Shown: one piece after another, positions 1-64,000 of the stretch
Numbering within the stretch: position 1 is the first letter of the stretch
How the letters are laid out: every line of letters begins with the position of its first letter
DNA from: Pristiophorus japonicus
Taxonomy: Eukaryota
Length of the DNA stretch: 64,000 nt
NCBI RefSeq assembly: GCF_044704955.1
Contig: NC_091984.1
Location: forward strand, 146,940,001 to 147,004,000
Direction: 5' to 3'
The notes under the pieces: model-generated
The model's database searches: none
Told to the model about the DNA's origin: nothing
What the model saw: the letters and a program-made list of their open reading frames with translations, nothing else
Position numbers and translations under genes: made by a program

Positions 1-1998
1 TTTCTTTCTTCAAATTAGGTTTTGTATTTTACACGGAGGGCCCGTAACTCCATAAAGTTGTTAATTTAAAATTTAAATCCTTTTTTTGTTTTGAGCTAGA
101 AGCTTTCTTAAAAGGCATTCTTTATCTCATTCCGAGACTAAATTTATGTCTTTCAATCCAATGTAATCAATCATTGCACGTTTTCTTTCGACAAGTAAAT
201 TCTTTTTTTTTTTAACCACCGTGACCATGTATTTATTATGTTTTACTCAACAAACCTATCCTTTGTACATTTCCGAGCTCCGTAACTTATCATCCGAATA
301 AATCCACACCTGCGTTTCTAATTTAAAATGTCTTAAAACTTTCCACATACAGAACAACACTACAAAGGGTTAACTAAAATAAACAGACACTTGCATTCCT
401 CTTCCAACCAGGCTTTCAGAAACATGACAACATAAAAATTCATTCCGCAGTTACAAAATCACACAGGGACTCTCACTCAACGACCAGACATTTACAACAG
501 TCTCTCTTCTTTCCTTTAAAATTTTGGATCCATTGAAACTTTCAAGGAATTCATAGTTTTATCTAAATAATTCCTCACATAACTTTTGTAGTGGACAACC
601 GGTATTGTTTTTTTTTTCCGTTCCTTCACCCACCATTCCCGTTAGGTTGCTGACAGGTCCTACCCTGCTCTAATCATTTTCTCGATTAGTTTCACTTGCT
701 TTTCCGCCAGATGGCGGGTAATGGACCCTTCTGATCCCCACTCGAGTTTACTTGTTTTCATGGTCATTCCTGGGTAGGACTAGTACCGTTAGGAATCTAC
801 TCTCAGAGGTCCGCTTCCTTCCCAGCGCAACTTGGAGTAGACCGTCTCCTAGCTACTGTCAGGTCACAAGTTCTGCTGTTACACAAACTTATACAATTCT
901 TAAAACGCGTTTAACCAATTTCCCGCAGTGCTCTACGTATCCTTAACGACTACCTACCACCGCTCGGCCCATTGGTCCGACCCTGTTCACAGGTTTGGAT
1001 TCCGTTAGCCACTGTACACCGCTTGGTTCTACCCTGGGGTGTATTTCAAATTACTCTGCTGGGTCCGGAAGATGTCTTTCAGTATCACGATCCCACGGTC
1101 TAAGTGTGTTCCCGACGCCTACTTGGTTCCTGGCCGTCACTTGGGACAAAAGTCCTCTTAATTCAGACGCAGGCTAGGCGTTTGAGATATTAGATCATCT
1201 CCTCGTGTCGATCAACCAGCTTCCACCTTCTGCACCCTTTATAATTAAAAATCGTTTTTTTATACTCACCCGGGCTTTTTTCAAGGGCGCCCAGCGACTC
1301 CGGGGAATCCTGCCGACTATGCCATTGTTAGCGTGAATGTTTTCTCAGAAGAATCACTCAACACTCAGAGTCGGTTCCAACGCCAATGCAGCCTTTATTA
1401 AAGCTCAGCGGGGAGGAAGTCTCAGGACTGTATCCAGGCTTCTCTCCACTGAACAAAGGTTTTCATGGATCTTTATATGTTTTACAACAGTTTACTACAG
1501 TTACATACAACAGTTTACTACAGTTACATTAGACCAATAGCATTAGTCTCTAAACGTAAAGTGGCTCATGTGTTGCCAAGAGATGTGTTGCTAAGGGGTG
1601 TGTTGCTAGGGATGACTCATGTGTCTTGTAACATGGCCTGGGCCTCTCTTATCTTACTGTCCTTGGAAGCTGGCATTGGGTAGCCTCCTTATTAGAGTTA
1701 CATATTCGGTTCTTGTCAGCTCGGGCTGATTCATGCCCTCGTTATGTGATGTAGGCCCCTCTTATCTCTATTTCTCGGGGCTCTGCTGTGTGGAGTTACA
1801 ATGGTTTGTTATAGTTATCTTGTATTCAAGGCAGTCCTGGCAGTGGGCCTCACAGGGTTATTGCTCGGTCTGCCTCAGTCAATAGTTCACAGCTTGACTA
1901 CCTGATTTCCCATCATGCCTGGGCAGCCATTTTATGTGTGGCCACTTTAAACTTATATGAGTTTAGATATATTCAGCAGGTGCATAATGCCTACAACA
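1..1998 (-). mobile_element. LTR element A2: 5' LTR (1326-1998), PBS and leader, running off the left edge; same family as A1
   Basis: 1326-1998 is a diverged reverse complement of the LTR at 6435-7164 (TGTTGTAGG...CTAACA). 1-800 is a reverse-complement homologue of 1999-~3160. Confidence 0.85.
1307..1324 (-). promoter_or_regulatory. Primer binding site, tRNA-Ser
   Basis: Minus strand TGGCATAGTCGGCAGGAT, 1 nt from the LTR end; one mismatch to the complement of the vertebrate tRNA-Ser 3' end. A splice donor CGG|GTGAGT follows at 1269. Confidence 0.85.
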
Positions 1999-2031
1999 GT
2001 TGATTCCTAACGGTTCTAGTCCTATCCAGGA

Positions 2032-2247
2032 ATGGCCATGAAAGCAAGTAAACTCGAGTGGGGATCAGACGGGTCCATTACCCGCCATCTGGCGGAAAAG
2101 CAAAAGAAACTAATCGAGAAAATGATTAGAGCAGAGTGGGATACTCAGGACCTGCCAGCAACCCAACGGGAATGGTGGGAGAAGGAACGGAAAGTCAAAA
2201 AGAAAAAAAAGGCTGTGGTCTTGATACTGCGAGCCCATGTAAATTAA
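2032..2247 (+). pseudogene. Possible gag (matrix-like) N-terminal stub of element A
   Basis: First ORF after the leader, also present at ~610-770 on the minus strand in A2. Assignment rests on position only. Confidence 0.35.
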
Positions 2248-4280
2248 CATAGGAAGTTAATCAATAAAAGAAACTGACGGTGATTGTCTTAAGTGAAGTA
2301 TGGAAGAGGAATAGAGCCAGCCAAAACAATTAATAGGAAAGAAGAGAGATTTTTGTGAACGTCTGTTTTAAATGAGAAGTGCCTGTGTGATTTTTGACTG
2401 CGGAATGAATTTTTTATGTTTTCATGTTCCGAAAGCCTGGTTGGAAGAGGAATGCAAGTGTCTGTTTATTTTCAAAACAGAGAGAAAGTCTTTTTTAACC
2501 CTTTGTAGTGTTGTCCTGTATGTGGGAAGTTTTAAGACATTTAAGTTAGAAATGCCGGTGTGGATTTATTCGGATGATTCGGATGATAACTTACGGAGCT
2601 AGGAAATGTACAAAGGATAGGTTTGTTGAGCAAAAGATAAAAAAATACATGGTCCCGGTGGTTAAAAAAAAGAATTTACTTGTCGAAAGAAAATATGCAA
2701 TGATTGATTACATTGGATTGAAAGACATAAATTTAGTCTCGGAATGAGACAAAGAATGCCTTTTAAGAAAGCTTCTAGCTCAAAACAAAAAAAAAAGGTT
2801 TTAAATAAAGATTGAAATTACAAAGTTTGAATTGGGATTTTGAGGTATTCAGAGAAGGCACAGAAAATACTGAGGTGGATTCAAAAAAGAAAGAGATTAA
2901 ATTAAATTTGATCAGGTCAAACTCCTGGGCGAGTGGCGAGCTATCTGTGAAGGTGTAAAAGGAACTTTTGGAAAATTTTGGGATAACTAAAAGCAGCCCT
3001 TAAACCCTCAAAGCTGGACTCCATTCCAGTTATGGAGAAAAAGAAAAAGATAAAGACGCCACTTTGAAAGTAAACAAATGATTTTAAATTAACAACTTTA
3101 TGGAGTTACGAACCCTCCGTGTAAAATACAAAACCTAATTTGAAGAAAGAAAAAAAAAAGATGTAACGGACTAAATAAGTGCTGAAAAGAAAAAAATGTG
3201 TTTGTGATGGAAAAATACATAACTTACTAAATACTAGTTGATGTTTGCTGTGAAAAAGATATTGGTTTAATTAGAAGAAAAAAAATTGGAAGAGGTAAAA
3301 AACACTCGACATGGATTCGAATTTTAAATTATGAGAAAGTTTCAATGCAGTTTGAAAAGATTTCGAAAATGGACAGTGTTTATCAAGAAAAGTCCCGAAC
3401 AGTCTAAACAAGCAGGAGGGTTTTGAAGATAACGAGGAGAAAGAGAGAAATTTAAAATAAAACAAAATTGAATTTCAGTAAACAATATTGCTATTAAAAA
3501 TGTGTGGTCTCGTTTTATATCAATTTAAAAAAAAAAGATTTCTTTGGCAAGTGCTTGAATTAGATGTTAAGAAAACATTGGAGTTTTAACGGATTCCTAA
3601 TTTCTAAGCAAATTTGAAGGCACAAAGACTTTTTTTTTCAGATGATTACGTGAAGTCACGTAATGACATCAGGTCTTCTTACAAACCTGGAAAGGAGTTA
3701 ACCCTTTCCATTGACAGCCGTTTGATACTGAATATTCTTAATAGAAAAAAAAGACTCACCTAACAGAGGAAACAAAAATAAAAACAGAACTAGCTTATGT
3801 AATAATACTTGCCTGATACAATAAAGAAATAGATACTCAATAAAACAAATTAAAAGCTAAGATAAACAGGCTGGAAGAGATAACGGGACGAGACGGATAG
3901 TGCAGTGAGCAGCCATAGCACCATCACCTATGGCAATAGAGCCAATGTACCCCACGGTGGGTAGGTGTAGTCCACAAACCCAACCTAACGGTAAAGCAGA
4001 CAACGATGTTTGGAGGAATAATGGTGGCATTGGTGTTGATTGGAGTTTGTTATAATATGGGTCATCGTGCAGGCTCGAGCACAGAAGGCTCAAACGCAAA
4101 ACCGACGGCAGCCCAGACAGGGCCATGAAGTGATAGAGATGGTACGACTATAAAGAATATGGTTAACCTAATCCTTACCTCCGATTCCACAGAGTGACAG
4201 CGACACAAGTAGATCAGAACCTAACACCTGGTGACGACCAGGCTATCTGTTTAAAATTTTCAGGTAAAACACTCACCAAG

Positions 4281-6258
4281 ATGGGACCGCAGTGGTGACT
4301 CCGACTCTGGGGATTCATGATACTGGGAACCTCAAGACCCACGCAAACACTGGATGATACCAACGGATTGCAGCGCACTCAGGAAATAAACAACAACATG
4401 AACTATGGAGTCTTGTTTAATTTAACGGATGGAATGTGCATCCCAGCAGCCAAGGACTGGAGCAAGGACAGGACTTATTTTAATGCATGGTTACAAGTAA
4501 ATCCTAAGAACCGGGTATGTGTACAGTGCTTCACGGGTATAAGGAGCTGCTGCATTAAACGGAGGGATGTCAAAGGGCCCGATGAATGTACTTTCGGCAT
4601 AATTTGCACGCCTCCCGGACAGTCCCAGCAATCAGTCATCCGCAAAAAGGGAGTGGGGCTGTGTGGGTACTACAAGGAGGTGGGGGCGGCTGCAATATCA
4701 TTGTATGTGTGCTTCTCACCCCATCCGACACCGCGCCCCATAACAACCACTACATTGTCCGAGGAACTACCTTGTCCCATAACTATTAAGAGACCAGAAA
4801 ATGGGATTGTAATGTACAACGAAGGGGAATTATTGTATAATAATGTTCAACATGAAATTGTGCCTGTCCTGATCAATATTTCAGGCATCCAGATGCCGGA
4901 ATACTGTACGGAACAGTCAAGGAAAATGTACAATGTATTAAGTAAAGTTGTAATGCAGCAGGCAGCCGATGCAATGGGTGCCAGTAGATTCCGAGGACAG
5001 GGGTAAGCCCCCAGGATAAAGAGCGGAATAGTTAATGATGTTGCTACCGGTTTCAATACAGGGACCTCCGTAGTAAACTCGATAGATATACAAGGGTTAA
5101 ATGAGAGGGTGGGACAGCTTAGAGGGGTGATGAAGGGGTTATTAGAGAGGGTGGAGCAAAACCAGGAAGACCAAGCCAACCTAGGAAAGGAGGGTGCCGA
5201 AATCCAGTTGTATGGCATCTCAGTCCTGGAAGCTCATGTCAAAACCATCAATCACCTCATTGATAGAGAAAAAGAAGATACAGGAAAGCAAAGACAGGGG
5301 CAACTCTGTCACGCTTATGGTCTGTGGATGGTGGGACAGATCCGCCACAATCTCGACCAGATCCAACGCGGGGAAGTACCCGATTGGATAGGCAGTTCAC
5401 ATCTGGCTCAGTTGGCTAACCAGAGGGGGATACTGGATAATTGTACTCTGAAGGGACTGACCTGAGTATACCCAGCAATTCCAGATTGCCAGATGGGTAG
5501 GAATACTGGGATAGGGATAGTCCTGATGATCCCTATAGCCACGCCGGACTCAGGGCCGTTCCCCCTATACCAACTGGAGAATATCGGAGTAATACGGGAA
5601 AATGTCTCCATACGTTACTACCTGACCACCACCTCCGCCATTCGTCGAAACAACATACTTACTGGGATTTCCCTAACAGATTGCAAGCAAAGGGGGGAAA
5701 TCACAGTATGCCCTCACCCGGTAGGCCGAGGTGAGCTAGACGAGTGCGGGTTTAACCGAACCGATGGGTGTGTACTAGAAATAGTGCCCGCACACAGGCA
5801 CTTCGCGAGGGCAGGCTACGGAGGGAAGGGAAGATACTGCGTCTCTACCACAGAGTGTTCATAATGACTTGCAGTGCGCTATACCACAGCCAAACTTTTG
5901 CTTTACACCACTACGACCTGCCGCGATCGGGCAAGCGCATATCACCCAGGTTAGGTGGCGGAAGCCCGAAGTTATTGATGTCACCGATCAGCTCCATGAT
6001 CATTTGCAGGATTATGACGAGCCAGAGCAGGTCCCTATCCCACATCTAACCGAAGTATTACGAGAATTGAGGCTCAGAGTGGGTCAATCCGTAAAGCTCT
6101 ACCACCAACTGCAAACTAAAATCAAAGTACTGGAAGAAGATATCGATGTAGACTTACAAAGTCAGAGTTGGTGGAGAAAGGTCTGGGACTGGGGAATAAA
6201 TGTGAACATCCATCCTTGGATTCGAATAATTTCACACATACTGGTTGGGATACAATAA
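4281..6258 (+). pseudogene. env: Lokiretrovirus-type envelope (Mononegavirales F-like class I fusion protein), disrupted
   Basis: Acceptor TTTTCAG| at 4263, ATG 4281, signal-like start, Cys-rich N-terminal part, degenerate cleavage site RIKS|GIVNDVATGFNTGTSVVNSIDIQGL, heptad region, Cys-rich region, second heptad, WWRKVWDWG and a TM start. In-frame stops near 4296, 5004 and 5463 and a frameshift near 5860. No CKS-17/CX6CC motif. Confidence 0.75.
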
Positions 6259-6434
6259 AGGGGCAGGAGGATTTGGCCTTTGTCAATTTGATTTCAGCAA
6301 CCGGGACTCCTGAAACCACGTGACTGGCCAGCATGTTGAGGCAGGGAGTACCGGGCCGTGCACAAAATCTAATTAAAATAGGGCGGTCGGTTAAAGGGGG
6401 ACTAGGACTAGTCCCTTTACCGAAAGGAGGGAAT

Positions 6435-7164
6435 TGTTGTAGGCATTAGGCACCTGCTGAATATATCAAAACACTAGGCATTAGGCACCTGCTGAATATA
6501 TCTAAACTCATATAAGTTTAAAGTGGCCACACATAAAATGGCTGCCCAGGCATGATGGGAAATCAGGTAGTCAAGCTGTGAACTATTGACTGAGGCTGAC
6601 CGAGCAATAACCCTGTGAGGCCCACTGCCAGGAATGCCTTGGATACAAGATAACTATAACAAACCATTATAACTCCACACAGCAGAGCCCCGAGAAATAG
6701 AGATAAGGGGGGCCTACATCACATAACGAGGGCATGAATCAGCCCGAGCTGACAAGAACCGAATATGTAACTCTAATAAGGAGGCTACCCAAAGACAGCA
6801 CCCAAGATAAAGGGGCCTGGACAATGTTACAAAATACATGAGTAATTCCTAGCAACACACCCCTTAGCAACGCATCTCTTGGCAACACATGAGCCACTTT
6901 ACGTTTAGAGACTAACTCTATCTATTGGTCTAATTGAATCTATAATCAGTATGATTGGATAGTATCCAGCTGAAATGGGCTGATGTAACTGTAGTAAAGA
7001 ACTATTGTAAAACATATAAATATCGATGAGTTTCTTTGTTCGGCGGAAAGAAGCCTGGATACAGTCCTGCGACTTCCTCCCTACTGGCGTTAATAAAGGC
7101 CGCACTGGCGTTGGAACCGACTCTGAGTGTTGAGTGATTCTTCTGATAAACTCTAACACTAACA
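6435..7164 (+). repeat. 3' LTR of A1
   Basis: TG...CA ends, preceded by PPT; AATAAA near 7092; short internal duplication near the 5' end. Confidence 0.9.
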
Positions 7165-8166
7165 GTGTCAAGCCCCCTCATAATCTTATATGTTTCAATA
7201 AGATCACCTCTCATTCTTCTGATTTCCAATGAGTCGAGGCCCAACCTACTCTACCGTTACTCATAAGTCAACCCCCTTATCCCTGGAATCAACCAAGTGA
7301 ACCTTCTCTGAACTGCCTCCAAAGCAAGTATATCCTTTCTTAAATATGGAAACCAAAACTTTATGCAGTGTTCCAGTTGTGGCCTCACCAATACCCTGTA
7401 TAACTGTAGCAAACACTTCCCTACTTTTATACTCCATCCCCTTTGCAATAAAGGCCAAGATTCCATTGGCCTTCCTGATCACTTGCTATACCTGCACACA
7501 AACCTTTTGTGTTTCATGTACCAGGAACCCCAGGTCACGCTGTACTGTAGCACTTTGTTATTTTTCTCCATATAAATAATAACTTGCTCTTCGATTCTTT
7601 GCTGGATTTTAAAAGCTTTCCAATCTTCTGCCCTCCCACTAGTTTTGGCCACATTGTATGCCCTTGTTTTTAATTGGATACCATCCTTTATTTCTTTAGT
7701 TAGCCATGGATGGCTATCTTTTCTTTTACACCCTTTGCTCCTCACTGGAAGATATTATTCTTGAGAATTATTAAATATCTCCTTAAATATACGTCACTGT
7801 TCATCAACCGTCCTAAATTTTAATCTATTTTCCCAGTCCACTTTAGCCAACTCTGCCCTCATACCTTTGTAGTCTCCTTTATTTAAGCTTAGTACGCTGG
7901 TTTGAGATTCAACTTTCTCACCCTCCATCTGAATTTGCAATTCAACCATGTTATCATCACTCATTCCAAGGGGATCGTTTACTGGGAGATTGTTTATTAA
8001 TCCTGTCTCATTACACTGGACCAGATCTAAGATAGCCTGTCCCCTGGTTGGTTCTGTTACATACTGCTCAAGGAACCCATCCCTTATGTCGTCGATGAAC
8101 TCTTCTTCAACGCTACCCTGACCAATTTGATTTGTCGCATCAATATGGAGGTTAAAATCACCCATT
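7165..8166 (-). mobile_element. CR1 LINE fragment, internally deleted
   Basis: ORF2 pieces: GDFNLHID endonuclease motif, and LYRVLVRPQLEHC / RRMRGDLIETYKI C-terminus. Confidence 0.9.
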
Positions 8167-8889
8167 ACAAGTCATACCACAACAACTTCCAGCGCGAGCT
8201 GCTCCACGTGAGCAACGGCTTCGAGGTGGGCGATTGGGTGATGTCATCAGGACCCAGGTCGCCATTTGGAGCGTGGGCAGGAGCATCAGCTGGGCCTAGA
8301 TAAAGGAGAGAAGCGGGAAGGTCATGGCGGAGGTGTGGCAAGTGATTGAGACGGAGGAGCGATGAGGGATCATGGCTGAGATTCGGTATGTGATCGTGGC
8401 AGAGGTCCGGCAAATGTTTAGTGCGGAGGTGCGGTGGGAGACTGTGGCAGAGGTCAGGCTGATGTTTGATGCAGAGGTGCGGCGAGAGATCGTGGCGGAG
8501 GTCAGGCGAATGTTTGGTGCAGAGGAGCTGTGAGAGATCGTGGCAGAAGTGCGACTAATGAGGGTTCGGAACCCAAAAGAGCCGAGGGCCCAGGGGCAGC
8601 ACGGGCCTGCCCACACTGCGATATGTGTGCGCACTAGATCCATGCAGCAGAGCAGGTCTCCAGTCGTCCTGGTTTACCCTTGCCATTGGATAAAGGCCTA
8701 GCTCTTTCAAGCCCGTGTGGTGGCTGATGTGCAACAGTCACCACATGTTAAAGAAAATCTACACATAGGCATCTTCCACCCCCTCAATTGCCGTTCAGGA
8801 CTAGAATATCGGGTTCTTCATTGAGACATCTCTGAACTCATTTGGAAGCAAGTCATCCTCGTTCGAGGGATCACCAAAGATGATGATGA
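8167..8889 (+). mobile_element. RTE-tailed non-autonomous retroposon with internal ~48-bp tandem repeats
   Basis: Ends GGAAGCAAGTCATCCTCGTTCGAGGGA...(GAT)n, like the RTE 3' ends at ~48270 and ~60290; 48-bp repeats at ~8395-8550. Confidence 0.55.
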
Positions 8890-9221
8890 GTAGGTCAGTG
8901 AGGTCATTGGCAGTAGGTCAGTGAGGTCATGGGCAGTAGGGCAGTGAGGTCTGGGGCCAATACGTGAGTGAGGTCAGGGGTCATATTGGAACAGCACTTG
9001 GTGTGAGGCAGGGTACGGACACTATATTTTGGAAAGTTGGGGTTTATGGAGAGCGGATGAAGAAAGCCGGAAGGGGACATCGAAATAATCGAGTTTGGAG
9101 ATGAGACAAGCAGGACTAAGTATTTCTTCCGTCAAGGGGCTGATGTAGGGCGGAAATGGGTAATGTTGGAGATGGAAATAAGAGGCCGACATAATGGAGA
9201 GAATGTGTGATTCGAAGTTCA

Positions 9222-9555
9222 GCTATTGGTGGACCAATAGGAAGGAGCCATGTTTCCTGGTCCCTATTGGGGGACCAATAGGAAGGAGCCATGCTTCCTC
9301 GTCCATATTGCAGGACAGATAGGAAGGAGCTTAGTTTCCTGGTCTAATTGGAGGACCAATAGAAATGAGCCATTTTTCCTGGTCTCTATTGGGAGACCAA
9401 CAGAAAGGAGCCATGATTCCTGGTCTCTATTGGGGAACCAACAGGAAGGAGCCATATTTCCTGGTGCCTATTGGGAGACCAATAGGAAGGAGCCATATTT
9501 CCTGGTCCCGATTGGGGAACCAATAGGAAGGATCTATGTTTCCTGGTCACTTTTG
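9222..9555 (+). repeat. 41-bp minisatellite, block 1
   Basis: Unit CCAATAGGAAGGAGCCATGTTTCCTGGTCCCTATTGGGGGA, about 8 copies. Confidence 0.9.
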
Positions 9556-12500
9556 GGGAAGTGTTTGCTAGTGCTGTTGGGGAGGAGTTAAACTAATGTG
9601 GCAGGGGGATGGGAACCAATGCAGGGAGACAGAGGGAAACAAAAAGGAGACAAAAGCAAAAGACAGAAAGGAGATGAGGAAAAGTGGAGGGCAGAGAAAC
9701 CCAAGGCAAAGAAAAAAAAGGGCCAATGTACAGCAAAATTCTAAAGGACAAAGGGTGTTAAAAAAATAAGCCTGAAGGCTTTGTGTCTTAATGCAAGGAG
9801 TATCGTAATAAGGTGGATGAATTAACTGTGCAAATAGATGTTAACAAATATGATGTGATTGGGATTACAGAGACGTGGCTCCAGGATGATCAGGGCTGGG
9901 AACTCAACATCCAGGGTATTCAACATTCAGGAAGGATAGAACAAAAGGAAAAAGAGGTGGGGTAGCATTGCTGGTTAAAGAGGAGATTAATGCAATAGTT
10001 AGGAAGGACATTAGCTTGAATGCTGTGGAATCTATATGGGTAGAGCTGCAGAACACCAAAGGGCAAAAAACATTAGTGGGAGTTGTGTACAGACCTCCAA
10101 CCAGTAGTAGTGATGTTGGGGAGGGCATCAAACAGGAAATTAGGGGTACATGCAATAAAGGTGCAGCAGTTATCATGGGTAACTTTAATATGCACATAGA
10201 TTGGGCTAACCAAACTGGAAGCAATACGGTGGAGGAGGATTTTCTGGAGTTCATAAGGGATGGGTTTCTAGACCAATATGTCGAGGAACCAACTAGGGGG
10301 GAGGCCATTTTAGACTGGGTGTTGTGTAATGAGAGAGGATTAATTAGCAATCTCGTTATGCGAGGCCCCTTGGGGAAGAGTGACCATAATATGATGAATT
10401 CTGCATTAGGATGGAGAATGAAACAGTTAATTCAGAGACTATGGTCCAGAACTTGAAGGGTAACTTTGAAGGTATGAGGCATGAATTGGCTACGATAGAT
10501 TGGCGAATGATACTTAAGGGGTTGACTGTGGATGGGCAATGGCAGACATTTAGAGACCGCATGGATGAACTACAACAATTGTACATTCCTGTCTGGCATA
10601 AAAATAAAAAAGGGAAGGTGGCTCAATCGTGGCTATCAAGGGAAATCAGGGATAGTATTAAAGCCAAGGACGTGGCATAGAAATTGGCCAGAAATAGCAG
10701 CGAACCCGGGGACTGGGAGAAATTTAGAACTCAGCAGAGGAGGACAAAGGGTTTGATTAGGGCAGGGAAAATAGAGTACGAGAAGAAGCTTGAAGGGAAC
10801 ATTAAGACGGATTGCAAAAGTTTCTATAGATATGTAAAGAGAAAAAGGTTAGTAAAGACAAACGTAGGTCTCCTGCAGTCAGAATCAGGGGAAGTCATAA
10901 CTGGGAACAAAGAAATGGCAGACCAATTGAACAAGTACTTTGGTTCGGTATTCACTAAGGAGTACACAAACAACCTTCCGGATATAAAAGGGATCAGAGG
11001 GTCTAGTAAGGAGGAGGAACTGAGGGAAATCCTTATTAGTCGGGAAATTGTGTTGGGGAAATTGATGGGATTGAAGGCCGATAAATCCCCAGGGCCTGAT
11101 GGACTGCATCCCAGAGTACTTAAGGAGGTGGCCTTGGAAATAGCGGATGCATTGACAGTCATTTTCCAACATTCCATTGACTCTGGATCAGTTCCTATGG
11201 AGTGGAGGGTAGCCAATGTAATCCCACTTTTTAAAAAAGGAGGGAGAGAGAAAACAGGGAATTTTCGACCGGTCAGCCTGACCTCAGTAGTGGGTAAAAT
11301 GATGGAATCAATTATTAAGGATGTCATAGTAGCGCATTTGGAAAGAGGTGACATGATAGGTCCAAGTCAGCATGGATTTGTCAAAGGGAAATTATGCTTG
11401 ACAAATCTTCTGGAATTTTTTGAGGATGTTTCCAGTAGAGTGGACAAGGGAGAACCAGTTGATGTGGTATATTTGGACTTTCAGAAGGCTTTCGACAAGG
11501 TCCCACACAAGAGATTAATGTGCAAAGTTAAAGCACATGGGATTGGGGGTAGTGTGCTGACGTGGATTGAGAACTGGTTGTCAGACAGGAAGCAAAGAGT
11601 AGGAGTAAATGAGTACTTTTCAGAATGGCAGGCAGTGACTAGTAGGGTACCGCAAGGTTCTGTGCTGGGGCCCCAGCTGTTTACATTGTACATTAATGAT
11701 TTAGATGAGGGGATTAAAAGTAGTATCTCCAAATTTGCGGATGACACTAAGTTGGGTGGCAGTGTGAGCTGTGAGGAGGATGCTATGAGGCTGCAGAGTG
11801 ACTTGGATAGGTTAGGTGAGTGGGCAAATGCATGGCAGATGAAGTATAATGTGGATAAATGTGAGGTTATCCACTTTGGTGGTAAAAACAGAGAGACAGA
11901 CTATTATCTGAATGGTGACAGATTAGGAAAAGGGGAGGTGCAATGAGACCTGGGTGTCATGGTACATCAGTCATTGAAGGTTGGCATGCAGGTACAGCAG
12001 GCGGTTAAGAAAGCAAATGGCATGTTGGCCTTCATAGCGAGGGGATTTGAGTACAGGGGCAGGGAGGTGTTGCTACAGTTGTACAGGGCCTTGGTGAGGC
12101 CACACCTGGAGTATTGTGTACAGTTTTGGTCTCCTAACTTAGGAAGGACATTCTTGCTATTGAGGGAGTACAGCGAAGGTTCACCAGACTGATTCCCAGG
12201 ATGGCGGAACTAACCTATCAAGAAAGACTGGATCAACTGGGCTTGTATTCACTGGAGTTCAGAAGAATGAGATGGGACCTCATAGAAACGTTTAAAATTC
12301 TGATGGGTTCAGAGACGTTAGATGCAGGAAGAATATTCCCAATGTTGGGGAAGTCCAGAACCAGGGGTCACAGTCTAAGGACAAGGGGTAAGCCATTTAG
12401 GACCGAGATGAGGAGAAACTTCTTCACCCAGAGAGTGGTGAACCTGTGGAATTCTCTACCACAGAAAGTTGTTGAGGCCAATTCACTAAATATATTCAAA

Positions 12501-12678
12501 AAGAAGTTGGATGATGTCCTTTCTACTAGGGGGATCAAGGGGTATGGCGAGAAAGCAGGAATGGGGTACTGAAGTTGCATGTTCAGCCATGAACTCATTG
12601 AATGGCGGTGCAGGCTAGAAGGGCCGAATGGCCTACTCCTGCACCGATTTTCTATTTTTCTATGTTTCTATGTTTCTA
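9556..12678 (+). mobile_element. 5'-truncated CR1 LINE (ORF1 end plus disrupted ORF2)
   Basis: Endonuclease and RT ORFs (KFADD), (TTTCTATG)n tail; closely similar to the full-length copy at 42635-47253. Confidence 0.95.
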
Positions 12679-12790
12679 TTACCAGTAGGAAGGAGCCAGG
12701 TTTCCTGGTCTTTATTGGAGGGCCAATAAGTAGGAGCCATGTATGTTGGTCTCTTTTGGGGCACCAATAGGAAGGAGCTATAATTCCTGG
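12679..12790 (+). repeat. 41-bp minisatellite, block 2
   Basis: The same unit resumes right after the CR1 tail. Confidence 0.85.
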
Positions 12791-13520
12791 AGGGAAGGGA
12801 GGGAAGGGAGTGGTGGGGGGGAGAGGGAAGGGAGTGGTGGGGGGGAGAGGGAAGGGAGTGGGGGGGGGGAGAGGGAAGGGAGTGGTGGGGGGGAGAGGGA
12901 ATGGAGTGGGGGGGGGGAGAGGGAAGGGAGTGGGGGTGGGGAAGAGGGAAGGGAGTGGGGGTGGGGAAGAGGGAAGGGAGGGGGGGACGGCGAGGGGTGA
13001 GGGGTGAGGGGTGAGAGGGAGGGGGGAGAGGGAGGAGTGAGGGGAGGGAGGAAGGAGGGGAGGGAGGAGGGAGATGAGGGATGGGAGGGAGGAGGGATGG
13101 GAGGGAGAGGGGGAGAAAGGGAGGAGGGAGGGGGTAGAGGAGGGGAGGAGGGAGGGGGGAGAGGGGGTAGAGGGAGGAGGGAGGAGGGAGGGGGGAGAGG
13201 GAGGAGGGATGGAGGGGGGAGAGGGAGGGGGAGAGGGAGGAGGGAGGGGGGAGAGGGAGGAGGGGGGGAGGGGGGAGAGGGAGGGGGTGAGAGGGAGGGG
13301 ATGAGAGGGAGGGGGAGAGGGATGAGGGAGGGGGGAGAGGGAGGAGAGGGGGAGAGGGAGGTGGGAGGGGGGGAAGTGGGAGGAGGGATGGAGGGGGGGA
13401 GAGAGGGAGGAGGGGGGGAGAGAGGGAGGAGGGAGGAGGGGGGAGAGAGGGATGAGGGGGGGAGAGGAAGGAGGGAGTGGGGGAGAGGGAGGAGGGAGGG
13501 GGAGGGGGGGAGTGGGAGGC
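12791..13520 (+). repeat. GA-rich polypurine low-complexity tract
   Basis: Almost only G and A; ~21-bp units GGGGGGGAGAGGGAAGGGAGT at the start. Confidence 0.9.
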
Positions 13521-13786
13521 CCGTACGTGAGGGCGTGGCGTGAAGTTCGGGCCCAAACCCGTTGATGGAGTGGCTCGAGGCTCACAGCCGTTGAGATCAC
13601 CGGGAATTGGTCGGAGAAGCTGAGTTGGCCAATGGGGAGTGAGAAATGAGAAGCGAGGGTCCAGCTGGATGGACATGGCAGCAGGCAGGTCGACCTGGAA
13701 GGTAGGCTAAGTATGGGGGATGGGCAGTGGGACCTTGCGCACGGGATTTTAGGGCTTTAGGGGTAGGTAAAATACTTTCACCGCAG

Positions 13787-15096
13787 TCAAGTCCACCAAA
13801 GGCCCAAGGCCCCACCCCACTGCTGGCCAAGAACAGGGAGACACTCATCAAGGACACCAAGGCAGTCAGGACTCACTGGAAGGAGCACTTTGAAGATCTC
13901 CTTAATTGAGACTCAGCCTTAGACACGAGTGTCCTCGACTCCATTCGCAGCATGCTACCCGCCACCTTCTCAGTAAAATCCCAGCCCTGCACGAGGTTGA
14001 AACATAGAAACATTGAAAATAGGTGCAGGAGTAGGCAATTTGGCCCTTTGAGCCTGCACAACCATTCAATAAGATCATGGCTGATCATTCACCTCAGTAT
14101 TCCTTTCCTGCTTTCTCTCCATACCCATTGATCCCTTTAGCTGTAAGGGCCATATCTAACACCCTCTTGAATATATCCAATGAACTGGTATCAACAACTC
14201 TCTGCGGCAGGGTATTCCACAGGTTAACAACTCTCTGAGTGAAGAAGTTTCTCCTCATCTCCGTCCTAAATGGCCTACCCCGTATCCTAAGACTGTGTCC
14301 CCTGGTTCTGGACTTCCTCAACATTGGGAACATTCTTCCCGCATCTAACCTGTCCCGTCCCGTCAGAATCTTATATGTTTCTATGAGATCTCCTCTCATC
14401 CTTCTAAACTCCAGTGTATAAAGTCCCAGTTGATCCAGTCTCTCCTCATATGTCAGCTCAAGAACAACAAGGCATCGGGAGCGGATGGAATCCCTGCTGA
14501 GGCATTAAAGTATGGCAGAGAGGCACTATTGGCACGAATGCATAACCTCACCTCTCTCATCTGGAGGGAGGAGAGCATGCTGGGAGATCTCCGAGTTGCA
14601 GTAATCGTGATCCATCTTTGAAAACGGGGACAAGTCCGACTGCGGCAACCGCAGAGGAATCTCCCTGTTATCAGCCACTGGGAAAGTCGTCGCTAGAATC
14701 TTCCTCAACCGTCTTCTCCCTGTGGCTGAGGAGCTCCTGCCGGAGTCACAATGCGGATTCCGTCCACTACCGGGTACAACATACATGATATTTACAGCGC
14801 AACAACTGCAAGAGAAAATCAAGGAACAGCACCAACCCTTGTACATGGCCTTCTTTGACCTTACAATGGCCTTTGACACTGTTAACCGCGAGGGTCTTTG
14901 GAGCGTCGTCCTCCGTTTCGGCTTCCCCCAAAAGTTTGTCGCCATTCTTGGCCTGCTCCACGATGACATGCAGGCCGTGATCCTGACCAATGGATCCATC
15001 ATAGATCCAATCCACGTCCGGACCGGGGTCAAGCAGGGTGCGTCATCGCGCAAACCCTCTTCTCGATCTTCCTCACTGCAATGCTCCACCTCACAC
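13787..15096 (+). mobile_element. RTE-clade LINE fragment, interrupted by a minus-strand CR1 3' end (~14000-14455)
   Basis: WKEHFEDLLN, KASGADGIPAE, LLPESQCGFRP, FFDLTMAFDTV and TGVKQG motifs. Confidence 0.85.
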
Positions 15097-15647
15097 TGTG
15101 GATATCTGAACGGAATATATGGAATTAAGGACAGTAAAGTAAACGGGATATATGAAAATGTATAAGCCATGGAAGAATAGCTGGGAGAATGTCAGATTGC
15201 AAATAGTGCAACATCAGCATAACTAACAGTCTTTCTCAAGGTTTCAAGTCACTAATCCTGCCAATAACATCTAATTGTAACATGAAATAAATCTGCAGAA
15301 TTGCAAGGTCTCAGTTAATAGTCACACCACTAGATTGAAACATTTAGAGGCAATGCTTGAGCTTTCATAAAAACATCTCATATAGATTGACTAATGAGTA
15401 GCTGAGTTAGAATGTCAATCTAATTGTATTTTGTTATCTGATTTCAAAACTGTATAACTGTTGACGCTTTATGATGTAACTTCACCTATCCGTAGGGAGT
15501 GTGTACGCTCTATCCAGAGAGTATATCTTCTGTCTGATAGGTCTTACTGGCCGGTAATAAAGATTGCTTTGTTCAAAGCACAAGAGGTATTCGATTCAGT
15601 AATTTTACTGAACCAGATTGAGGTAAAAGAATCCAGGAATTTACATT

Positions 15648-15665
15648 TGGTGTCAGAAGTGGGAT
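15648..15665 (+). promoter_or_regulatory. Primer binding site, tRNA-Leu
   Basis: TGGTGTCAGAAGTGGGAT, 2 nt after the 5' LTR. Confidence 0.9.
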
Positions 15666-17407
15666 CTCAATGGACGATTGCCGAAAACTTGCGAATTAAG
15701 AGCCAGACTAGCCTTGGACGAGACGAGGGGAAAGTGGCCACTGGAGTGAGTATGATTTCAATACTGCTCCAGTTTCGCCCGGTTTCAAAAGTCTGAGGAA
15801 AGTTTAGCCACTCGCTGGTTCTCAGGTAGTGTCTGAACGAGATCCAGGACAATCTGATGAATACCTTTCAAACGTAGAATAGGGATAGAGATAGGGAAAT
15901 TGCGCGATGACGCAAACCAAGCGGCGACTTGGAAAGATAGTTAGAGCTAGATAGGGATAGATGATCAATCATGGATCCAAAAATGAATAGGAAAGAAAAG
16001 AGACTCTTGTGAATGTCTGTTTAAATGAGAAATGCTTCTGTGATTTTTACTGTAAAAAAAAAGCTGGGGAGTTGTGGTTTGTTTTATCTCAAACAGAATG
16101 AAAGTTTGTTTTAACCCTTCATAGTGTTGTCCTGTATGTGGGAAGTTTAAGAGTGTGAACCTTACTAAAATACTTATATTCGGATGATAAGTTACGGAGC
16201 CAGGAAATGCACAAAGGATAGGTTTGTTAAAAAAAAAAAGAAAAAATGACATGGTCCCGGTGGTTAAAAAAAAAGAAAAACTTGTTGAAAGAAAACATTC
16301 AGAGAAGGCACAGCAAAACAACTGAGATGGATTCAAAAGGATTCAAAAAAAAATTATATTAAATAACACGACCTTGAGGCTGGAACAATTGAGATAACGA
16401 AAAGCAGTCCACAGCCTTTGTGCCAGACTTCTCTCTAGTCATGGAAAAAAAAGTAACGTACTAAATAGGTGCTGAAAGAAAAAAATGTTCTGAGATTTTA
16501 AATTATGGAAAAAATTCCACTGCAGTAAAAAAAAATACAATCACTCCTGTCCAGTTGGCAGAAAAACTCCATTAAATTAGGGCTTTCATTGACTGATTGA
16601 ATTTAAACTGCGCAGTAACGCGAAAGGATAGGGAAATTTGGAAACTGAAAGAAATTAATTGAGGCTCATAAGAAATCAAAATTAGAAAATTAGGCTCACA
16701 GGGAATAAAATGGGGATTTAAATAGAGGATAGGTGTTCAATTCAGGTACGACGTCGACCTTGTATATCACTTGACCCGTCGAGGCTCTGATTGAATTTAA
16801 AAACCCACAGCAACTCGGAAGGTAGGGCCGACGCGAACGTGCAGCGGTGCAAACGACGCGAACGTGCAGCGACACTAATGCGTAGTGACGCAAACGCGCA
16901 GTGACGCAGACGCGCAGTGACGCCGACGCGTAGTGAAGCAGAGGCGCAGCAACGCGAATCGCGAAAGTCAGTGCTAATGTCAGTAAGTCTTTGTAAGTCT
17001 TAAGTGTTTAGAGTTTTAAGTATTTAAATCGCGCGGCGATGCGAACCGCGCGGCGACGCGGGTAAGTGTTAGAAGTCCTTGTTTATCTTTTAAAGTTTTA
17101 AGTATCTTAACTCACGCGGCGACGTGAGCCACGGGTCGACGCGGATTGCGTGGCAACGTGTACTGCGAGGAAATGCGGATTGTGCGGCGACGTGAACTGC
17201 GGGGTGACGTGGGAGTTTTAAGAATCGCGCGGCGACACGAACCGCGCGGCGACGTGGCTAAGTGTTAGCATTAGTAAAGTTTGTTTATTTGGAGTTAGTT
17301 AAAGTCAGTGTTAGTTTCTGTAAAGTCTGTGTCTATTTTTAAGTTTGTTTAAATTGCACGACGACACGAACGCGTAACGACACGGTAATACGCGAGGCAG
17401 TGTGAAA

Positions 17408-18740
17408 ATGGGTAATCAGTTGGATAAAACAACGGATGCGGATAGTCCGCTACAAAAGCTATGTGAGGAATTCCCTGAAAGAGCTGAAGACTTTAGAAAA
17501 TTATCAGGAGCCCTAAACAAATTATTGGGAGATGATCAATGGCCTCTAGGTGGCACTAGAAGCATAGAGGTAGTAAAAAAATAAGCACAGGGATTGTTAA
17601 AAAAAAAATTAATTAAAAGATGCATCACTTCTGTCAAGTTGGCAAACAAATGCTATTAAATTAGGACTTGCATTGACAGAGGGAACACATTTTAAAACTG
17701 TAGACGTCTTTAAAAAAAAAAGAATGTGCGCACGAGAAACTTACTAAGAGATCCTCTGGGACCTCTGAGAAAGGTATTGACCAACTACGTAGCAAAAATG
17801 GCTGGCTTTGTGTTAACCGAGGCTGATGATGAAATTGATGAGTGACCACTGACTCAGCGCCCAACGGCGCCTCCCGCACCCCCTGGCCTCTTGCTCCAGT
17901 CCTCTTCCCAACACCCTCCACCTAACACTCCGGTAAAAAGAGTTAGGAACAACCCCATATCACCAAAGCAACAAACCCAAACTGACTCCTCATCCTCTGA
18001 TAGCGATTCGGATCCCCAGTTTACAAGCAATATAGCCGAAAAAACCAGATCTCATACTCGAAAGGGCAGAACTATATCTCGACATCACAGACAGTCCCGT
18101 AAATCTTCTAGTCAATCTACCAGTCCAAGTTGTGAAAGACATAGCAAACACCCCCGCCGATCAAGACGCAGAACTGTCAAGCAGTCAGACAGCTCCGAAA
18201 CATCCTCCGACCTAGAAATGATTTCCAAGATCCCAAAGTCCCGACACCAATTCCCTGTCAGACCAATGCCAAACCCTGATGCACAACAAGCTGCAGACCA
18301 CCCCACTATCCGGACAAATGGAGAGGACAGTTAGATATTATTGGCAGGAAAAGAAAAGGGAGGGGGGAGGTGCGCCCCCAACCCGGGTCAAGACTGAATA
18401 CGTGACTAGAAAGGAAGAGCCATCTCGGGAGGAAGGATCAATAGAACCGTAGTGTTGCATACAGGATTGGATGGATAAGCAAGGATACGGTTATACTAAA
18501 CAACCAAACGGCCCGAGCCCTGCTAATAAACCTCCCTATTGTCCCCGGCATGGTATGGGAAGAGGCCGGGACTGGGTAAGAGGAATTGACTGTTTTAATT
18601 GTGGGCAGGAAGGACATTGGAATAAAAATTGCCCCTACCGTCAGCATGGAAAAGGAAGAGGAGGGGGGCAAGGGGGGAGAGGAGGACCTTACACTAACTT
18701 CTCCCAGAACAACCCATTTGGTCAATTGTCCCCCGATTGA
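17408..18740 (+). pseudogene. gag: ERV B gag, with frameshifts and capsid largely missing
   Basis: MGNQ myristoylation-type start, WPLGGT matrix motif, CCHC knuckle CFNCGQEGHWNKNC. Confidence 0.85.
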
Positions 18741-21140
18741 CTACGCAGCTTGATTGTGCAGGGATCCTCCCCGGACGACGAACCCATTCTGAATGAGTGG
18801 CAACCCTTTTTGATAGATACGGGAGCCTTCTTGTCTTCTGTACAATCAAAGCTTAAACTCCCTGCCTCTACTGAAACACAGGAACTTTCAGGATTCCTGG
18901 GACAAATCTCGACATTCCCAGTGTCAGAACCGGTTAAAATGGGTTACCAGGAAGAATCGGTGGAACATCGAGTTGTTATCACAACCAATCTGGACTGTAA
19001 CTTGATGGCTAGAGACCTCCTCTGCAAATTCCAGTTGCATTTGAAGTGTGGAGATGATGGGATTATTGTAAAACAGGAAACCCTTAAGCGGCAGTATTAT
19101 ACCACTAGAACCCCTCAGTGGTGGTCTCTGGACCTGCCGCAGGCACCCTATCACGTGACCCTAGCATACGATCCCAGTGGAAAGAATCGGGACCTGCAGA
19201 ACTTTTATCAGGATCACGAAGGGGAAGTGAAGGGAATTCTATTAAGGGCTAGAGTGATTGGACTGGAAAGAGAGGCAGATTTTGTGGAAGTGGATAAGAA
19301 TCTGTGGAAACAGCCCCTAACAATGGCACCGCATATTGCTCGTGAAGTATTAGCCCCTCACCATGCTAAAGATTTGGGAGTTATGGTACGCAAGGCCATA
19401 GATGAGGCTGACCCGACCAGCCGGGATGTGCAAATTTCATGGGGACCCCGAGAAGGTCTTAACGACTCTACAGCATCATACTGGCTCGGACATACCTGAC
19501 TATGTGGATCCTCATGTGTGGGCAGAGAACCCCTCCCAAGTGGGTTATACTCCCATTGATCCGATTGAGATCCCAGTGCAGGGCAATGTGGACTGGCCCT
19601 CTATCCGACAGAACCCACTGAAATCACAGGCAATCCTAAACTAACCTTTCGGCACTGTACTGTAATTAATCCGGCCTGTTTTCTTACTGAGCCACCCCAA
19701 GATGAGGAAGAACCCAGTCATGATTGCTTATCTTTAATTTAAGAGGCCACATCAGTCAGGGAAGATTTAGTTGATGTACCAATGGAAGATCCAGACTGTA
19801 TTCTTACTGAACCAACCCAAGATGAGGAAGAACCCAGTCATGATTGTTTATGTATGTTGACGGAAGTACTTCTATTAATCCAGAAGATACACGAATCTCA
19901 GGATACGCCATAGTAAACCAGGAAAATCAGGTCTTGGAATCTGCCGCTTTTGAAACCGCCTATTCTGCTCAACAAGCTGAACTATTCGCCCTCACCCAAG
20001 CCTGTATCTTGGCCAAAGATCTCAAAGTCAATATCTATACCGACTCTAGGTATGCCTTTGGGGTGGCCCATGATTTCGGACAATTATGAAAAAATAGGGG
20101 ATTCCTAACCTCACAGGGGAATGAGATATCTCATAAACAGTTAGTATCTGATTTGTTACAAGCCCTCATGTTCCCCAAACGCATTGCCATTGTCAAATGT
20201 ACCGCCCATACTACCGGAAATTCTCTGGTTGATATAGGGAATCGTTGTCCTGACCAAGAGGCCAAACAGGCCTCTCGTGACCAACAGATGGTAGTGCCCA
20301 AAATTATGAGTCAGACTAAAAATCCTGCGAAGGATAAGTTAGCCTCGGAAAAACCAATGCCAACCATCCAAGATGTTATAAAAGCACAGGAGGACGTTCC
20401 TGAAAAAGATAAACTGTTGTGGAAATATTATGCATGTACTTATGACAATGTTTCTAAACTCTGGACCACTCCCGCGGAACAGACTTGCATGTCTGACAAG
20501 TTGGCTCTGAGTTATTGAATGTATGCATTTTGCTACTCATTGTGGAGCAAGGACCACGAGTGACACACTTTTGGCTACTTGGGGGCACCCTAGACTCCAG
20601 GCGCTCACCCAGAACATCAGTAGTCGTTGCCTGGTTGGCCAGCAACATAATCCAGGGAAGGGAGTCCCCTGTGATTGGGGTAAAAAGCCCCTACCCGAAG
20701 GTCCCTTTGAGACATTTCAGTTGGACTACATTGAGTTGCAAAAAGTTCAGTGTTACAAATATGTGTTAGTAATAGTAGATGTGTTTAGCAGATGGATTGA
20801 AGCCTACCCTAACCTGGACAATAAGACTCAGACTGTTGTTAAGGTGTTAATGAGGGAAATTGTTCCTAGATATGAGATCTCAGCTAGACTGTTGACCACC
20901 TATGTTCTTTCTCTGACTCAGGCTCTGCGACTAGTTCACAACCAGGTTCAAGATGCTCACCTCGACCTCCCAGTTTTACCCGAATTGTCCCTCGTGGCAC
21001 CAGGGAAGTATGGATTCGGAAGGGATTAGAGCCACAATGGGAGGGTCCTTTTCAGGTGTCACTCACTACCCCCACTGCAGCCAAGGTAGAGGGGAAAAGT
21101 GCCTGGGTTCACCTGCACCACTGCAAGCTCATCACCATTT
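18741..21140 (+). pseudogene. pol: ERV B pro-pol remnant: protease, 2H-like insert, RT nearly all deleted, RNase H, partial integrase
   Basis: FLIDTGA; YVDGS...AQQAEL...IYTDSRYAFGVAH; LVIVDVFSRWIEAYP. No LPQG or YxDD found. Confidence 0.9.
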
Positions 21141-21337
21141 AAACAAATTTTGCTGGTTAGTCTAATTCCTGTTTCTGTTCCAGATCTCCTCTTCCCCATA
21201 GCTGAACAAGGCAGTTGAAGGAGGATCAGTTTGAACTTTTACCCGTAAGACAGCCAAATACACTGACGGAGACCTGAAGAAGGGAAACGGGAAAACAGAA
21301 CTCTTTTTATCAGCTAAATAATTGGACTATTTATAAG

Positions 21338-22076
21338 ATGAGACTGTGTCTGTATGCCACTGTCTGCATAATAGTGTTGTTATATGACAGTTTTGGCGCA
21401 CGGGAAGGAAGACAAAGGCGAGAGCTCCATGTAAACACCTTTTTGTATATATCTTACGTTTATGTGGAAAAAGGGCACTTCACTAGATGCTGGGTGTGTT
21501 CACATATCCCTATACATTCCAAAGGGGGAATTCCTTTGCGCACCGTTCCACTGACCCTAACTGAAACTGTTAGATGGATTCAAAGAAACGATATTGGAAC
21601 AGGTAGCTAACCGCACTGCTGAGGCTCTGGAGGGCATCACAGCTGAAATGGTAGTGATAAGGACCATAGCATTACAAAACCGAATGGCCCTCGATTACCT
21701 GTTAGCTGAGAAAGGGGGAACGTGTGCCCTGATAGGATCTGAATGTTGCACTTACATTCCTGATAGTTCAGAAAACATAACCCACCTTGCCGATCACATA
21801 AGGAGGGAGGTGAAGAAGTTATCCACACCAGCAAAAGAACTTAGCAGGTTTGATTGGTTTCTGGGTGGATCTTGGAGATCCTATCTAATAATAATTACCT
21901 GCTGTTTGATTGTTGGTTGCCTTAACCTCTGCTGTAAAGTAATGATGACAAGGTTAGCAGACCCTCTTGTGGTCAAGGGTTCCCGGGTTATGATCCAACA
22001 AACTAGAGAACTACTCAACAATAATATGATTCTGGAAAAGGAGTGTGAACGGATGAATGCAATACTCCAAGAATGA
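21338..22076 (+). pseudogene. env: ERV B gamma-type env, most of SU and the fusion peptide deleted
   Basis: Acceptor at 21183, signal peptide, CWVC motif, then ISD LQNRMALDYLL and CX6CC (CALIGSECC), and a TM segment. Confidence 0.92.
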
Positions 22077-22664
22077 TCCTAAATGTTATCATAGAATGAT
22101 AAAAGGAGGGATGTGGATATCTGAACGGAACATATGGAATTAAGGACAGTAAAGTAAACAGAATATATGAAAATGTATAAGCCATGGAAGAATAGCTGGG
22201 AGAATGTCAGATTGCAAATAGTGCAACATCAGCATAGCTAACAGTCTTTCTCAAGGTTTCAAGTCACTAATCCTGCCAATAACATCTAATTGTAACATGA
22301 AATAAATCTGCAGAATTGCAAGGTCTCAGTTAATAGTCACACCACTAGATTGAAACATTTAGAGGCAATGCTTGAGCTTTCATAAAAACATCTCATATAG
22401 ATTGACTAATGAGTAGCTGAGTTAGAATGTCAATCTAATTGTATTTTGTTATCTGATTTCAAAACTGTATAACTGTTGACGCTTTATGATGTAACTTCAC
22501 CTATCCGTAGGGAGTGTGTACGCTCTATCCAGAGAGTATATCTTCTGTCTGATAGGTCTTACTGGCCGGTAATAAAGATTGCTTTGTTCAAAGCACAAGA
22601 GGTATTCGACTCAGTAATTTTACTGAACCAGATTGAGGTAAAAGAATCCAGGAATTTACAACAC

Positions 22665-22950
22665 TATTGGAGGACCAATCGGAAGGAGCCATGTTTCCTG
22701 ATCCATATTGAGGGGCCATGTTTTGTGGTCCCTACTGGAGGGCCAATAGGAAGGAGCAATGCTTCCTGGGCCCTATTGGAGGACCAACAGGAATGAGCCA
22801 TGTATTTTGGTCCATATTGGGGAACCAATAGGAAGGATCCATGTTTCCCGGTTCCTATTGGGGGACCAATAGGAGGGAGCCATATTTCCTGGGCCCGATT
22901 GGAGGACCAATAGGAAGGAGCCATGTTTCCTAGTCCCTATTGGGGGTCCA
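22665..22950 (+). repeat. 41-bp minisatellite, block 3
   Basis: The same unit, about 7 copies, immediately after the ERV B TSD. Confidence 0.9.
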
Positions 22951-23594
22951 TGGTCGACGTAGAGTGCAGACCCTTCCTGTTGTAAATGTGGGATCGTTGG
23001 CACCTGATCCCAGTAAAAACACCATGAGCGGGAGCGGGGCCGGGGCGGGGGAAGGGGGAAGGGGGGAGAGGGGGGGAAGGGGGGAGAGGAGGGGAAAGGG
23101 AGAGGTTCTGAGCGGACAGCGTGGGGGAGTGGGTCAGACCCTGTCCTGTCGCTCCAGCTCACACTGATGGGGTGAGTATCTCCTCCCTCTGCTGGGCCTT
23201 CATGAAATGGGCGTTCTGTCCAAACCGGTCCCCACTGAGAATAGGCCCACAGCACAGAACGGCTCTTAATTGAGCAATAAACAGCCAGGGTACTGAGAGA
23301 GGCCAAGGGATGGCCATTGTGGGGAATAGGCCCTTACTCCAGGAGAAGGCATGGTCTAGGGTCAAGGGTTAATTGGTGGGGCAGGGCACAGGGAGGTTTA
23401 CTCTGCATTTCAGTGTGCTGCACCTGGGAGTCTGTGGGGGAGGGACAGGGAGCGAGAGAGAAGCTGTGAGTCAGAGAGGTGTAGAGGGAAGCTTTGAGAC
23501 AGAGGGCGATGAAGGCTGAGACAGACAGACAGAGAGAGGGAGATGGAGGGAGAGGGACTGCGGGAGGTAGAGAAGAGGAGGAAGTGAAATGTGC

Positions 23595-23674
23595 TGACGT
23601 GGCTTTTTCTGGGTGAAGACATTTACATACTGAGGGATGGGCAGTGAGACTCTCACAGGCTGCAGGTTTATAAA
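23595..23674 (+). promoter_or_regulatory. Ig light-chain promoter: CRE-like TGACGT, variant octamer ATTTACAT, TATA box
   Basis: TGACGT 23595-23600; ATTTACAT 23621-23628 (one mismatch to ATTTGCAT, light-chain orientation); TTTATAAA 23667-23674; ATG at 23734. Confidence 0.7.
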
Positions 23675-23733
23675 GCAGGGCCCAGTGAAGGGCAGTTTAT
23701 CAGTAAGCAGGCACAGGGACTGGAGCAGACACT

Positions 23734-23782
23734 ATGATTTCACCCATCCAGCTGATCTGGCCTCTGGCATTCTGCGTCGCAG
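23734..23782 (+). CDS. Ig kappa-type light-chain leader exon (MISPIQLIWPLAFCVA/G)
   Basis: 49-nt phase-1 exon ending AG|GTACC; hydrophobic signal typical of shark NS4/kappa leaders. Confidence 0.92.
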
Positions 23783-23969
23783 GTACCAATCTCTCTCCTT
23801 CCACGTTTAATATCTCCCTGCTATCGATTTCTGTCCAACTCTACTGACCAGTGATTGAAGGGCAAATGCTGACACTAGAGGAGAGCTCAGTGTCTCGAGC
23901 AATCTCTCATTTTACAGCGTCTTTCTGTGACAGTGTTTACTTCACTTTCTTTCCCCATTTCGCCCTCAG

Positions 23970-24297
23970 GTATCAGTGGGGACATCATCATGACCCAGGC
24001 TCCCCCGGTGCTGTCAGTGAGTGAGGGACAGACTGCAACCATCACCTGTACTGCCAGTGCATCCGTTAGCAATTATGTTGCTTGGTACCAGCAGAAAGCT
24101 AGGCAGAAACCCACTCTGCTGATCTATGCAGCAACATCACTTTTCACTGGAACCGCCAATCGCTTCACCGGCAGTTACCAGTCCAACACGTTCACCCTGA
24201 GCATCAGCAACGTGAAGAGCGAGGATGTCGCAGACTATTACTGTCAGCAATCTGAGAGCTACCCTCACGTTCGGTAAAGGAACCAAGCTCAGATTGA
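23970..24297 (+). pseudogene. IGK: Pre-joined V-J exon of a kappa (NS4/type III) light chain, junction out of frame
   Basis: Polypyrimidine-CAG acceptor at 23969; DIIMTQ...TITC...WYQQ...LLIY...EDVADYYCQQSESYP; then one extra C (24266) and J ACG TTC GGT AAA GGA ACC AAG CTC AGA TTG (TFGKGTKLRL), donor A|GTAAGT at 24298. The V frame hits TAA at 24275. Confidence 0.92.
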
Positions 24298-24418
24298 GTA
24301 AGTAAACCCTGATGTTCCGTTATTAACACTTTAAATACTGAATTTTTTAAAGTGACAAATGCTGAATATGTGAAGGTGTTAGTTTACATATGATTACACT
24401 CGATCTTACCGTCTTTCC

Positions 24419-24822
24419 TCATCTAAATCTATCAGCATAACCCTCGATTCCCTTCTCCCTCATATCGCTGTCTAGCCTCCCCTTAAATACATCGATACTA
24501 TTCACTTCAATCACTCCCTGTGGTAGCGAGTTCCACATTCTCACCACTTGCTGGGTAAAGAATTTTCTCCTGAATTTCCGATTGGATTTCTTGCTGACTA
24601 TCTTACATTGATGGCCTCTAGTTCTGCTCTTCCCCACAAGTGGAAACACTCTCTCTGTATCCACTCTATCAAAACCTTTCCGAATGTTAAAGACCTCTAT
24701 CAGGTCACCCCTCAGCCTCAAGAGAAAAGAGCCCCAGCCTGTTCATCCTTTCCTGATATGTACACCCTCGCATTTCTGGTCCCATCCTTGTAAACCTTCT
24801 CTGCACCCTCTCCAGTGCCTGT
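24419..24822 (-). mobile_element. CR1 3' fragment
   Basis: RLRGDLIEVF...FFTQ..V..WNSLP ORF2 C-terminus. Confidence 0.85.
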
Positions 24823-25382
24823 GTATGGGTTATATAATATGGTGGGGAGCTGCGGTGAATGAAAGGGTTAATTGAAGAGTGCTGTGTATGACAGGGAGCC
24901 CGGCTGTATTCCTTGACCCACATTCCCCCTTCACCCAGCAAAGTATAAGTGACGAACTGTTACCCACCGTGTGGAGGAGATCTGGACGTTGGCACACTGC
25001 GGTCCCATCCCTGCACCATCCCCGGAAATCGCTCCCGAGCCTCCTGCCTGTCTCAGTGTGACAGACACGGTGTGTGAGACACGGGCAGAGTGTGGGTGTG
25101 AGTGAGTGAGCTCGCTGGGGGCAGTCTGTGCTCCTGTCACAGTCTCTGATATAACTGAGCTCAGCCTCAGCACACTGACACTCCCGAGGTCCTGCCTCCC
25201 CCAACTCCAACTCTGATATTTCCAGCCCCCGCTCACCTCCTGTCCAACTTCTGATCGCAAACAGGGGCAGCAGGGCTCGCAATCCGGCAGCTGCAGTGCT
25301 CCAGGGTTGTGGGGAGACTCTCAGTTGCTGTTTCTGTGGCTCGAGTTCAGGCCGATATTTATCCCTCGAACTACATCGCTTA

Positions 25383-27090
25383 AACATAGAAACATAGAAA
25401 ATAGGAGCAGTAGTAGGCCATTCGGCCCTTCGAGTCTGCACCGCCATTCAATATGATCATGGCTGTTCCTCTATCTCAACACCATATTCCCGCTTTTTCC
25501 CCATACCCCTTGATGCCTTTTGTTTCTAGAAATCCATCTATTTGCCTCTTAAATATATTCAGTGACTTGGCCTCCACAGCCTTCTGTAGTAGAGAATTCC
25601 ACAGATTCACCACGCTCTGAGTGAAAACATTTCTCCTCATCTCATTTGTAAATTTCCTACCTCGTATCCTGAGACTGTGACTCCTTGTTCTAGACTTCCC
25701 AGCCCGGGAAAACATCCTCCCCACATCCAGTCTGTCCAAACCAGTCAGAATTTTATACGTTTCAATGAGATCATCTCTCACTCTTCTAAACTCTAGTGTA
25801 TACAGGCCTAATCGACCCAATCACTCTTCATACGACAGTCCTGCCCATCTCAGGAATCAATCTGGTGAAACTTCGCTGCACTCCGTCTATGGCAAGTATA
25901 TCCTTTCTTAGGTAAGGAGACCAAAACTGCACACAATACTCCAGGTGCAGTCTCACCAAGGCCCTGTAGTAAGACATCCTTGCTCCTGTACTCAAATCCT
26001 CTTGTGATGAAGGCCAACATACCATTTGCCTTCTTAACTGCTTGCTGCACCTGCCTGTTTGCTTTCACTGACTGGTGTACAAGGACGCCTAGGTCCTTCT
26101 GTCCATCGACACTTCCCAAGTTATCACCATTTAAATAATACTTTGTCCTTATGTTTTTCCTACCAAAGTGAGTAACTTCACATTTATCCACAATATGTTA
26201 CATCTGCCATGTGTTTGCTCACTCACTCAACTGATCTAAATCGTCTTGCAGTGTCTTTGCATCTGCACACAACTCACAATCCCACCTAATTTTGTGTCGT
26301 CAGCAGACTTGGAAATATAACATTTGGTTCCCTCATCCAAATCATTTATTTATATGTGTATATATCTGGGGCCCAAGCACTGATCCCTGTGGTACCCCAC
26401 TTGTCACTGCCCGCCACCCTGAAACACACCCATTTATTCCGACTGTTTCCTGTCAGTTAACCAATTTTCAATCCATGCCAATACACTACCCCCAATCCTA
26501 TGTGCTTTAATTTTGCACACTAACCTCTTATGTAGGATTTTTATCAAAGGCCTTTTGAAAATCCAAATACACTACATCCACTGGTTATCCCTTATCTATT
26601 CTGTCAGTTGCATCCTCCAAAAACTCCAGTAGATTTGTCAAACATGAATTTCCTTTCATAAATCCATGTTGACTTTGTTTAATCCCGTTGATATTATCTA
26701 AGTGTGCCGTTATCACATCCTTTATAATAGACTCTAGCATCTTCCCTACTACTGATGTCAGGATAACCGGTCTGTAGTTCCCTGTTTTCTCTCTCCCTCC
26801 TTTTTTTTAATAGTGGGGTTACATTTGCCACCCGACAATCTGCAGGAACTGTTCCATAATCTATAGAATTTTGAAAGATGACAACCAATGCATCTACTAT
26901 TTCCATGGCTACCTCTTTTTTAGTAGTCTGGGATGCAGATCATCAGGCCCTGGGGATTTATCGGCCTTCAGTCCCATTAGTTTCTCCAGCTCTATTTTGT
27001 TATGAACAATCGTTTCCTTTAATTCCTCTTGCTCACTCGACCTTAGGTTCCCGAGCATTTCTTGGACGTTATTTGTATCCTCTTCCATGA
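25383..27090 (-). mobile_element. CR1 fragment (RT to 3' tail)
   Basis: ACATAGAA tail and degenerate RT ORFs. Confidence 0.9.
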
Positions 27091-27094
27091 AGAG

Positions 27095-27260
27095 GTCATT
27101 CAACTCATTGCCATGTGTGGGAGCTTGCTGTGCACAAATTGGTTGCCTTGTTTCTCACATTACAACAGTGACTACACTTAAAAATGTACTTCATTGGCTG
27201 TGAAGCACTTTGGGACCTCCTCAGGTGTGAAAGGTGCTATATAATTGCAGGTCTTTCTTT
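27095..27260 (+). mobile_element. SINE 3' part with an L2-like tail
   Basis: Ends ...CACTTTGGGAC...AAAGGTGCTATATAATTGCAGGTCTTTCTTT. Confidence 0.55.
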
Positions 27261-27357
27261 AATTTGGCATTTCTTTTTATTAACTGGGACTCGCACAATT
27301 CCCCTGCTGATTAAACTTGGACCCAGCAGAAAATCCCCAGAACACGGACTAATGTTC

Positions 27358-29060
27358 CATAAGAACATTAGGAGCAGGAGGAGGCAATTCGGCCCCTCGA
27401 GCCTGCTCCGCCATTCAATAAGATCATGGCTGATCATTCCCTCAGTACTCCTTTCCTGCTTTCTCTCCATACCTCTTGATCCCCTTTGCCGTAAGGGCCA
27501 TATCTAACTCCCTCTTGAATATATCTAATGAACTGGCATCAACAAATCTCTGTGGCAGGGAATTCCACAGGTTAACAACTCTCTGAGTGAAGAAGTTTCT
27601 CCTCATCTCAGTCCTAAATGGCTTACCCCTTATCCTAAGACTGTGTCCCCTGTTTCTGGACTTCACCAACATCGGGAACATTCTTCCTGCATCTATCCTG
27701 TCCAGTCCCGTCAGAATTTTATATGTTTTTGTGAGATCCCCTCTCATCCTTCCAAACTCCAGTGAATAAAGGCCCAGTTGATCCAGTCTCTCCTCATATG
27801 ACAGCCCAGCCATCCCTGGAATCAGTCTGGTGAACCTTCCCTGCACTCCCTCAATAGCAAGAACATCCTTCCTCAGACTAGGCGACTAAAACTGAACACA
27901 ATATTCCAGGTGAGGCCTCACTAAGGTCCTGTACAGCTGCATTAAGACCTCGCTGCTTCTATATTCAAATCCCCCAGCTATGAAGGCCAACATACCATTT
28001 GCCTTCTTTACCGCCTGCTGTACCAGCGTGCCCACTTTCAGTGACTGATGAACCATGACACCCAGGGTCTCGTTGCACCTCCCCTTTTCCCTAGTTTGCT
28101 GTCATTCAGATAATATTCTGCCTTTGTGTTTTTGCCCCCAAAATGGATAACCTCACATTTATCCACATTATACTGCATCTGCAATTTAATTGCCCACTCA
28201 CCTAACCTGTCCAAGTCACCCTGCTGCCTTTTAGCATCCGCCTCACAGCTCACACCGCCACCCAGTTTAGTGTCATCCGCAAACTTGGAGATATTACACT
28301 CTATTCCTTCATCTAAATCGTTAATGTACATTGTAAAGAGCTGGGGTCCCAGCACTGAGCCCTGCGGCACTCCACTAGTCACTGCCTGCCATTCTGAAAA
28401 GGACCCATTTATCCTGACTCCCTTCTTCCTGTCAACCAACCAGTTCCCTATCCACGTCAGTATATTACCCCCAATACCATGTGCTTTGATTTTGCACACC
28501 AATCCCTTGTGTGGGACCTTGTCAAAAGACTTTTGAAAGTCCAAATACACCACATCCACTGGTTCTCCCTTGTCCACTCTGCTAGTTACATCCTCAAAAA
28601 ATTCCAGAAGATTCGTCAAGCATGATTTCCCTTTCATAAATCCATGCTGACTTGGTCTGATCCTATCACTGCTTTCCAAATGCGCTGCGATTTCATCCTT
28701 AATGATTGATTCCAACATTTTCCCCACTACTGATGTCAGGCTAACTGGTCTATAATTACCTGTTTTATCTTTCCCTCCTTTTAAAAAAAAGTGGTGTTAC
28801 ATTAGCTATCCTCCAGTCCATAGGAACTGATCCAGAGTCGATAGACTGTTGGAAAATGATCACCAATGCATCCACTATTTCTAGGGCCACTTCCTTGAGT
28901 ACTCTGGGATGCAGACTATCAGGCCCCGGGGATTTATCGGCCTTCAATCCCATCAATTTCCCGCCTATTAAGGATATCCTTCAGTTCCTCCTTCTCACTA
29001 GACCCACTGTCACCTAGTACCTTCGGAAGGTTATTTGTATCTTCCCTCATGAAGACAGAA
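27358..29060 (-). mobile_element. CR1 fragment (RT to 3' tail)
   Basis: 229-aa RT ORF with KFADD. Confidence 0.9.
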
Positions 29061-31863
29061 CCGCGGAGGGGAGGGTTCTCAGGGGACCAGGGTGGGGGAT
29101 GGCGGTCGCTGAGTGGGCTCGGGGACCAGGGCACCAGCCAGTCGCCACTCTGCACACACTCTGTTCCCTCTGTGTCTCAGTCCAGTGTTGCAGTGAGGAG
29201 TTTAGGATCTGAGGCTCAGGCTGGTTCTCCGGCACCATCAACGCCCTGTTGGGTAAGGGTCTTAAGGGTTAAGAACATAAGAAATAGGAGCAGGAGTCGG
29301 CAACCTGGCCCCTCAGCCTGCTCCGCCATTTAATAAGATCATGGCTGATCTGATCTTGGACATAGCTCCACTTCCCTGCCCGCTCCCCATAACTCTTTAT
29401 TCCCTTATCGCTCAAAAATCTGTCTATCTCCACCTTAAATATAATCAAAATCCAGCCTACACAGCTCTCTAGGGCAGAGATTTCCACAGATTTACAAGCC
29501 TCTGAGAGAAGAAATTCCTCCTAAACTCAGTTTTAAATGGACAGCCCCTTATTCTGAGACTATGACCCCGAGTACTATTTTCGCCTATGAGTGTAAATAT
29601 CCTCACTGCATCCACCTTGTCACCCTCTCATTATCTTATATGTTTCGATAAAATCACCTCTCGTTTTTCTGAACTCCAATGATTATAGGCCTAACCTACT
29701 CAACCTATCCTCATAAATCAACCCCCTCATCTCCAGAATCAATCTAGTGAACCTTCTCTGAACTGCTGCCAATGCAAGTATATCCTTTCTTAAGTATGGA
29801 TACCAAAACTGTACACAGTACTCCAGGTGTGGCCTCACCAATACCCTGTATAGATGTAGCAGGGTTTCTCTGCTTTTATACTCTATCCCCCTTGCAATTA
29901 AGGCCAAATTTCATTTGACTTCCTGATTATTGCTGTAACCGCATACTAACTTTTTGTGTTTTATGCACAAGGTCCCCTTTGCAATTTTTCTCCATTTAAA
30001 AATTAATTTGCTTTCCTCTTCATTCTGCCAAAGTGGAAAACCTCACATTTTCCCACATTACACTCTGTAAGGGGTGGTTTGCAGGGGGTCAGCTTTCCCT
30101 TCTGACCTTATATGAACGGTTCTGAATCGCTCCCACACCCTTGGTTCTAGACACTGGAATTATGAAGGGACTGTGACAGACTTGGACAGACAATCGGTTT
30201 CAAGGTCGGAAGCAGGTATGTCTTTATTGTGTTTACAAAGAAGTAAAAGGCATACCTTTAATAACACACACAGACCAATACACACTGAGGGGTACAACAC
30301 ATTGAATAAATTGTACAATTACAGTCTGTGGGGAAAAGAATACAGCTTAAACTCTAAATGGGGTAAAAAGGCGAATGCAGATACATTTACACAAGTTATC
30401 CCAGCCTCCCTCCTCCCAATTCCCCTAACTAACTAAGTTATAGCTCTGTGGGGTTCAGGGGCTATACTCACCAATCCCTTTTGACAGCTGCCCGTGAATC
30501 GTGGTTTCGGGGTTCGCTGCACTTGGCCTTCTAGGCGAGCCGTACCCCGGTCGGAGGAGAGGACTTCGGACTGCCTAGTCTTCGGTTGGGGTGTGCCCGT
30601 TGATGCGGTAAGTTGCGTTTTGGATGTATGGGGTAAGTACCCACTTTCTTTGGTTAGGAATAGTTTAGTTAGTCCCTTTTGGTAATTTCTCACCCGTTGG
30701 TCATTCCGAAGTAGATTGTAGAGTGGAAATAAATGTCGATTCTTCGGTTTTTGTTGAGTTGGTTTTGGTTGGTCGTTTCGCTGGTTGTGGTGGCCCGGGT
30801 TGTCAATTTGGTTGCTGACAACCTTCCGTTTCGTGGACCTCGTGCTCGGTCAGTTCTTGATGAATTCTAGTAGTTTCCTTCACTGCTCCATTTCTTCACT
30901 CCCCACCTCCGGCTGTCTGTGTCTGTGTTCCAGTCTGTGCTCTGCTTCTCTCCTGTCTTCTGCTAGTTTCTGTGTTCTGCTAGTCTGCGTGCTGCTCCTT
31001 GCTGGTCTTTCCTTGTAAAACTGGGGGATAGATATATTCCAAAAAAAGGCTCTGTTATCTCCCATCAAATCTCTTGGGCTCTGTTTAAACTGTACTGTCC
31101 ACTGATTTTCAAATGTCTCCTTTGTCAGCAGTAACTCGATTAGGGTGTGAGAATGTGCTCTCACTGGTTTTGCATTGTTTTAGAATTGTCCAGTTTCTTG
31201 ACCATGATTTCCATTGTGCTTGATTGGGTAATTCGATTATCTCTTAGAGGGTGAATAGTTCCCCCAGACAGTCTGGGGTCTTTAATACACGAATTTGGCC
31301 CCACCTCCTGTATTTGGTAACTCTCTTTTTTTTTGCAGCCAAAATGTTGTAGAATCTTAAAATTGATATGCTCCTTCCCATAGATGTTTAGGGGATCTCA
31401 AGCTTCTGTAATTTAGGTCCATTTTGAATTCCCTTTCCTATGAGTCCAAACACTGGGGGGGGGTCTCCATGAATGCATCCCCTTTTATCCCCCGCAGGCT
31501 TCGTCTGCCCCTTTAAACTCATTTTAAAAGCCCAGAAAGGGATTCTTCTCCTCTGTAGGGGAAAGGTACCTGGAATCTTTGCGAGATATTGGTAAATTCT
31601 ACATTCCCCCCTGTGATACCATATCACTTATGGTATCATTCTTCGAGGTGAGCAAAGTTCCTGACTCCCAAGAGATAACCTTCCCCATAAATTAGCTAAA
31701 CTAATACCCAAAATGCATTACACTTATGCAACATATCCATAGATGCACACTTTTCCCTTTACAGGTACAAACCTTTTACATTTATACCCTCCCAGCTTGG
31801 AGGGGGTTCAATCACTACAATTGTATTTCAGCACAGTTACATTTCATTTCAGTTACATTATAT

Positions 31864-33708
31864 TCACCAGCCGGTGTCATAGGAGTCCCAGAACTTTCCC
31901 ATGCGGGCACCTTCTTTGGCCAGTTTGTCAGCCTGTTGGTTTCCCTCTGCACGGGGTTCGGTTTTTGAATGGGCCTTCACCTTATGTATGTCGACCTTTT
32001 CCTCTTCCCCCACTGCTGTCATGATTTTCTCCAGCAGGGGCTTGATTGCCAGGGGTCTCCCATCAGCGGACGTGTATCCGCGACGGGACCAGATAGCCAG
32101 GTACTCCGTACATGAATTGCAGGTGAACATACTGTCCGAGCAAATCATGTACGGGGTAGGGAATTCCTCGGGGTGGGTCACCACGTACATTATGACGGAC
32201 AGTTCAGCATGCTGGACGCTCATGGTGCTGGGGAGCTTGATTGCCAGGGCAATACCTGCCCTTGGGTCATAGACTCCGCACCCAGTGAGTCGCTCGTCAG
32301 CAGATACCGTGCTGGACCCGTCCACGTAGATGTCCCGGCCTGTAGGGTGTAACCCCGCCCGAAGGCCAATGTTCACCTCCCATACCCCTTCTATGGAGCA
32401 CCTGTGGGCTTTCCCTGGATAGATTAGGTTGGCTGCGAGCCTTGGCTCGCGGGGGCCTTCTACTCTGAGGTCCATCTGGGAGAGGAGCAGGGTCCAGCGA
32501 GCAATGCGGGCACTGCTCACCGTCCCGTCCTTAATCCTCCCATCTAGGAGCATCTGAGTAGGTGTGTGGTGGGTTAGGAGTGTTAGAGGAGACCCTCTTG
32601 TGAAGATCAAGGATCTTTTCACTGCCCAATGTGTGGCTAGGAGGTGTCTCTCACAGTTGGAGTACCCCTTCTCCACATCTGTGAGGATCCTGGAGGAGTA
32701 AACCACCGGTCTCAGTTGGCCGTGCCGCTCTTGAAGCAGCACTGAGCTCAAACTGTCCCCGCTGGCTGCCACCTCCAGGAAAAACTCCTTTCCTACATCT
32801 ATCGCTCCTAAGGCTGGCGCGGTCTGCAAGTCCTTCTTGAGCTGATTAAATGCTGCCTCGCAACCCTCATCCCAGTCCCACTCTACACCCTTGTGTAGGA
32901 GCCTGAGCAGAGGGGCTGCGGTGGCTGCATAATCCTCAATGAAGTCTCTGCAGTACCCGGTGAGTCCGAGAAAGGATCTTACCCCTGTCACTGTGTTGGG
33001 GGCTGGTAACTCCTGTACTGCCTCCCTTCTAGCCTTATCTATGGCCCTTTCCCCAGCGCGCACAGTCAGCCCCAGGAATTTGACTTCTTTCTGGCCGATC
33101 TGTGCCTTCTTGGGATTTACTTTAAACCCTTCTTCTTTTAGCAGCTCCAGCAGCTCAGCCAACAGTGGGCCATGCTCCTCCCCCTGATCGGTGAACAGAA
33201 GCAGGTCATCCACATACTGCACCAACTGCTGGGGTCTGCTAAAGCCCTTTAAACAGTTCGCCATACATTGGTGAAAAATGCTGGAGCTGTTGTGGAAGCC
33301 TTGGGGAAGACAGTTCCACGTGTATTGTTGGCCCTTAAAAGTAAAGGCGAACTTGTACTGGTCCTCCCGTTTTAAAGAAATGGACCAGAACCCACTTGAT
33401 ATATCCAGCACCGTGAAAGTGGTCGCGGATGCTGGAATACTCCCTATGAGATCCGCTACGGCTGCTACAGTGGGTGCACAGGCAGGGATATTCTTATTTA
33501 GTACTCGATAGTCCACGGTGGCCCTCCATGAGTTGTCCGGTTTCTTAACCGGCCACAGTGGAGAGTTCACATGGATTGATATCGGTCTTAACACCCCTTG
33601 CTCTACCAGTGATCCCAACACCGTTGTCAGGTCTGCGTCTGCCTCCCTGGGGAAGTTATATTGCTTTTGTGGCCGGGTCATGGGGTCCCCTACTATACTA
33701 ACTTCCAC
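31864..33708 (-). CDS. pol: RT, degenerate RNase H (tether) and second RNase H; open for 614 aa
   Basis: NSPLWPVKK, LDISSGFW, LPQGFHNS, YVDD; a Ty3-like RH lacking catalytic Asp residues; then YVDGS...HAEL...SDS...KVKAH...GNQQAD. Confidence 0.92.
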   Translation of the reverse strand: MEVSIVGDPMTRPQKQYNFPREADADLTTVLGSLVEQGVLRPISIHVNSPLWPVKKPDNSWRATVDYRVLNKNIPACAPTVAAVADLIGSIPASATTFTVLDISSGFWSISLKREDQYKFAFTFKGQQYTWNCLPQGFHNSSSIFHQCMANCLKGFSRPQQLVQYVDDLLLFTDQGEEHGPLLAELLELLKEEGFKVNPKKAQIGQKEVKFLGLTVRAGERAIDKARREAVQELPAPNTVTGVRSFLGLTGYCRDFIEDYAATAAPLLRLLHKGVEWDWDEGCEAAFNQLKKDLQTAPALGAIDVGKEFFLEVAASGDSLSSVLLQERHGQLRPVVYSSRILTDVEKGYSNCERHLLATHWAVKRSLIFTRGSPLTLLTHHTPTQMLLDGRIKDGTVSSARIARWTLLLSQMDLRVEGPREPRLAANLIYPGKAHRCSIEGVWEVNIGLRAGLHPTGRDIYVDGSSTVSADERLTGCGVYDPRAGIALAIKLPSTMSVQHAELSVIMYVVTHPEEFPTPYMICSDSMFTCNSCTEYLAIWSRRGYTSADGRPLAIKPLLEKIMTAVGEEEKVDIHKVKAHSKTEPRAEGNQQADKLAKEGARMGKFWDSYDTGW

Positions 33709-34285
33709 CCCCCGTTACCCTACCAAAGTCATGTTTGTGGGTGGCGAATGCTGCAAGGTGTGCCCGTACATAAGCCTGGTACTCCACTGGGGTGTTACTG
33801 ACCAGTAATTCCAAGTCATAACCCTCCTTTGGCTTCACGGTACACAATGTTTCCTTGGCCCCTTTTTCTGGGATCACTGCCACCTCACCTTCCCTGTCAG
33901 TCACTATGGCGCCCCATAGACAATGGTTCCTGAGATCCACTAGGATCTGGTGGCCAATGATAAAATCAGCTCCCAGGATCCCTTTTCCCTTCTGCTGTCA
34001 TTTCATCAGGACACACTTCCATTTGGTTTTGAGTGTACCTAACTGAATGGTGAGCGGGATGGAAAATGAACCAGTTTGCTCATTGCCTGTGAACCCCACT
34101 AGACTGTACGGGACCCCGTTCGATAGAGGTGAGGTAGCTGGGTTATCTGCATATACAAGGGTGCTGGAAGCAGCAGTATCTAGCAGGTAGGTCCCTTTCA
34201 CTTTCTCCACCTCCATCGTAACGCACGGTCTCTTCCAGGCATCGTACTCTAGGGAACACAGGTGCACAGGCTGCACTGGCCTTAG
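33709..34285 (-). pseudogene. pro: Aspartic protease of C (one stop, frameshift before RT)
   Basis: YLLDTAAS and ILGADF motifs. Confidence 0.8.
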
Positions 34286-36046
34286 TCATGCATCTGGGTG
34301 GGTTGGAGCAGATGGTTTTACCGTACTGACTGCTGGACCGGTTGCGATGGCGACTGCTCCCTGTCCGTTTATGAGTGTCTGTAGGGCGGCTACGAGTGTC
34401 TCATATGTGTCGGGTGTTCCTGCCCTGGCCTTACAGGCTGGGGCTGGAGTGGCCTTTCCCTTAGTCTCTTTCCAGGGGTTCCTACAATCCTTCCTCCAGT
34501 GCCCACTTTTCCCACACCCAAAACACTCGCCCCCTTTGTGGGGAGGGTTCCCACCTTCCTGATGCAACTCTCTCTTGCCTTAGCTGGGTTTAATCTCATG
34601 GACCCTCCCTTTAGAGGAGGGCTCCTCTGTCCCTCTACTGTTCCGGTAAGCCAGTGTCAACTGTCTGACCACTGTCTACTCGGTGGTTCTGGGATCTCTT
34701 GGATCGAACCAGACCTTGGCTTTTGCCTTTACTCCAGGTAAGCTGTTTGCCACCAGGCTGCGGAGCCAGTGAGCCAGCTCGTTAGGGTTCAGGTGGGCCC
34801 GGTCAAGAACCCCACTGCAGGCCCTTTCGTAGACCGGCCACAACCTGTCGACGAAAGCCTGTGGAGTCTCCCCATCGAGCTGCACTGTTTTCTCCACTCG
34901 GGAGAAAGGACTCCCGTCGTTCATACCCATGGCCTCTAGAACCTCCTCCTTAACCGTAGCGTACGTGTTTCGCCCCTTTCTGCTGTCTGCAGAGAGGGAA
35001 TGGCACAGCTTGGTGTCTAGTGAGAAGAGCAACAGCTTAGCCTGCTCCGAATCATCGCACCCGTTAATATCCCCTGTGTGTTCCACTTCCAGGAAGTGTA
35101 CCGAGGGATCCCCCTGTTGGGTGAGCTTACTTAGGTGACCTATCATAGCCCTCAGTTTTTGGGTGTCGTGAGGGACTACGAAGTTGCTTTCTAGGGGTCC
35201 TGCTGCCCCATTTGCATCAGGCGGGCCAAACTTCTGCTGCCGGACCGGGTGCATTGGCCCTGGTTCCGGCCCTTCTTGTATTGGTTCGCCCTCTTCCCCC
35301 TGCTGCCAAGCCGAGTTAAAACTCGGGGCTGCCGGTGTTGGTCGTTTGCAATCCTTGCCTGCCCCGCACTCTGGCTGACACCCCTGCTGCTCCGGGCCGT
35401 TCCTGGGAGCTGCAGGCGGTGACTGAGGGATTTCTCCTTGCCCAACCAGGTATTCCTGGGCTAAACCCGGGTTTAACAGGCACACCATGCCTTTAGCCCG
35501 GGATAGAGCAAGGTTCAAGCTTTGGATCTGCTGCTGGCGGGGGCCGTGGTCTCCTGCCTCAAATTCCCTGGTACTGGCTACCTTATAGGCTACCTGAATG
35601 TCTCTTACCCTCTCCCCGTACTGTTTAACTTGCTTGGCGAGGCAGGAATTCTCTTCCCACAATGCCCCTTCGCTATTCTTGGCTTCAATAATCTGACACT
35701 GTAAAAGGCCCAGTTGGGTTTTGTGCCTTTCTTTTGTGAGCTCTCTACTTTCCTTTAACTGTCCCACCTCTGTCCACAGCCTTTCCCCGACTGTGGCCCT
35801 TGCGCTGGACCTCTCTTCTGCCTGTCTCAATATTCCCTTTAATTTCTCATTCTCCTCATCTAGAAGCCGGATCTGTTGCTGAAGGCAAATTAGCCAAATG
35901 GCCTTCTCTATCGACCTTTTATGGTCCTTGCTTTCGGTCCATTGAGCTGCAGCATCTTCTGGATGCTCAGCATACAATAGATCGAGTACCCACTCCTTAG
36001 CCACATTTACCCTCTTAAACACATACGAGGAAATCCCCTCTTCCAT
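34286..36046 (-). pseudogene. gag: gag of C with long N-terminal coiled coil, capsid-like region and CCHC knuckle
   Basis: 456-aa ORF with a heptad-rich region; after a stop and frameshift, CFGCGKSGHWRKDC. Confidence 0.85.
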
Positions 36047-36099
36047 TTTACTTCATTTCCTGAAACCAGTCTCTCTCTTATCACGTCCCTTGTACCAGT

Positions 36100-36117
36100 G
36101 TCCCATCTAGGTCGCCA
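36100..36117 (-). promoter_or_regulatory. Primer binding site, tRNA-Arg (CCG-type)
   Basis: TGGCGACCTAGATGGGAC, one mismatch to the complement of the tRNA-Arg(CCG) 3' end as recalled. Confidence 0.75.
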
Positions 36118-37767
36118 TTATGTAAGGGTTGGTTTGCAGGGGGTCAGCTTTCCCTTCTGACCTTATATGAGCGGTTCCGAATCGCTCCCACACCCTTGGT
36201 TCTCGACACTGGAATTATGAAGGGACTGTGACAGACTTGGACAGACAATCGGTTTCAAGGTAGGAAGCAGGTATGTCTTTATTGTGTTTACAAAGAAGTA
36301 AAAGGCACACCTTTAATAACACACACAGACCAATACACACTGAGGGGTACAACACATTGAATAAATTGTCCAATTACAGTCTGTGGGGAAAAGAATACAG
36401 CTTAAACTCTAAATGGGGTAAAAAGGCGAATGCAGATACATTTACACAAGTTATCCCAGCCTCCCTCCTCCCAATTCCCCTAACTAACTAAGTTATAGCT
36501 CTGTGGGGTTCAGGGGCTATACTCACCAATCCCTTTTGACAGTTGCCGGTGAATCATGGTTTAGGGGTTCGCTGCACTTGGCCTTCTAGGCGAGCCGTAC
36601 CCCGGTCGGAGGAGAGGACTTCGGACTGCGTAGTCTTCGGTTGGGGTGCGTCCGTTGATGCGGTAAGCTGTGTTTTGGGTGTATGGGGTAAGTACCCACT
36701 TTCTTTGGTTAGGAATAGTTTAGTTAGTCCCTTTTGGTAATTTCTCACCCATTGGTCATTCCGAAGTCGATTGTCGAGTGGAAATAAATGTCGATTCTTC
36801 GGTTTTTGCTGAGTTGGTTTTGGTTGGTCGTTTCGCTGGTTGTGGTGGCCCGGGTTGTCAATTTGGTTGCTGACAACCTTCCGTTTCGTGGGCCTCGTGC
36901 TCAGTCGGTCCTTGATGAGTTCTTGTAGTTTCCTTCACTGCTCCATTTCTTCACTCCCCACCTCCGGCTGTCTGTGTCTGTGTTCCAGTCTGTGCTCTGC
37001 TTCTCTCCTGTCTTCTGCTAGTTTCTGTGTTCTGCTAGTCTGCGTGCTGCTCCTTGCTGGTCTTTCTTTGTAAAACTGGGGGATAGATATATTCCAAAAA
37101 AAGGCTCTGTTATCTTCCATCAAATCTCTTGGGCTCTGTTTAAACTGTACTGTCCACTGATTTTCAAATGTCTCCTTTGTCAACAGTAACTCGATTAGGG
37201 TGTGAGAATGTGCTATCAGTGGTTTTGCATTGTTTTAGAATTGTCCAGTTTCTTGACCATGATTTCCATTGTGCTTGATTGGGTAATTCGATTATCTCTT
37301 AGAGGGTGAATAGTTCCCCCAGACAGTCTGGGGTCTTTAATACACGAATTTGGCCCCACCTCCTGTATTTGGTAACTCTTGTTTTTTTTTGCAGCCAAAA
37401 TGTTGTAGAATCTTAAAATTGATATGCTCCTTCCCATAGATGTTTAGGGGATCTCAAGCTTCTGTAATTTAGGTCCATTTTGAATTCCCTTTCCTATGAG
37501 TCCAAACACTGGGGGGGGGGGGGTGGGGGGTCTCCATGAATGAATCCCCTTTTATCCCCCGCAGGCTTCGTCTGCCCCTTTAAACTCATTTTAAAAGCCC
37601 AGAAAGGGATTCTTCTCCTCTGTAGGGGAAAGGTACCTGGAATCTTTGCGAGATATTGGTAAATTCTACAACTCCATCTGCCAATTTTGTGCCCATTCAC
37701 TTAGCTGGTCTATATCCCTTTACAGACTATTTGTGTCCTCCTCACAATTTGCTTTCCCACCCATCTT

Positions 37768-38980
37768 TGTCTTATAGGCTGATTATTTTTCAATCTACTC
37801 TGATTCTTAGAAATCGACTGAAGGCAATCCTGGCTGTATCTATTGTAGTTTTGTGGTCGTTGGTTCTGTGACTGGTTGGTTCTTCTTTTGGCCATTCTCT
37901 GCAGTGTTGTACCCTCCATGTACGTTCCGTACTACATGTCCTTCCGTCCATTCATCTGTTCATTCTTTTGACCTGTGTCCATCTGTACATGTGTCCTTCT
38001 ATTTCTCCTGTGTACTTCTTCTTCCGTCTGTTCCTGTCCTTCTTCCGTATTCTGCAGAGCTGCTTCTAGCTCGGGTTATGACTGATCTCCTGCCACTGCG
38101 GTTTCTGATAAAGTGCTTGCATCGATACATTGTTTTGTGGTTCCCTTGGTTGATTGACTGCAATAATGAACTCATCTGTTTTCCCATTTGCACACTGAAT
38201 CTGCAAGGCTCAAGTTGATTTCTCATCTTAACACTTCATCCCAAAAGATGTGCACCTAATGTGGTTCCTTTGTTGTCTGGTCTTTTTACAGACTTGGTGT
38301 CTTCAGTGAGCTTGGTTTTCCCCACCCTGGTCAATCAAGTTCAGGGCCTCATGTAACAACTCCATTCTTGTTATGCATGGAGTCAGTTTTGGTCGCTGAC
38401 CAAGAATGCCCTTAATTGTCCAGCTTCATTCCAAAAGCTTGTATTAATCGTTAGTTCATGGTCTCCATCTGTGCTTTTCTGAAGATTAGTAACCTTACAC
38501 TCCCTCCTTTAATGTTTCGCAAATATAAAACTAGAGTCATTACTTGTGGAGTTCTTTTTCCATGAGCTCTATTTGGATTTATTGGAGTCTCAGTCAAAAT
38601 CTCCAGATTACATTCCTGTTTTACATCAAAAAACAGTACTTTTTCCCGACAAACCAACACTTTTGCAACAAAAATGTTCGGCCTTGATCTGACTTCAGTT
38701 TTATATCCAAACACTTTGGCTTTGGTTCATCTAAACAACCCTTCAACATTCCCTTCCTTTGTATTCTGTTTTAACTTACAGAATAAGATAAATAGTTATA
38801 CCACTATAACCAACTATACAATGGCTAGTGCATGAGACATGATTAGAACCCAGGAGAGAATCTGAATATTGAATCCCAAATCCCATTTTGGAGGGGCCAT
38901 CATTTCCTCAATTTTGTCCCTTACTTTTTAATTTGTTTGGTCGAATGTGTAATAGTCTTTGTTGGATAGCTCAATGTCCT
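37768..38980 (-). mobile_element. Fragment D: F-like env C-terminus, PPT and LTR (37768-38499)
   Basis: Minus strand encodes KWDLGFNIQILSWVLIMSHALAIV*LVIVV*LFILFC; PPT AAAGGAGGGAG (38500-38510) then TGTAAGG; flanked by a TCTTTGT direct repeat. Confidence 0.7.
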
Positions 38981-39579
38981 TCTTTGTATCATCAGCAAAT
39001 TTGGCTACATTACACTCGGTCCCTTCATCTAAGTCATTAATGTAGATTGTAAATAATTGAGGCCCCAGCACCGATCCCTGCGGCACCCCATTAGTTACCA
39101 TTTGCCAACGGGAAAGTGAACCCTTTATCCTGACTCTCTGTTTTTTGTTAGTTAGCCAATCCTCTATCTATGCTAATATATTACCCCCAACCCCGTGAAC
39201 TTTTATCTTGTGCCTTTTATGTGGCACCTTATCGAATGCCTTCTGGAAATCCAAATACACCACATCCACTGATTCCCCTTTTTCCACCCTGCTCGTTACA
39301 TCCTCAAAGAATTCCAGCAAATTTGTCAAACATGATTTCCCTTTCATAAAACCATGCTGATTATGCTTGATTGAACTATGCTTTTCCAAATGTCCTGCTA
39401 CTGCTTCCTTAATAATGGACTCCAGCATTTTCCCAATGACAGATGTTATGCTAACTGGTCGAAAGATTCCTGCTTTCTGTCTGCCTCCTTTTTTAAATAG
39501 GGACGTTATATTTGCTGTGCGAGCTTTGGAGAGGGCGTTAAAAGGAGCGGTGACATCCAGAATACCAGATTTTCCTTCA

Positions 39580-40005
39580 ATTCAACAACAACTTGTATTT
39601 ATATAGCGCCTTTAACGTAGTGAAACGTCCCAAGGCACTTCCCAGGAGTATTATGAGATACAAAATTTGACACCGAGTCACATAAGAAGAAATTAGTGTA
39701 GGTGACCAAAAAGGTATGTTTTTAGGAGTGTCTTGAAGTTGGAAAGAGAGGTAGAGAGGCGGAGAGGTTTAGGGAGGGATTCCAGAGCTTGGGGTCTCGG
39801 CAACAGAAGGCACGGCCACCAATGGTTGAGCGATTATAATCAGGGATGCTCAGGAGGGCAGAATTGGAGGAGCGCAGACAGCTCGGGGGGAATTGTGGGG
39901 CTGGAGGAGATTACAGTGATAGGGAGGGGTGAGGTCTTGGAAGGATTTGAAAACAAGGATATGAATTTTTTAAAAAGAGGCATTGCTTAACCGGAAGCCG
40001 ATGTT
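39580..40005 (-). mobile_element. L2-like LINE 3' end
   Basis: (CAA)n-CTTGTATTTATATAGCGCCTTT terminus; a similar copy lies at ~55990-56195. Confidence 0.55.
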
Positions 40006-40212
40006 AGTCTCTACTTCCCCGCCTGCCTCCCCTCACCGAGCCATTCTCACCCCCCCCACCCCCACCTCCAGCCGCTCCCCTGCCTTTCTCCCTCACTCCC
40101 GCCCTCCTTACACCACATCCCTCCCCCCATCCCAACTCACCCCTCACTCCCTCCTGACCTCCCTACCTCACATGCCCCACCCCCTCCCATCCCCTCTGCC
40201 CCTCCCGAACCG

Positions 40213-42625
40213 GGGTAGGCCATTCGGTCCCTAGAGCCTGCTCCATCATTTAATGAGATCATGGCTGATCATCTACCTCAACTCAACTTTCCTGCACTCT
40301 CCCCATATCCCTTGATTCTCTTAATATCCAAAAATCTATCAATCTCCGTCTTGAATATACTCAAAGACTGAGCCTCCACAGCCCTCTGGGGCAGAGAATT
40401 ACAGAGATTCAACACCCTCTGAGTGAAGAGGTTTCTCCTCATCTCAGACCTAAATAGCCGACCTTATTCTGAGACTGTGACCCCTGGTTATAGACTCTCC
40501 AGCCAGAGGAAACATCCTCCCTGCATCTACCCTGTCAAGCCCTGTCAGAATCTGATATGTTTCAATGAGATCCCCCCTCACTGTTCTAAACTCTAGAGAG
40601 TATCGGCCTTGGAACTTGTGGAACCAAGGCGGATAGATGGAGTTCAGATACAGATGAGCCATGATCTGATTGAATGGGGGAACAGGCTCGAGGGGCTGAA
40701 TGGCCTCCTCCTGTTCAATGTGTCCAGCAGCAGCTGTGTGCCTCTCCGCAACCTCATCTTGACTTTTATCAGTCGCATCAGAGCCTTGATTCCCTCACCA
40801 GGGGGCTGGTGTTTCCAGATCAATGTCCAGCTGATCGATGCCATGAGTCAGACTCAGTGAGTGCTGTCAGCGGGTGGAAAGGCTGCTCTAACTGCAGCCT
40901 TGTTCTAATGCATTTGGAGAGGGGCAACAAGGCAAGGGAATACACAATAAATGGGAGGGTACTGAGAGGGGTGGAGGAACGGAGGGAGCTTGGAGTGCAT
41001 GTCCACAGATCCCTAAAGGTAGCAGGCCAGGTCGATAAGGTGGTTAAAAAGGCATTCGCAATACTTGCCTTTATTAGCCGAGGCATAGAATACAAGAGCA
41101 GGGAGGTTATGCTTGAACTGTATAAAACTAGTTAGGCCACAGCTAGAGTACTGCGTGCAGTTCTGGTCACCACATTACAGGAAAGATGTGATTACACGAG
41201 AGAGGGTACAGAGGAGATTCACGAGGATGTTACCGGGACTGGAGAATTTTAGCTATGAGGAAAGATTGGATCTGCTGGGGGTGTTCTCTCACCACATTTA
41301 AAAAGTACTTGGATGTGCACTTGAAGTGCTATAACCCACAGGGCTACGACCCAGAGCTGGAAAGTGGGATGAGGCTGGGTCGCTCTTCGTTGGCCGGTGC
41401 GGACATGATGGGCCGAAATGGCCTCCTTCCGTGCTGTAATTTTCTGTGATTCTATGATCGTGCTGGTGGTGTTGACCACTTTAAAAGACGCAGTATACAT
41501 TTTATTGAAGATATTTCCGTCCCCGGTTTCCCCGCTGCCAATAATTGGATCAATCAATGCTGTAGCGCCCCCTTGTGGTACATCTATATGGGCTCCACCC
41601 AAACCCCTGCTTTCAACCCTTGAACCCACATTGCCTACGCGAGCTGGAGCCCTGCTTCTTAATCACAGCATCTCCCAGCACAGAGGGAGGCCATTCAGCC
41701 CATCAAACCCATGCTGGCTCTTTGAAAGAGCTATGGACAACTGTGGCCTGGACTAATGATCCAGAGACACGAGTTCAAATCCCACCACGGCAGCTGGGGA
41801 ATTTAATTCAGTTAATTAAATAAATCTGGAATAAAAAGCTAGTGTCAGTAACGGTGACCACGAAACTGCAAGATTGTCATAAAAACCCATCTACCTGGCC
41901 TGCTACCTTCAGGGATCTGTGGACATGTATACCCAGGTCCCTTTGTTCCTCAAAAATCCTCAGTGTCCTACAATTTAATATGTATTGCCTTGCATTGTTA
42001 TCCTTCCCCAAAAGCATTACCTCAGACTTCTCTGGATTGAATCCCATTTGCCACTGTTCTGCCCACCTGACAATTTCATTGTTATCTTCAAGCAGTCTCC
42101 AGCTTTCTTCTTCATTATCAACAACACAGCCAATTTTAGAATCGTCTGCAAACTTCTTAATCATACCCCCTACATTCAAGTCTAAATCATTGATATATAC
42201 CACAAAAAGCAAAGGACCTAGTACTGAGCCCTGCAGAACCCCACTGGAAACAGCCTTCCAGTCACAAAAACACCCATCAACCATTACCCTTTGTTTCCTG
42301 CCTCTGAGCCAATTTTGAATCCAACTTACCACTTTGCCCTGGATCCAATGGGCTTTTACTTTCGTGACCAGTCTGCCATGTGAGACCTTATCAAATGTCT
42401 TGATAAAATCCATATACAGTACATCAAACGCGCTAACCTCATCGACCCTCCTTATTTCTTCCTCGATTAATTCAATTAAATTAGCCAGACATGATCTTCC
42501 CTCAACAAATCCATGCTGACTGTCCTTGATTAACCCATCTATCTAAATGAAGATTTATCCTGTCTCTCAGGACTTTTTCCAATAATTTTCCCACCACCGG
42601 GGTTAGGCTGACTGGCCTGCAATGT
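40213..42625. mobile_element. Mosaic of CR1 fragments (both strands) and a tRNA-derived SINE piece (~41740-41890), with short unique islands
   Basis: RT motifs in ORFs 41877-42413 (-) and 40910-41290 (+); B-box GAGTTCAAATCCC. Confidence 0.7.
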
Positions 42626-42740
42626 ACGTAGTTACATAGAAACATAGACATAGAAACATAGAAAATAGGTGCAGGAGTAGGCCATTCGGCACTTCTAGCC
42701 TGCACCGCCATTCAATGAGTTCATGGCTGAACATTCAACT

Positions 42741-45647
42741 TCAGTACCCCATTCCTGCTTTCTCGCCATACCCCTTGATCCCCCTAGTAGTAAGGACCTC
42801 ATCTAACTCCTTTTTGAATATATTTAGTGAATTGGCCTCAACAACTTTCTGTGGTAGAGAATTCCACAGGTTCACCACTCTCTGGGTGAAGAAGTTCCTC
42901 CGCATCTCGGTCCTAAATGGCTTACCCCTTATCCTTAGACTGTGACCTCTGGTTCTGGACTTCCCCAACATTGGGAACATTCTTCCTGCATCTAACCTGT
43001 CTAACCCCGTCAGAATTTTAAATGTTTCTATGAGGTCCCCTCTCATTCTTCTGAACTCCAGTGAATACAAGCCCAGTTGATCCAGTCTTTCTTGATAGGT
43101 CAGTCCCGCCATCCCGGGAATCAGTCTGGTGAACCTTCGCTGCACTCCCTCAATATCAAGAATGTCCTTCCTCAGGTTAGGAGACCAAAACTGTACACAA
43201 TACTCCAGGTGTGGCCTCACCAATGCCCTGTACAACTGTAGCAACACCTCCCTGCCCCTGTACTCAAATCCCCTTGCTATGAAGGCCAACATGCCATTTG
43301 CTTTCTTAACCGCCTGCTGCACCTGCATGCCAACCTTCAATGACTGATGTACCATGACACCCAGGTCTCTTTGCACATCCCCTTTTCCTAATCTGTCACC
43401 ATTCAGATAATAGTCTGTCTCTCTGTTTTTACCACCAAAGTGGATAACCTCACATTTATCCACATTATACTTCATCTGCCATGCATTTGCCCACTCACCT
43501 AACCTATCCAAGTCGCTCTGCAGCCTCACAGCATCCTCCTCGCAGCTCACACTGCCACCCAACTTAGTGTCATCCGCAAATTTGGAGATACTACATTTAA
43601 TCCCCTCATCTAAATCATTAATGTACAGTGTAAACAGCTGGGGCCCCAGCACAGAACCTTGCGGTACCCCACTAGTCACTGCCTGCCATTCTGAAAAGTA
43701 CCCATTTACTCCTACTCTTTGCTTCCTGTCTGACAACCAGTTCTCAATCCATGTCAGTACACTACCCCCAATCCCATGTGCTCTAACTTTGCACATCAAT
43801 CTCTTGTGTGGGACCTTGTCGAACGCCTTCTGAAAGTCCAAATATACCACATCAACTGGTTCTCCCTTATCCACTCTACTGGAAACATCCTCAAAAAATT
43901 CCAGAAGATTTGTCAAGCATGATTTCCCTTTCACAAATCCATGCTGACTTGGACCTATCATGTCACCTCTTTCCAAATGCACTGCTATGACATTCTTAAT
44001 AATTGATTCCATCATTTTACCCACTACCGATGTCAGGCTGACCGGTCTATAATTCCCTGTTTTCTCTCTCCCTCCTTTTTTAAAAAGTGGGGTTACATTG
44101 GCTACCCTCCACTCCATAGGAACTGATCCAGAGTCAATGGAATGTTGGAAAATGACTGTCAACGCATCCACTATTTCCAAGGCCACCTCCTTAAGTACTC
44201 TGGGATGCAGTCCATCAGGCCCTGGGGATTTATCGGCCTTCAATCCCATCAATTTCCCCAACACAATTTCCCGGCTAATAAGGATTTCCCTCAGTTCCTC
44301 CTCCTTACTAGACCCCCCGACCCCTTTTATAACCGGAAGGTTGTTCGTGTCCTCCTTCGTGAATACCGAACCAAAGTACTTGTTCAATTGGTCCGCCATT
44401 TCTTTGTTCCCCGTTATGACTTCCCCTGATTCTGACTGCAGGGGACCTACGTTTGTCTTTACTAACCTTTTTCTCTTTACATATCTATAGAAACTTTTGC
44501 AATCCGTCTTAATGTTCCCTGCAAGCTTCTTCTCATACTCCATTTTCCCTGCCCTAATCAAACCCTTTGTCCTCCTCTGCTGAGTTCTAAATTTCTCCCA
44601 GTCCCCAGGTTCGCTGCTATTTCTGGCCAATTTGTATGCCACTTCCTTGGCTTTGATACTATCCCTGATTTCCCTTGATAGCCACGGTTGAGCCACCTTC
44701 CCTTTTTTATTTCTATGCCAGACAGGAATATACAATTGTTGTAGTTCATCCATGCGGTCTCTAAATGTCTGCCATTGCCCATCCACAGTCAACCCCTTAA
44801 GTATCATTCGCCAATCCATCCCAGCCAATTCACGCCTCATACCTTCAAAGTTAGCCTTCTTTAAGTTCTGGACCATGGTCTCTGAATTAACTGTTTCATT
44901 CTCCATCCCAATGCAGAATTCCACCATATTATGGTCACTCTTCCCCAAGGGGCCTCGCACAACGAGATTGCTAATTAATCCTCTCTCATTACATAACACC
45001 CAGTCTAAGATGGCCTCCCCCCTAGTTGGTTCCTCGACATATTGGTCTAAAAAACCATCCCTTATGCACTCCAGAAAATCCTCCCCCACCGTATTGCTTC
45101 CAGTTTGGTTAGCCCAATCTATGTGCATATTAAAGTTACCCATTATAACTGCTGCACCTTTATTGCACGCACCCCTAATTTCCTGTTTGATGCCCTCCCC
45201 AACATCACTACTACTGTTTGGAGGTCTGTACACAACTCCCACTAACGTTTTTTGCCCTTTGGTGTTCTGCAGCTCTACCCATATAGATTCCACATCATCC
45301 AAGCTAATGTCCTTCCTAACTATTGCCTTAATCTCCTCCTTAACCAGCAATGCAACCCCACCTCCTTTTCCTTTTATTCTATCCTTCCTGAATGTTGAAT
45401 ACCCCTGGATGTTGAGTTCCCAGCCCTGCTCATCCTGGAGCCACGTCTCCGTAATCCCAATCACATCATATTTGTTAACATCTATTTGCACAGTTAATTC
45501 ATCCACCTTATTGCGGATACTCCTTGCATTAAGACACAAAGCCTTTAGGCTTGTTTTTTTAACACCCTCTGTCCTTTTAGAATTTTGCTGTACAATGGCC
45601 CTTTTTGTTCTTTGCCTTGGGTTTCTCTGCCCTCCACTTTTCCTCAT
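42741..45647 (-). CDS. CR1 ORF2: APE endonuclease and reverse transcriptase, 968 aa uninterrupted
   Basis: NARS, ITETW, YRPP, ILDWV, SDHN; [19 protein letters not shown]. The usual GDFN reads GNFN. Confidence 0.96.
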   Translation of the reverse strand: MRKSGGQRNPRQRTKRAIVQQNSKRTEGVKKTSLKALCLNARSIRNKVDELTVQIDVNKYDVIGITETWLQDEQGWELNIQGYSTFRKDRIKGKGGGVALLVKEEIKAIVRKDISLDDVESIWVELQNTKGQKTLVGVVYRPPNSSSDVGEGIKQEIRGACNKGAAVIMGNFNMHIDWANQTGSNTVGEDFLECIRDGFLDQYVEEPTRGEAILDWVLCNERGLISNLVVRGPLGKSDHNMVEFCIGMENETVNSETMVQNLKKANFEGMRRELAGMDWRMILKGLTVDGQWQTFRDRMDELQQLYIPVWHRNKKGKVAQPWLSREIRDSIKAKEVAYKLARNSSEPGDWEKFRTQQRRTKGLIRAGKMEYEKKLAGNIKTDCKSFYRYVKRKRLVKTNVGPLQSESGEVITGNKEMADQLNKYFGSVFTKEDTNNLPVIKGVGGSSKEEELREILISREIVLGKLMGLKADKSPGPDGLHPRVLKEVALEIVDALTVIFQHSIDSGSVPMEWRVANVTPLFKKGGREKTGNYRPVSLTSVVGKMMESIIKNVIAVHLERGDMIGPSQHGFVKGKSCLTNLLEFFEDVSSRVDKGEPVDVVYLDFQKAFDKVPHKRLMCKVRAHGIGGSVLTWIENWLSDRKQRVGVNGYFSEWQAVTSGVPQGSVLGPQLFTLYINDLDEGIKCSISKFADDTKLGGSVSCEEDAVRLQSDLDRLGEWANAWQMKYNVDKCEVIHFGGKNRETDYYLNGDRLGKGDVQRDLGVMVHQSLKVGMQVQQAVKKANGMLAFIARGFEYRGREVLLQLYRALVRPHLEYCVQFWSPNLRKDILDIEGVQRRFTRLIPGMAGLTYQERLDQLGLYSLEFRRMRGDLIETFKILTGLDRLDAGRMFPMLGKSRTRGHSLRIRGKPFRTEMRRNFFTQRVVNLWNSLPQKVVEANSLNIFKKELDEVLTTRGIKGYGEKAGMGY

Positions 45648-45724
45648 CTCCTTTCTGTCTTTTGTTTTTGCCTCCTTTTTGTTTCCCTCTATCTCCCTGC
45701 TTTGGTTCCCATCCCCCTGCCATA

Positions 45725-46672
45725 TTAGTTTAACTCCTCCCCAACAGCACTAGCAAACACTCCCCCGAGGACATTGGTTCCGATTCTGCCCAGGTGCAGA
45801 CCGTTCGGATTGTACTGGTCCCACCTCCCCCAGAACCGGTTCCAATGCCCCAGGAATTTGAATCCCTCCCTGCTGCACCATTGCTCAAGCCACGTATTCA
45901 TCTGAGCTATCCTGCGATTCCTACTCTGACTAGCACGTGGCACTGGTAGCAATCCCGAGATTACTACTTTTGAGGTCCTACTTTTTAATTTAGCTCCTAG
46001 CTCCTTAAATTCATTTCGTAGGAACTCATCCCTTTTTTTACCTATGTCATTGGTACCAACGTGCACCACGACAACTGGCTGTTCTCCCTCCCTTTTTAGA
46101 ATGTCCTGCACCCGCTCCGAGACATCCTTGACCCTTGCACCAGGGAGGCAACATACCATCCTGGAGTCTCGGTTGCGGCCGCAGAAACGCCTATCTATTC
46201 CCCTTACAATTGAATCCCCTATCACTATCGCTCGCCCACTCTTTTTCCTGCCCTCCTGTGCAACAGAGCCAGCCACGGTGCCATGAACTTGGCTGCTGCT
46301 GCCCACTCCTGATGAGTCATCCCCCTCAACAGCACTCAAAGCAGTGTATCTGTTTTGCAGTGGGATGACCACAGGGGATCCCTGCACTACCTTCCTTGCT
46401 CTACTCTTCCTGCTGGTCTTCCATTCCCTCGCTGGCTGTGGACCCTTCTCCTGCGGTAAGACCTACTCGCTACACGTGATACTCACGTCATTCTCAGCAT
46501 CGTGGATGCTCCAGAGTGAATCCACCTTCAGCTCCAACTCCGCAACGCGGACCGTCAGTTGCCGGAGGTGGACACACTTCCCGCACATGTAGTCGTCAGG
46601 GACACTGGTGTTGTCCCCGTGTTCCCACATGGTACAGGAGGAGCATATCACATGACCGAGCTGTCCTGCCAT
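45725..46672 (-). pseudogene. CR1 ORF1: zinc finger, leucine zipper and SGNH/GDSL esterase, one in-frame TAG
   Basis: CSSC...CGKC, LRQLTVRVAELELKV, IGDS, HVGTND, GLHL. ORFs 46463-46672 and 45725-46387 are in frame across TAG 46463-46465. Confidence 0.9.
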
Positions 46673-46854
46673 GACTTAACCCTTAGATACACTTAAATTG
46701 CCGACAACAATGTTAAAAGTTACTGACTAATAAAGAAAAAGAAAAACTACTCACCAATCAGCAGCCAATCACTTACCACGTTGGCTGTGACGTCACCTTT
46801 TGATTTCTTTCTACTTCTTTTTTGACTTCTCGCAGCTGGAGCTGCACCGGTACG

Positions 46855-47253
46855 CCTCTCTCAACTCCCGCCTCTCTCGACTCTCACTTCTCTCAACGCT
46901 CCCCGGACTGCTGAGCCTTTTATAGGCCGCTGCCTCTCTCGACCCCCGCCTCTCTCGACGCTCCCCGGACTGCTGAGCCTTTTATAGGCCGCTGCCTCTC
47001 TCGACTCCCGCCTCTCTCGACGCTCCCCGGACTGCTGAGCCTTTTATAGGCCGCTGCCTCTCTCGACTCCCGCCTCTCTCGACGCTCCCCGGACTGCTGA
47101 GCCTTTTTTAGGCCGCTGCCTCTCTCGACTCCCGCCTCTCTCGACGCTCCCCGGACTGCTGAGTCTTTTATAGGCCGCTGCCTCTCTCGACTCCCGCCTC
47201 TCTCGACGCTCCCTGGACTGCTGAGTCTTTTATAGGCCGCTGCCTCTCTCGAC
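46855..47253 (-). promoter_or_regulatory. 62-bp tandem monomer array with TATA boxes at the CR1 5' end
   Basis: About six monomers; TATAAAA on the minus strand at 62-bp spacing (one mutated). Confidence 0.75.
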
Positions 47254-48380
47254 TAGTTAATGTAACACCACTTTTTAAAAAGGGAGGGAGAGATGAAAAC
47301 GGGTAATTATAGACCAGTTAGACTGACTTCAGGAGTGGGGAAAATGTTGGAATCATTTATTAAGGATGAAATAACAGCGCATTTGGAAAGCATGGATCGG
47401 TCCAAGTCAGCATGGATTTATGAAGGGGAAATCATGCTTGACAAATCTTCTGGAATTTTTTTTAGGATGTAACTTTTAGAGTGGACAAGGGAGAACCAGT
47501 GGATCTGGTGTAATTGGACTTTCAAAAGGCTTTTGACAAGGTCCCACACAAGAGATTGTTGTGCAAAATCAAAGCACATGGTATTGGCGGTAATGTACTG
47601 ACGTGGATAGAGAACTGGTTGGCAGACAGGAAGCATAGAGTTGGGATAAATCCTTTTCAGAATGGCAGACAGTGACTAGTGGAGTGCCGCAGGGCTCAGT
47701 GCTGGGACCCCAGCTCTTTACAATATACATTAATGATTTAGATGAAGGTATTGAGTGCAATGGTGGCCTGAGGAGAGCGCCGCGATGATGCTCCAGCTCC
47801 TGTGGGGGTCGTTAGGGGATTGGAGTGCGGGGGGGAGGGTGGGTGGGAGATCGGGGGGGTGATCGGGGGCTGACCTTGTGTGGAACGGTGGGGACCAGGG
47901 CGATCGGGGGGTGTTCTCAGAGTGTCTCACCAATACCCTGTACAGATGTAGCAGGACTTCCCTGCTTTTATACTCCATCCCCCTTGCAACAATGGCCAAC
48001 ATTCTATTGACCTTCCTGATCACTTGCTGTACCTGCATACTAACTTTTTGTGTTTCATGCACAAGGACACCCAGGTCCCTCTGTACTGCAGCAGTTTCCA
48101 ATTTTTCTCCATTTAAAAAAAAAATTGCTTTTCTATTCTTTCTGCCAAAGTGGATAACCTCACATTTTCCCACATTATACTCCATCTGCCAACGCTTTTC
48201 CCACTCACTTCGCCTGTCTATATCCCTTTGTACATTTTCTCCTCCTCACAATTTGCTTTCCCATCCTTCGTCATAGGCAGTCCCTCGGAATCGAGGAAGA
48301 CTTGCTTCCACTCTTAAAATCAGTCCTTAGGTGGCTACAGTCCAATACGAGAACCATAGTCCCTGCCATGTGGGGAACTA
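47254..48380. mobile_element. CR1 RT fragments (+ 47254-47761; - ~47925-48265) and an RTE 3' end (- ~48270-48380)
   Basis: RT motifs; TCATAGGCAGTCCCTCG terminus. Confidence 0.7.
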
Positions 48381-48744
48381 GAGATGATTCTGCAAACCTG
48401 ACTGGAGGTTTGGTACAAACGGGTTTTACAAACCAATCAATTGAGTTTCACAGAAATTGTCAAAAAATGTGCTCTTTTCAGAACCAACATCGCCCCCTTT
48501 TGGTATGAAGACAGCACTGCCAATTTCCCTCACAATTTGACTGAGCTGCAATTTTCAATGTCTCCTTACGTGGCTCGCTGTCAATCTTTATTCTATAACG
48601 CTCCTGTGAAGCACTCGGGGAGTTTTACTGTGTTAAAGGTGCTGTATAAAAGTTGCTGTTGTTGTTTGTTCTGAGTTAGCTGTTCCAACTGAGGTCGGGA
48701 TATGACTCACAGCTCAGACTGTGTGGCATCCAGTGATGCAATGT

Positions 48745-49050
48745 TGTATCGTGAGTTCAAGCCCCACTCCAGGGACCTGAGTGCAAAATAAAGACATCCA
48801 CTACTGTGCAGTCCTGAGGGAGTGCTGCACTGTAAGCGGGGCAGTATTGAGTGAGTACTGCACTGTTGCAGGTGCAGTACTGAGGGCGTGCTGCACTGTT
48901 GGAGGGGCAGTACTGAGGGAGTGCCACACTGTTGCAGGTGCAGTACTGAGGGTGTGCCGCACTGTTGGAGGGGCAGTACTTAGGGAGTGCTGCACTGTCT
49001 GAGGGGGAGGACTGAGGGAGTGCCGCGCAGTGGGAGAGGTAATGCTGAGG
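48745..49050 (+). repeat. SINE head followed by a 33-bp tandem array
   Basis: GAGTTCAAGCCC B-box, then ~7 copies of GCAGTACTGAGGGAGTGCTGCACTGTTGGAGGG. Confidence 0.75.
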
Positions 49051-49095
49051 GGGTGTTTGTAGGTGGTTTTCTCAGGCGTACCGAAAACGCACCTC

Positions 49096-50112
49096 CTGTT
49101 ACAAGTTCTGTACGATAGGGATTATATGGACAGATCAGACTCGCACACATGCTTTTCGGTCTCAACCGTATTGTGTTTAATAAGATTAACAACACCACTC
49201 ATAAACAGTGCAAAACAGTACAACCCTGTGCTAAGTTACCACGGCTTAATAAATGAACCCGCCCATGAAATAAACTAACACAGGACCCCCTCCAGCACTA
49301 AACCCCTTGGGTTTGGTTGGGACTTACAATCACCCCCTCACACAGCTAAGTGATCTTGTGGATGTGTAGGCGCAGGCAATATGCTCACCCTGATTGCCCG
49401 TTGTCTTGCTCGCAGCTTCTTCCTGAACGTCTCGCTCCCGGGCTTTTTCCTGAGTTTTTTCCTGTGCTTTTTCCTGAGCTTTTTCCTGGGATTTTCCTTG
49501 GGATTTTTCCTGGGATTTTTCCCGAACTTTCTTCCTCCTGAGTTGGAGCTTGTTGCAAAGCGGCTCCTTTTCTCCCCAATCCCATGATCATTCCTCCCGC
49601 CAATACTGACCGATGGATTGACTCCGGTGATCTGTCTGGACAACCTCCCCACCCCTCGTAGCCTTTGAAATCTTTGTGAAAAATTATATTTTGCTTTCCC
49701 GCTCCCAAACCTTGCCTCTGGAGAGACAATGGGTGCTGATTACTGGATGTCTGTCGTTTCCTGAGTTGATGGCCCCCATTATCAGGTAATGGGTTTCAAT
49801 CACAAACCGATCTTGCTTAACTGGCTTATCTCCTGGAAGACAATGGGCCGGCCATTTTCTGCCTTGCACCAGTTTGGGTTGGGACTGAGTGGTGACTGTA
49901 CTTTAATAATGCGAAGGCACAGTGTCTCTGAGTTACCTCTCGGGGTATTGTTCCCAGGAATCACTTTAGATGGTGATGACATCAATGGGCCTGGGTTCCC
50001 TGCCACCCAGCCTGTCAGTGTGAAATGTCCGGTTGTATATGAATGCACCTCAGTGCCACCCCCACAATCTCGCCAAACAGGACAGTTCTTTCTTTGGGAT
50101 TTGGATTTAACG
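49096..50112 (-). mobile_element. Possible solo-LTR-like segment with a 12-bp internal repeat (~49440-49525)
   Basis: Starts TGTTAC; ATTAAA on the minus strand near that end. No TSD or clean second terminus. Confidence 0.3.
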
Positions 50113-50882
50113 GTTTAAAGTATTGTTGATAGAAATGGCCAGAACACTGGTGCTACTATTCCTCACCTGTCCCTCTCGACTAACCACCGCCACCCCCCCA
50201 CCCCACCGGGGACAATAATGGTATGCCCCCCCCACCCCCGCGCCTGGGACAAAAACAATAATGGTATGCCCCCACCACCCCCCTCCCACGGGGATAATAA
50301 TGTTCAACCAAGCACCACGACAGATGCGAGACTGTGGAAGAACTTCCTTCTGACTTCGGAAATGTCTTCTCCTCCAGTCAGTGAGGAGATTCTGCCGACT
50401 CCCCTCCCCCCACCCCCCAAACAGCAGCAGGCCTTGAGATCCCCTGCTGCAAGACGTCTTGGTCCCATTACTCGGGGAGTTAAATGGGGTGTTACTTCAA
50501 GGGGGTGTCAAGGTGCAGGAGGGAAGCATGGCCGCAGGTAGGGAGGGGGAGGGGTGGTGCAATATAGTCCTTAGTTCTTGTTAAAAATTAATTTTTTGTT
50601 GAATGTTCACAGTTGGGGATGGTGGGAGGGTGTTATGTTATTGTTGCATTACAAATGTTGACTCTTCGGGGTTGAGGTGGTAGGGTTATATATGTTTGTA
50701 CAAAACATTTTCACATTCTTCTTTAATTATTAAACACATTAATTTAACTTTCCATTTGTCCTGAAGTGTCTTCTTATAACATAAGGTAACACATCAGTAC
50801 AATGGTTGGGAACAATGGCCAGGCCAGCCCAGGCCAGGCAAGGATGAAACGTAACACAACTGTAACTGTCACCAATATAAGT

Positions 50883-51960
50883 TCACGCAAAATGTTCATT
50901 TATTAGCTGCTGACACAAGAGGTTTGCAGCTGCGTAACTTCCACGGGGCTTTTCCAGTGTTGTGGGGGGCGGCGTGGGGGCATGGGTTCATCGCCAGGCT
51001 GATTGTCCTCCCCGAGGTCGTCGTCCTCCTCCTCCTCCTCGTCCTCCTCTTCAGCCTCTCCTCTCTCCTGAGGTGGACCGGTGGTCTGGCAATTTTTGTC
51101 CTCCTCTTATAGCTAGGTTATGCAACATGCAGCACACCACAATAAACTCAGTGACCTGCTCAGGGTGGTATTGTAGGTTGCCACCTGAATGGTCCAGGCA
51201 TCTGAAGCGTTGCTTAAGCACCCCAATTGTCTTTTCGATGATATTGCGTGATTGCCTGTAGCAATATGGCTTTCATTGAAGCGCTTCTCGGCTTCTCTCT
51301 GGGGATTACGCAAGGGGCTCATGAGCCAGCTGGCAAGGCCATATCCTTTATCCCCCAGCATCCAACTGTGGCCTTGTGGCTGACTCTTAAACAGGTCAGA
51401 GACAGTGTTCTCACACAAGAAATGCACATCATGGATGCTCCCTGGAAAATTAGCATTTACTGCCAGAATTATTTATTTGTGGTGGACAACGAACTGCACA
51501 TTCAGGGAGTGGAATCCCTTTCAGTTTTAAACAGCTCTTCTTTCTGTAAAGTTGCTCTCAGGGCGATGTGCGTACAGTCTATTGCTCTCTGCACCTTGGG
51601 GAAGTTTGCTATTCTCAAGAACTCCAAAGCCCTCTCAGTCTGTGCCTCCCTGGTCATAGGGAAGCTTATAAAGTCACCTGTCGAATGCAACAATGTGTGG
51701 CGTGCTGAGAGATACCGCAAATGTCGCCAGCAGAGGCCTGAAAGGAGCCCAATGCGTAGAAGGAAAGTGCCGCAGTAACCTTAACCTCAACAGGCAGTGC
51801 AGTCTTGATGGTGCTGGAAGGCTGCAGATCTCCCTTAATTAGCTGGCATATCTCACTGATGACCTCCTTTCGGAAGCACAGCCTCCCAATGCACATGTAA
51901 TCGGACAGGGCCAGGTACGATAGCTTATCAGTGTATATGCATTGGGTATTACATCTCCTC
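50883..51960 (-). pseudogene. PIF/Harbinger (HARBI1-like) DDE transposase remnant
   Basis: ALSFYALGSFQ...GDICGISQ, FPKVQRAIDCTHI, LGDKGY...WLMSP...FNESH; frameshifted, 5' end cut by CR1. Confidence 0.88.
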
Positions 51961-52790
51961 CGGTTAGTCTGACATCAGTAGTGGGGAAAATGTTGGAGTC
52001 AATTATTAAGGATGAAATAGCAGCGCATTTGAAGAGCAGTGACAGGATCGGTCCAAGTCAGCATGGATTTGTGAAAGGGAAATCATGCTTAACAAATCTT
52101 CTGTAATTTTTTGAGGATGTAACTAGTAGAGTGGACAAGGGAGAACCAGTGGATGTGGTGTATTTGGACTTTCAAAAGGCATTTAACTAGGTCCCACATA
52201 AGAGATTGGTGTGCAAAATCAAAGCGCATGGTATTGGGGGTAATGTACTGGCGTGGATAGAGAATTGGTTGGCAGACAGGAAGCAGAGAGTCGGGATAAA
52301 CGGGTCCTTTTCGGAATGGGAGGCAGTGACTAGTGGAGTGCCACAGAGCTCAGTGCTGGGACCCCAGCTCTTTACAATATACATCAATGATTTGAATGAA
52401 GGAATTGAGTGTAATATCTCCAAGTTTGCAGAGGACACTAAACTGGGTGGTGGTGTGAGCTGTGAGGAGGATGCTAAGAGGCTGCAGAATGACTTGGACA
52501 GGTTGGGTGAGTGGGCAAATGCATGCCAGATGCAGTATAATGTGGATAAATGTGAGGTTATCCACTTTGGTGGCAAAAACACGAGGGCAGAATATTACCG
52601 GAATGGTGGCAGATTAGGAAAAGGGAAGGTGCAACGAGACCTGGGTGTCATGGTTCATCAGTCATTGAAAGTTGACATGCAGGTGCAGCAGGCAGTGAAG
52701 AAGGCAAATGGTATGTTGGCCTTCATAGCTAGGGGATTTGAGTATAGGAGCAGGGAGGTCTTACTGCAGTTGCACAGGGCCTTGGTGAGG
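51961..52790 (+). mobile_element. CR1 RT fragment
   Basis: 212-aa RT ORF running into the satellite. Confidence 0.9.
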
Positions 52791-55700
52791 CGATCAATGG
52801 GCGACCAATGGACGACCAATGGGCGACCAATGGGCGACAAATGAGCGATCAATGAGCGATCAATGAGCGATCAATGAGCGATCAATGGGCGATCAATGGG
52901 CGATCAATGGATGATCAATGGGCAACAAATGGGCGATCAATGGGCAACAAATGGGCGATCAATGGGCAACAAATGGGCGATCAATGGATGATCAATGGGC
53001 GATAAATGAGCGATCAATGGGCGATCAATGGGCGATCAATGGGCAACAAATGTGCGATCAATGGGCGATTAATGGGTGATCAATGGGCGATTAATGGGCG
53101 ATCAATGGGCAACAAATGGGCGATCAATGGGCAACAAATGGGCGATCAATGGGCGATCAATGGGCGATAAATGGGCGATCAATGGGTGATCAATGGGCGA
53201 TCAATGGGCGATCAATGGGCGATCAATGGACGATCAATGGGCGATCAATGGACGATCAATGGACGATCAATGGGCGATCAATGGGCGATCAATGGGTGAT
53301 CAATGGGCGATCAATGGGCGATCAATGGGCGATCAATGGGCGATCAATGGGCGATCAATGGGCGATTAATGGGCTATCAATGGGTGATCAATGGGCGATC
53401 AATGGGTGATCAATGGGCGATCAATGGGCGATCAATGGACGATCAATGGGCAACAAATGGGCGATCAATGGGCAACAAATGGGCGATCAATGGGCAACAA
53501 ATGGGCGATCAATGGGCGATAAATGGGCGATCAATGGGTGATCAATGGACGATCAATGGGCGATCAATGGGCGATCAATGGACGATCAATGGGCGATCAA
53601 TGGGCGATCAATCGACGATCAATGTACGATAAATGGGCGATCAATGGGCGATCAATGGGCGATCAATGGGCGATAAATGAGCGATCAATGGGCGATCAAT
53701 GGGCAACAAATGTGCGATCAATGGGCGATTAATGGGTGATCAATGGGCGATTAATGGGCGATCAATGGGCAACAAATGGGCGATCAATGGGCAACAAATG
53801 GGCGATCAATGGGCAACAAATGGGCGATCAATGGGCGATAAATGGGCGATCAATGGGTGATCAATGGGCGATCAATGGGCGATCAATGGTCGATAAATGG
53901 GCCACAAATGAGCGATCAATGGGCGATCAATGGGCGATCAATGGGCGATTAATGGGCTATCAATGAGTGATCAATGGGCGATCAATGGACGATCAATGGG
54001 CGATCAATGGGTGATCAATGGACGATCAATGGGCGATCAATGGGCGATCAATGGGCGATCAATGGACGATCAATGGGCGATCAATGGGCGATCAATGGGC
54101 GATCAATGGTCGATCAATGGGCGATAAATGGTCGATAAATGGGCGATAAATGGCCGATCAATGGGCGATCAATGGTCGATAAATGGGCCACAAATGAGCG
54201 ATCAATGGGCGATCAATGGGCGATCAATTGGCGATCAATGGGCGATCAATGGTCGATAAATGGGCGATCAATGGGCGATAAATGGGTGATCAATGGGCGA
54301 TTAATGGGCGATCAATGGGCAACAAATGGACGAGCAATGGGCAACAAATGGGCGATCAATGGGCGATAAATGGGCGATCAATGGGTGATCAATGGGCGAT
54401 CAATGGACGATCAATTGGCAACAAATGGGCGATCAATGGGCGATCAATGGGCGATCAATGGGCGATTAATGGGCTATCAATGGGTGATCAATGGGCGATC
54501 AATGGACGATCAATGGGCGATCAATGGGTGATCAATGGACGATCAATGGACGATCAATGGACGATCAATGGGCGATCAATGGGCGATCAATGGACGATAA
54601 ATGGTCGATAAATGGGCGATAAATGGCCGATCAATGGGCGATCAATGGTCGATAAATGGGCCACAAATGAGCGATCAATGGGCGATCAATGGGCGATCAA
54701 TTGGCGATCAATGGGCGATCAATGGTCGATAAATGGGCGATCAATGGTCGATAAATGGGCGATCAATGGGCGATCAATGGGCGATCAATGGGCGATCAAT
54801 GGGCGATCAATGGGCGATCAATGGACGATCAATGGGCGATCAATGGGCGATCAATGGGCGATATATGGGCGATATATGGGCGATCAATGTGCGATCAATG
54901 GGCGATCAATGGGCGATCAATGGGCGATAAATGGTCGATAAATGGGCGATAAATGGGCGATAAATGGGCGATCAATGGTCGATAAATGGGCCACAAATGA
55001 GCGATCAATGGGCGATCAATGGACGATCAATGGGCGATCAATGTGCGATAAATGATCGATCAATGGGCGATCAATGGGCGATCAATGGGCGATCAATGGG
55101 CGATAAATGAGCGATCAATGGGCGATCAATGTGCGATCAATGTGCGATCAATGTGCGATCAATGGTCGATAAATGGGCGATCAATGGGCGATCAATGGGC
55201 GATAAATGGGCGATCAATGGGCGATCAATGGGCGATCAATGGGCGATCAATGGACGATCAATGGGCGATCAATGGGCGATCAATGGGCGATATATGGGCG
55301 ATCAATGGGCGATCAATGGGCGATAAATGAGCGATCAATGAGCGATCAATGTGCGATCAATGGGCGATCAATGGTCGATAAATGGGCGATCAATGGGCGA
55401 TCAATGGGCGATCAATGGTCGATAAATGGGCGATCAATGGGCGATCAATGGGCGATCAATGGGCGATCAATGGACGATCAATGGGCGATCAATGGGCGAT
55501 CAATGGGCGATATATGGGCGATCAATGGGCGATCAATGGACGATCAATGGGCGATAAATGAGCGATCAATGGGCGATCAATGTGCGATCAATGGACGATC
55601 AATGGGCGATCAATGGGCGATAAATGGTCGATAAATGGGCGATAAATGGGCGATCAATGGTCGATAAATGGGCGATCAATGGGCGATAAATGGTCGATAA

Positions 55701-55960
55701 ATGGGCGATAAATGGGCGATCAATGGGCGATCAATGGTCAATAAATGGGCAACAAATGAGCGATCAATGGGCGATAACTGGGCGATCAATGGGCGATCAA
55801 TTGGCGATCAATGGGTGATCAATGGGCGATAAATGGGCGATCAATGGACGATAACTGGGCGATCAATGGGCGATAACTGGCCGATCAATGGGCGATCAAT
55901 GGGCGATAAATGGGCGATCAATGGGCGATCAATGGGCGATCAATGGGCGATCAATGGGCC
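52791..55960 (+). repeat. 11-bp satellite (GGGCGATCAAT)n, ~3.2 kb, ~290 units
   Basis: Direct inspection; variant units recur in blocks. Confidence 0.97.
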
Positions 55961-56490
55961 ATGATGTGCTGAACGTCTAGCCCGTAGAGTCTTTAACGTA
56001 GTAAAACATCCCAAGGCGCTTCACAGGGGTGTTATAAGACAAAAAATATGAAGTTATGGCAGATGACAAAAAGCTTGCTCAAAGAGGTAGATTTTAAGGC
56101 ATGTTTTAAAGGAGGAGGAGAGAGATAGAGAGATAGAGAGGTGGAGAGGTTTAAGGAGGGAGTTCTAGAGCTTGGGGCCTAAGCAGCTGGAGGCACATAG
56201 AACAGAAACCCCACAGATTCCTCGATACTGCACCATTCTGTAATCTCTCTCCATTTAAAGAATTTGCTTTTAATTTTTCCTGCCAAAGTGGATAACCTCA
56301 CATTTTCCCACAATATACTTCACCTGCCAAATTTTTGCCCACTCACTTAGCCTATTTACATAACAACATAAGAAATAGGAGCAGGAGTAGGCCATATGGC
56401 CCCTCGAGCCTGCTCCGCCATTTAATAAGGTCATGGCTGATCCGATCATGGACTCAGGTCCACTTCCCTGCCTATTTCACATAACCCCTT

Positions 56491-56682
56491 TGTTGTGTAT
56501 GAATAAGGAGTCTGACTGGATACTGTGAGCTCAAAGTAAAGTGTGACCTTAGTCTTTTATTGCAGGTCTCCAGAGTGTCTCTCCAGCCTGTGAGGCCTCC
56601 TTAAGTACCTGTGCTCCCAAGGGATTGTGTGATGAGCTCTCTGGTGGTTACACAAGGTATATACAGGTTTACATATATAACA
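56491..56682 (-). mobile_element. 192-bp solo LTR
   Basis: TGTTGTGTATG...CATATATAACA ends, 5-bp TSD CCCTT, AATAAA on the minus strand; interrupts a CR1 3' UTR. Confidence 0.8.
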
Positions 56683-59600
56683 CCCTTATTCCCTTATCAG
56701 TTAAATAACTGTCTATCTCTTTCTTAAATTTATTCAATGACCAGCATCCACAGCTCTCTGAGGCAGTGAATTCCGTAGATTTACAACCCTCATTGTGATT
56801 GTGATTGTGTTAAGTTCGTCCCAACCATCCACTATCCACTGTTGGGATATTATTTGTGTCCACTACCGTAAAGACTGACACAAAATATTTGTTCAGAGTT
56901 TCTGCCATCTCCATGTTCCCCATCATTAATTCCCCGGTCTCTTCCTCTCAGGGACCAACATTTATTTTAGCCACTCTTTTCCTTTTTATATACGTATAGA
57001 AACTCTTGCTATCTGTTTTTATATTTCGTGCTAGTTTACTTTCATAGACTATGTTCACTTTCTTAATCATTTTTTTCGTCATTCTTTGTTGGCTTTTAAA
57101 AGCTTCTCAATCTTCTGTCCTCCCACTAGTTTTGGCCACCTTGTATGCCCTTGTTTTTAATTGGATACCATCCTTTATTTCTTTAGTTAGCTATGGATGG
57201 CTATCTTTTTTTTTCATCCTTTCCTCCTTACTGGAATATATTTTTCTTGAGTTATTTAATATCTCCTTAAATGTACGTCACTGTTCATCAACCGTCCTAA
57301 GCTTTAATCTATTTTCCCAGTCCACTTTAGCCAACTCTGCCCTCATACCTTTGTAGTCTCCTTTATTTAAGCTTTGTACACTGGCTTGAGATTCAACTTT
57401 CTCACCCTCCATCCGAATTTGAAATTCAACCATGCTATGATCACTCAGTCCAAGGGGATCCTTTACTGGGAGATTGTTTATTAATACTGTCTCATTATAC
57501 AGGACCAGATCTAAGATAGCCTACCCCCCTGGTTGGTTCCTTTATATACTGCTCAAGGAACTCCTCCTCAAGTCTATCCTGACCATTTTGATTTGTTCAA
57601 TCAATGTGGAGGTTAAAATCACCCATAATTATTGTTGTTCCCTTTTTACAAACCCCCACTATTTCTTGGTTTGTACTCCGACCATCAGAGTTGCTACTGT
57701 TAGGGGGCCTATAGACTACGCCCACCAGTGACTTTTCCCCCTTATTATTCCTTATCTCCACACAAACTGTTTCAACATCCTGATCATTTGAGCCAATATC
57801 ATTTCTCACTATTGCAGTGATTCCATCCTTTATCAACAGAGGTACCCCACCTGCTTTTACTTTCTGCCTGTCCTTCCAAATTGTCAAGTACCCCTGAATG
57901 TTTAGTTCCAAGTTTTGGTCACCTTGCAACCACGTCGCTGTTGTGGATATCAGATCACACCCATTTGTAACTATTTGTGCTGACAGCTCATCTGTTTTGT
58001 TACGAATGCTGTGTGTTTCAGATAAAGAGCTTTTAAACGTGTTTTCATACCATTTTCTCCTGCTATGGTCCCAGTTTCTGATGCACTCTTTTGTTTCTAT
58101 ATTCTGTCCCTTCCTGTCACGCACTGGTTTTTGTTTCTCCCAATGCTACCCTGCTCTATTGCCTTATTCTTTGAGCTTTTAGGTTTCTGCTCACCTGAAC
58201 CCTCCCCCCTATCTATCGCCCTTTGCAGATTCTTTGCGTCCTCCTCACAAATTGCTTTCCCAACTATCTTTGTATCATCAGCAAATTTCGCTACATAACA
58301 CTCAGTCCCTTCATCCAAGTCATTAATATAGATTGTAAATAGTAGAGGCCCCAGCATCGATCCCTGTGGCAGCCCACTAGTTACCGTTTTCCAACCTGAA
58401 AATGGCCCATTTATCCCGATTCTCAGTTATCTGTTAGTTAGCCAATCTTCTATCCATGCTAATATATCACCCCCAACCCCGTGTGTTCTTATCTTGTGCA
58501 GTAATCTTTTATGTGGCACGTTAACGAATGCCTTCTGGAAATCCAAATACACGACATCTACTGGTTCCCCTTTATCCACCCTGCTCGTTACATCCTCAAA
58601 GAACTCCAGCAAATGTGTCAAACATGATTTCCCTTTCATAAAACCATGCTGACTCTGATTGACTGTATTATGATTTTCTAAATGTCCTGCTATTACTTCC
58701 TTAATGATGGACTCCAGCATTTTCCCCAATGACAGATGTTACGCTAACTGGTCTATAGTTTCCTGCTTTCTGTCTCCCTCCTTTCTTAAATAGGGGCGTT
58801 ACATTTGCCATTTTCTCATCCGCTGGGACCTCTCCAGAATCCAGGGAATTTTAGTAGATTACAACCAAGGCATCCACTATCTCTGCAGTTACTTCTTTAA
58901 AGACCCTAGATGCCATCAGGTCAAGGGGACTTGTCCATCTTTAGTCCCATTAGTTTGCCGAGTACTTTTTCTCCAGTGACAGTGATTGTTTTAAGAACAT
59001 ATGAACATAAGAAATAGGAGCAGGATTAGGCCATTTGGCCCCTCGAGCCTGCTCCGCCATTTAATAAGATCATGGCTGATCTGATCATGGATGCTCCCCA
59101 TAACCTTTTATTTCCTTATCACTCTAAAATCTGTCTATCTCCGCCTTAAATATATTCAATGACCCAGCATCCACAGCTCTCTGCGGCAGAGAATTCCACA
59201 GATTTACAACCCTCTGAGAGAAGGCATTTCTCCATATCTCAGTTTTAAATGGGCAGCTCCTTATTCTAAGACTATGTCCCCTAGTTTTAGTTTCCCCTAT
59301 GAGTGAAAATATCTTCTCTGCATCCACCTTGTCGAGTCCCCTCATTATTTTATGTTTCAATAAGAATCCTCTCATTCTTCTGAACTCCAATGAGTATAGG
59401 CCCAACCTACTCAACCTATCTTCATGTCAACCCCCTCATCTCCGGAATCAACCTAGTGAACCTTCTCTGAAATGCCTGCAATGCAAGTATGTCCTTCCTT
59501 AAATACGGAGACCAAAACTGCATGCAGTATTCTAGGTGTGGTCTCACAGTTGTAGCAGAACTTCTCTGCTTTTATACTCTATTCCCCTTGCAATGATTTG

Positions 59601-60279
59601 CCTTCCTGATTAAGTTCGCCCCTCTCAAAAGCCCCTTGATGATCAATTATTCGGATGTTTGTAGTGTTTTCTACCATGAAGACCAAGACAAAATATTTGT
59701 TGAAAGTTTCTGCAATTTCCCTGTTCCCCATTATTAATTCCTCAGTCTCATCCTCTAAAGGACCAACGTTTACTTTAACTACTCTCTTCCTTTTTTATAT
59801 ACCTGTGTAAGTTCTTATTGTCTGTTGCTATATTACTTGCTAGTTTACTCTCATAAACTGTCTTCTCTCTATTATTTTTTTTGTTGTCCTTTGCTGGTTT
59901 CAAAAAATTTCCCAATCCTCTGGCTTTCCATTATTCTTCGCAACATTGCATGCTTTTGTTTTTAATTTGATACCATCCTTTCCTTCCTTAGTTAGCCATG
60001 GATGGTTCATCCTTCTCTTAGAGTCTTTCTTTCTCACTGAAATATATCTTTGCTGAGAGTTATGAAATATCTCCTTAAAAGTTTGCCAGTGCTTCTTTAC
60101 TGTCTTACACTTCAGTATATTTTCCCAGTCCACTTTAGCCAACTCTGTCTTCATACCTTTGTAATTCCCTTTATTTAAGTTCAGGACCCTAGTTTGAGAC
60201 TAAAGTTTCTCAGCCTCAAACTGAATTTGAAATTCTACCATGCTATGATCACTCTTCCCAAGAGGATCCTTTACTTTGC

Positions 60280-61225
60280 CTTCTCCTCCTTCTTAAGCAG
60301 TCCTTCGGTGTCGCGGATGACTTACTTCCACACTAATATGTGTTCTCAGGTGACTGATGAGTCCAGTGTGGGACCAACAGTCTTTGTCACAAGTGGGGCA
60401 GATGGTGGTTAAAGGGATGGGTGGGTCGGGTGCTTGGGTTGTCATGCACTCCTTCTGCTGTTAGCGCTTGGCTTCCGTTTGCTCCCAGCGAAGAAACTCG
60501 AGGTGTTCGGTGCCTTCCCGAATGTCTCCTCCACTTTGAGCAGTCTTGGGACCGAGATTTCCAAATGTCGGTTGGGGTGTTACACTATTTCAAGGAGGCT
60601 TTGAGGGTGTCCTTGAGGCGTATTGTCTGCTCACCTGCGGTTTGCTTGCCATGTTGGAGATCTGAGTAGAGTGCTTGTTTTGGGCGTCTAGTGTCAGGCA
60701 TGCGAACGATGTGGCCCAACCATCGGAGCTGATTGAGCGTGGACAGTGCTTCAATGCTGGGGATGTTGACCTGAGTGAAAACACTAACGTCGATGTGCCT
60801 ATCCTGCCAATGGATTTGCAGGATCTTGCGGAGGCAGCGTTGGTGGTACTTCTCCAGTGGTTTGAGGTGCCAGCTGTATATAGTCCATGTATCTGAAGCA
60901 TATAGGAGAGCGGGATCACTACTGCCCTGTAGACCATGAGCTTGGTTTCGGCTATGAGGTCCTGGTCTTCAAACATTCCCTTCCTCAGGCGACCGAAGGC
61001 TGCACTGGCACATTGAAGGCGGTGTTAGACTTCATCATCGTCGTTTGCCCTTGTTGACAGTAGGTTCCCGAGGTATGGAACATGGTCCACGTTGTCCAAA
61101 GCCTCATCATGGATTTTGATAATCGGGGAGTAGTACTGTATGGCGGGGGCAGGTTTACGGATGTTTAATGTAAGACCCATACTCTCGTACGCTTCAGTGA
61201 AGGTGTTGCTGATAGCTTGAAGTTC
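60280..61225 (-). mobile_element. RTE LINE 3' fragment inside CR1
   Basis: YLGNLLS...TKLMVYRAVV motifs and an RTE-type 3' end. Confidence 0.8.
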
Positions 61226-64000
61226 AACTATGATATAATTAATTAATCCAGTCTCATTACACAGTACCAGATCTAAAATAGCCTGATCCCTGATTGGTTC
61301 CACAATGCAGTGTTCTAAAAAACCATCCCGAATACACTCGATGAATTCTTCTTCAAGGCTATCTTTGCCAATTTGATTTGTCCAATCAATATGAAGATTG
61401 AAATCACCGATGATTGTTGCTGTACCTTTCTTACAAGCCTCCATTAATTCTTGATTTATACTTGGTGCTACAGTGTAGCTACTGTTAGGGGGCCTATAGA
61501 CTACTCCCACCAGTTACTTTTTTCCTTTAATTTTTATCCCCACCTCAGAAATGATCTTCTGAGCCAATATCATTTCTCACTACTGCACTGATCTCATCCT
61601 TTATTAACCCCACCTCCTTTTCCTTTCTGCTTATCCTTCCGAAATGGCAAATAACCCTGAATATTCAGTTCCCAGCTTTGGTCACCTTGCAACCACGTCT
61701 CTGTAATGGCTATCAGATGTATCCCCATGTATTTCTATTTGTGCCGTCAACTCATCTATTTTGCTATGCATGCTGCATGCATTCAGATAAAGAGCTTTTA
61801 ATTTTGTCTTTTTACCATTTTCCCTACTCTGACCCAACTTTCTGATGCACTTATGTTTATATGCTCTGTCCCTTCCTGTCAAGCTTTGGTTATCATTCTC
61901 CCTTCAGGTATTTGTCCAATTCCCTTTTGGAGGTTACTATTGAATCCGTTTCCACCACCCGATCGGACAATGTTCCCGTTAAGCTGTGTGGCCATGGTCT
62001 GGTCTGGAGGTCCCGCCCAGGCTGCTTGCTGGCTTTTAAATAGAAAAACTGCGCATGCGCGATTACTTGGGCCGCAACTCCGAAAAATGTTAGCTGGAAC
62101 ATTGCTATCAGGCAGTGCTTTCCAAATCCCAACCACTCGGTGCGTAAAAAAAGTTTTCCCTCATATCGCCTCTGGTTCTTTTACCAGTTAACTTAAATCT
62201 GTGCCCTCTGGTTATCAACCCTTCCGCCATTGCAAATAGTTTCTCTTTATTTACTCCATCTAAACCCTTCATGTTTTAACCAATCTTCTCATAGCCTTCT
62301 CTGCTCTGAGGAGAACAACCCCAACTTCTCCAGTCTATCCCCGGAACTGTAATCCCTCATCCCTGGAACCATTGTAGTAAATCTCTTCTGTACCCTCTCC
62401 AATACCATCACTTCCTTCCTAAGGTGTGGTGCCCAGAATTGGACACAATACTCCAGCTGTGTCCATGTTGCTCCTGACCCCTTTATCCCATCAGCTTCAA
62501 TTTTGTTAACTTGCCTAATATGTGGTACTTTATCAAATGTTTGAAAGTCCAAAAATACATTGTAAGAACATCAGAAATAGGAGCAGGAGTAGGCCATACA
62601 GCCCCTCGAGCCTGCTCCGCCATTTAATATGATCATGACTGATCCGATCATGGATTCAGCTCCAATTCTCTGCCCGTTCTCCATAACCCCTTATCCCCTC
62701 ATCTTTTTGAGAAACTGTCTATTTCTGTCTGAAATTTATTCAATGTCCCAGCTTCCACAGCTTTCTGAGGCAGTGAATTCCACAGATTTACAACCTTCTG
62801 AGAGAAAAAATTTCTCCTCATCTCAGTTTAAAATTGGCGGCCCCTTATTCTAATTCGCTCTCTCGTTCTAGTCTCCCCCATGAGTGGAAACATGCTCTCT
62901 GCATCCACCTTGTCGAGCCCCCTCATAACCTTATACGTTTCGATAAGATCACCTCTCATTCTTTTGAATTTCAATGACTAGAGGCCCAACCTACTCAACC
63001 TTTCCTCATAAATCAACTTCCTCATCTCTGGAATCAATCTAGTGAACCTTCTCTGAACTGCCTCCAAAGCAAGTATATCTTTTCGTAAATATGGAAACCA
63101 AAACTGCACACAGTATTCCAGGCCTCACCAATACCTGTAAAACTTTAGCAAGACTTCCCTGCTTTTGTACTCCATTGCCTTTGCAATAAAGGCCAAGATT
63201 CCATTGGCCTTCCTGATCACTTGCTGTACCTGCATACTATCCTTTTGTGTTTCATGCATAAGTACCCCCAGGTCCCGCTGTGTTGCAGCACTTTGCAATC
63301 TTTCTCCATTTAAATAATAACTTGCTCTTTGATTTTTTTCAGCCAAAGTGCATGATCTCACATTTTCCAACATTATTCTCCATCTGCCAAATTTTTGCCC
63401 ACTCACTTAGCCTGTCTATGTCCTTTTGCAGATTTTTTGTGTCCTCCTCACACATTGCTTTTCCTCCCATCTTTGTATTGTCAGCAAACTGGCTATGTTA
63501 CACTCAGTCCCTTCTTCCAAGTCGTTAATATGGATTGTAAATAGTTGGGGTCCCAGCACTGATCCCTGCGGCACCCCACTAGTTACTGATTGCCAATCCG
63601 AGAATTAACCATTTATCCCAACGCTCTGTTTTCTGTTAGTTAGCCAATCCTCTAACCATGCTAATACATTACTTCCAACCCCGTGAAACATAGAAACATA
63701 GAAACATAGAAAATAGGTGCAGGAGTAGGCCATTCGCCCTTCGAGCCTGCACCGCCATTCAATAAGATCATGGCTGATCATTCCCTCAGTACCTCTTTTC
63801 TTCTTTCTCTCCATCCCCCTTGATCCCCTTAGCCGTAAGGGCCATATCTAACTCCATCTTGAATATATCCAATGAACTGGCATCAACAACTCTCTGCGGC
63901 AGGGAATTCCATAGGTTAACAATTCTCTGAGTGAAGAAGTTTCTTCTCATCTCAGACCTAAATGGCCTACCCCTTATCCTAAGACTATGTCCCCTGATTC

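Follow-up and report, generated by a model that had tools for sequence, protein, structure and literature searches.

A gag- and pol-less member of a shark class I endogenous retrovirus family carries a broken env of predicted F type

The window analyzed here is a stretch of 64,000 nucleotides from the genome of Pristiophorus japonicus (RefSeq assembly GCF_044704955.1, contig NC_091984.1, positions 146,940,001 to 147,004,000 of the forward strand). Near its left edge, at 1999–7164 in window coordinates, lies an LTR element, element A, represented here by its 3' three quarters; its layout is LTR, short gag stub, filler of about 2 kb rich in AT, env and LTR (Table 1). The 3' end of the span given in a preliminary description is correct; its start is not, as a second family member, copy B, splits the leader and the 5' LTR of element A itself lies to the left of the window, together with its primer-binding site and splice donor (3.9–6.6 kb from the edge). 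Copy B is inserted on the minus strand in the leader of element A and is flanked by a 4-bp duplication with one mismatch. Two copies are thus present as described, but the env of copy B is outside the window, where it occupies, with the 3' LTR, the region 1.1–3.9 kb to the left. Searches of 1999–7165 by tblastn with the gag, PR and pol proteins of complete relatives (helpers, see below) find no PR, RT, RH or IN, as had been claimed; the sole match is the gag stub at 2020–2334, all remaining matches having E>0.4. An N-terminal gag remnant is thus present besides env, the large gene described earlier. The primer-binding site matches tRNA-Ser(AGA) genes of the same genome. The splice signals noticed earlier are conserved in the family, but the donor within the window is that of copy B. 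No conserved ORF was detected in the filler by an ORF scan, and part of it (2325–2699) is 71% similar to 15979–16301, which belongs to the leader of another, unrelated ERV (blastn E 1e-47).

Table 1. Features of element A and of the nested copy B, in window coordinates
Feature	Position	Strand	Remarks
Copy B leader, gag stub and filler, continuing past the left window edge	1..1263	-	Inverted match to 1998-3152, 80-97%
Copy B splice-donor motif	1264..1273	-	GT retained in 37/40 copies
Copy B primer-binding site, complementary to tRNA-Ser(AGA)	1305..1324	-	
Copy B 5' LTR (TG...CA)	1326..1998	-	97.2% to its own 3' LTR; ~86% to element A LTR
Element A leader remainder	1999..2031	+	First 4 bases are one copy of the B target-site duplication
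Gag N-terminal stub, open as far as 2247	2032..2334	+	63% to helper gag residues 1-105, E 5e-29
AT-rich filler replacing gag-pro-pol	2335..4180	+	In 38/40 copies
Env splice acceptor	4250..4263	+	AG at 4262-4263 in 38/40 copies
Broken env of predicted F type	4281..6258	+	~659 codons
Polypurine tract	6422..6433	+	Read from sequence; identical in other copies
Element A 3' LTR, AATAAA at ~7091	6435..7164	+	99.5% to full LTR 5.8-6.6 kb left of window

The LTRs of element A are more alike (99.5%) than those of copy B (97.2%), an observation that gave rise to the idea that element A and the nested copy B were copied as one unit. This idea was rejected, since the A/B junction occurs once in the genome and a flank of 1.1 kb is duplicated beside the LTRs of element A, left of the window, where one LTR is duplicated together with the flank. 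This arrangement points to local duplication or conversion.

Element A belongs to a family and is not a one-off deletion. Exact 20-mers selected for conservation in sampled copies occur genome-wide 912 times for env, 109 times for RT and 1454 times for the filler, with no matches for the control; these counts are lower bounds. Forty copies were picked by position on one contig (C1) from 85 listed exact matches to the env 20-mer. None of the 40 contains PR, RT, RH or IN, and the filler is common to 38. They are separate insertions: among 41 insertions scored, target-site duplications measure 5 bp in 30 and 4 bp in eight, and are lacking in three, while the LTR mismatch in the 33 of 40 copies with an LTR pair ranges from 0.14 to 4.7% (median 2.2%). 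By contrast with the position-picked set, complete gag-pol-env relatives exist which have LTR, leader and env in common with element A. Among 20 copies picked by their RT, nine carry gag, pol and env, ten form a gag-less subfamily with filler, pol and env, and one is composite; all three frames are open in five of the nine gag-pol-env copies. Most of the same env is also found in 28 of 40 additional pol-bearing loci, whose identity extends down to ~74%. The genome thus contains helpers that match element A in LTR, leader and env.

The env gene encodes a Cys-rich N-terminal domain of ~150 residues followed by a Pro/Thr linker, an F2-like part, a cleavage site, an F1-like part and a transmembrane (TM) segment. 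As proposed from the sequence of element A, the fusion-peptide-like stretch begins ~245 codons into the gene; the cleavage site comes late because of the separate N-terminal domain. The furin motif is degenerate in element A and reads R-x-K-R in an open copy. CX6CC was not found in env, and the open copy matches no Pfam family at E<=0.1, hence no TLV_coat/ISD, in agreement with the preliminary description. Single-sequence searches of Pfam and PDB with env gave no match, and Fusion_gly was not among the best 25 of 50 families listed for an alignment of 47 members. The named proteins related to env come from sharks, the nearest one reaching 92%, and the env profile gathers 56 relatives, including full-length ones in bamboo shark and frogs; no longer homologues were found, which is a weak test.

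More informative is the predicted structure. An AlphaFold model of a natural open env frame (monomer, pLDDT 66, pTM 0.42) matches paramyxovirus and pneumovirus F proteins in Foldseek (E 7.6e-10), and all PDB matches listed are F proteins. Residues ~158–617 of the model align to F0 with a best Z of 12.2 (rmsd 5.9, 316 residues aligned). In a library of viral folds, Env of WEHV1 ranks first (E 4.8e-15) and Env of WDSV eleventh (E 1.7e-9), and the other top matches are F and baculovirus-F-like proteins; TM-scores of these matches are low, 0.17–0.34 (0.27 for WEHV1, 0.17 for WDSV), with predicted models on both sides. Foamy virus Env is found at rank 30 (E 6e-3), and the env family profile weakly matches the TM ectodomain of PFV Env (160 positions, E 0.0027). 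ESM Atlas matches of an env homologue fall in F and baculovirus F clusters (0.91–0.93; weak, recognition 1608). The N-terminal domain is modeled as beta-rich, with a pLDDT of 49 that is too poor for searching. A signal peptide, RxKR, a coiled coil and a TM segment are present in the env of pol-bearing copies and in the fold model. Env is accordingly predicted to be a class I fusogen of F type, with an F2-cleavage-F1 fold, as had been suspected, and the ranking of WEHV1 and WDSV suggests that epsilonretrovirus Env is itself of F type.

The preliminary description also assigned the element to a lokiretrovirus type, and this assignment finds no support in the helpers. Their pol comprises RT, tether, RNase H and IN. 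The RT-RH region (5–573) is most similar to MLV (E 1e-109, versus 2e-57 for Ty3 and 7e-48 for foamy virus), the RNase H to MLV/XMRV (E 3e-33, versus 5e-4 for foamy 2lsn; a similarity ranking, not a tree), and the integrase has a weak match to MLVIN_C (E 0.0026). Gag and pro-pol of the helper are in the same frame, with one in-frame stop (UGA) between gag and pro, an arrangement characteristic of class I/epsilon-like ERVs. In a tree that retained 87 of 99 matches, and again in a second one with 23 chosen, the helper RT groups with class I-like RTs of sharks and fishes; in the first it lies outside the gamma-like crown. A clade uniting it with two RTs bearing the motif of lokiretroviruses, as defined in the accessible part of the PMC7947760 supplement, is rejected (p-AU 0.002, in a quick tree of ~24 rows chosen from 100). 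The similarity of RT-RH and RNase H to MLV, the gag/pro stop, the RT trees and the rejected loki clade identify the helper as a class I, loosely epsilon-like retrovirus; the RT trees contain no WDSV or WEHV RT, and the term is used in the loose sense applied to class I ERVs of fishes. Helper Env, like that of WDSV and WEHV, lacks the gamma-type ISD/CX6CC.

An origin of the element, or of its env alone, from a lokiretrovirus is consequently very improbable. According to the available parts of PMC7947760, lokiretroviruses are defined by an RT that is sister to those of all other retroviruses, an RNase H grouping with foamy viruses and an integrase near CGIN1, and were found in none of three chondrichthyan genomes. 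The shark family does resemble them in its gag-pol-env order, in having tether and RNase H, and in an F-like Env that has a cleavage motif, a coiled coil and a TM segment. However, it differs in RT, in RNase H, which is MLV-like rather than foamy-like, and in the length and architecture of Env: loki Env, set apart here by the description in that supplement, is cleaved ~115 residues in and has no extra N-terminal domain. WEHV1, moreover, is the best viral fold match.

In element A, env is interrupted by stops at codons 6, 242 and 395 and by a change of frame near 5862, and its final stop lies within the TM helix. None of the 40 position-picked copies has an env open from the ATG, which, for this sample, answers in the negative the earlier question of open env genes in pol-less copies. 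Moreover, 34 of the 40 have one of two common early breaks: the codon-6 stop, as in element A, in 19, and a frameshift near codon 75, as in copy B, in 15. The codon-6 stop recurs in 385 of 468 genome-wide copies with the 5' type of element A. A third common break, a stop at codon 115, is present in nine of ten copies of the gag-less filler-pol-env subfamily. Small env sublineages with further common frameshifting deletions have been amplified as well. A start at the next env ATG would give a frame that lacks a hydrophobic signal (highest hydropathy of an 11-mer 0.61, versus 2.07 in a pol-bearing copy). Past the break, some copies retain an open frame of over 600 codons. In helpers, 707 codons of env are open in 6 of the 20 RT-picked copies. 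Judging from these reading frames, element A and most copies probably make no working envelope.

Nevertheless, env variation in pol-less copies bears the mark of purifying selection. Across 56 such copies, non-CpG env variants found in at least three copies comprise 52 nonsynonymous and 94 synonymous changes and no stops, versus 380, 161 and 33 among singletons. Selection on env in cis was the first reading of this pattern and was dropped once the common early breaks appeared. Of 145 variants found in at least three pol-less copies, 105 are also present in pol-bearing copies. Variants absent from 35 sampled pol-bearing copies still differ in their nonsynonymous/synonymous counts (19/21 when shared, versus 336/116 for singletons; p 7e-4; the count excludes 14 distant pol-bearing copies with saturated synonymous sites), with the same direction in each of two subfamilies taken separately. 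This residual signal agrees with selection in cis, provided that the sample includes the donor helpers. With six nonsynonymous and four synonymous changes, the branch leading to the young pol-less clade is too short to show selection. A purifying signal is thus present in env, but the explanation that accounts for it best is that recombination has brought in env DNA of helpers.

Evidence of such exchange comes from the env phylogeny, in which pol-bearing and pol-less copies interleave: lineages of env are mixed between defective and complete copies. Distances in filler and env correlate (Mantel r 0.51), which at first spoke for a working env in pol-less copies. Linkage does not decay over distance (permutation p 0.14), which counts against exchange, although four gametes are observed in ~29% of site pairs. 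The first 300 nt of env in the young pol-less clade are nearer to old pol-less copies (2.6% versus 6.2%), whereas all seven later windows are nearer to pol-bearing copies, with the switch of affinity just after the break. The gene flow visible in these sequences runs from helpers to defective copies. We considered whether pol-less copies could instead serve as a DNA reservoir that returns env segments to complete copies, with flow both ways. The interleaved tree, the few pol-bearing copies placed among older pol-less ones and the occurrence of the pol-less frameshift in one RT-bearing copy would agree with it. Yet the single mosaic of clear direction runs the other way, and the few pol-bearing copies in question may just be the helpers of their time, which makes a reservoir improbable.

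The same data bear on the proposal that such elements act as envelope donors, a split genome in which pol-less copies would express working Env, by read-through or from another start, and complement gag-pol partners. Retained splice sites, the low nonsynonymous share and absence of stops in shared variants, partly private to pol-less copies, and the UGA between gag and pro, which shows that read-through is not foreign to the family, speak for it. On the other hand, no position-picked copy is open from the ATG, the break of the second subfamily is a frameshift, the next ATG offers no hydrophobic signal, sublineages with frameshifting deletions were amplified, and helpers carry an env of their own, open in some of them. 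Envelope donation, to which the direction of gene flow is also opposed, is contradicted by these data and in our view unlikely.

In our preferred explanation, which we hold with good though not full confidence, element A belongs to a class I, likely epsilon-like, ERV family of sharks and is itself gag- and pol-less; it keeps its cis signals (LTRs, primer-binding site, polypurine tract and splice sites), is likely moved by helper proteins and carries a broken env of predicted F type that probably persists as non-coding DNA. Copying in trans by the proteins of complete relatives, as foreseen in the preliminary description, is likely given the excess of env over RT copies, the lack of pol in the position-picked set and the existence of helpers. 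The defective genome would be transcribed from its LTR and packaged together with helper RNA, and helper enzymes would reverse-transcribe and integrate it. By switching templates beyond the filler and the early break, reverse transcription would import env and 3' sequence of the helper, so that switching between co-packaged genomes may supply new env DNA that has been shaped by selection. The early break in each of the three amplified defective subfamilies could reflect either an advantage of making no Env or drift of a few master copies.

The non-autonomous lifestyle is already known; what appears to be new is that an epsilon-like shark virus carries an env of predicted F type, homologues of which occur in frogs. 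The literature covered, which includes key papers in part, contains no statement of an F-like epsilon Env, nor of an F-type env on a shark class I retrovirus with a link to WEHV/WDSV; besides the papers named elsewhere, the comparison drew on the available parts of 10.1101/2023.10.26.564294, PMC13709493, PMC12583693 and PMC11521997. We give even odds to a broader reading, in which epsilonretrovirus Env (WDSV/WEHV) and the shark-and-frog env constitute an unrecognized F-type lineage in class I, beside the Env of foamy viruses and lokiretroviruses and with an N-terminal binding domain that can be exchanged, and in which three defective subfamilies of this shark have each disabled env by an early break but still take up env DNA from helpers. 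If true, F-type Env would be common among retroviruses and might be their ancestral type. The compact env of 707 residues in young, high-copy shark proviruses, with its frog homologues, offers a testable route to showing that epsilonretrovirus Env is an F-type fusogen. This whole class of env would escape screens built on ISD/CX6CC motifs, of which the shark survey 10.64898/2026.05.06.723177 is an example. The family also carries a warning: a low dN/dS in the env retained by a defective ERV does not imply that Env is expressed, since recombination can import the signal.

Among known systems, epsilonretroviruses share with the shark family a class I RT/RNase H and an Env without gamma-type hallmarks (PMC3758190, PMC9967133, as far as available). 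Their Env is longer (1159–1317 residues versus ~707), and there is no match at the sequence level, a weak test; in the accessible text of these papers it is set aside as structurally distinct and uncharacterized (PMC3758190) or as a recent development (PMC9967133). Foamy virus Env is likewise an F-related retroviral Env (PMC11468914, in part), but the helper pol is not foamy-like and foamy Env stands low in the fold ranking. In recKoRV, the ends of the virus are kept and the middle is replaced from another retroelement, which recalls the partial resemblance of the shark filler to an unrelated ERV leader; unlike the shark elements, recKoRV1 retains just the end of env (PMC6112702, accessible part). 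The closest parallel in lifestyle is with the D-type elements of cattle ERVK[2-1-LTR], betaretrovirus-like elements with a beta-type Env for which, in the sections of PMC10924933 at hand, de novo trans-mobilization was measured. As described there, they form a defective subclade in which a poorly alignable central fragment replaces the coding core, have flanks and primer-binding site in common with competent copies, account for ~85% of cattle copies, lack intact ORFs and recombine with competent copies. The shark family likewise keeps LTR, primer-binding site, polypurine tract and target-site duplications, has a common non-alignable core and no intact gene, and its defectives outnumber helpers; recombination with competent copies is found too, with an LD-decay test that is not significant. 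Unlike the cattle elements, it keeps nearly the whole of env and has a third, gag-less subfamily; its copying in trans is predicted from one assembly. The picture of a passenger genome that we propose for the shark family fits the idea of env-loss 'superspreaders' as cited in the same source.

Element A's family, in which element A is a pol-less ERV copy with a broken F-type env, includes a gag-less subfamily. It accounts for 10 of the 20 family loci picked by their RT sequence (within L122–L137) and is very young, the median LTR mismatch of these ten loci being 0.075%. In this subfamily, gag and half of PR are replaced by filler, the AT-rich stretch that stands in for gag-pro-pol in pol-less copies, and RT, RNase H and IN are retained. 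Env has an early break in all ten copies. Genome-wide, exact 20-mer counts, which are lower bounds, are higher for filler (1454) than for env (912); therefore, filler-bearing copies devoid of element A's env type may exist.

Target-site duplications of loci L082–L141 are mixed (5 bp in 30 and 4 bp in eight of 41 scored), and the PBS of these loci comes in two variants. In C23 (11.7–20.4 Mb), tRNA-Ser-like 3′ ends that match the PBS form long tandem arrays with a 1.95-kb period, and the genome as a whole has more than 1100 matches. The pol-less element itself also occurs in tandem arrays. An LTR and 1.1 kb of its flank are duplicated, with one copy in L031 and the other in the window; as a result, one LTR is solo-like, and the 5′ LTR of element A is partial.

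The window contains two further retroviral elements. In the plus-strand ERV, gag, PR and IN are degenerate, and the env fragment is of gamma type, with a TLV_coat match (E 1.5e-7), an ISD and a CX6CC-like motif; the leader of this ERV is 71% alike to part of element A's filler. In the minus-strand element, the gag-like ORF is open over 458 codons and has no Pfam match, and the second ORF, of 616 codons, resembles MLV and foamy virus RTs about equally. One of the LINE copies has an endonuclease-RT frame of 1002 codons.

Features in the window and related loci
Feature	Location	Strand	Remarks
Duplicated LTR + 1.1-kb flank	L031 3428–5611 and window 6435–8256		99.9% identity
Pol-less element, tandem arrays	C7:121285000–121318000; C2:23962000–23976000		period ~5.7–6.0 kb
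ERV unrelated to element A	window 15089–22660	+	LTRs 99% identical
Third retroviral element	window 31867–36052	-	gag-like ORF + RT-tether-RNase H ORF
LINE copies, inverted pair	window 9555–12682 and 42631–45766		92–97% identity
11-bp tandem repeat array	window 52650–56000		~3.4 kb

Distant homologues of the env protein come from bamboo shark and frogs (P0124, P0140, P0144, P0146), and many members of the Mantella cluster are 677 aa long. The N-terminal domains of the bamboo shark and frog homologues differ, one giving a weak match to the Ig V-set (E 0.045), and the F core is common to them.

Follow-up and report, generated by a model that had tools for sequence, protein, structure and literature searches.

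The region studied here raises the question of how two endogenous retroviruses (ERVs) that differ in their long terminal repeats, primer usage and envelope class come to share an ordered series of sequence blocks. The window, a stretch of 64,000 nucleotides from a genome of 5.9 Gb whose positions are used throughout, contains two copies of one ERV family, A1 and A2, and one copy of a second family, B. A first-pass annotation had ascribed their likeness to a leader module that was exchanged between co-packaged RNAs and that might act as a packaging signal. We find the shared sequence to be part of an AT-rich, non-coding segment of 0.3-1.9 kb, termed cassette in the following, which is found in four ERV families of the same genome.

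Elements A1, A2 and B in the window

The organization of the three elements is as follows.

1..568, minus strand: A2 cassette, continuing past the window start (locus L091); blastn matches to B and A1, none to cassette-free A parents
569..600, minus strand: B-family gag-start scrap at the 5' edge of the A2 cassette; 29/32 to the cassette-free B locus L198
601..1306, minus strand: own-family leader and gag start of A2; ATG at 767, stop after 35 codons; 91-92% to A parents
1307..1324, minus strand: A2 primer-binding site (PBS), Ser type
1326..1998, minus strand: A2 5' LTR; A2 LTR pair 97.0% identical
2032..2247, plus strand: A1 gag frame, cut short to 71 matrix codons; in cassette-free relatives it forms part of an uninterrupted gag of 473 codons
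2267..4177 (approximate), plus strand: AT-rich A1 cassette in place of the remaining gag and all of pol; core (about 2321-2820) common to B, C and D
4180..6258, plus strand: own-family pre-env region and env-like gene of A1, with stops and a frameshift in this copy
6435..7164, plus strand: A1 3' LTR, from LTR comparison
15097..15645, plus strand: B 5' LTR, 99.1% to the B 3' LTR; 4-bp target duplication
15648..15665, plus strand: B PBS, Leu type
15971..16529, plus strand: B cassette copy, 33% GC, a deleted subset of the A blocks
16530..17407, plus strand: B matrix fragment (copy of gag nt 208-273), then a second parent-type leader
17408..21140, plus strand: B gag (capsid deleted), protease, RNase H and partial integrase, with RT deleted; gaps against L198
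21278..22076, plus strand: gamma-type B env with internal deletion; TLV_coat (Pfam, E 1.5e-7)
22112..22660, plus strand: B 3' LTR, from LTR comparison

Family A is represented a second time by A2, which was inserted in reverse within the leader of A1, where a reading of the junctions reveals a 4-bp target duplication with one mismatch. The coding content of A1 is confined to the 71-codon gag start and the broken env-like gene, and its cassette contains 35% GC compared to 51% in the parent stretch that it replaces. In B, the region 17408..21140 contains the Pfam domains zf-CCHC, RVP, RNase_H, rve and MLVIN_C (E 4.4e-14).

The ordered likeness of A1 and B is real. In blastn, its main block (2321-2699/15977-16301) shows 71.9% identity (E 8e-51) and is followed by further blocks at 2847-2907/16297-16364, 3155-3199/16445-16488 and 3321-3351/16495-16526, and the local alignment score of 345 compares to 54.7 +/- 8.2 (maximum 71) in 60 six-base block shuffles. 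The minus strand of A2 resembles B in the same manner (533-180/15971-16296, 71.7%, E 5e-39; 619-569/17422-17472; blastn). Three motifs quoted in the first-pass annotation are exact in A1 and B, at 2506/16122, 2578/16179 and 2648/16250, with variants in A2, and the reported match of A2 569-596 to B gag 17445-17472 is recovered at 26/28 positions. The described differences between the families are equally evident: their LTRs have no blastn match to each other, their PBS sequences differ, and the TLV_coat TM of B env is absent from A env. What had been delimited as a leader module at 2336..3200 does consist of shared sequence, although the non-parental stretch in A1 is larger (about 2267-4177) and, since it starts after the 71-codon gag start, is located inside gag and not in the leader. 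The cassette of B resembled a leader module because it is followed by a matrix fragment, a second leader and a gag start, an arrangement that reads as a switch back, which provided the gag start again downstream of the cassette.

Several other features of the window were observed. The B leader at 16840-17400 contains GC- and CpG-rich tandem repeats with about 19-21 CpG per 150 bases, which differ in number between copies and are missing from B93-type derivatives. The A1 3' LTR and 1.1 kb of its flank (6434-8256) are duplicated upstream (L091 3428-5250, 99.7%) beside a 5'-truncated A1 5' LTR, reflecting either a local duplication of recent date or an error in the assembly. Two young LINE-like repeat copies with long frames (9555-12679 and 42636-45766) are 96% identical and located on opposite strands, and older fragments of the same repeat are numerous across the window. 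A 1.55-kb direct repeat (30066-31603 and 36121-37670, 97%) flanks long minus-strand frames at 31864-36052 and probably constitutes, together with them, another LTR element. Finally, a 3.2-kb tandem array of short period extends from 52789 to 55969.

A filler at the gag position of four ERV families

A 20-mer from the cassette core has 3,031 exact matches in the genome and its reversed control has none. For classification, 70 of the first 71 listed matches on contig C1 were sorted by their upstream LTR and leader, yielding 35 copies in family A, 23 in B, 8 in a family C and 3 in a family D, besides one copy cut by a LINE with A/C-clade pol downstream. Families C and D each have their own LTR, with a Ser-type PBS in C and a Gln-type PBS in D, and the cassette families thus include two of Ser type (A and C), one of Leu type (B) and one of Gln type (D), where we presume the tRNA names from the PBS types. 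In the loci L150 and L151, a B leader is joined to an A env.

The discrete nature and the high copy number of the cassette would be compatible with an independent transposon, such as a SINE or MITE, that entered the ERV families in separate insertions. The annotation had itself named an independent repeat outside LTR elements as the observation that would contradict its proposal; this does not apply, because no sampled copy of the cassette stands free (0/70). There is also no cassette match in the DNA flanking the elements in 235 sequences examined, and the cassette, with ERV scraps along its edges, substitutes for sequence instead of generating a target duplication, which leaves a transposon origin with next to no probability.

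Cassette-free relatives were sought with RT, matrix or capsid frames. Copies without cassette that contain gag, pol and mostly env frames are present in all four families, and they account for 20/20 of the picked loci in C (from 5-kb upstream stretches), 6/8 in A, 4/6 in D and 1/6 in B, with loci chosen for long frames or lower identity and not at random. In blastn, the cassette is absent from all 31 of these parents (20 C, 6 A, 4 D and 1 B), while tblastx returned two matches with E 0.007. Of the ten best RT matches to a cassette-bearing C copy, eight do carry the cassette.

In each of the families A to D, cassette derivatives and a coding-competent relative have LTRs, PBS and leader in common. 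A derivative begins with the LTR, PBS and leader of its own family, to which 15-90 codons of its own gag are usually attached, and continues with the cassette and a 3' part from the same family that consists of env and/or pol pieces. In 9/9 copies examined, the gag frame ends after 15-86 codons, just before or within the 5' end of the cassette. The extent of the replacement differs: the cassette takes the place of matrix and capsid as far as the zinc knuckles in C derivatives, extends from matrix into RT in D derivatives and substitutes for about 60 codons within the B matrix in the locus L180. Cassette copies were amplified as full LTR-bounded insertions with 4-5 bp target duplications and LTR pairs that are 93-100% identical, a range overlapping that of the parents, and their spread was thus recent and in part very recent. 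In each of the four families, the cassette is hence a central-replacement filler that occupies the gag position of defective derivatives. In some C derivatives (L097, L102, L104 and L167), we also observed a second small A-type cassette piece resembling 3198-3333, located about 1.3 kb downstream of the core between remnants of RNase H and integrase, which by its position would represent a second capture.

The proportion of derivatives varies between families. In A, where they predominate, a leader 20-mer has 1,733 matches compared to 59 for a capsid 20-mer. In the first 252 Mb of contig C1, the exact core is found downstream of 46/73 A leaders; of the other 27, one belongs to a parent already identified, and 400-base stretches were sampled from 20, among which 16 contain the module, 4 a core-deleted cassette with one shared junction and none a parent gag. 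As the same core deletion is common to these four copies, no single core motif is required, and the blocks quoted in the first-pass annotation are exactly those missing from this core-less subfamily, which still multiplied. A further A subfamily is young and star-like, with 18 near-identical cores in a tree of the cassette. In B, the exact core is located downstream of 29/70 leaders, and 12 of the other 41 comprise 6 with module, 1 with gag followed by a cassette edge, 1 with plain gag and 4 undecided cases. Complete-type copies remain common in C and D, and in D, where the cassette does not predominate, 4/6 fetched loci are cassette-free and many long gag frames occur among 150 matches. In many D copies, the gag frames are about 590 codons long and the LTR pairs 98-99.8% identical, and this family has been active recently.

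Passage of the cassette between lineages

The reverse transcriptases of the four families define two deep clades, A/C and B/D, with identities of 63% for C-A and 47% for B-D, and of 39% (A-B), 38% (C-B) and 35% (C-D) between clades. Family B carries class I features in form of a gamma-type TM with immunosuppressive domain (TLV_coat) and an MLV-like integrase C-terminus (MLVIN_C), and it is a candidate for an epsilon-like affiliation. When compared to solved structures, C-family RT scores 240 bits with MLV, 185 with foamy virus and 134 with Ty3, and the start of PR-RT in family A scores 103 with foamy virus and 92 with MLV, values that are intermediate.

The env of family A contains an RxKR site, and its ESM features reach 0.93-0.94 to Gypsy/Baculo_F/Fusion_gly clusters at a recognition score of 1544, which is below 2300. 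It has no match in Pfam (PF00523 included) or among PDB profiles, its database relatives are shark proteins in 9/9 cases, and its fold model has a pLDDT of 30.5, which is too low for use. By its language-model features, A env may thus be an F-like class I fusogen, and family A is an unproven candidate for membership of the lokiretroviruses. Like these viruses, family A has an env-like gene with RxKR and F-protein-like features, but it differs by the lack of a PF00523 match, and the hosts listed for lokiretroviruses include no cartilaginous fish (PMC7947760). A copies that bear the cassette and lack gag-pol keep env, with longest frames of 152-656 codons in the six copies checked (window 4299-6258, L106, L111, L112, L188 and L189).

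In contrast to the divergence of the RTs (35-63% identity), the cassette blocks common to the four families match an A reference copy at 81-100% identity, and they are accompanied by hitch-hiking scraps of gag, in agreement with the recombination between unrelated ERV families that had initially been suggested. A scrap of B gag is found at the 5' edge of the cassette in 22/35 A copies including A2 (18 by exact pattern), and a scrap of A matrix at the same edge in 2/3 sampled D copies. Since such scraps are remnants of the gag of earlier hosts, the direction of transfer can be read from them, from B-type to A and from A-type to D. There are several distinct 5' junctions within A and likewise within B, and some junctions hold short shared words, such as 10 nt at the C 3' junction. 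A tree of 73 cassette cores, constructed with a quick method, requires 5 changes of family, compared to a minimum of 4 and a mean of 31.3 upon shuffling. The donor of the bulk of the cassette was not found; its edge scraps are ERV gag, and protein searches with the bulk gave no match.

Joints of this kind have an established mechanism in the template switching of co-packaged RNAs. The cassette would enter a new family by such switching during reverse transcription, and the resulting derivative, having kept its own LTRs, PBS and leader, would be moved in trans by the Gag/Pol of its own family. This combination of interfamily template switching, at least from B-type to A and from A-type to D and with further independent junctions in B and C, followed by a putative mobilization by the family's own proteins via its own leader, is very probably correct. 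Gene conversion between integrated copies is a possible alternative source of the joints.

The sequence could instead be a decayed B-type matrix, or A and B could both have received it by vertical descent from their common ancestor. In L180, the module continues in frame into the remaining B matrix, and gag scraps make up parts of the wider cassette. However, alignment to B matrix stays at the level of shuffled sequences in 4/5 copies and is marginal in L180 (2/300 shuffles as high), and the core has no tblastn match to any gag tested. Vertical inheritance is opposed by parents without module and by RTs that are far more diverged than the module. These readings are largely refuted and we regard them as highly improbable.

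A different exchange concerns the env of family C. Although C is by RT the sister of A (63%), it carries a gamma-type env that is 69-86% identical to B env in TM blocks, as observed in L096, L097 and L102-L105 when compared to 21278-22076, a pattern that suggests an env swap between the clades separate from the cassette.

Putative advantage of the derivatives and relation to known systems

The cassette has 33-36% GC and 11-20 CpG/kb, compared to 48-54% GC and 31-108 CpG/kb in the parent sequence that it replaces. This drop concerns CpG density only, as the observed/expected ratio is barely below that of the parents in A (0.72 vs 0.74) and similar in D (0.56 vs 0.53). Runs of six or more A are dense, with 10 in 1.9 kb of cassette against 2 in 4.9 kb of parent, and there is no excess of long pyrimidine tracts. 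The filler of the mouse element ETn is AT-rich. No reading frame is conserved in the cassette, and its frames have no protein match in Pfam (two frames) or the ESM Atlas, in a word-index protein database (an 84-aa frame, among longer proteins, and a 166-aa frame) or among 1.84 billion protein representatives (a 65-aa core frame), although these nulls are weak evidence because the queries are short and of low complexity.

A covariation and structure analysis, which the first-pass annotation had suggested as a check, provides no indication of a conserved RNA fold. The consensus energy (alifold) of -12.0 lies at the level of column shuffles (-11.6 +/- 3.6, with 25/60 as low) at an SCI of 0.18, none of 26 predicted pairs shows a two-sided change over 20 copies, and z-scores of individual copies are mostly above -1. 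One hairpin folds well in a copy of D (z-score -4.2) and a copy of C (-2.2), and many copies of A and B have lost it by deletion. Rfam returned two sub-threshold chance matches in five loci and none in window 1-23000, with none above gathering.

These results bear on the proposal that the cassette is a shared packaging signal that gives family A, with its F-like env, access to epsilon-like (B-type) Gag/Pol. Packaging across families must have occurred at least occasionally, and the cassette follows the leader directly on its 3' side, a location known for extended packaging signals of retroviruses; the mentioned hairpin could be viewed in the same light. However, the cassette is missing from 31 complete-type parents, including the B parent whose Gag should bind it, the hairpin is missing from many copies of A and B, and the core was lost in a subfamily of A that was amplified. 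Moreover, as family A has gag-pol-env copies of its own with the same LTR and leader, it needs no epsilon-like helper. Among cassette copies, target duplications of 5 bp were found in one of A and two of C and never with B or D, where 9/9 readable copies have 4 bp (judged by eye), a difference that would favour mobilization by the own family. Duplications of 4 bp also occur in cassette copies of A and C and in one A parent, and due to this mixture their length is a weak pointer to the identity of the helper and was rejected as a clean test. A role in packaging is in sum very improbable.

We next consider whether the cassette is a portable RNA element that binds a host factor, rescuing gag-truncated genomic RNA, whatever the helper, either as a shield against nonsense-mediated decay after the premature gag stop or by nuclear export. 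The position of the stop just before or within the cassette in 9/9 copies and the dense A-runs would fit such a role, and a function at the level of the host would explain the portability across unrelated Gags. There is a precedent in RSV, where a 400-nt stability element protects unspliced RNA from a location directly downstream of the gag stop; this element belongs to a competent virus and its likeness to the cassette is one of position (PMC5580461). The lack of an Rfam match, a conserved fold and an excess of long pyrimidine tracts speaks against a specific element, as do the location of the cassette upstream of the gag start in window B and the dispensability of the core in four A copies. 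We thus consider this explanation distinctly unlikely.

Alternatively, the cassette might be a neutral passenger with the same history, in which an abundant defective RNA, frequently co-packaged, passed on its middle part and copy numbers reflect few lucky master loci, in which case any internal deletion would have been amplified equally. The absence of a conserved frame or structure is in line with this account, as are the piecemeal loss of blocks in different subfamilies, the amplification of core-less A copies and the star-like A subfamily. It is less readily reconciled with the repeated and independent fixation of the cassette across four families, at an equivalent functional position and with several different 5' junctions, and with the 20 sampled A copies without exact core, none of which is a cassette-free deletion. 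Since the sample contains no such deletion derivative, the effect of the deletion is inseparable from that of the cassette. Pure hitch-hiking appears unlikely to us, though less so than a specific host-factor element.

The reading that we favour over both assigns the derivatives a putative compositional benefit that is diffuse and not bound to a motif. The swap would drop CpG-rich coding sequence and shorten the genome while keeping all signals required in cis, the result would be less silencing and more RNA per helper particle, and derivatives would outgrow their parents. We propose this advantage tentatively, on grounds of sequence composition. A bolder version, in which the cassette is a selfish RNA module that parasitizes ERVs and whose effect at the level of the host turns each recipient into a drive outcompeting its helper, is rather unlikely. 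If true, it would describe a module that hops between unrelated lineages by template switching and that might act as shield against decay or silencing.

Related replacements are known from other systems. In cattle ERVK C/D, MusD/ETn and KoRV/recKoRV, a central segment was swapped for a piece of an old retroelement with the flanks, gag and env or pol, being kept, and the defective type outcompetes the competent one (PMC10924933). The same text reports a defective majority of 85:15 for cattle ERVK[2-1-LTR] C-/D-type elements, to be compared with about 1,733:59 k-mer matches in family A, and flanking gag and env portions that are kept as in our case; it concerns a single clade with measured preferential mobilization, which in the present families is inferred (PMC10924933). 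For KoRV, at least 16 independent recombinants with the old element PhER are described (PMC6112702). As in the families described here, recKoRV retains its ends and has lost its middle to degraded unrelated sequence, with many independent junctions and remobilized recombinants, but it involves one recipient and an identified donor family, compared to four recipients in two deep clades and a serial hand-over (PMC6112702). Mouse MusD/ETn likewise features a non-coding derivative with the LTRs of its helper, in a single family, and a review mentions more ETn RNA and a stronger epigenetic suppression of MusD (PMC6466679, PMC1331978).

In their organization, the cassette derivatives share the structural features of the recKoRV, ETn and ERVK D-type kind, and they differ from known cases by a single filler that was serially passed across four families of two deep clades. 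Our search of the openly accessible literature found no description of the cassette or of an ERV filler in multiple families. The elements constitute a record of how retroviral lineages with no more than 35-39% RT identity were repeatedly co-packaged and recombined. They also provide, in one genome, four natural pairs of parents and derivatives that contain the same filler and depend on different helpers, with the core-less subfamily as internal control, and the question why centrally replaced ERVs such as ETn, recKoRV and the cattle D-type outcompete their helpers therefore becomes testable by comparison.

Follow-up and report, generated by a model that had tools for sequence, protein, structure and literature searches.

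Structure, class and reading frame of the gene

How does a light-chain gene come to carry its V and J segments fused in the DNA and set in different reading frames? Such a gene lies in the genome of the shark Pristiophorus japonicus, within the window analysed here, a stretch of 64,000 nucleotides (contig NC_091984.1, positions 146,940,001 to 147,004,000 of the forward strand; coordinates below are those of the stretch), and the frameshift could have been made by the joining itself, by a later indel in a join that had been productive, or by a somatic event or an error that entered the assembly.

The gene lies on the plus strand and begins with a leader exon (23734..23782; ATG at 23734; sequence MISPIQLIWPLAFCVA) that is identical at 17 of 17 positions to the horned shark models P0002, P0012 and P0014. 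It is followed by a GT-AG leader intron of 187 bp (23783..23969), the bounds of which are backed by a spliced contig of a relative (run X6) that skips exactly 187 nt. A single exon from 23970 to 24297 carries V and J together. It consists of the V-kappa segment (23970..24263, the end of the leader and V up to CDR3), which is open and matches the V-set domain (E 4.9e-16), the coding joint (24264..24266), which is a CTC overlap common to the unjoined V end and J start, and the J-kappa segment (24267..24297, TFGKGTKLRL), followed by the splice donor GTAAGT (24298..24303). The relative's spliced contigs depart from J into C-exon letters at 24297/24298, the predicted donor. The Cys codon is found at 24242-24244 and the junction CCT-C-ACG at 24263-24269, and the spliced reading ends in QQSESYPHVR*, with a premature TAA at 24275-24277 in the V frame, four codons past the joint and 20 nt ahead of the J donor. 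J is therefore out of frame at +1, as a preliminary description of this DNA had stated, and a functional pre-joined light chain is rejected, V and J not being in frame.

We found an octamer-like promoter motif (ATTTACAT, 23621..23628, plus strand) and a TATA box (23669..23674, plus strand) with a PstI site just upstream at 23660, and promoter homology reaches about 170 bp upstream. The octamer variant ATTTACAT was rejected as a lesion, since it is a family form common to bamboo shark models: the stretch reads IYI in the read-through bamboo-shark models P0018 and P0021, and its position has no variant letter among the relative's contigs listed.

Upon scanning both strands of the window for RSSs (spacers of 12/23 ± 1, at most 3 mismatches in all), none was found near the gene; the whole window holds three weak matches, at 2387, 3953 and 63109, the nearest of which is more than 19 kb away. 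Behind the donor, some 100 bp of the 3' flank of J, with homology to paralogues, is retained (24304..24398, plus strand), beyond which two paralogue contigs carry other letters and the homology stops. Because the intron, the promoter, the J donor and this flank are kept, the fusion took place at the DNA level and not by retroposition, and the same parts (leader intron, J donor, J flank) lead us to reject a processed Ig pseudogene; the fusion without RSS, the retained leader intron, promoter and J donor, and the DNA recombination had all been described correctly beforehand. The published nurse shark NS4 J primer has a perfect site at 24270, and the primer-to-primer length here is 552 bp.

By its leader, V and J sequence the gene is a shark kappa (NS4/type III) light chain, the isotype first assigned to it. 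Among longer proteins, 25 of 27 matches belong by sequence to the shark NS4/type III class, with 62-90% identity over the matched part; the best is a Pristiophorus japonicus model (90%), followed by kappa chains of Squalus, catshark, horned shark and basking shark. Additionally, the V end of an unjoined paralogue carries a heptamer, a 12-nt spacer and a nonamer, which is the 12-spacer RSS of the class; on the J side just 30 letters of the paralogues' RSS are visible, too few for a spacer length. A near-length protein search (7 matches among 9 candidates) gave no protein with a similar ending. The closest kappa models P0001, P0002 and P0027 are named 'lambda-1 light chain-like' by their source, their leader, V and C being of the kappa class, and many shark models splice through the RSS.

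The joint and the unjoined ends

Eight public runs contain part of the stretch, none of them reaching half of the 74 words (best 0.32), nor listed as RNA, and four were compared, all consisting of contigs of one relative. Over promoter, leader and intron, the relative's main paralogue path agrees with the window at 98% of sites (6 differences in 372; 8 in 435). Split paralogues exist in this material. The window's own allele is absent among the pieces listed, which bears neither way, as contigs drop rare variants.

Among the pieces listed, the V end of unjoined paralogues reads CCTCTA and then the RSS (4 contigs of run X3), and the J start reads from the RSS into GCTCACG (2 contigs of X1 and 3 of X3); loose V ends break off behind 24266 and loose J ends begin before 24264. 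Set against these ends, a comparison that the preliminary description had proposed, the window's junction is V through CTC followed by J after CTC, with no N or P bases and a total loss of 6 nt, counted over 27 nt of V end and 7 nt of J head, both RSSs and the spacer being gone. Both ends stop inside the coding flanks, 2-5 nt from the V heptamer and 1-4 nt from the J heptamer. Trimming to a 3-nt overlap accounts for the entire joint; the split ends used here are those of the relative's contigs (about 98% alike upstream) and not of the ancestor of this locus.

We enumerated joins with trimming of 0-8 and 0-7 nt and no N or P bases, which gave 72 trimming pairs and 56 distinct products. A 3-nt homology occurs in only one of the 56, which is the observed junction, and 4 of the 72 pairs yield it; plain trimming would reach this overlap with a chance of 2-6%, a figure that is only suggestive of overlap-guided joining. 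The CTC triplet falls on codon positions 2-3-1 of V but 1-2-3 of J, which puts a join on it out of frame by construction. Since the junction is an exact V/J overlap with no N or P bases, the frameshift was probably created by the join.

We consider it likely that this copy goes back to a germ-line RAG-type join on the 3-nt overlap, which was never productive, and that it is now in decay. A kappa V-J-C minicluster would have been cut at both RSSs by a RAG-type activity in a germ cell or early embryo, and its coding ends joined without TdT additions through pairing of their common CTC; as the triplet stands in different codon positions, J would have come to lie in the +1 frame, with a stop four codons on. 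Microhomology-guided joining of this kind dominates where TdT is absent (PMC10322711). The gene would have been a pseudogene from birth, spreading or persisting by drift and gathering unselected substitutions since, and its C exon may also have been lost from the joined copy. We infer, in other words, a germ-line origin with RAG as the nuclease and TdT absent, followed by a neutral history.

Other probable joined genes in the comparison material

Run X6 holds spliced contigs though it is not on record as RNA. One spliced contig of this run skips the 187-nt intron and has a joint that is in frame and 2 nt longer. Record 20 is aligned over 24224-24297 with 7 differences and 0 gaps and then continues into C-exon letters; its V belongs to a different paralogue, with 5 differences listed at 24234-24261, and its joint has the length seen in the window, hence the same wrong frame. 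The same variant letters occur in the DNA run X3 with from_end values of 16, 18, 20 and 25 and no indel listed. This value is the count to the aligned end, as confirmed on X1 record 8, and it would place a contig from 24237 to at least 24285. Such a contig covers 30 letters of V and no fewer than 19 visible letters of J, which falls below the 31-letter bridging rule, and two of the seven differences of record 20 are missing from the X3 listing, the difference table being incomplete. Position 24237 lies 30 nt ahead of the base where split and joined forms begin to differ, an offset that we take to fit branching in a 31-mer graph.

A joint of the window's length on a second V paralogue is probably present in the relative's DNA as well, and record 20 suggests either a second joined, transcribed, out-of-frame gene of another V class or a recurrent somatic product. 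Records 19 and 20 of run X6 carry two different C-exon starts after J, so that at least two kappa clusters are transcribed in the sample.

In the epaulette shark (Hemiscyllium ocellatum) model P0017, V is followed directly by RSVKEP, a reading of J in the -1 frame; this protein model, alone of its kind among the 34 proteins compared, probably represents another out-of-frame joined kappa gene that is unannotated. Three further protein models, P0015, P0020 and P0024, have the appearance of kappa genes joined in frame. It is conceivable that germ-line joining of kappa genes is recurrent in this lineage and steered by one off-frame 3-nt overlap, with clusters independently fixed with an identical frameshift, a proposal that we place slightly short of an even chance.

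State of the copy and the possibility of a later indel

A non-productive join and a later indel in a productive one had both been proposed for this gene, and the paralogue ends favour the former. For the latter, the join would first have been in frame, on a 2-nt CT overlap with a CDR3 ending in P-L-T, and a 2-nt slippage in the short CT run, or another single indel, would have followed. Such a path is short: of the 19 in-frame products without N bases, 7 could give the observed junction by one indel, and among them is the 2-nt-homology join, by one 2-nt slip; it requires, however, two events where one is enough, and the same junction length in the second V class would call for the slip to have happened twice or for gene conversion. 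In-frame joined genes do occur, as P0015, P0020 and P0024 appear to show and as four of the six nurse shark joined NS4 genes do (PMC2193156).

V has no stop and no indel before the joint. At S7A, G41R, R54L, S59A and Q79K, the window's residue is found in none of the 25-26 relatives at those sites, and 5 of 55 conserved V sites are replaced, compared to 0-3 in 25 other models (mean 1.24; Poisson P 0.009; P0027 excluded for its mis-modelled N-terminus). The CDR3 residues S91/E92 were rejected as private lesions, QQSES being also present in P0015 and P0031. Against the relative's contigs, replacement and silent changes stand at 5:3 without S91/E92 and at 7:3 with them, and the former is not different from the neutral 3.4:1 (P 0.39; 8 V changes, a small number). 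No phase of purifying selection is visible in these small counts, which again argues against a formerly productive gene, and we regard the later indel as unlikely.

The remark that the gene had no other lesion thus held for stops, indels and splice sites, but not for the five replaced residues. Nor did tblastn, a pattern search or an HMM of 24 C regions reveal a C exon in the 39.7 kb downstream, the HMM search having had no separate positive control. The paralogue sequence after 24398 and the C-exon start likewise have 0 matches in the window at 3 mismatches. The C exon may have been lost or may lie beyond the window's end; the usual J-C distance was not found in print.

The changes are unevenly spread, with 7 of 101 sites in the J flank unlike all contigs listed there and 5 of 380 in the upstream part. 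The paralogue contigs differ from the window in the J flank by 7/76 to 13/80. A special cause for the excess was rejected, since they also vary among themselves there, and so was an enrichment of changes at CpG (4/15, P 0.085).

Elements surrounding the gene

Throughout the window, which is shark DNA, LINEs and LTR elements are abundant, and 62% of the 39.7 kb downstream of the gene is repeated within the window, being largely mobile elements. Just behind the J flank lies an old 3' fragment of a LINE (24436..24814, minus strand), which we take to be of the CR1 type and which matches the window's other LINE copies at 66-76%; a full-length LINE copy at 42741-45749 has RT and endonuclease domains. 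Upstream, a young endogenous retrovirus (15097..22660, plus strand) ends 1.07 kb before the kappa ATG. Its LTRs (15097-15645 and 22112-22660) are 99.1% alike, and its protease, integrase and env fragments are split over several ORFs.

We also observe an LTR element at 30066-37670 (minus strand) with 1.55-kb terminal repeats that are 97% alike. One of its ORFs, of 616 aa, encodes RT/RNase H and has two RNase H matches, and another, of 458 aa, has no Pfam match. The LINE copies at 42636-46462 (minus strand) and 9555-12679 (plus strand) are 95.9% alike over 3.1 kb, and one of the two retains a 1002-aa endonuclease-RT frame with an upstream GDSL-esterase-like ORF. An ORF run at 4299-6258 (plus strand) resembles a broken viral envelope-type gene, with no Pfam match in the three pieces scanned. 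Transposase fragments of the DDE_Tnp_4 family, presumably Harbinger-type, are found at 51113-51974 (minus strand), and a long degenerate tandem array at 52800-55700 reads on the minus strand as repeats of MGDQWAINGRS. Finally, two GC-rich pieces at 24830-25380 and 29063-29269 are single-copy in the window and have no Pfam match; they might be what is left of the J-C intron, or an enhancer.

Germ line, soma and other origins

A somatic join, that is, a non-productive and possibly hypermutated B-cell rearrangement, could have entered the assembly, or the frameshift could be a consensus error. Shark hypermutation, as described for TCR alpha, is marked by WRC/GYW enrichment and by 38-51% of changed bases lying in tandems (PMC5931798). 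In this gene, WRC/GYW hotspots account for 4 of 15 G/C changes against a background of 30% (P 0.70; small counts), which is no bias. Tandem hypermutation is called to mind by the adjacent change pairs at 24310-11 and 24353-54 in the J flank, a part that also carries more changes than the upstream one; adjacent pairs account for 6 of the 22 scored differences, one pair being probably two events, and the apparent tandem at 24100-01 seems to be split among paralogues, which speaks against a somatic source. The differences reach the promoter and the 5' UTR (five fall in the promoter, 5' UTR and leader intron), and there is a structural change in the flank, neither of which suits a somatic origin. 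The same junction length in the spliced contig could be a recurrent lymphocyte product, but an allele from a single cell should not win the consensus in the middle of a 64-kb stretch. Base-calling error is unlikely for an exact V/J overlap that recurs in independent data. Overall, a somatic or erroneous junction seems improbable to us.

The spacer between V and J might also have been taken out by a RAG-independent deletion between two chance CTC triplets, since microhomology is a mark of general end-joining repair too. Ends within 2-5 nt and 1-4 nt of the two heptamers, across a V-J spacer of about 500 bp (the nurse shark figure; PMC2193156), have instead the precision of RSS-directed cuts. 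We regard such a deletion as extremely improbable. It is scarcely credible that the frameshifted gene is kept for a function, be it as the source of a secreted protein of V alone lacking the J strand, as a regulatory transcript or as a donor for conversion, given that five conserved sites bear radical or unusual replacements and the replacement:silent ratio looks neutral; this holds even with an intact promoter, leader and splice sites, a paralogue whose same-length joint is spliced to C, and a stop 20 nt before the last junction, a position from which decay is often escaped.

In a bolder version of the germ-line join on the CTC overlap, at least one gene of this sort would yield a transcript that evades decay through its late stop and encodes a secreted chain of V alone, lacking the J strand, as a shark counterpart of VpreB; we hold this to be very improbable. 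Lee and colleagues proposed such an origin for VpreB without giving an example (PMC2193156).

Comparison with known germline-joined genes

In the nurse shark, about 50 NS4 genes include six that are joined, four of them in frame, and R6 and R19 are pseudogenes (PMC2193156). Out-of-frame joining is therefore less of a surprise than the preliminary description implied: R19, a germline-joined NS4/kappa gene published in 2000, has one extra CDR3 base, which was left out to restore the frame in the Fig. 4 legend (Lee, Fitch, Flajnik, Hsu 2000; PMC2193156). The nurse shark germline joints have little sign of TdT and represent at least five independent joins, and lengths are about 550 bp for joined NS4 genes and about 1,078 bp for most split ones (PMC2193156). 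The same picture of germline-joined genes emerges from PMC2193153, PMC5192425 and PMC12227049.

R19 and R6 share with the window gene the isotype, the primer sites, the joined product of about 550 bp, the kept octamer, the lack of an RSS remnant and the little sign of TdT, the leader intron measuring 186 bp in nurse shark NS4 and 187 bp here; NS4 also has a PstI site between octamer and leader, as at 23660 (PMC2193156). They belong, however, to another shark lineage, and R19 is marked with stop codons and R6 with many disruptions, whereas the window's V has no stop or indel before the joint (PMC2193156). In its passages on the joints, PMC2193156 accounts for them by trimming and P bases and not by microhomology or overlap, in contrast to the overlap seen here.

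The in-frame joined NS4 genes R4, R7, R18 and RE18, the lambda genes, all of which are joined, and the joined sigma-2 genes have V and J fused in the DNA with a leader intron and promoter, as here (PMC2193156; PMC5192425). Such in-frame genes can make a light chain, and R4 and R18 are expressed in pups, whereas the window gene stops four codons past the joint (PMC2193156; PMC5192425). P0017 resembles the window gene in fusing V to a frame-shifted J, but in the -1 frame and with a C exon in the model; no publication was found that treats it as a joined gene.

In teleost TCR alpha, microhomology-directed V-J joining needs the absence of TdT, and a displaced overlap leads to stereotyped out-of-frame joints; there, too, joint letters can be assigned to V or J and N bases are lacking (PMC10322711). 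That process is somatic, takes place in T cells and has its overlap normally in frame, whereas here an Ig light chain, apparently in the germ line, has its longest overlap off-frame (PMC10322711). No paper was found on joined kappa genes in this lineage, nor on a germ-line joint explained by microhomology, in a search that scarcely covered the subscription literature, including later nurse shark light-chain work.

Taken alone, the window copy adds a further pseudogene to a kind already published. It is an old question whether the pre-joined antibody genes of sharks are adaptations or accidents, and a join that began out of frame and yet persists in the genome would imply that no selection acts on germ-line joining and that its products can survive through drift. 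The overlap model, furthermore, predicts a germ-cell junction spectrum without N bases in which the longest overlap is favoured. By every feature testable here, the window gene belongs with the germline-joined NS4/kappa genes, of which the out-of-frame kind was already known, and the microhomology explanation would be a modest addition to that kind.
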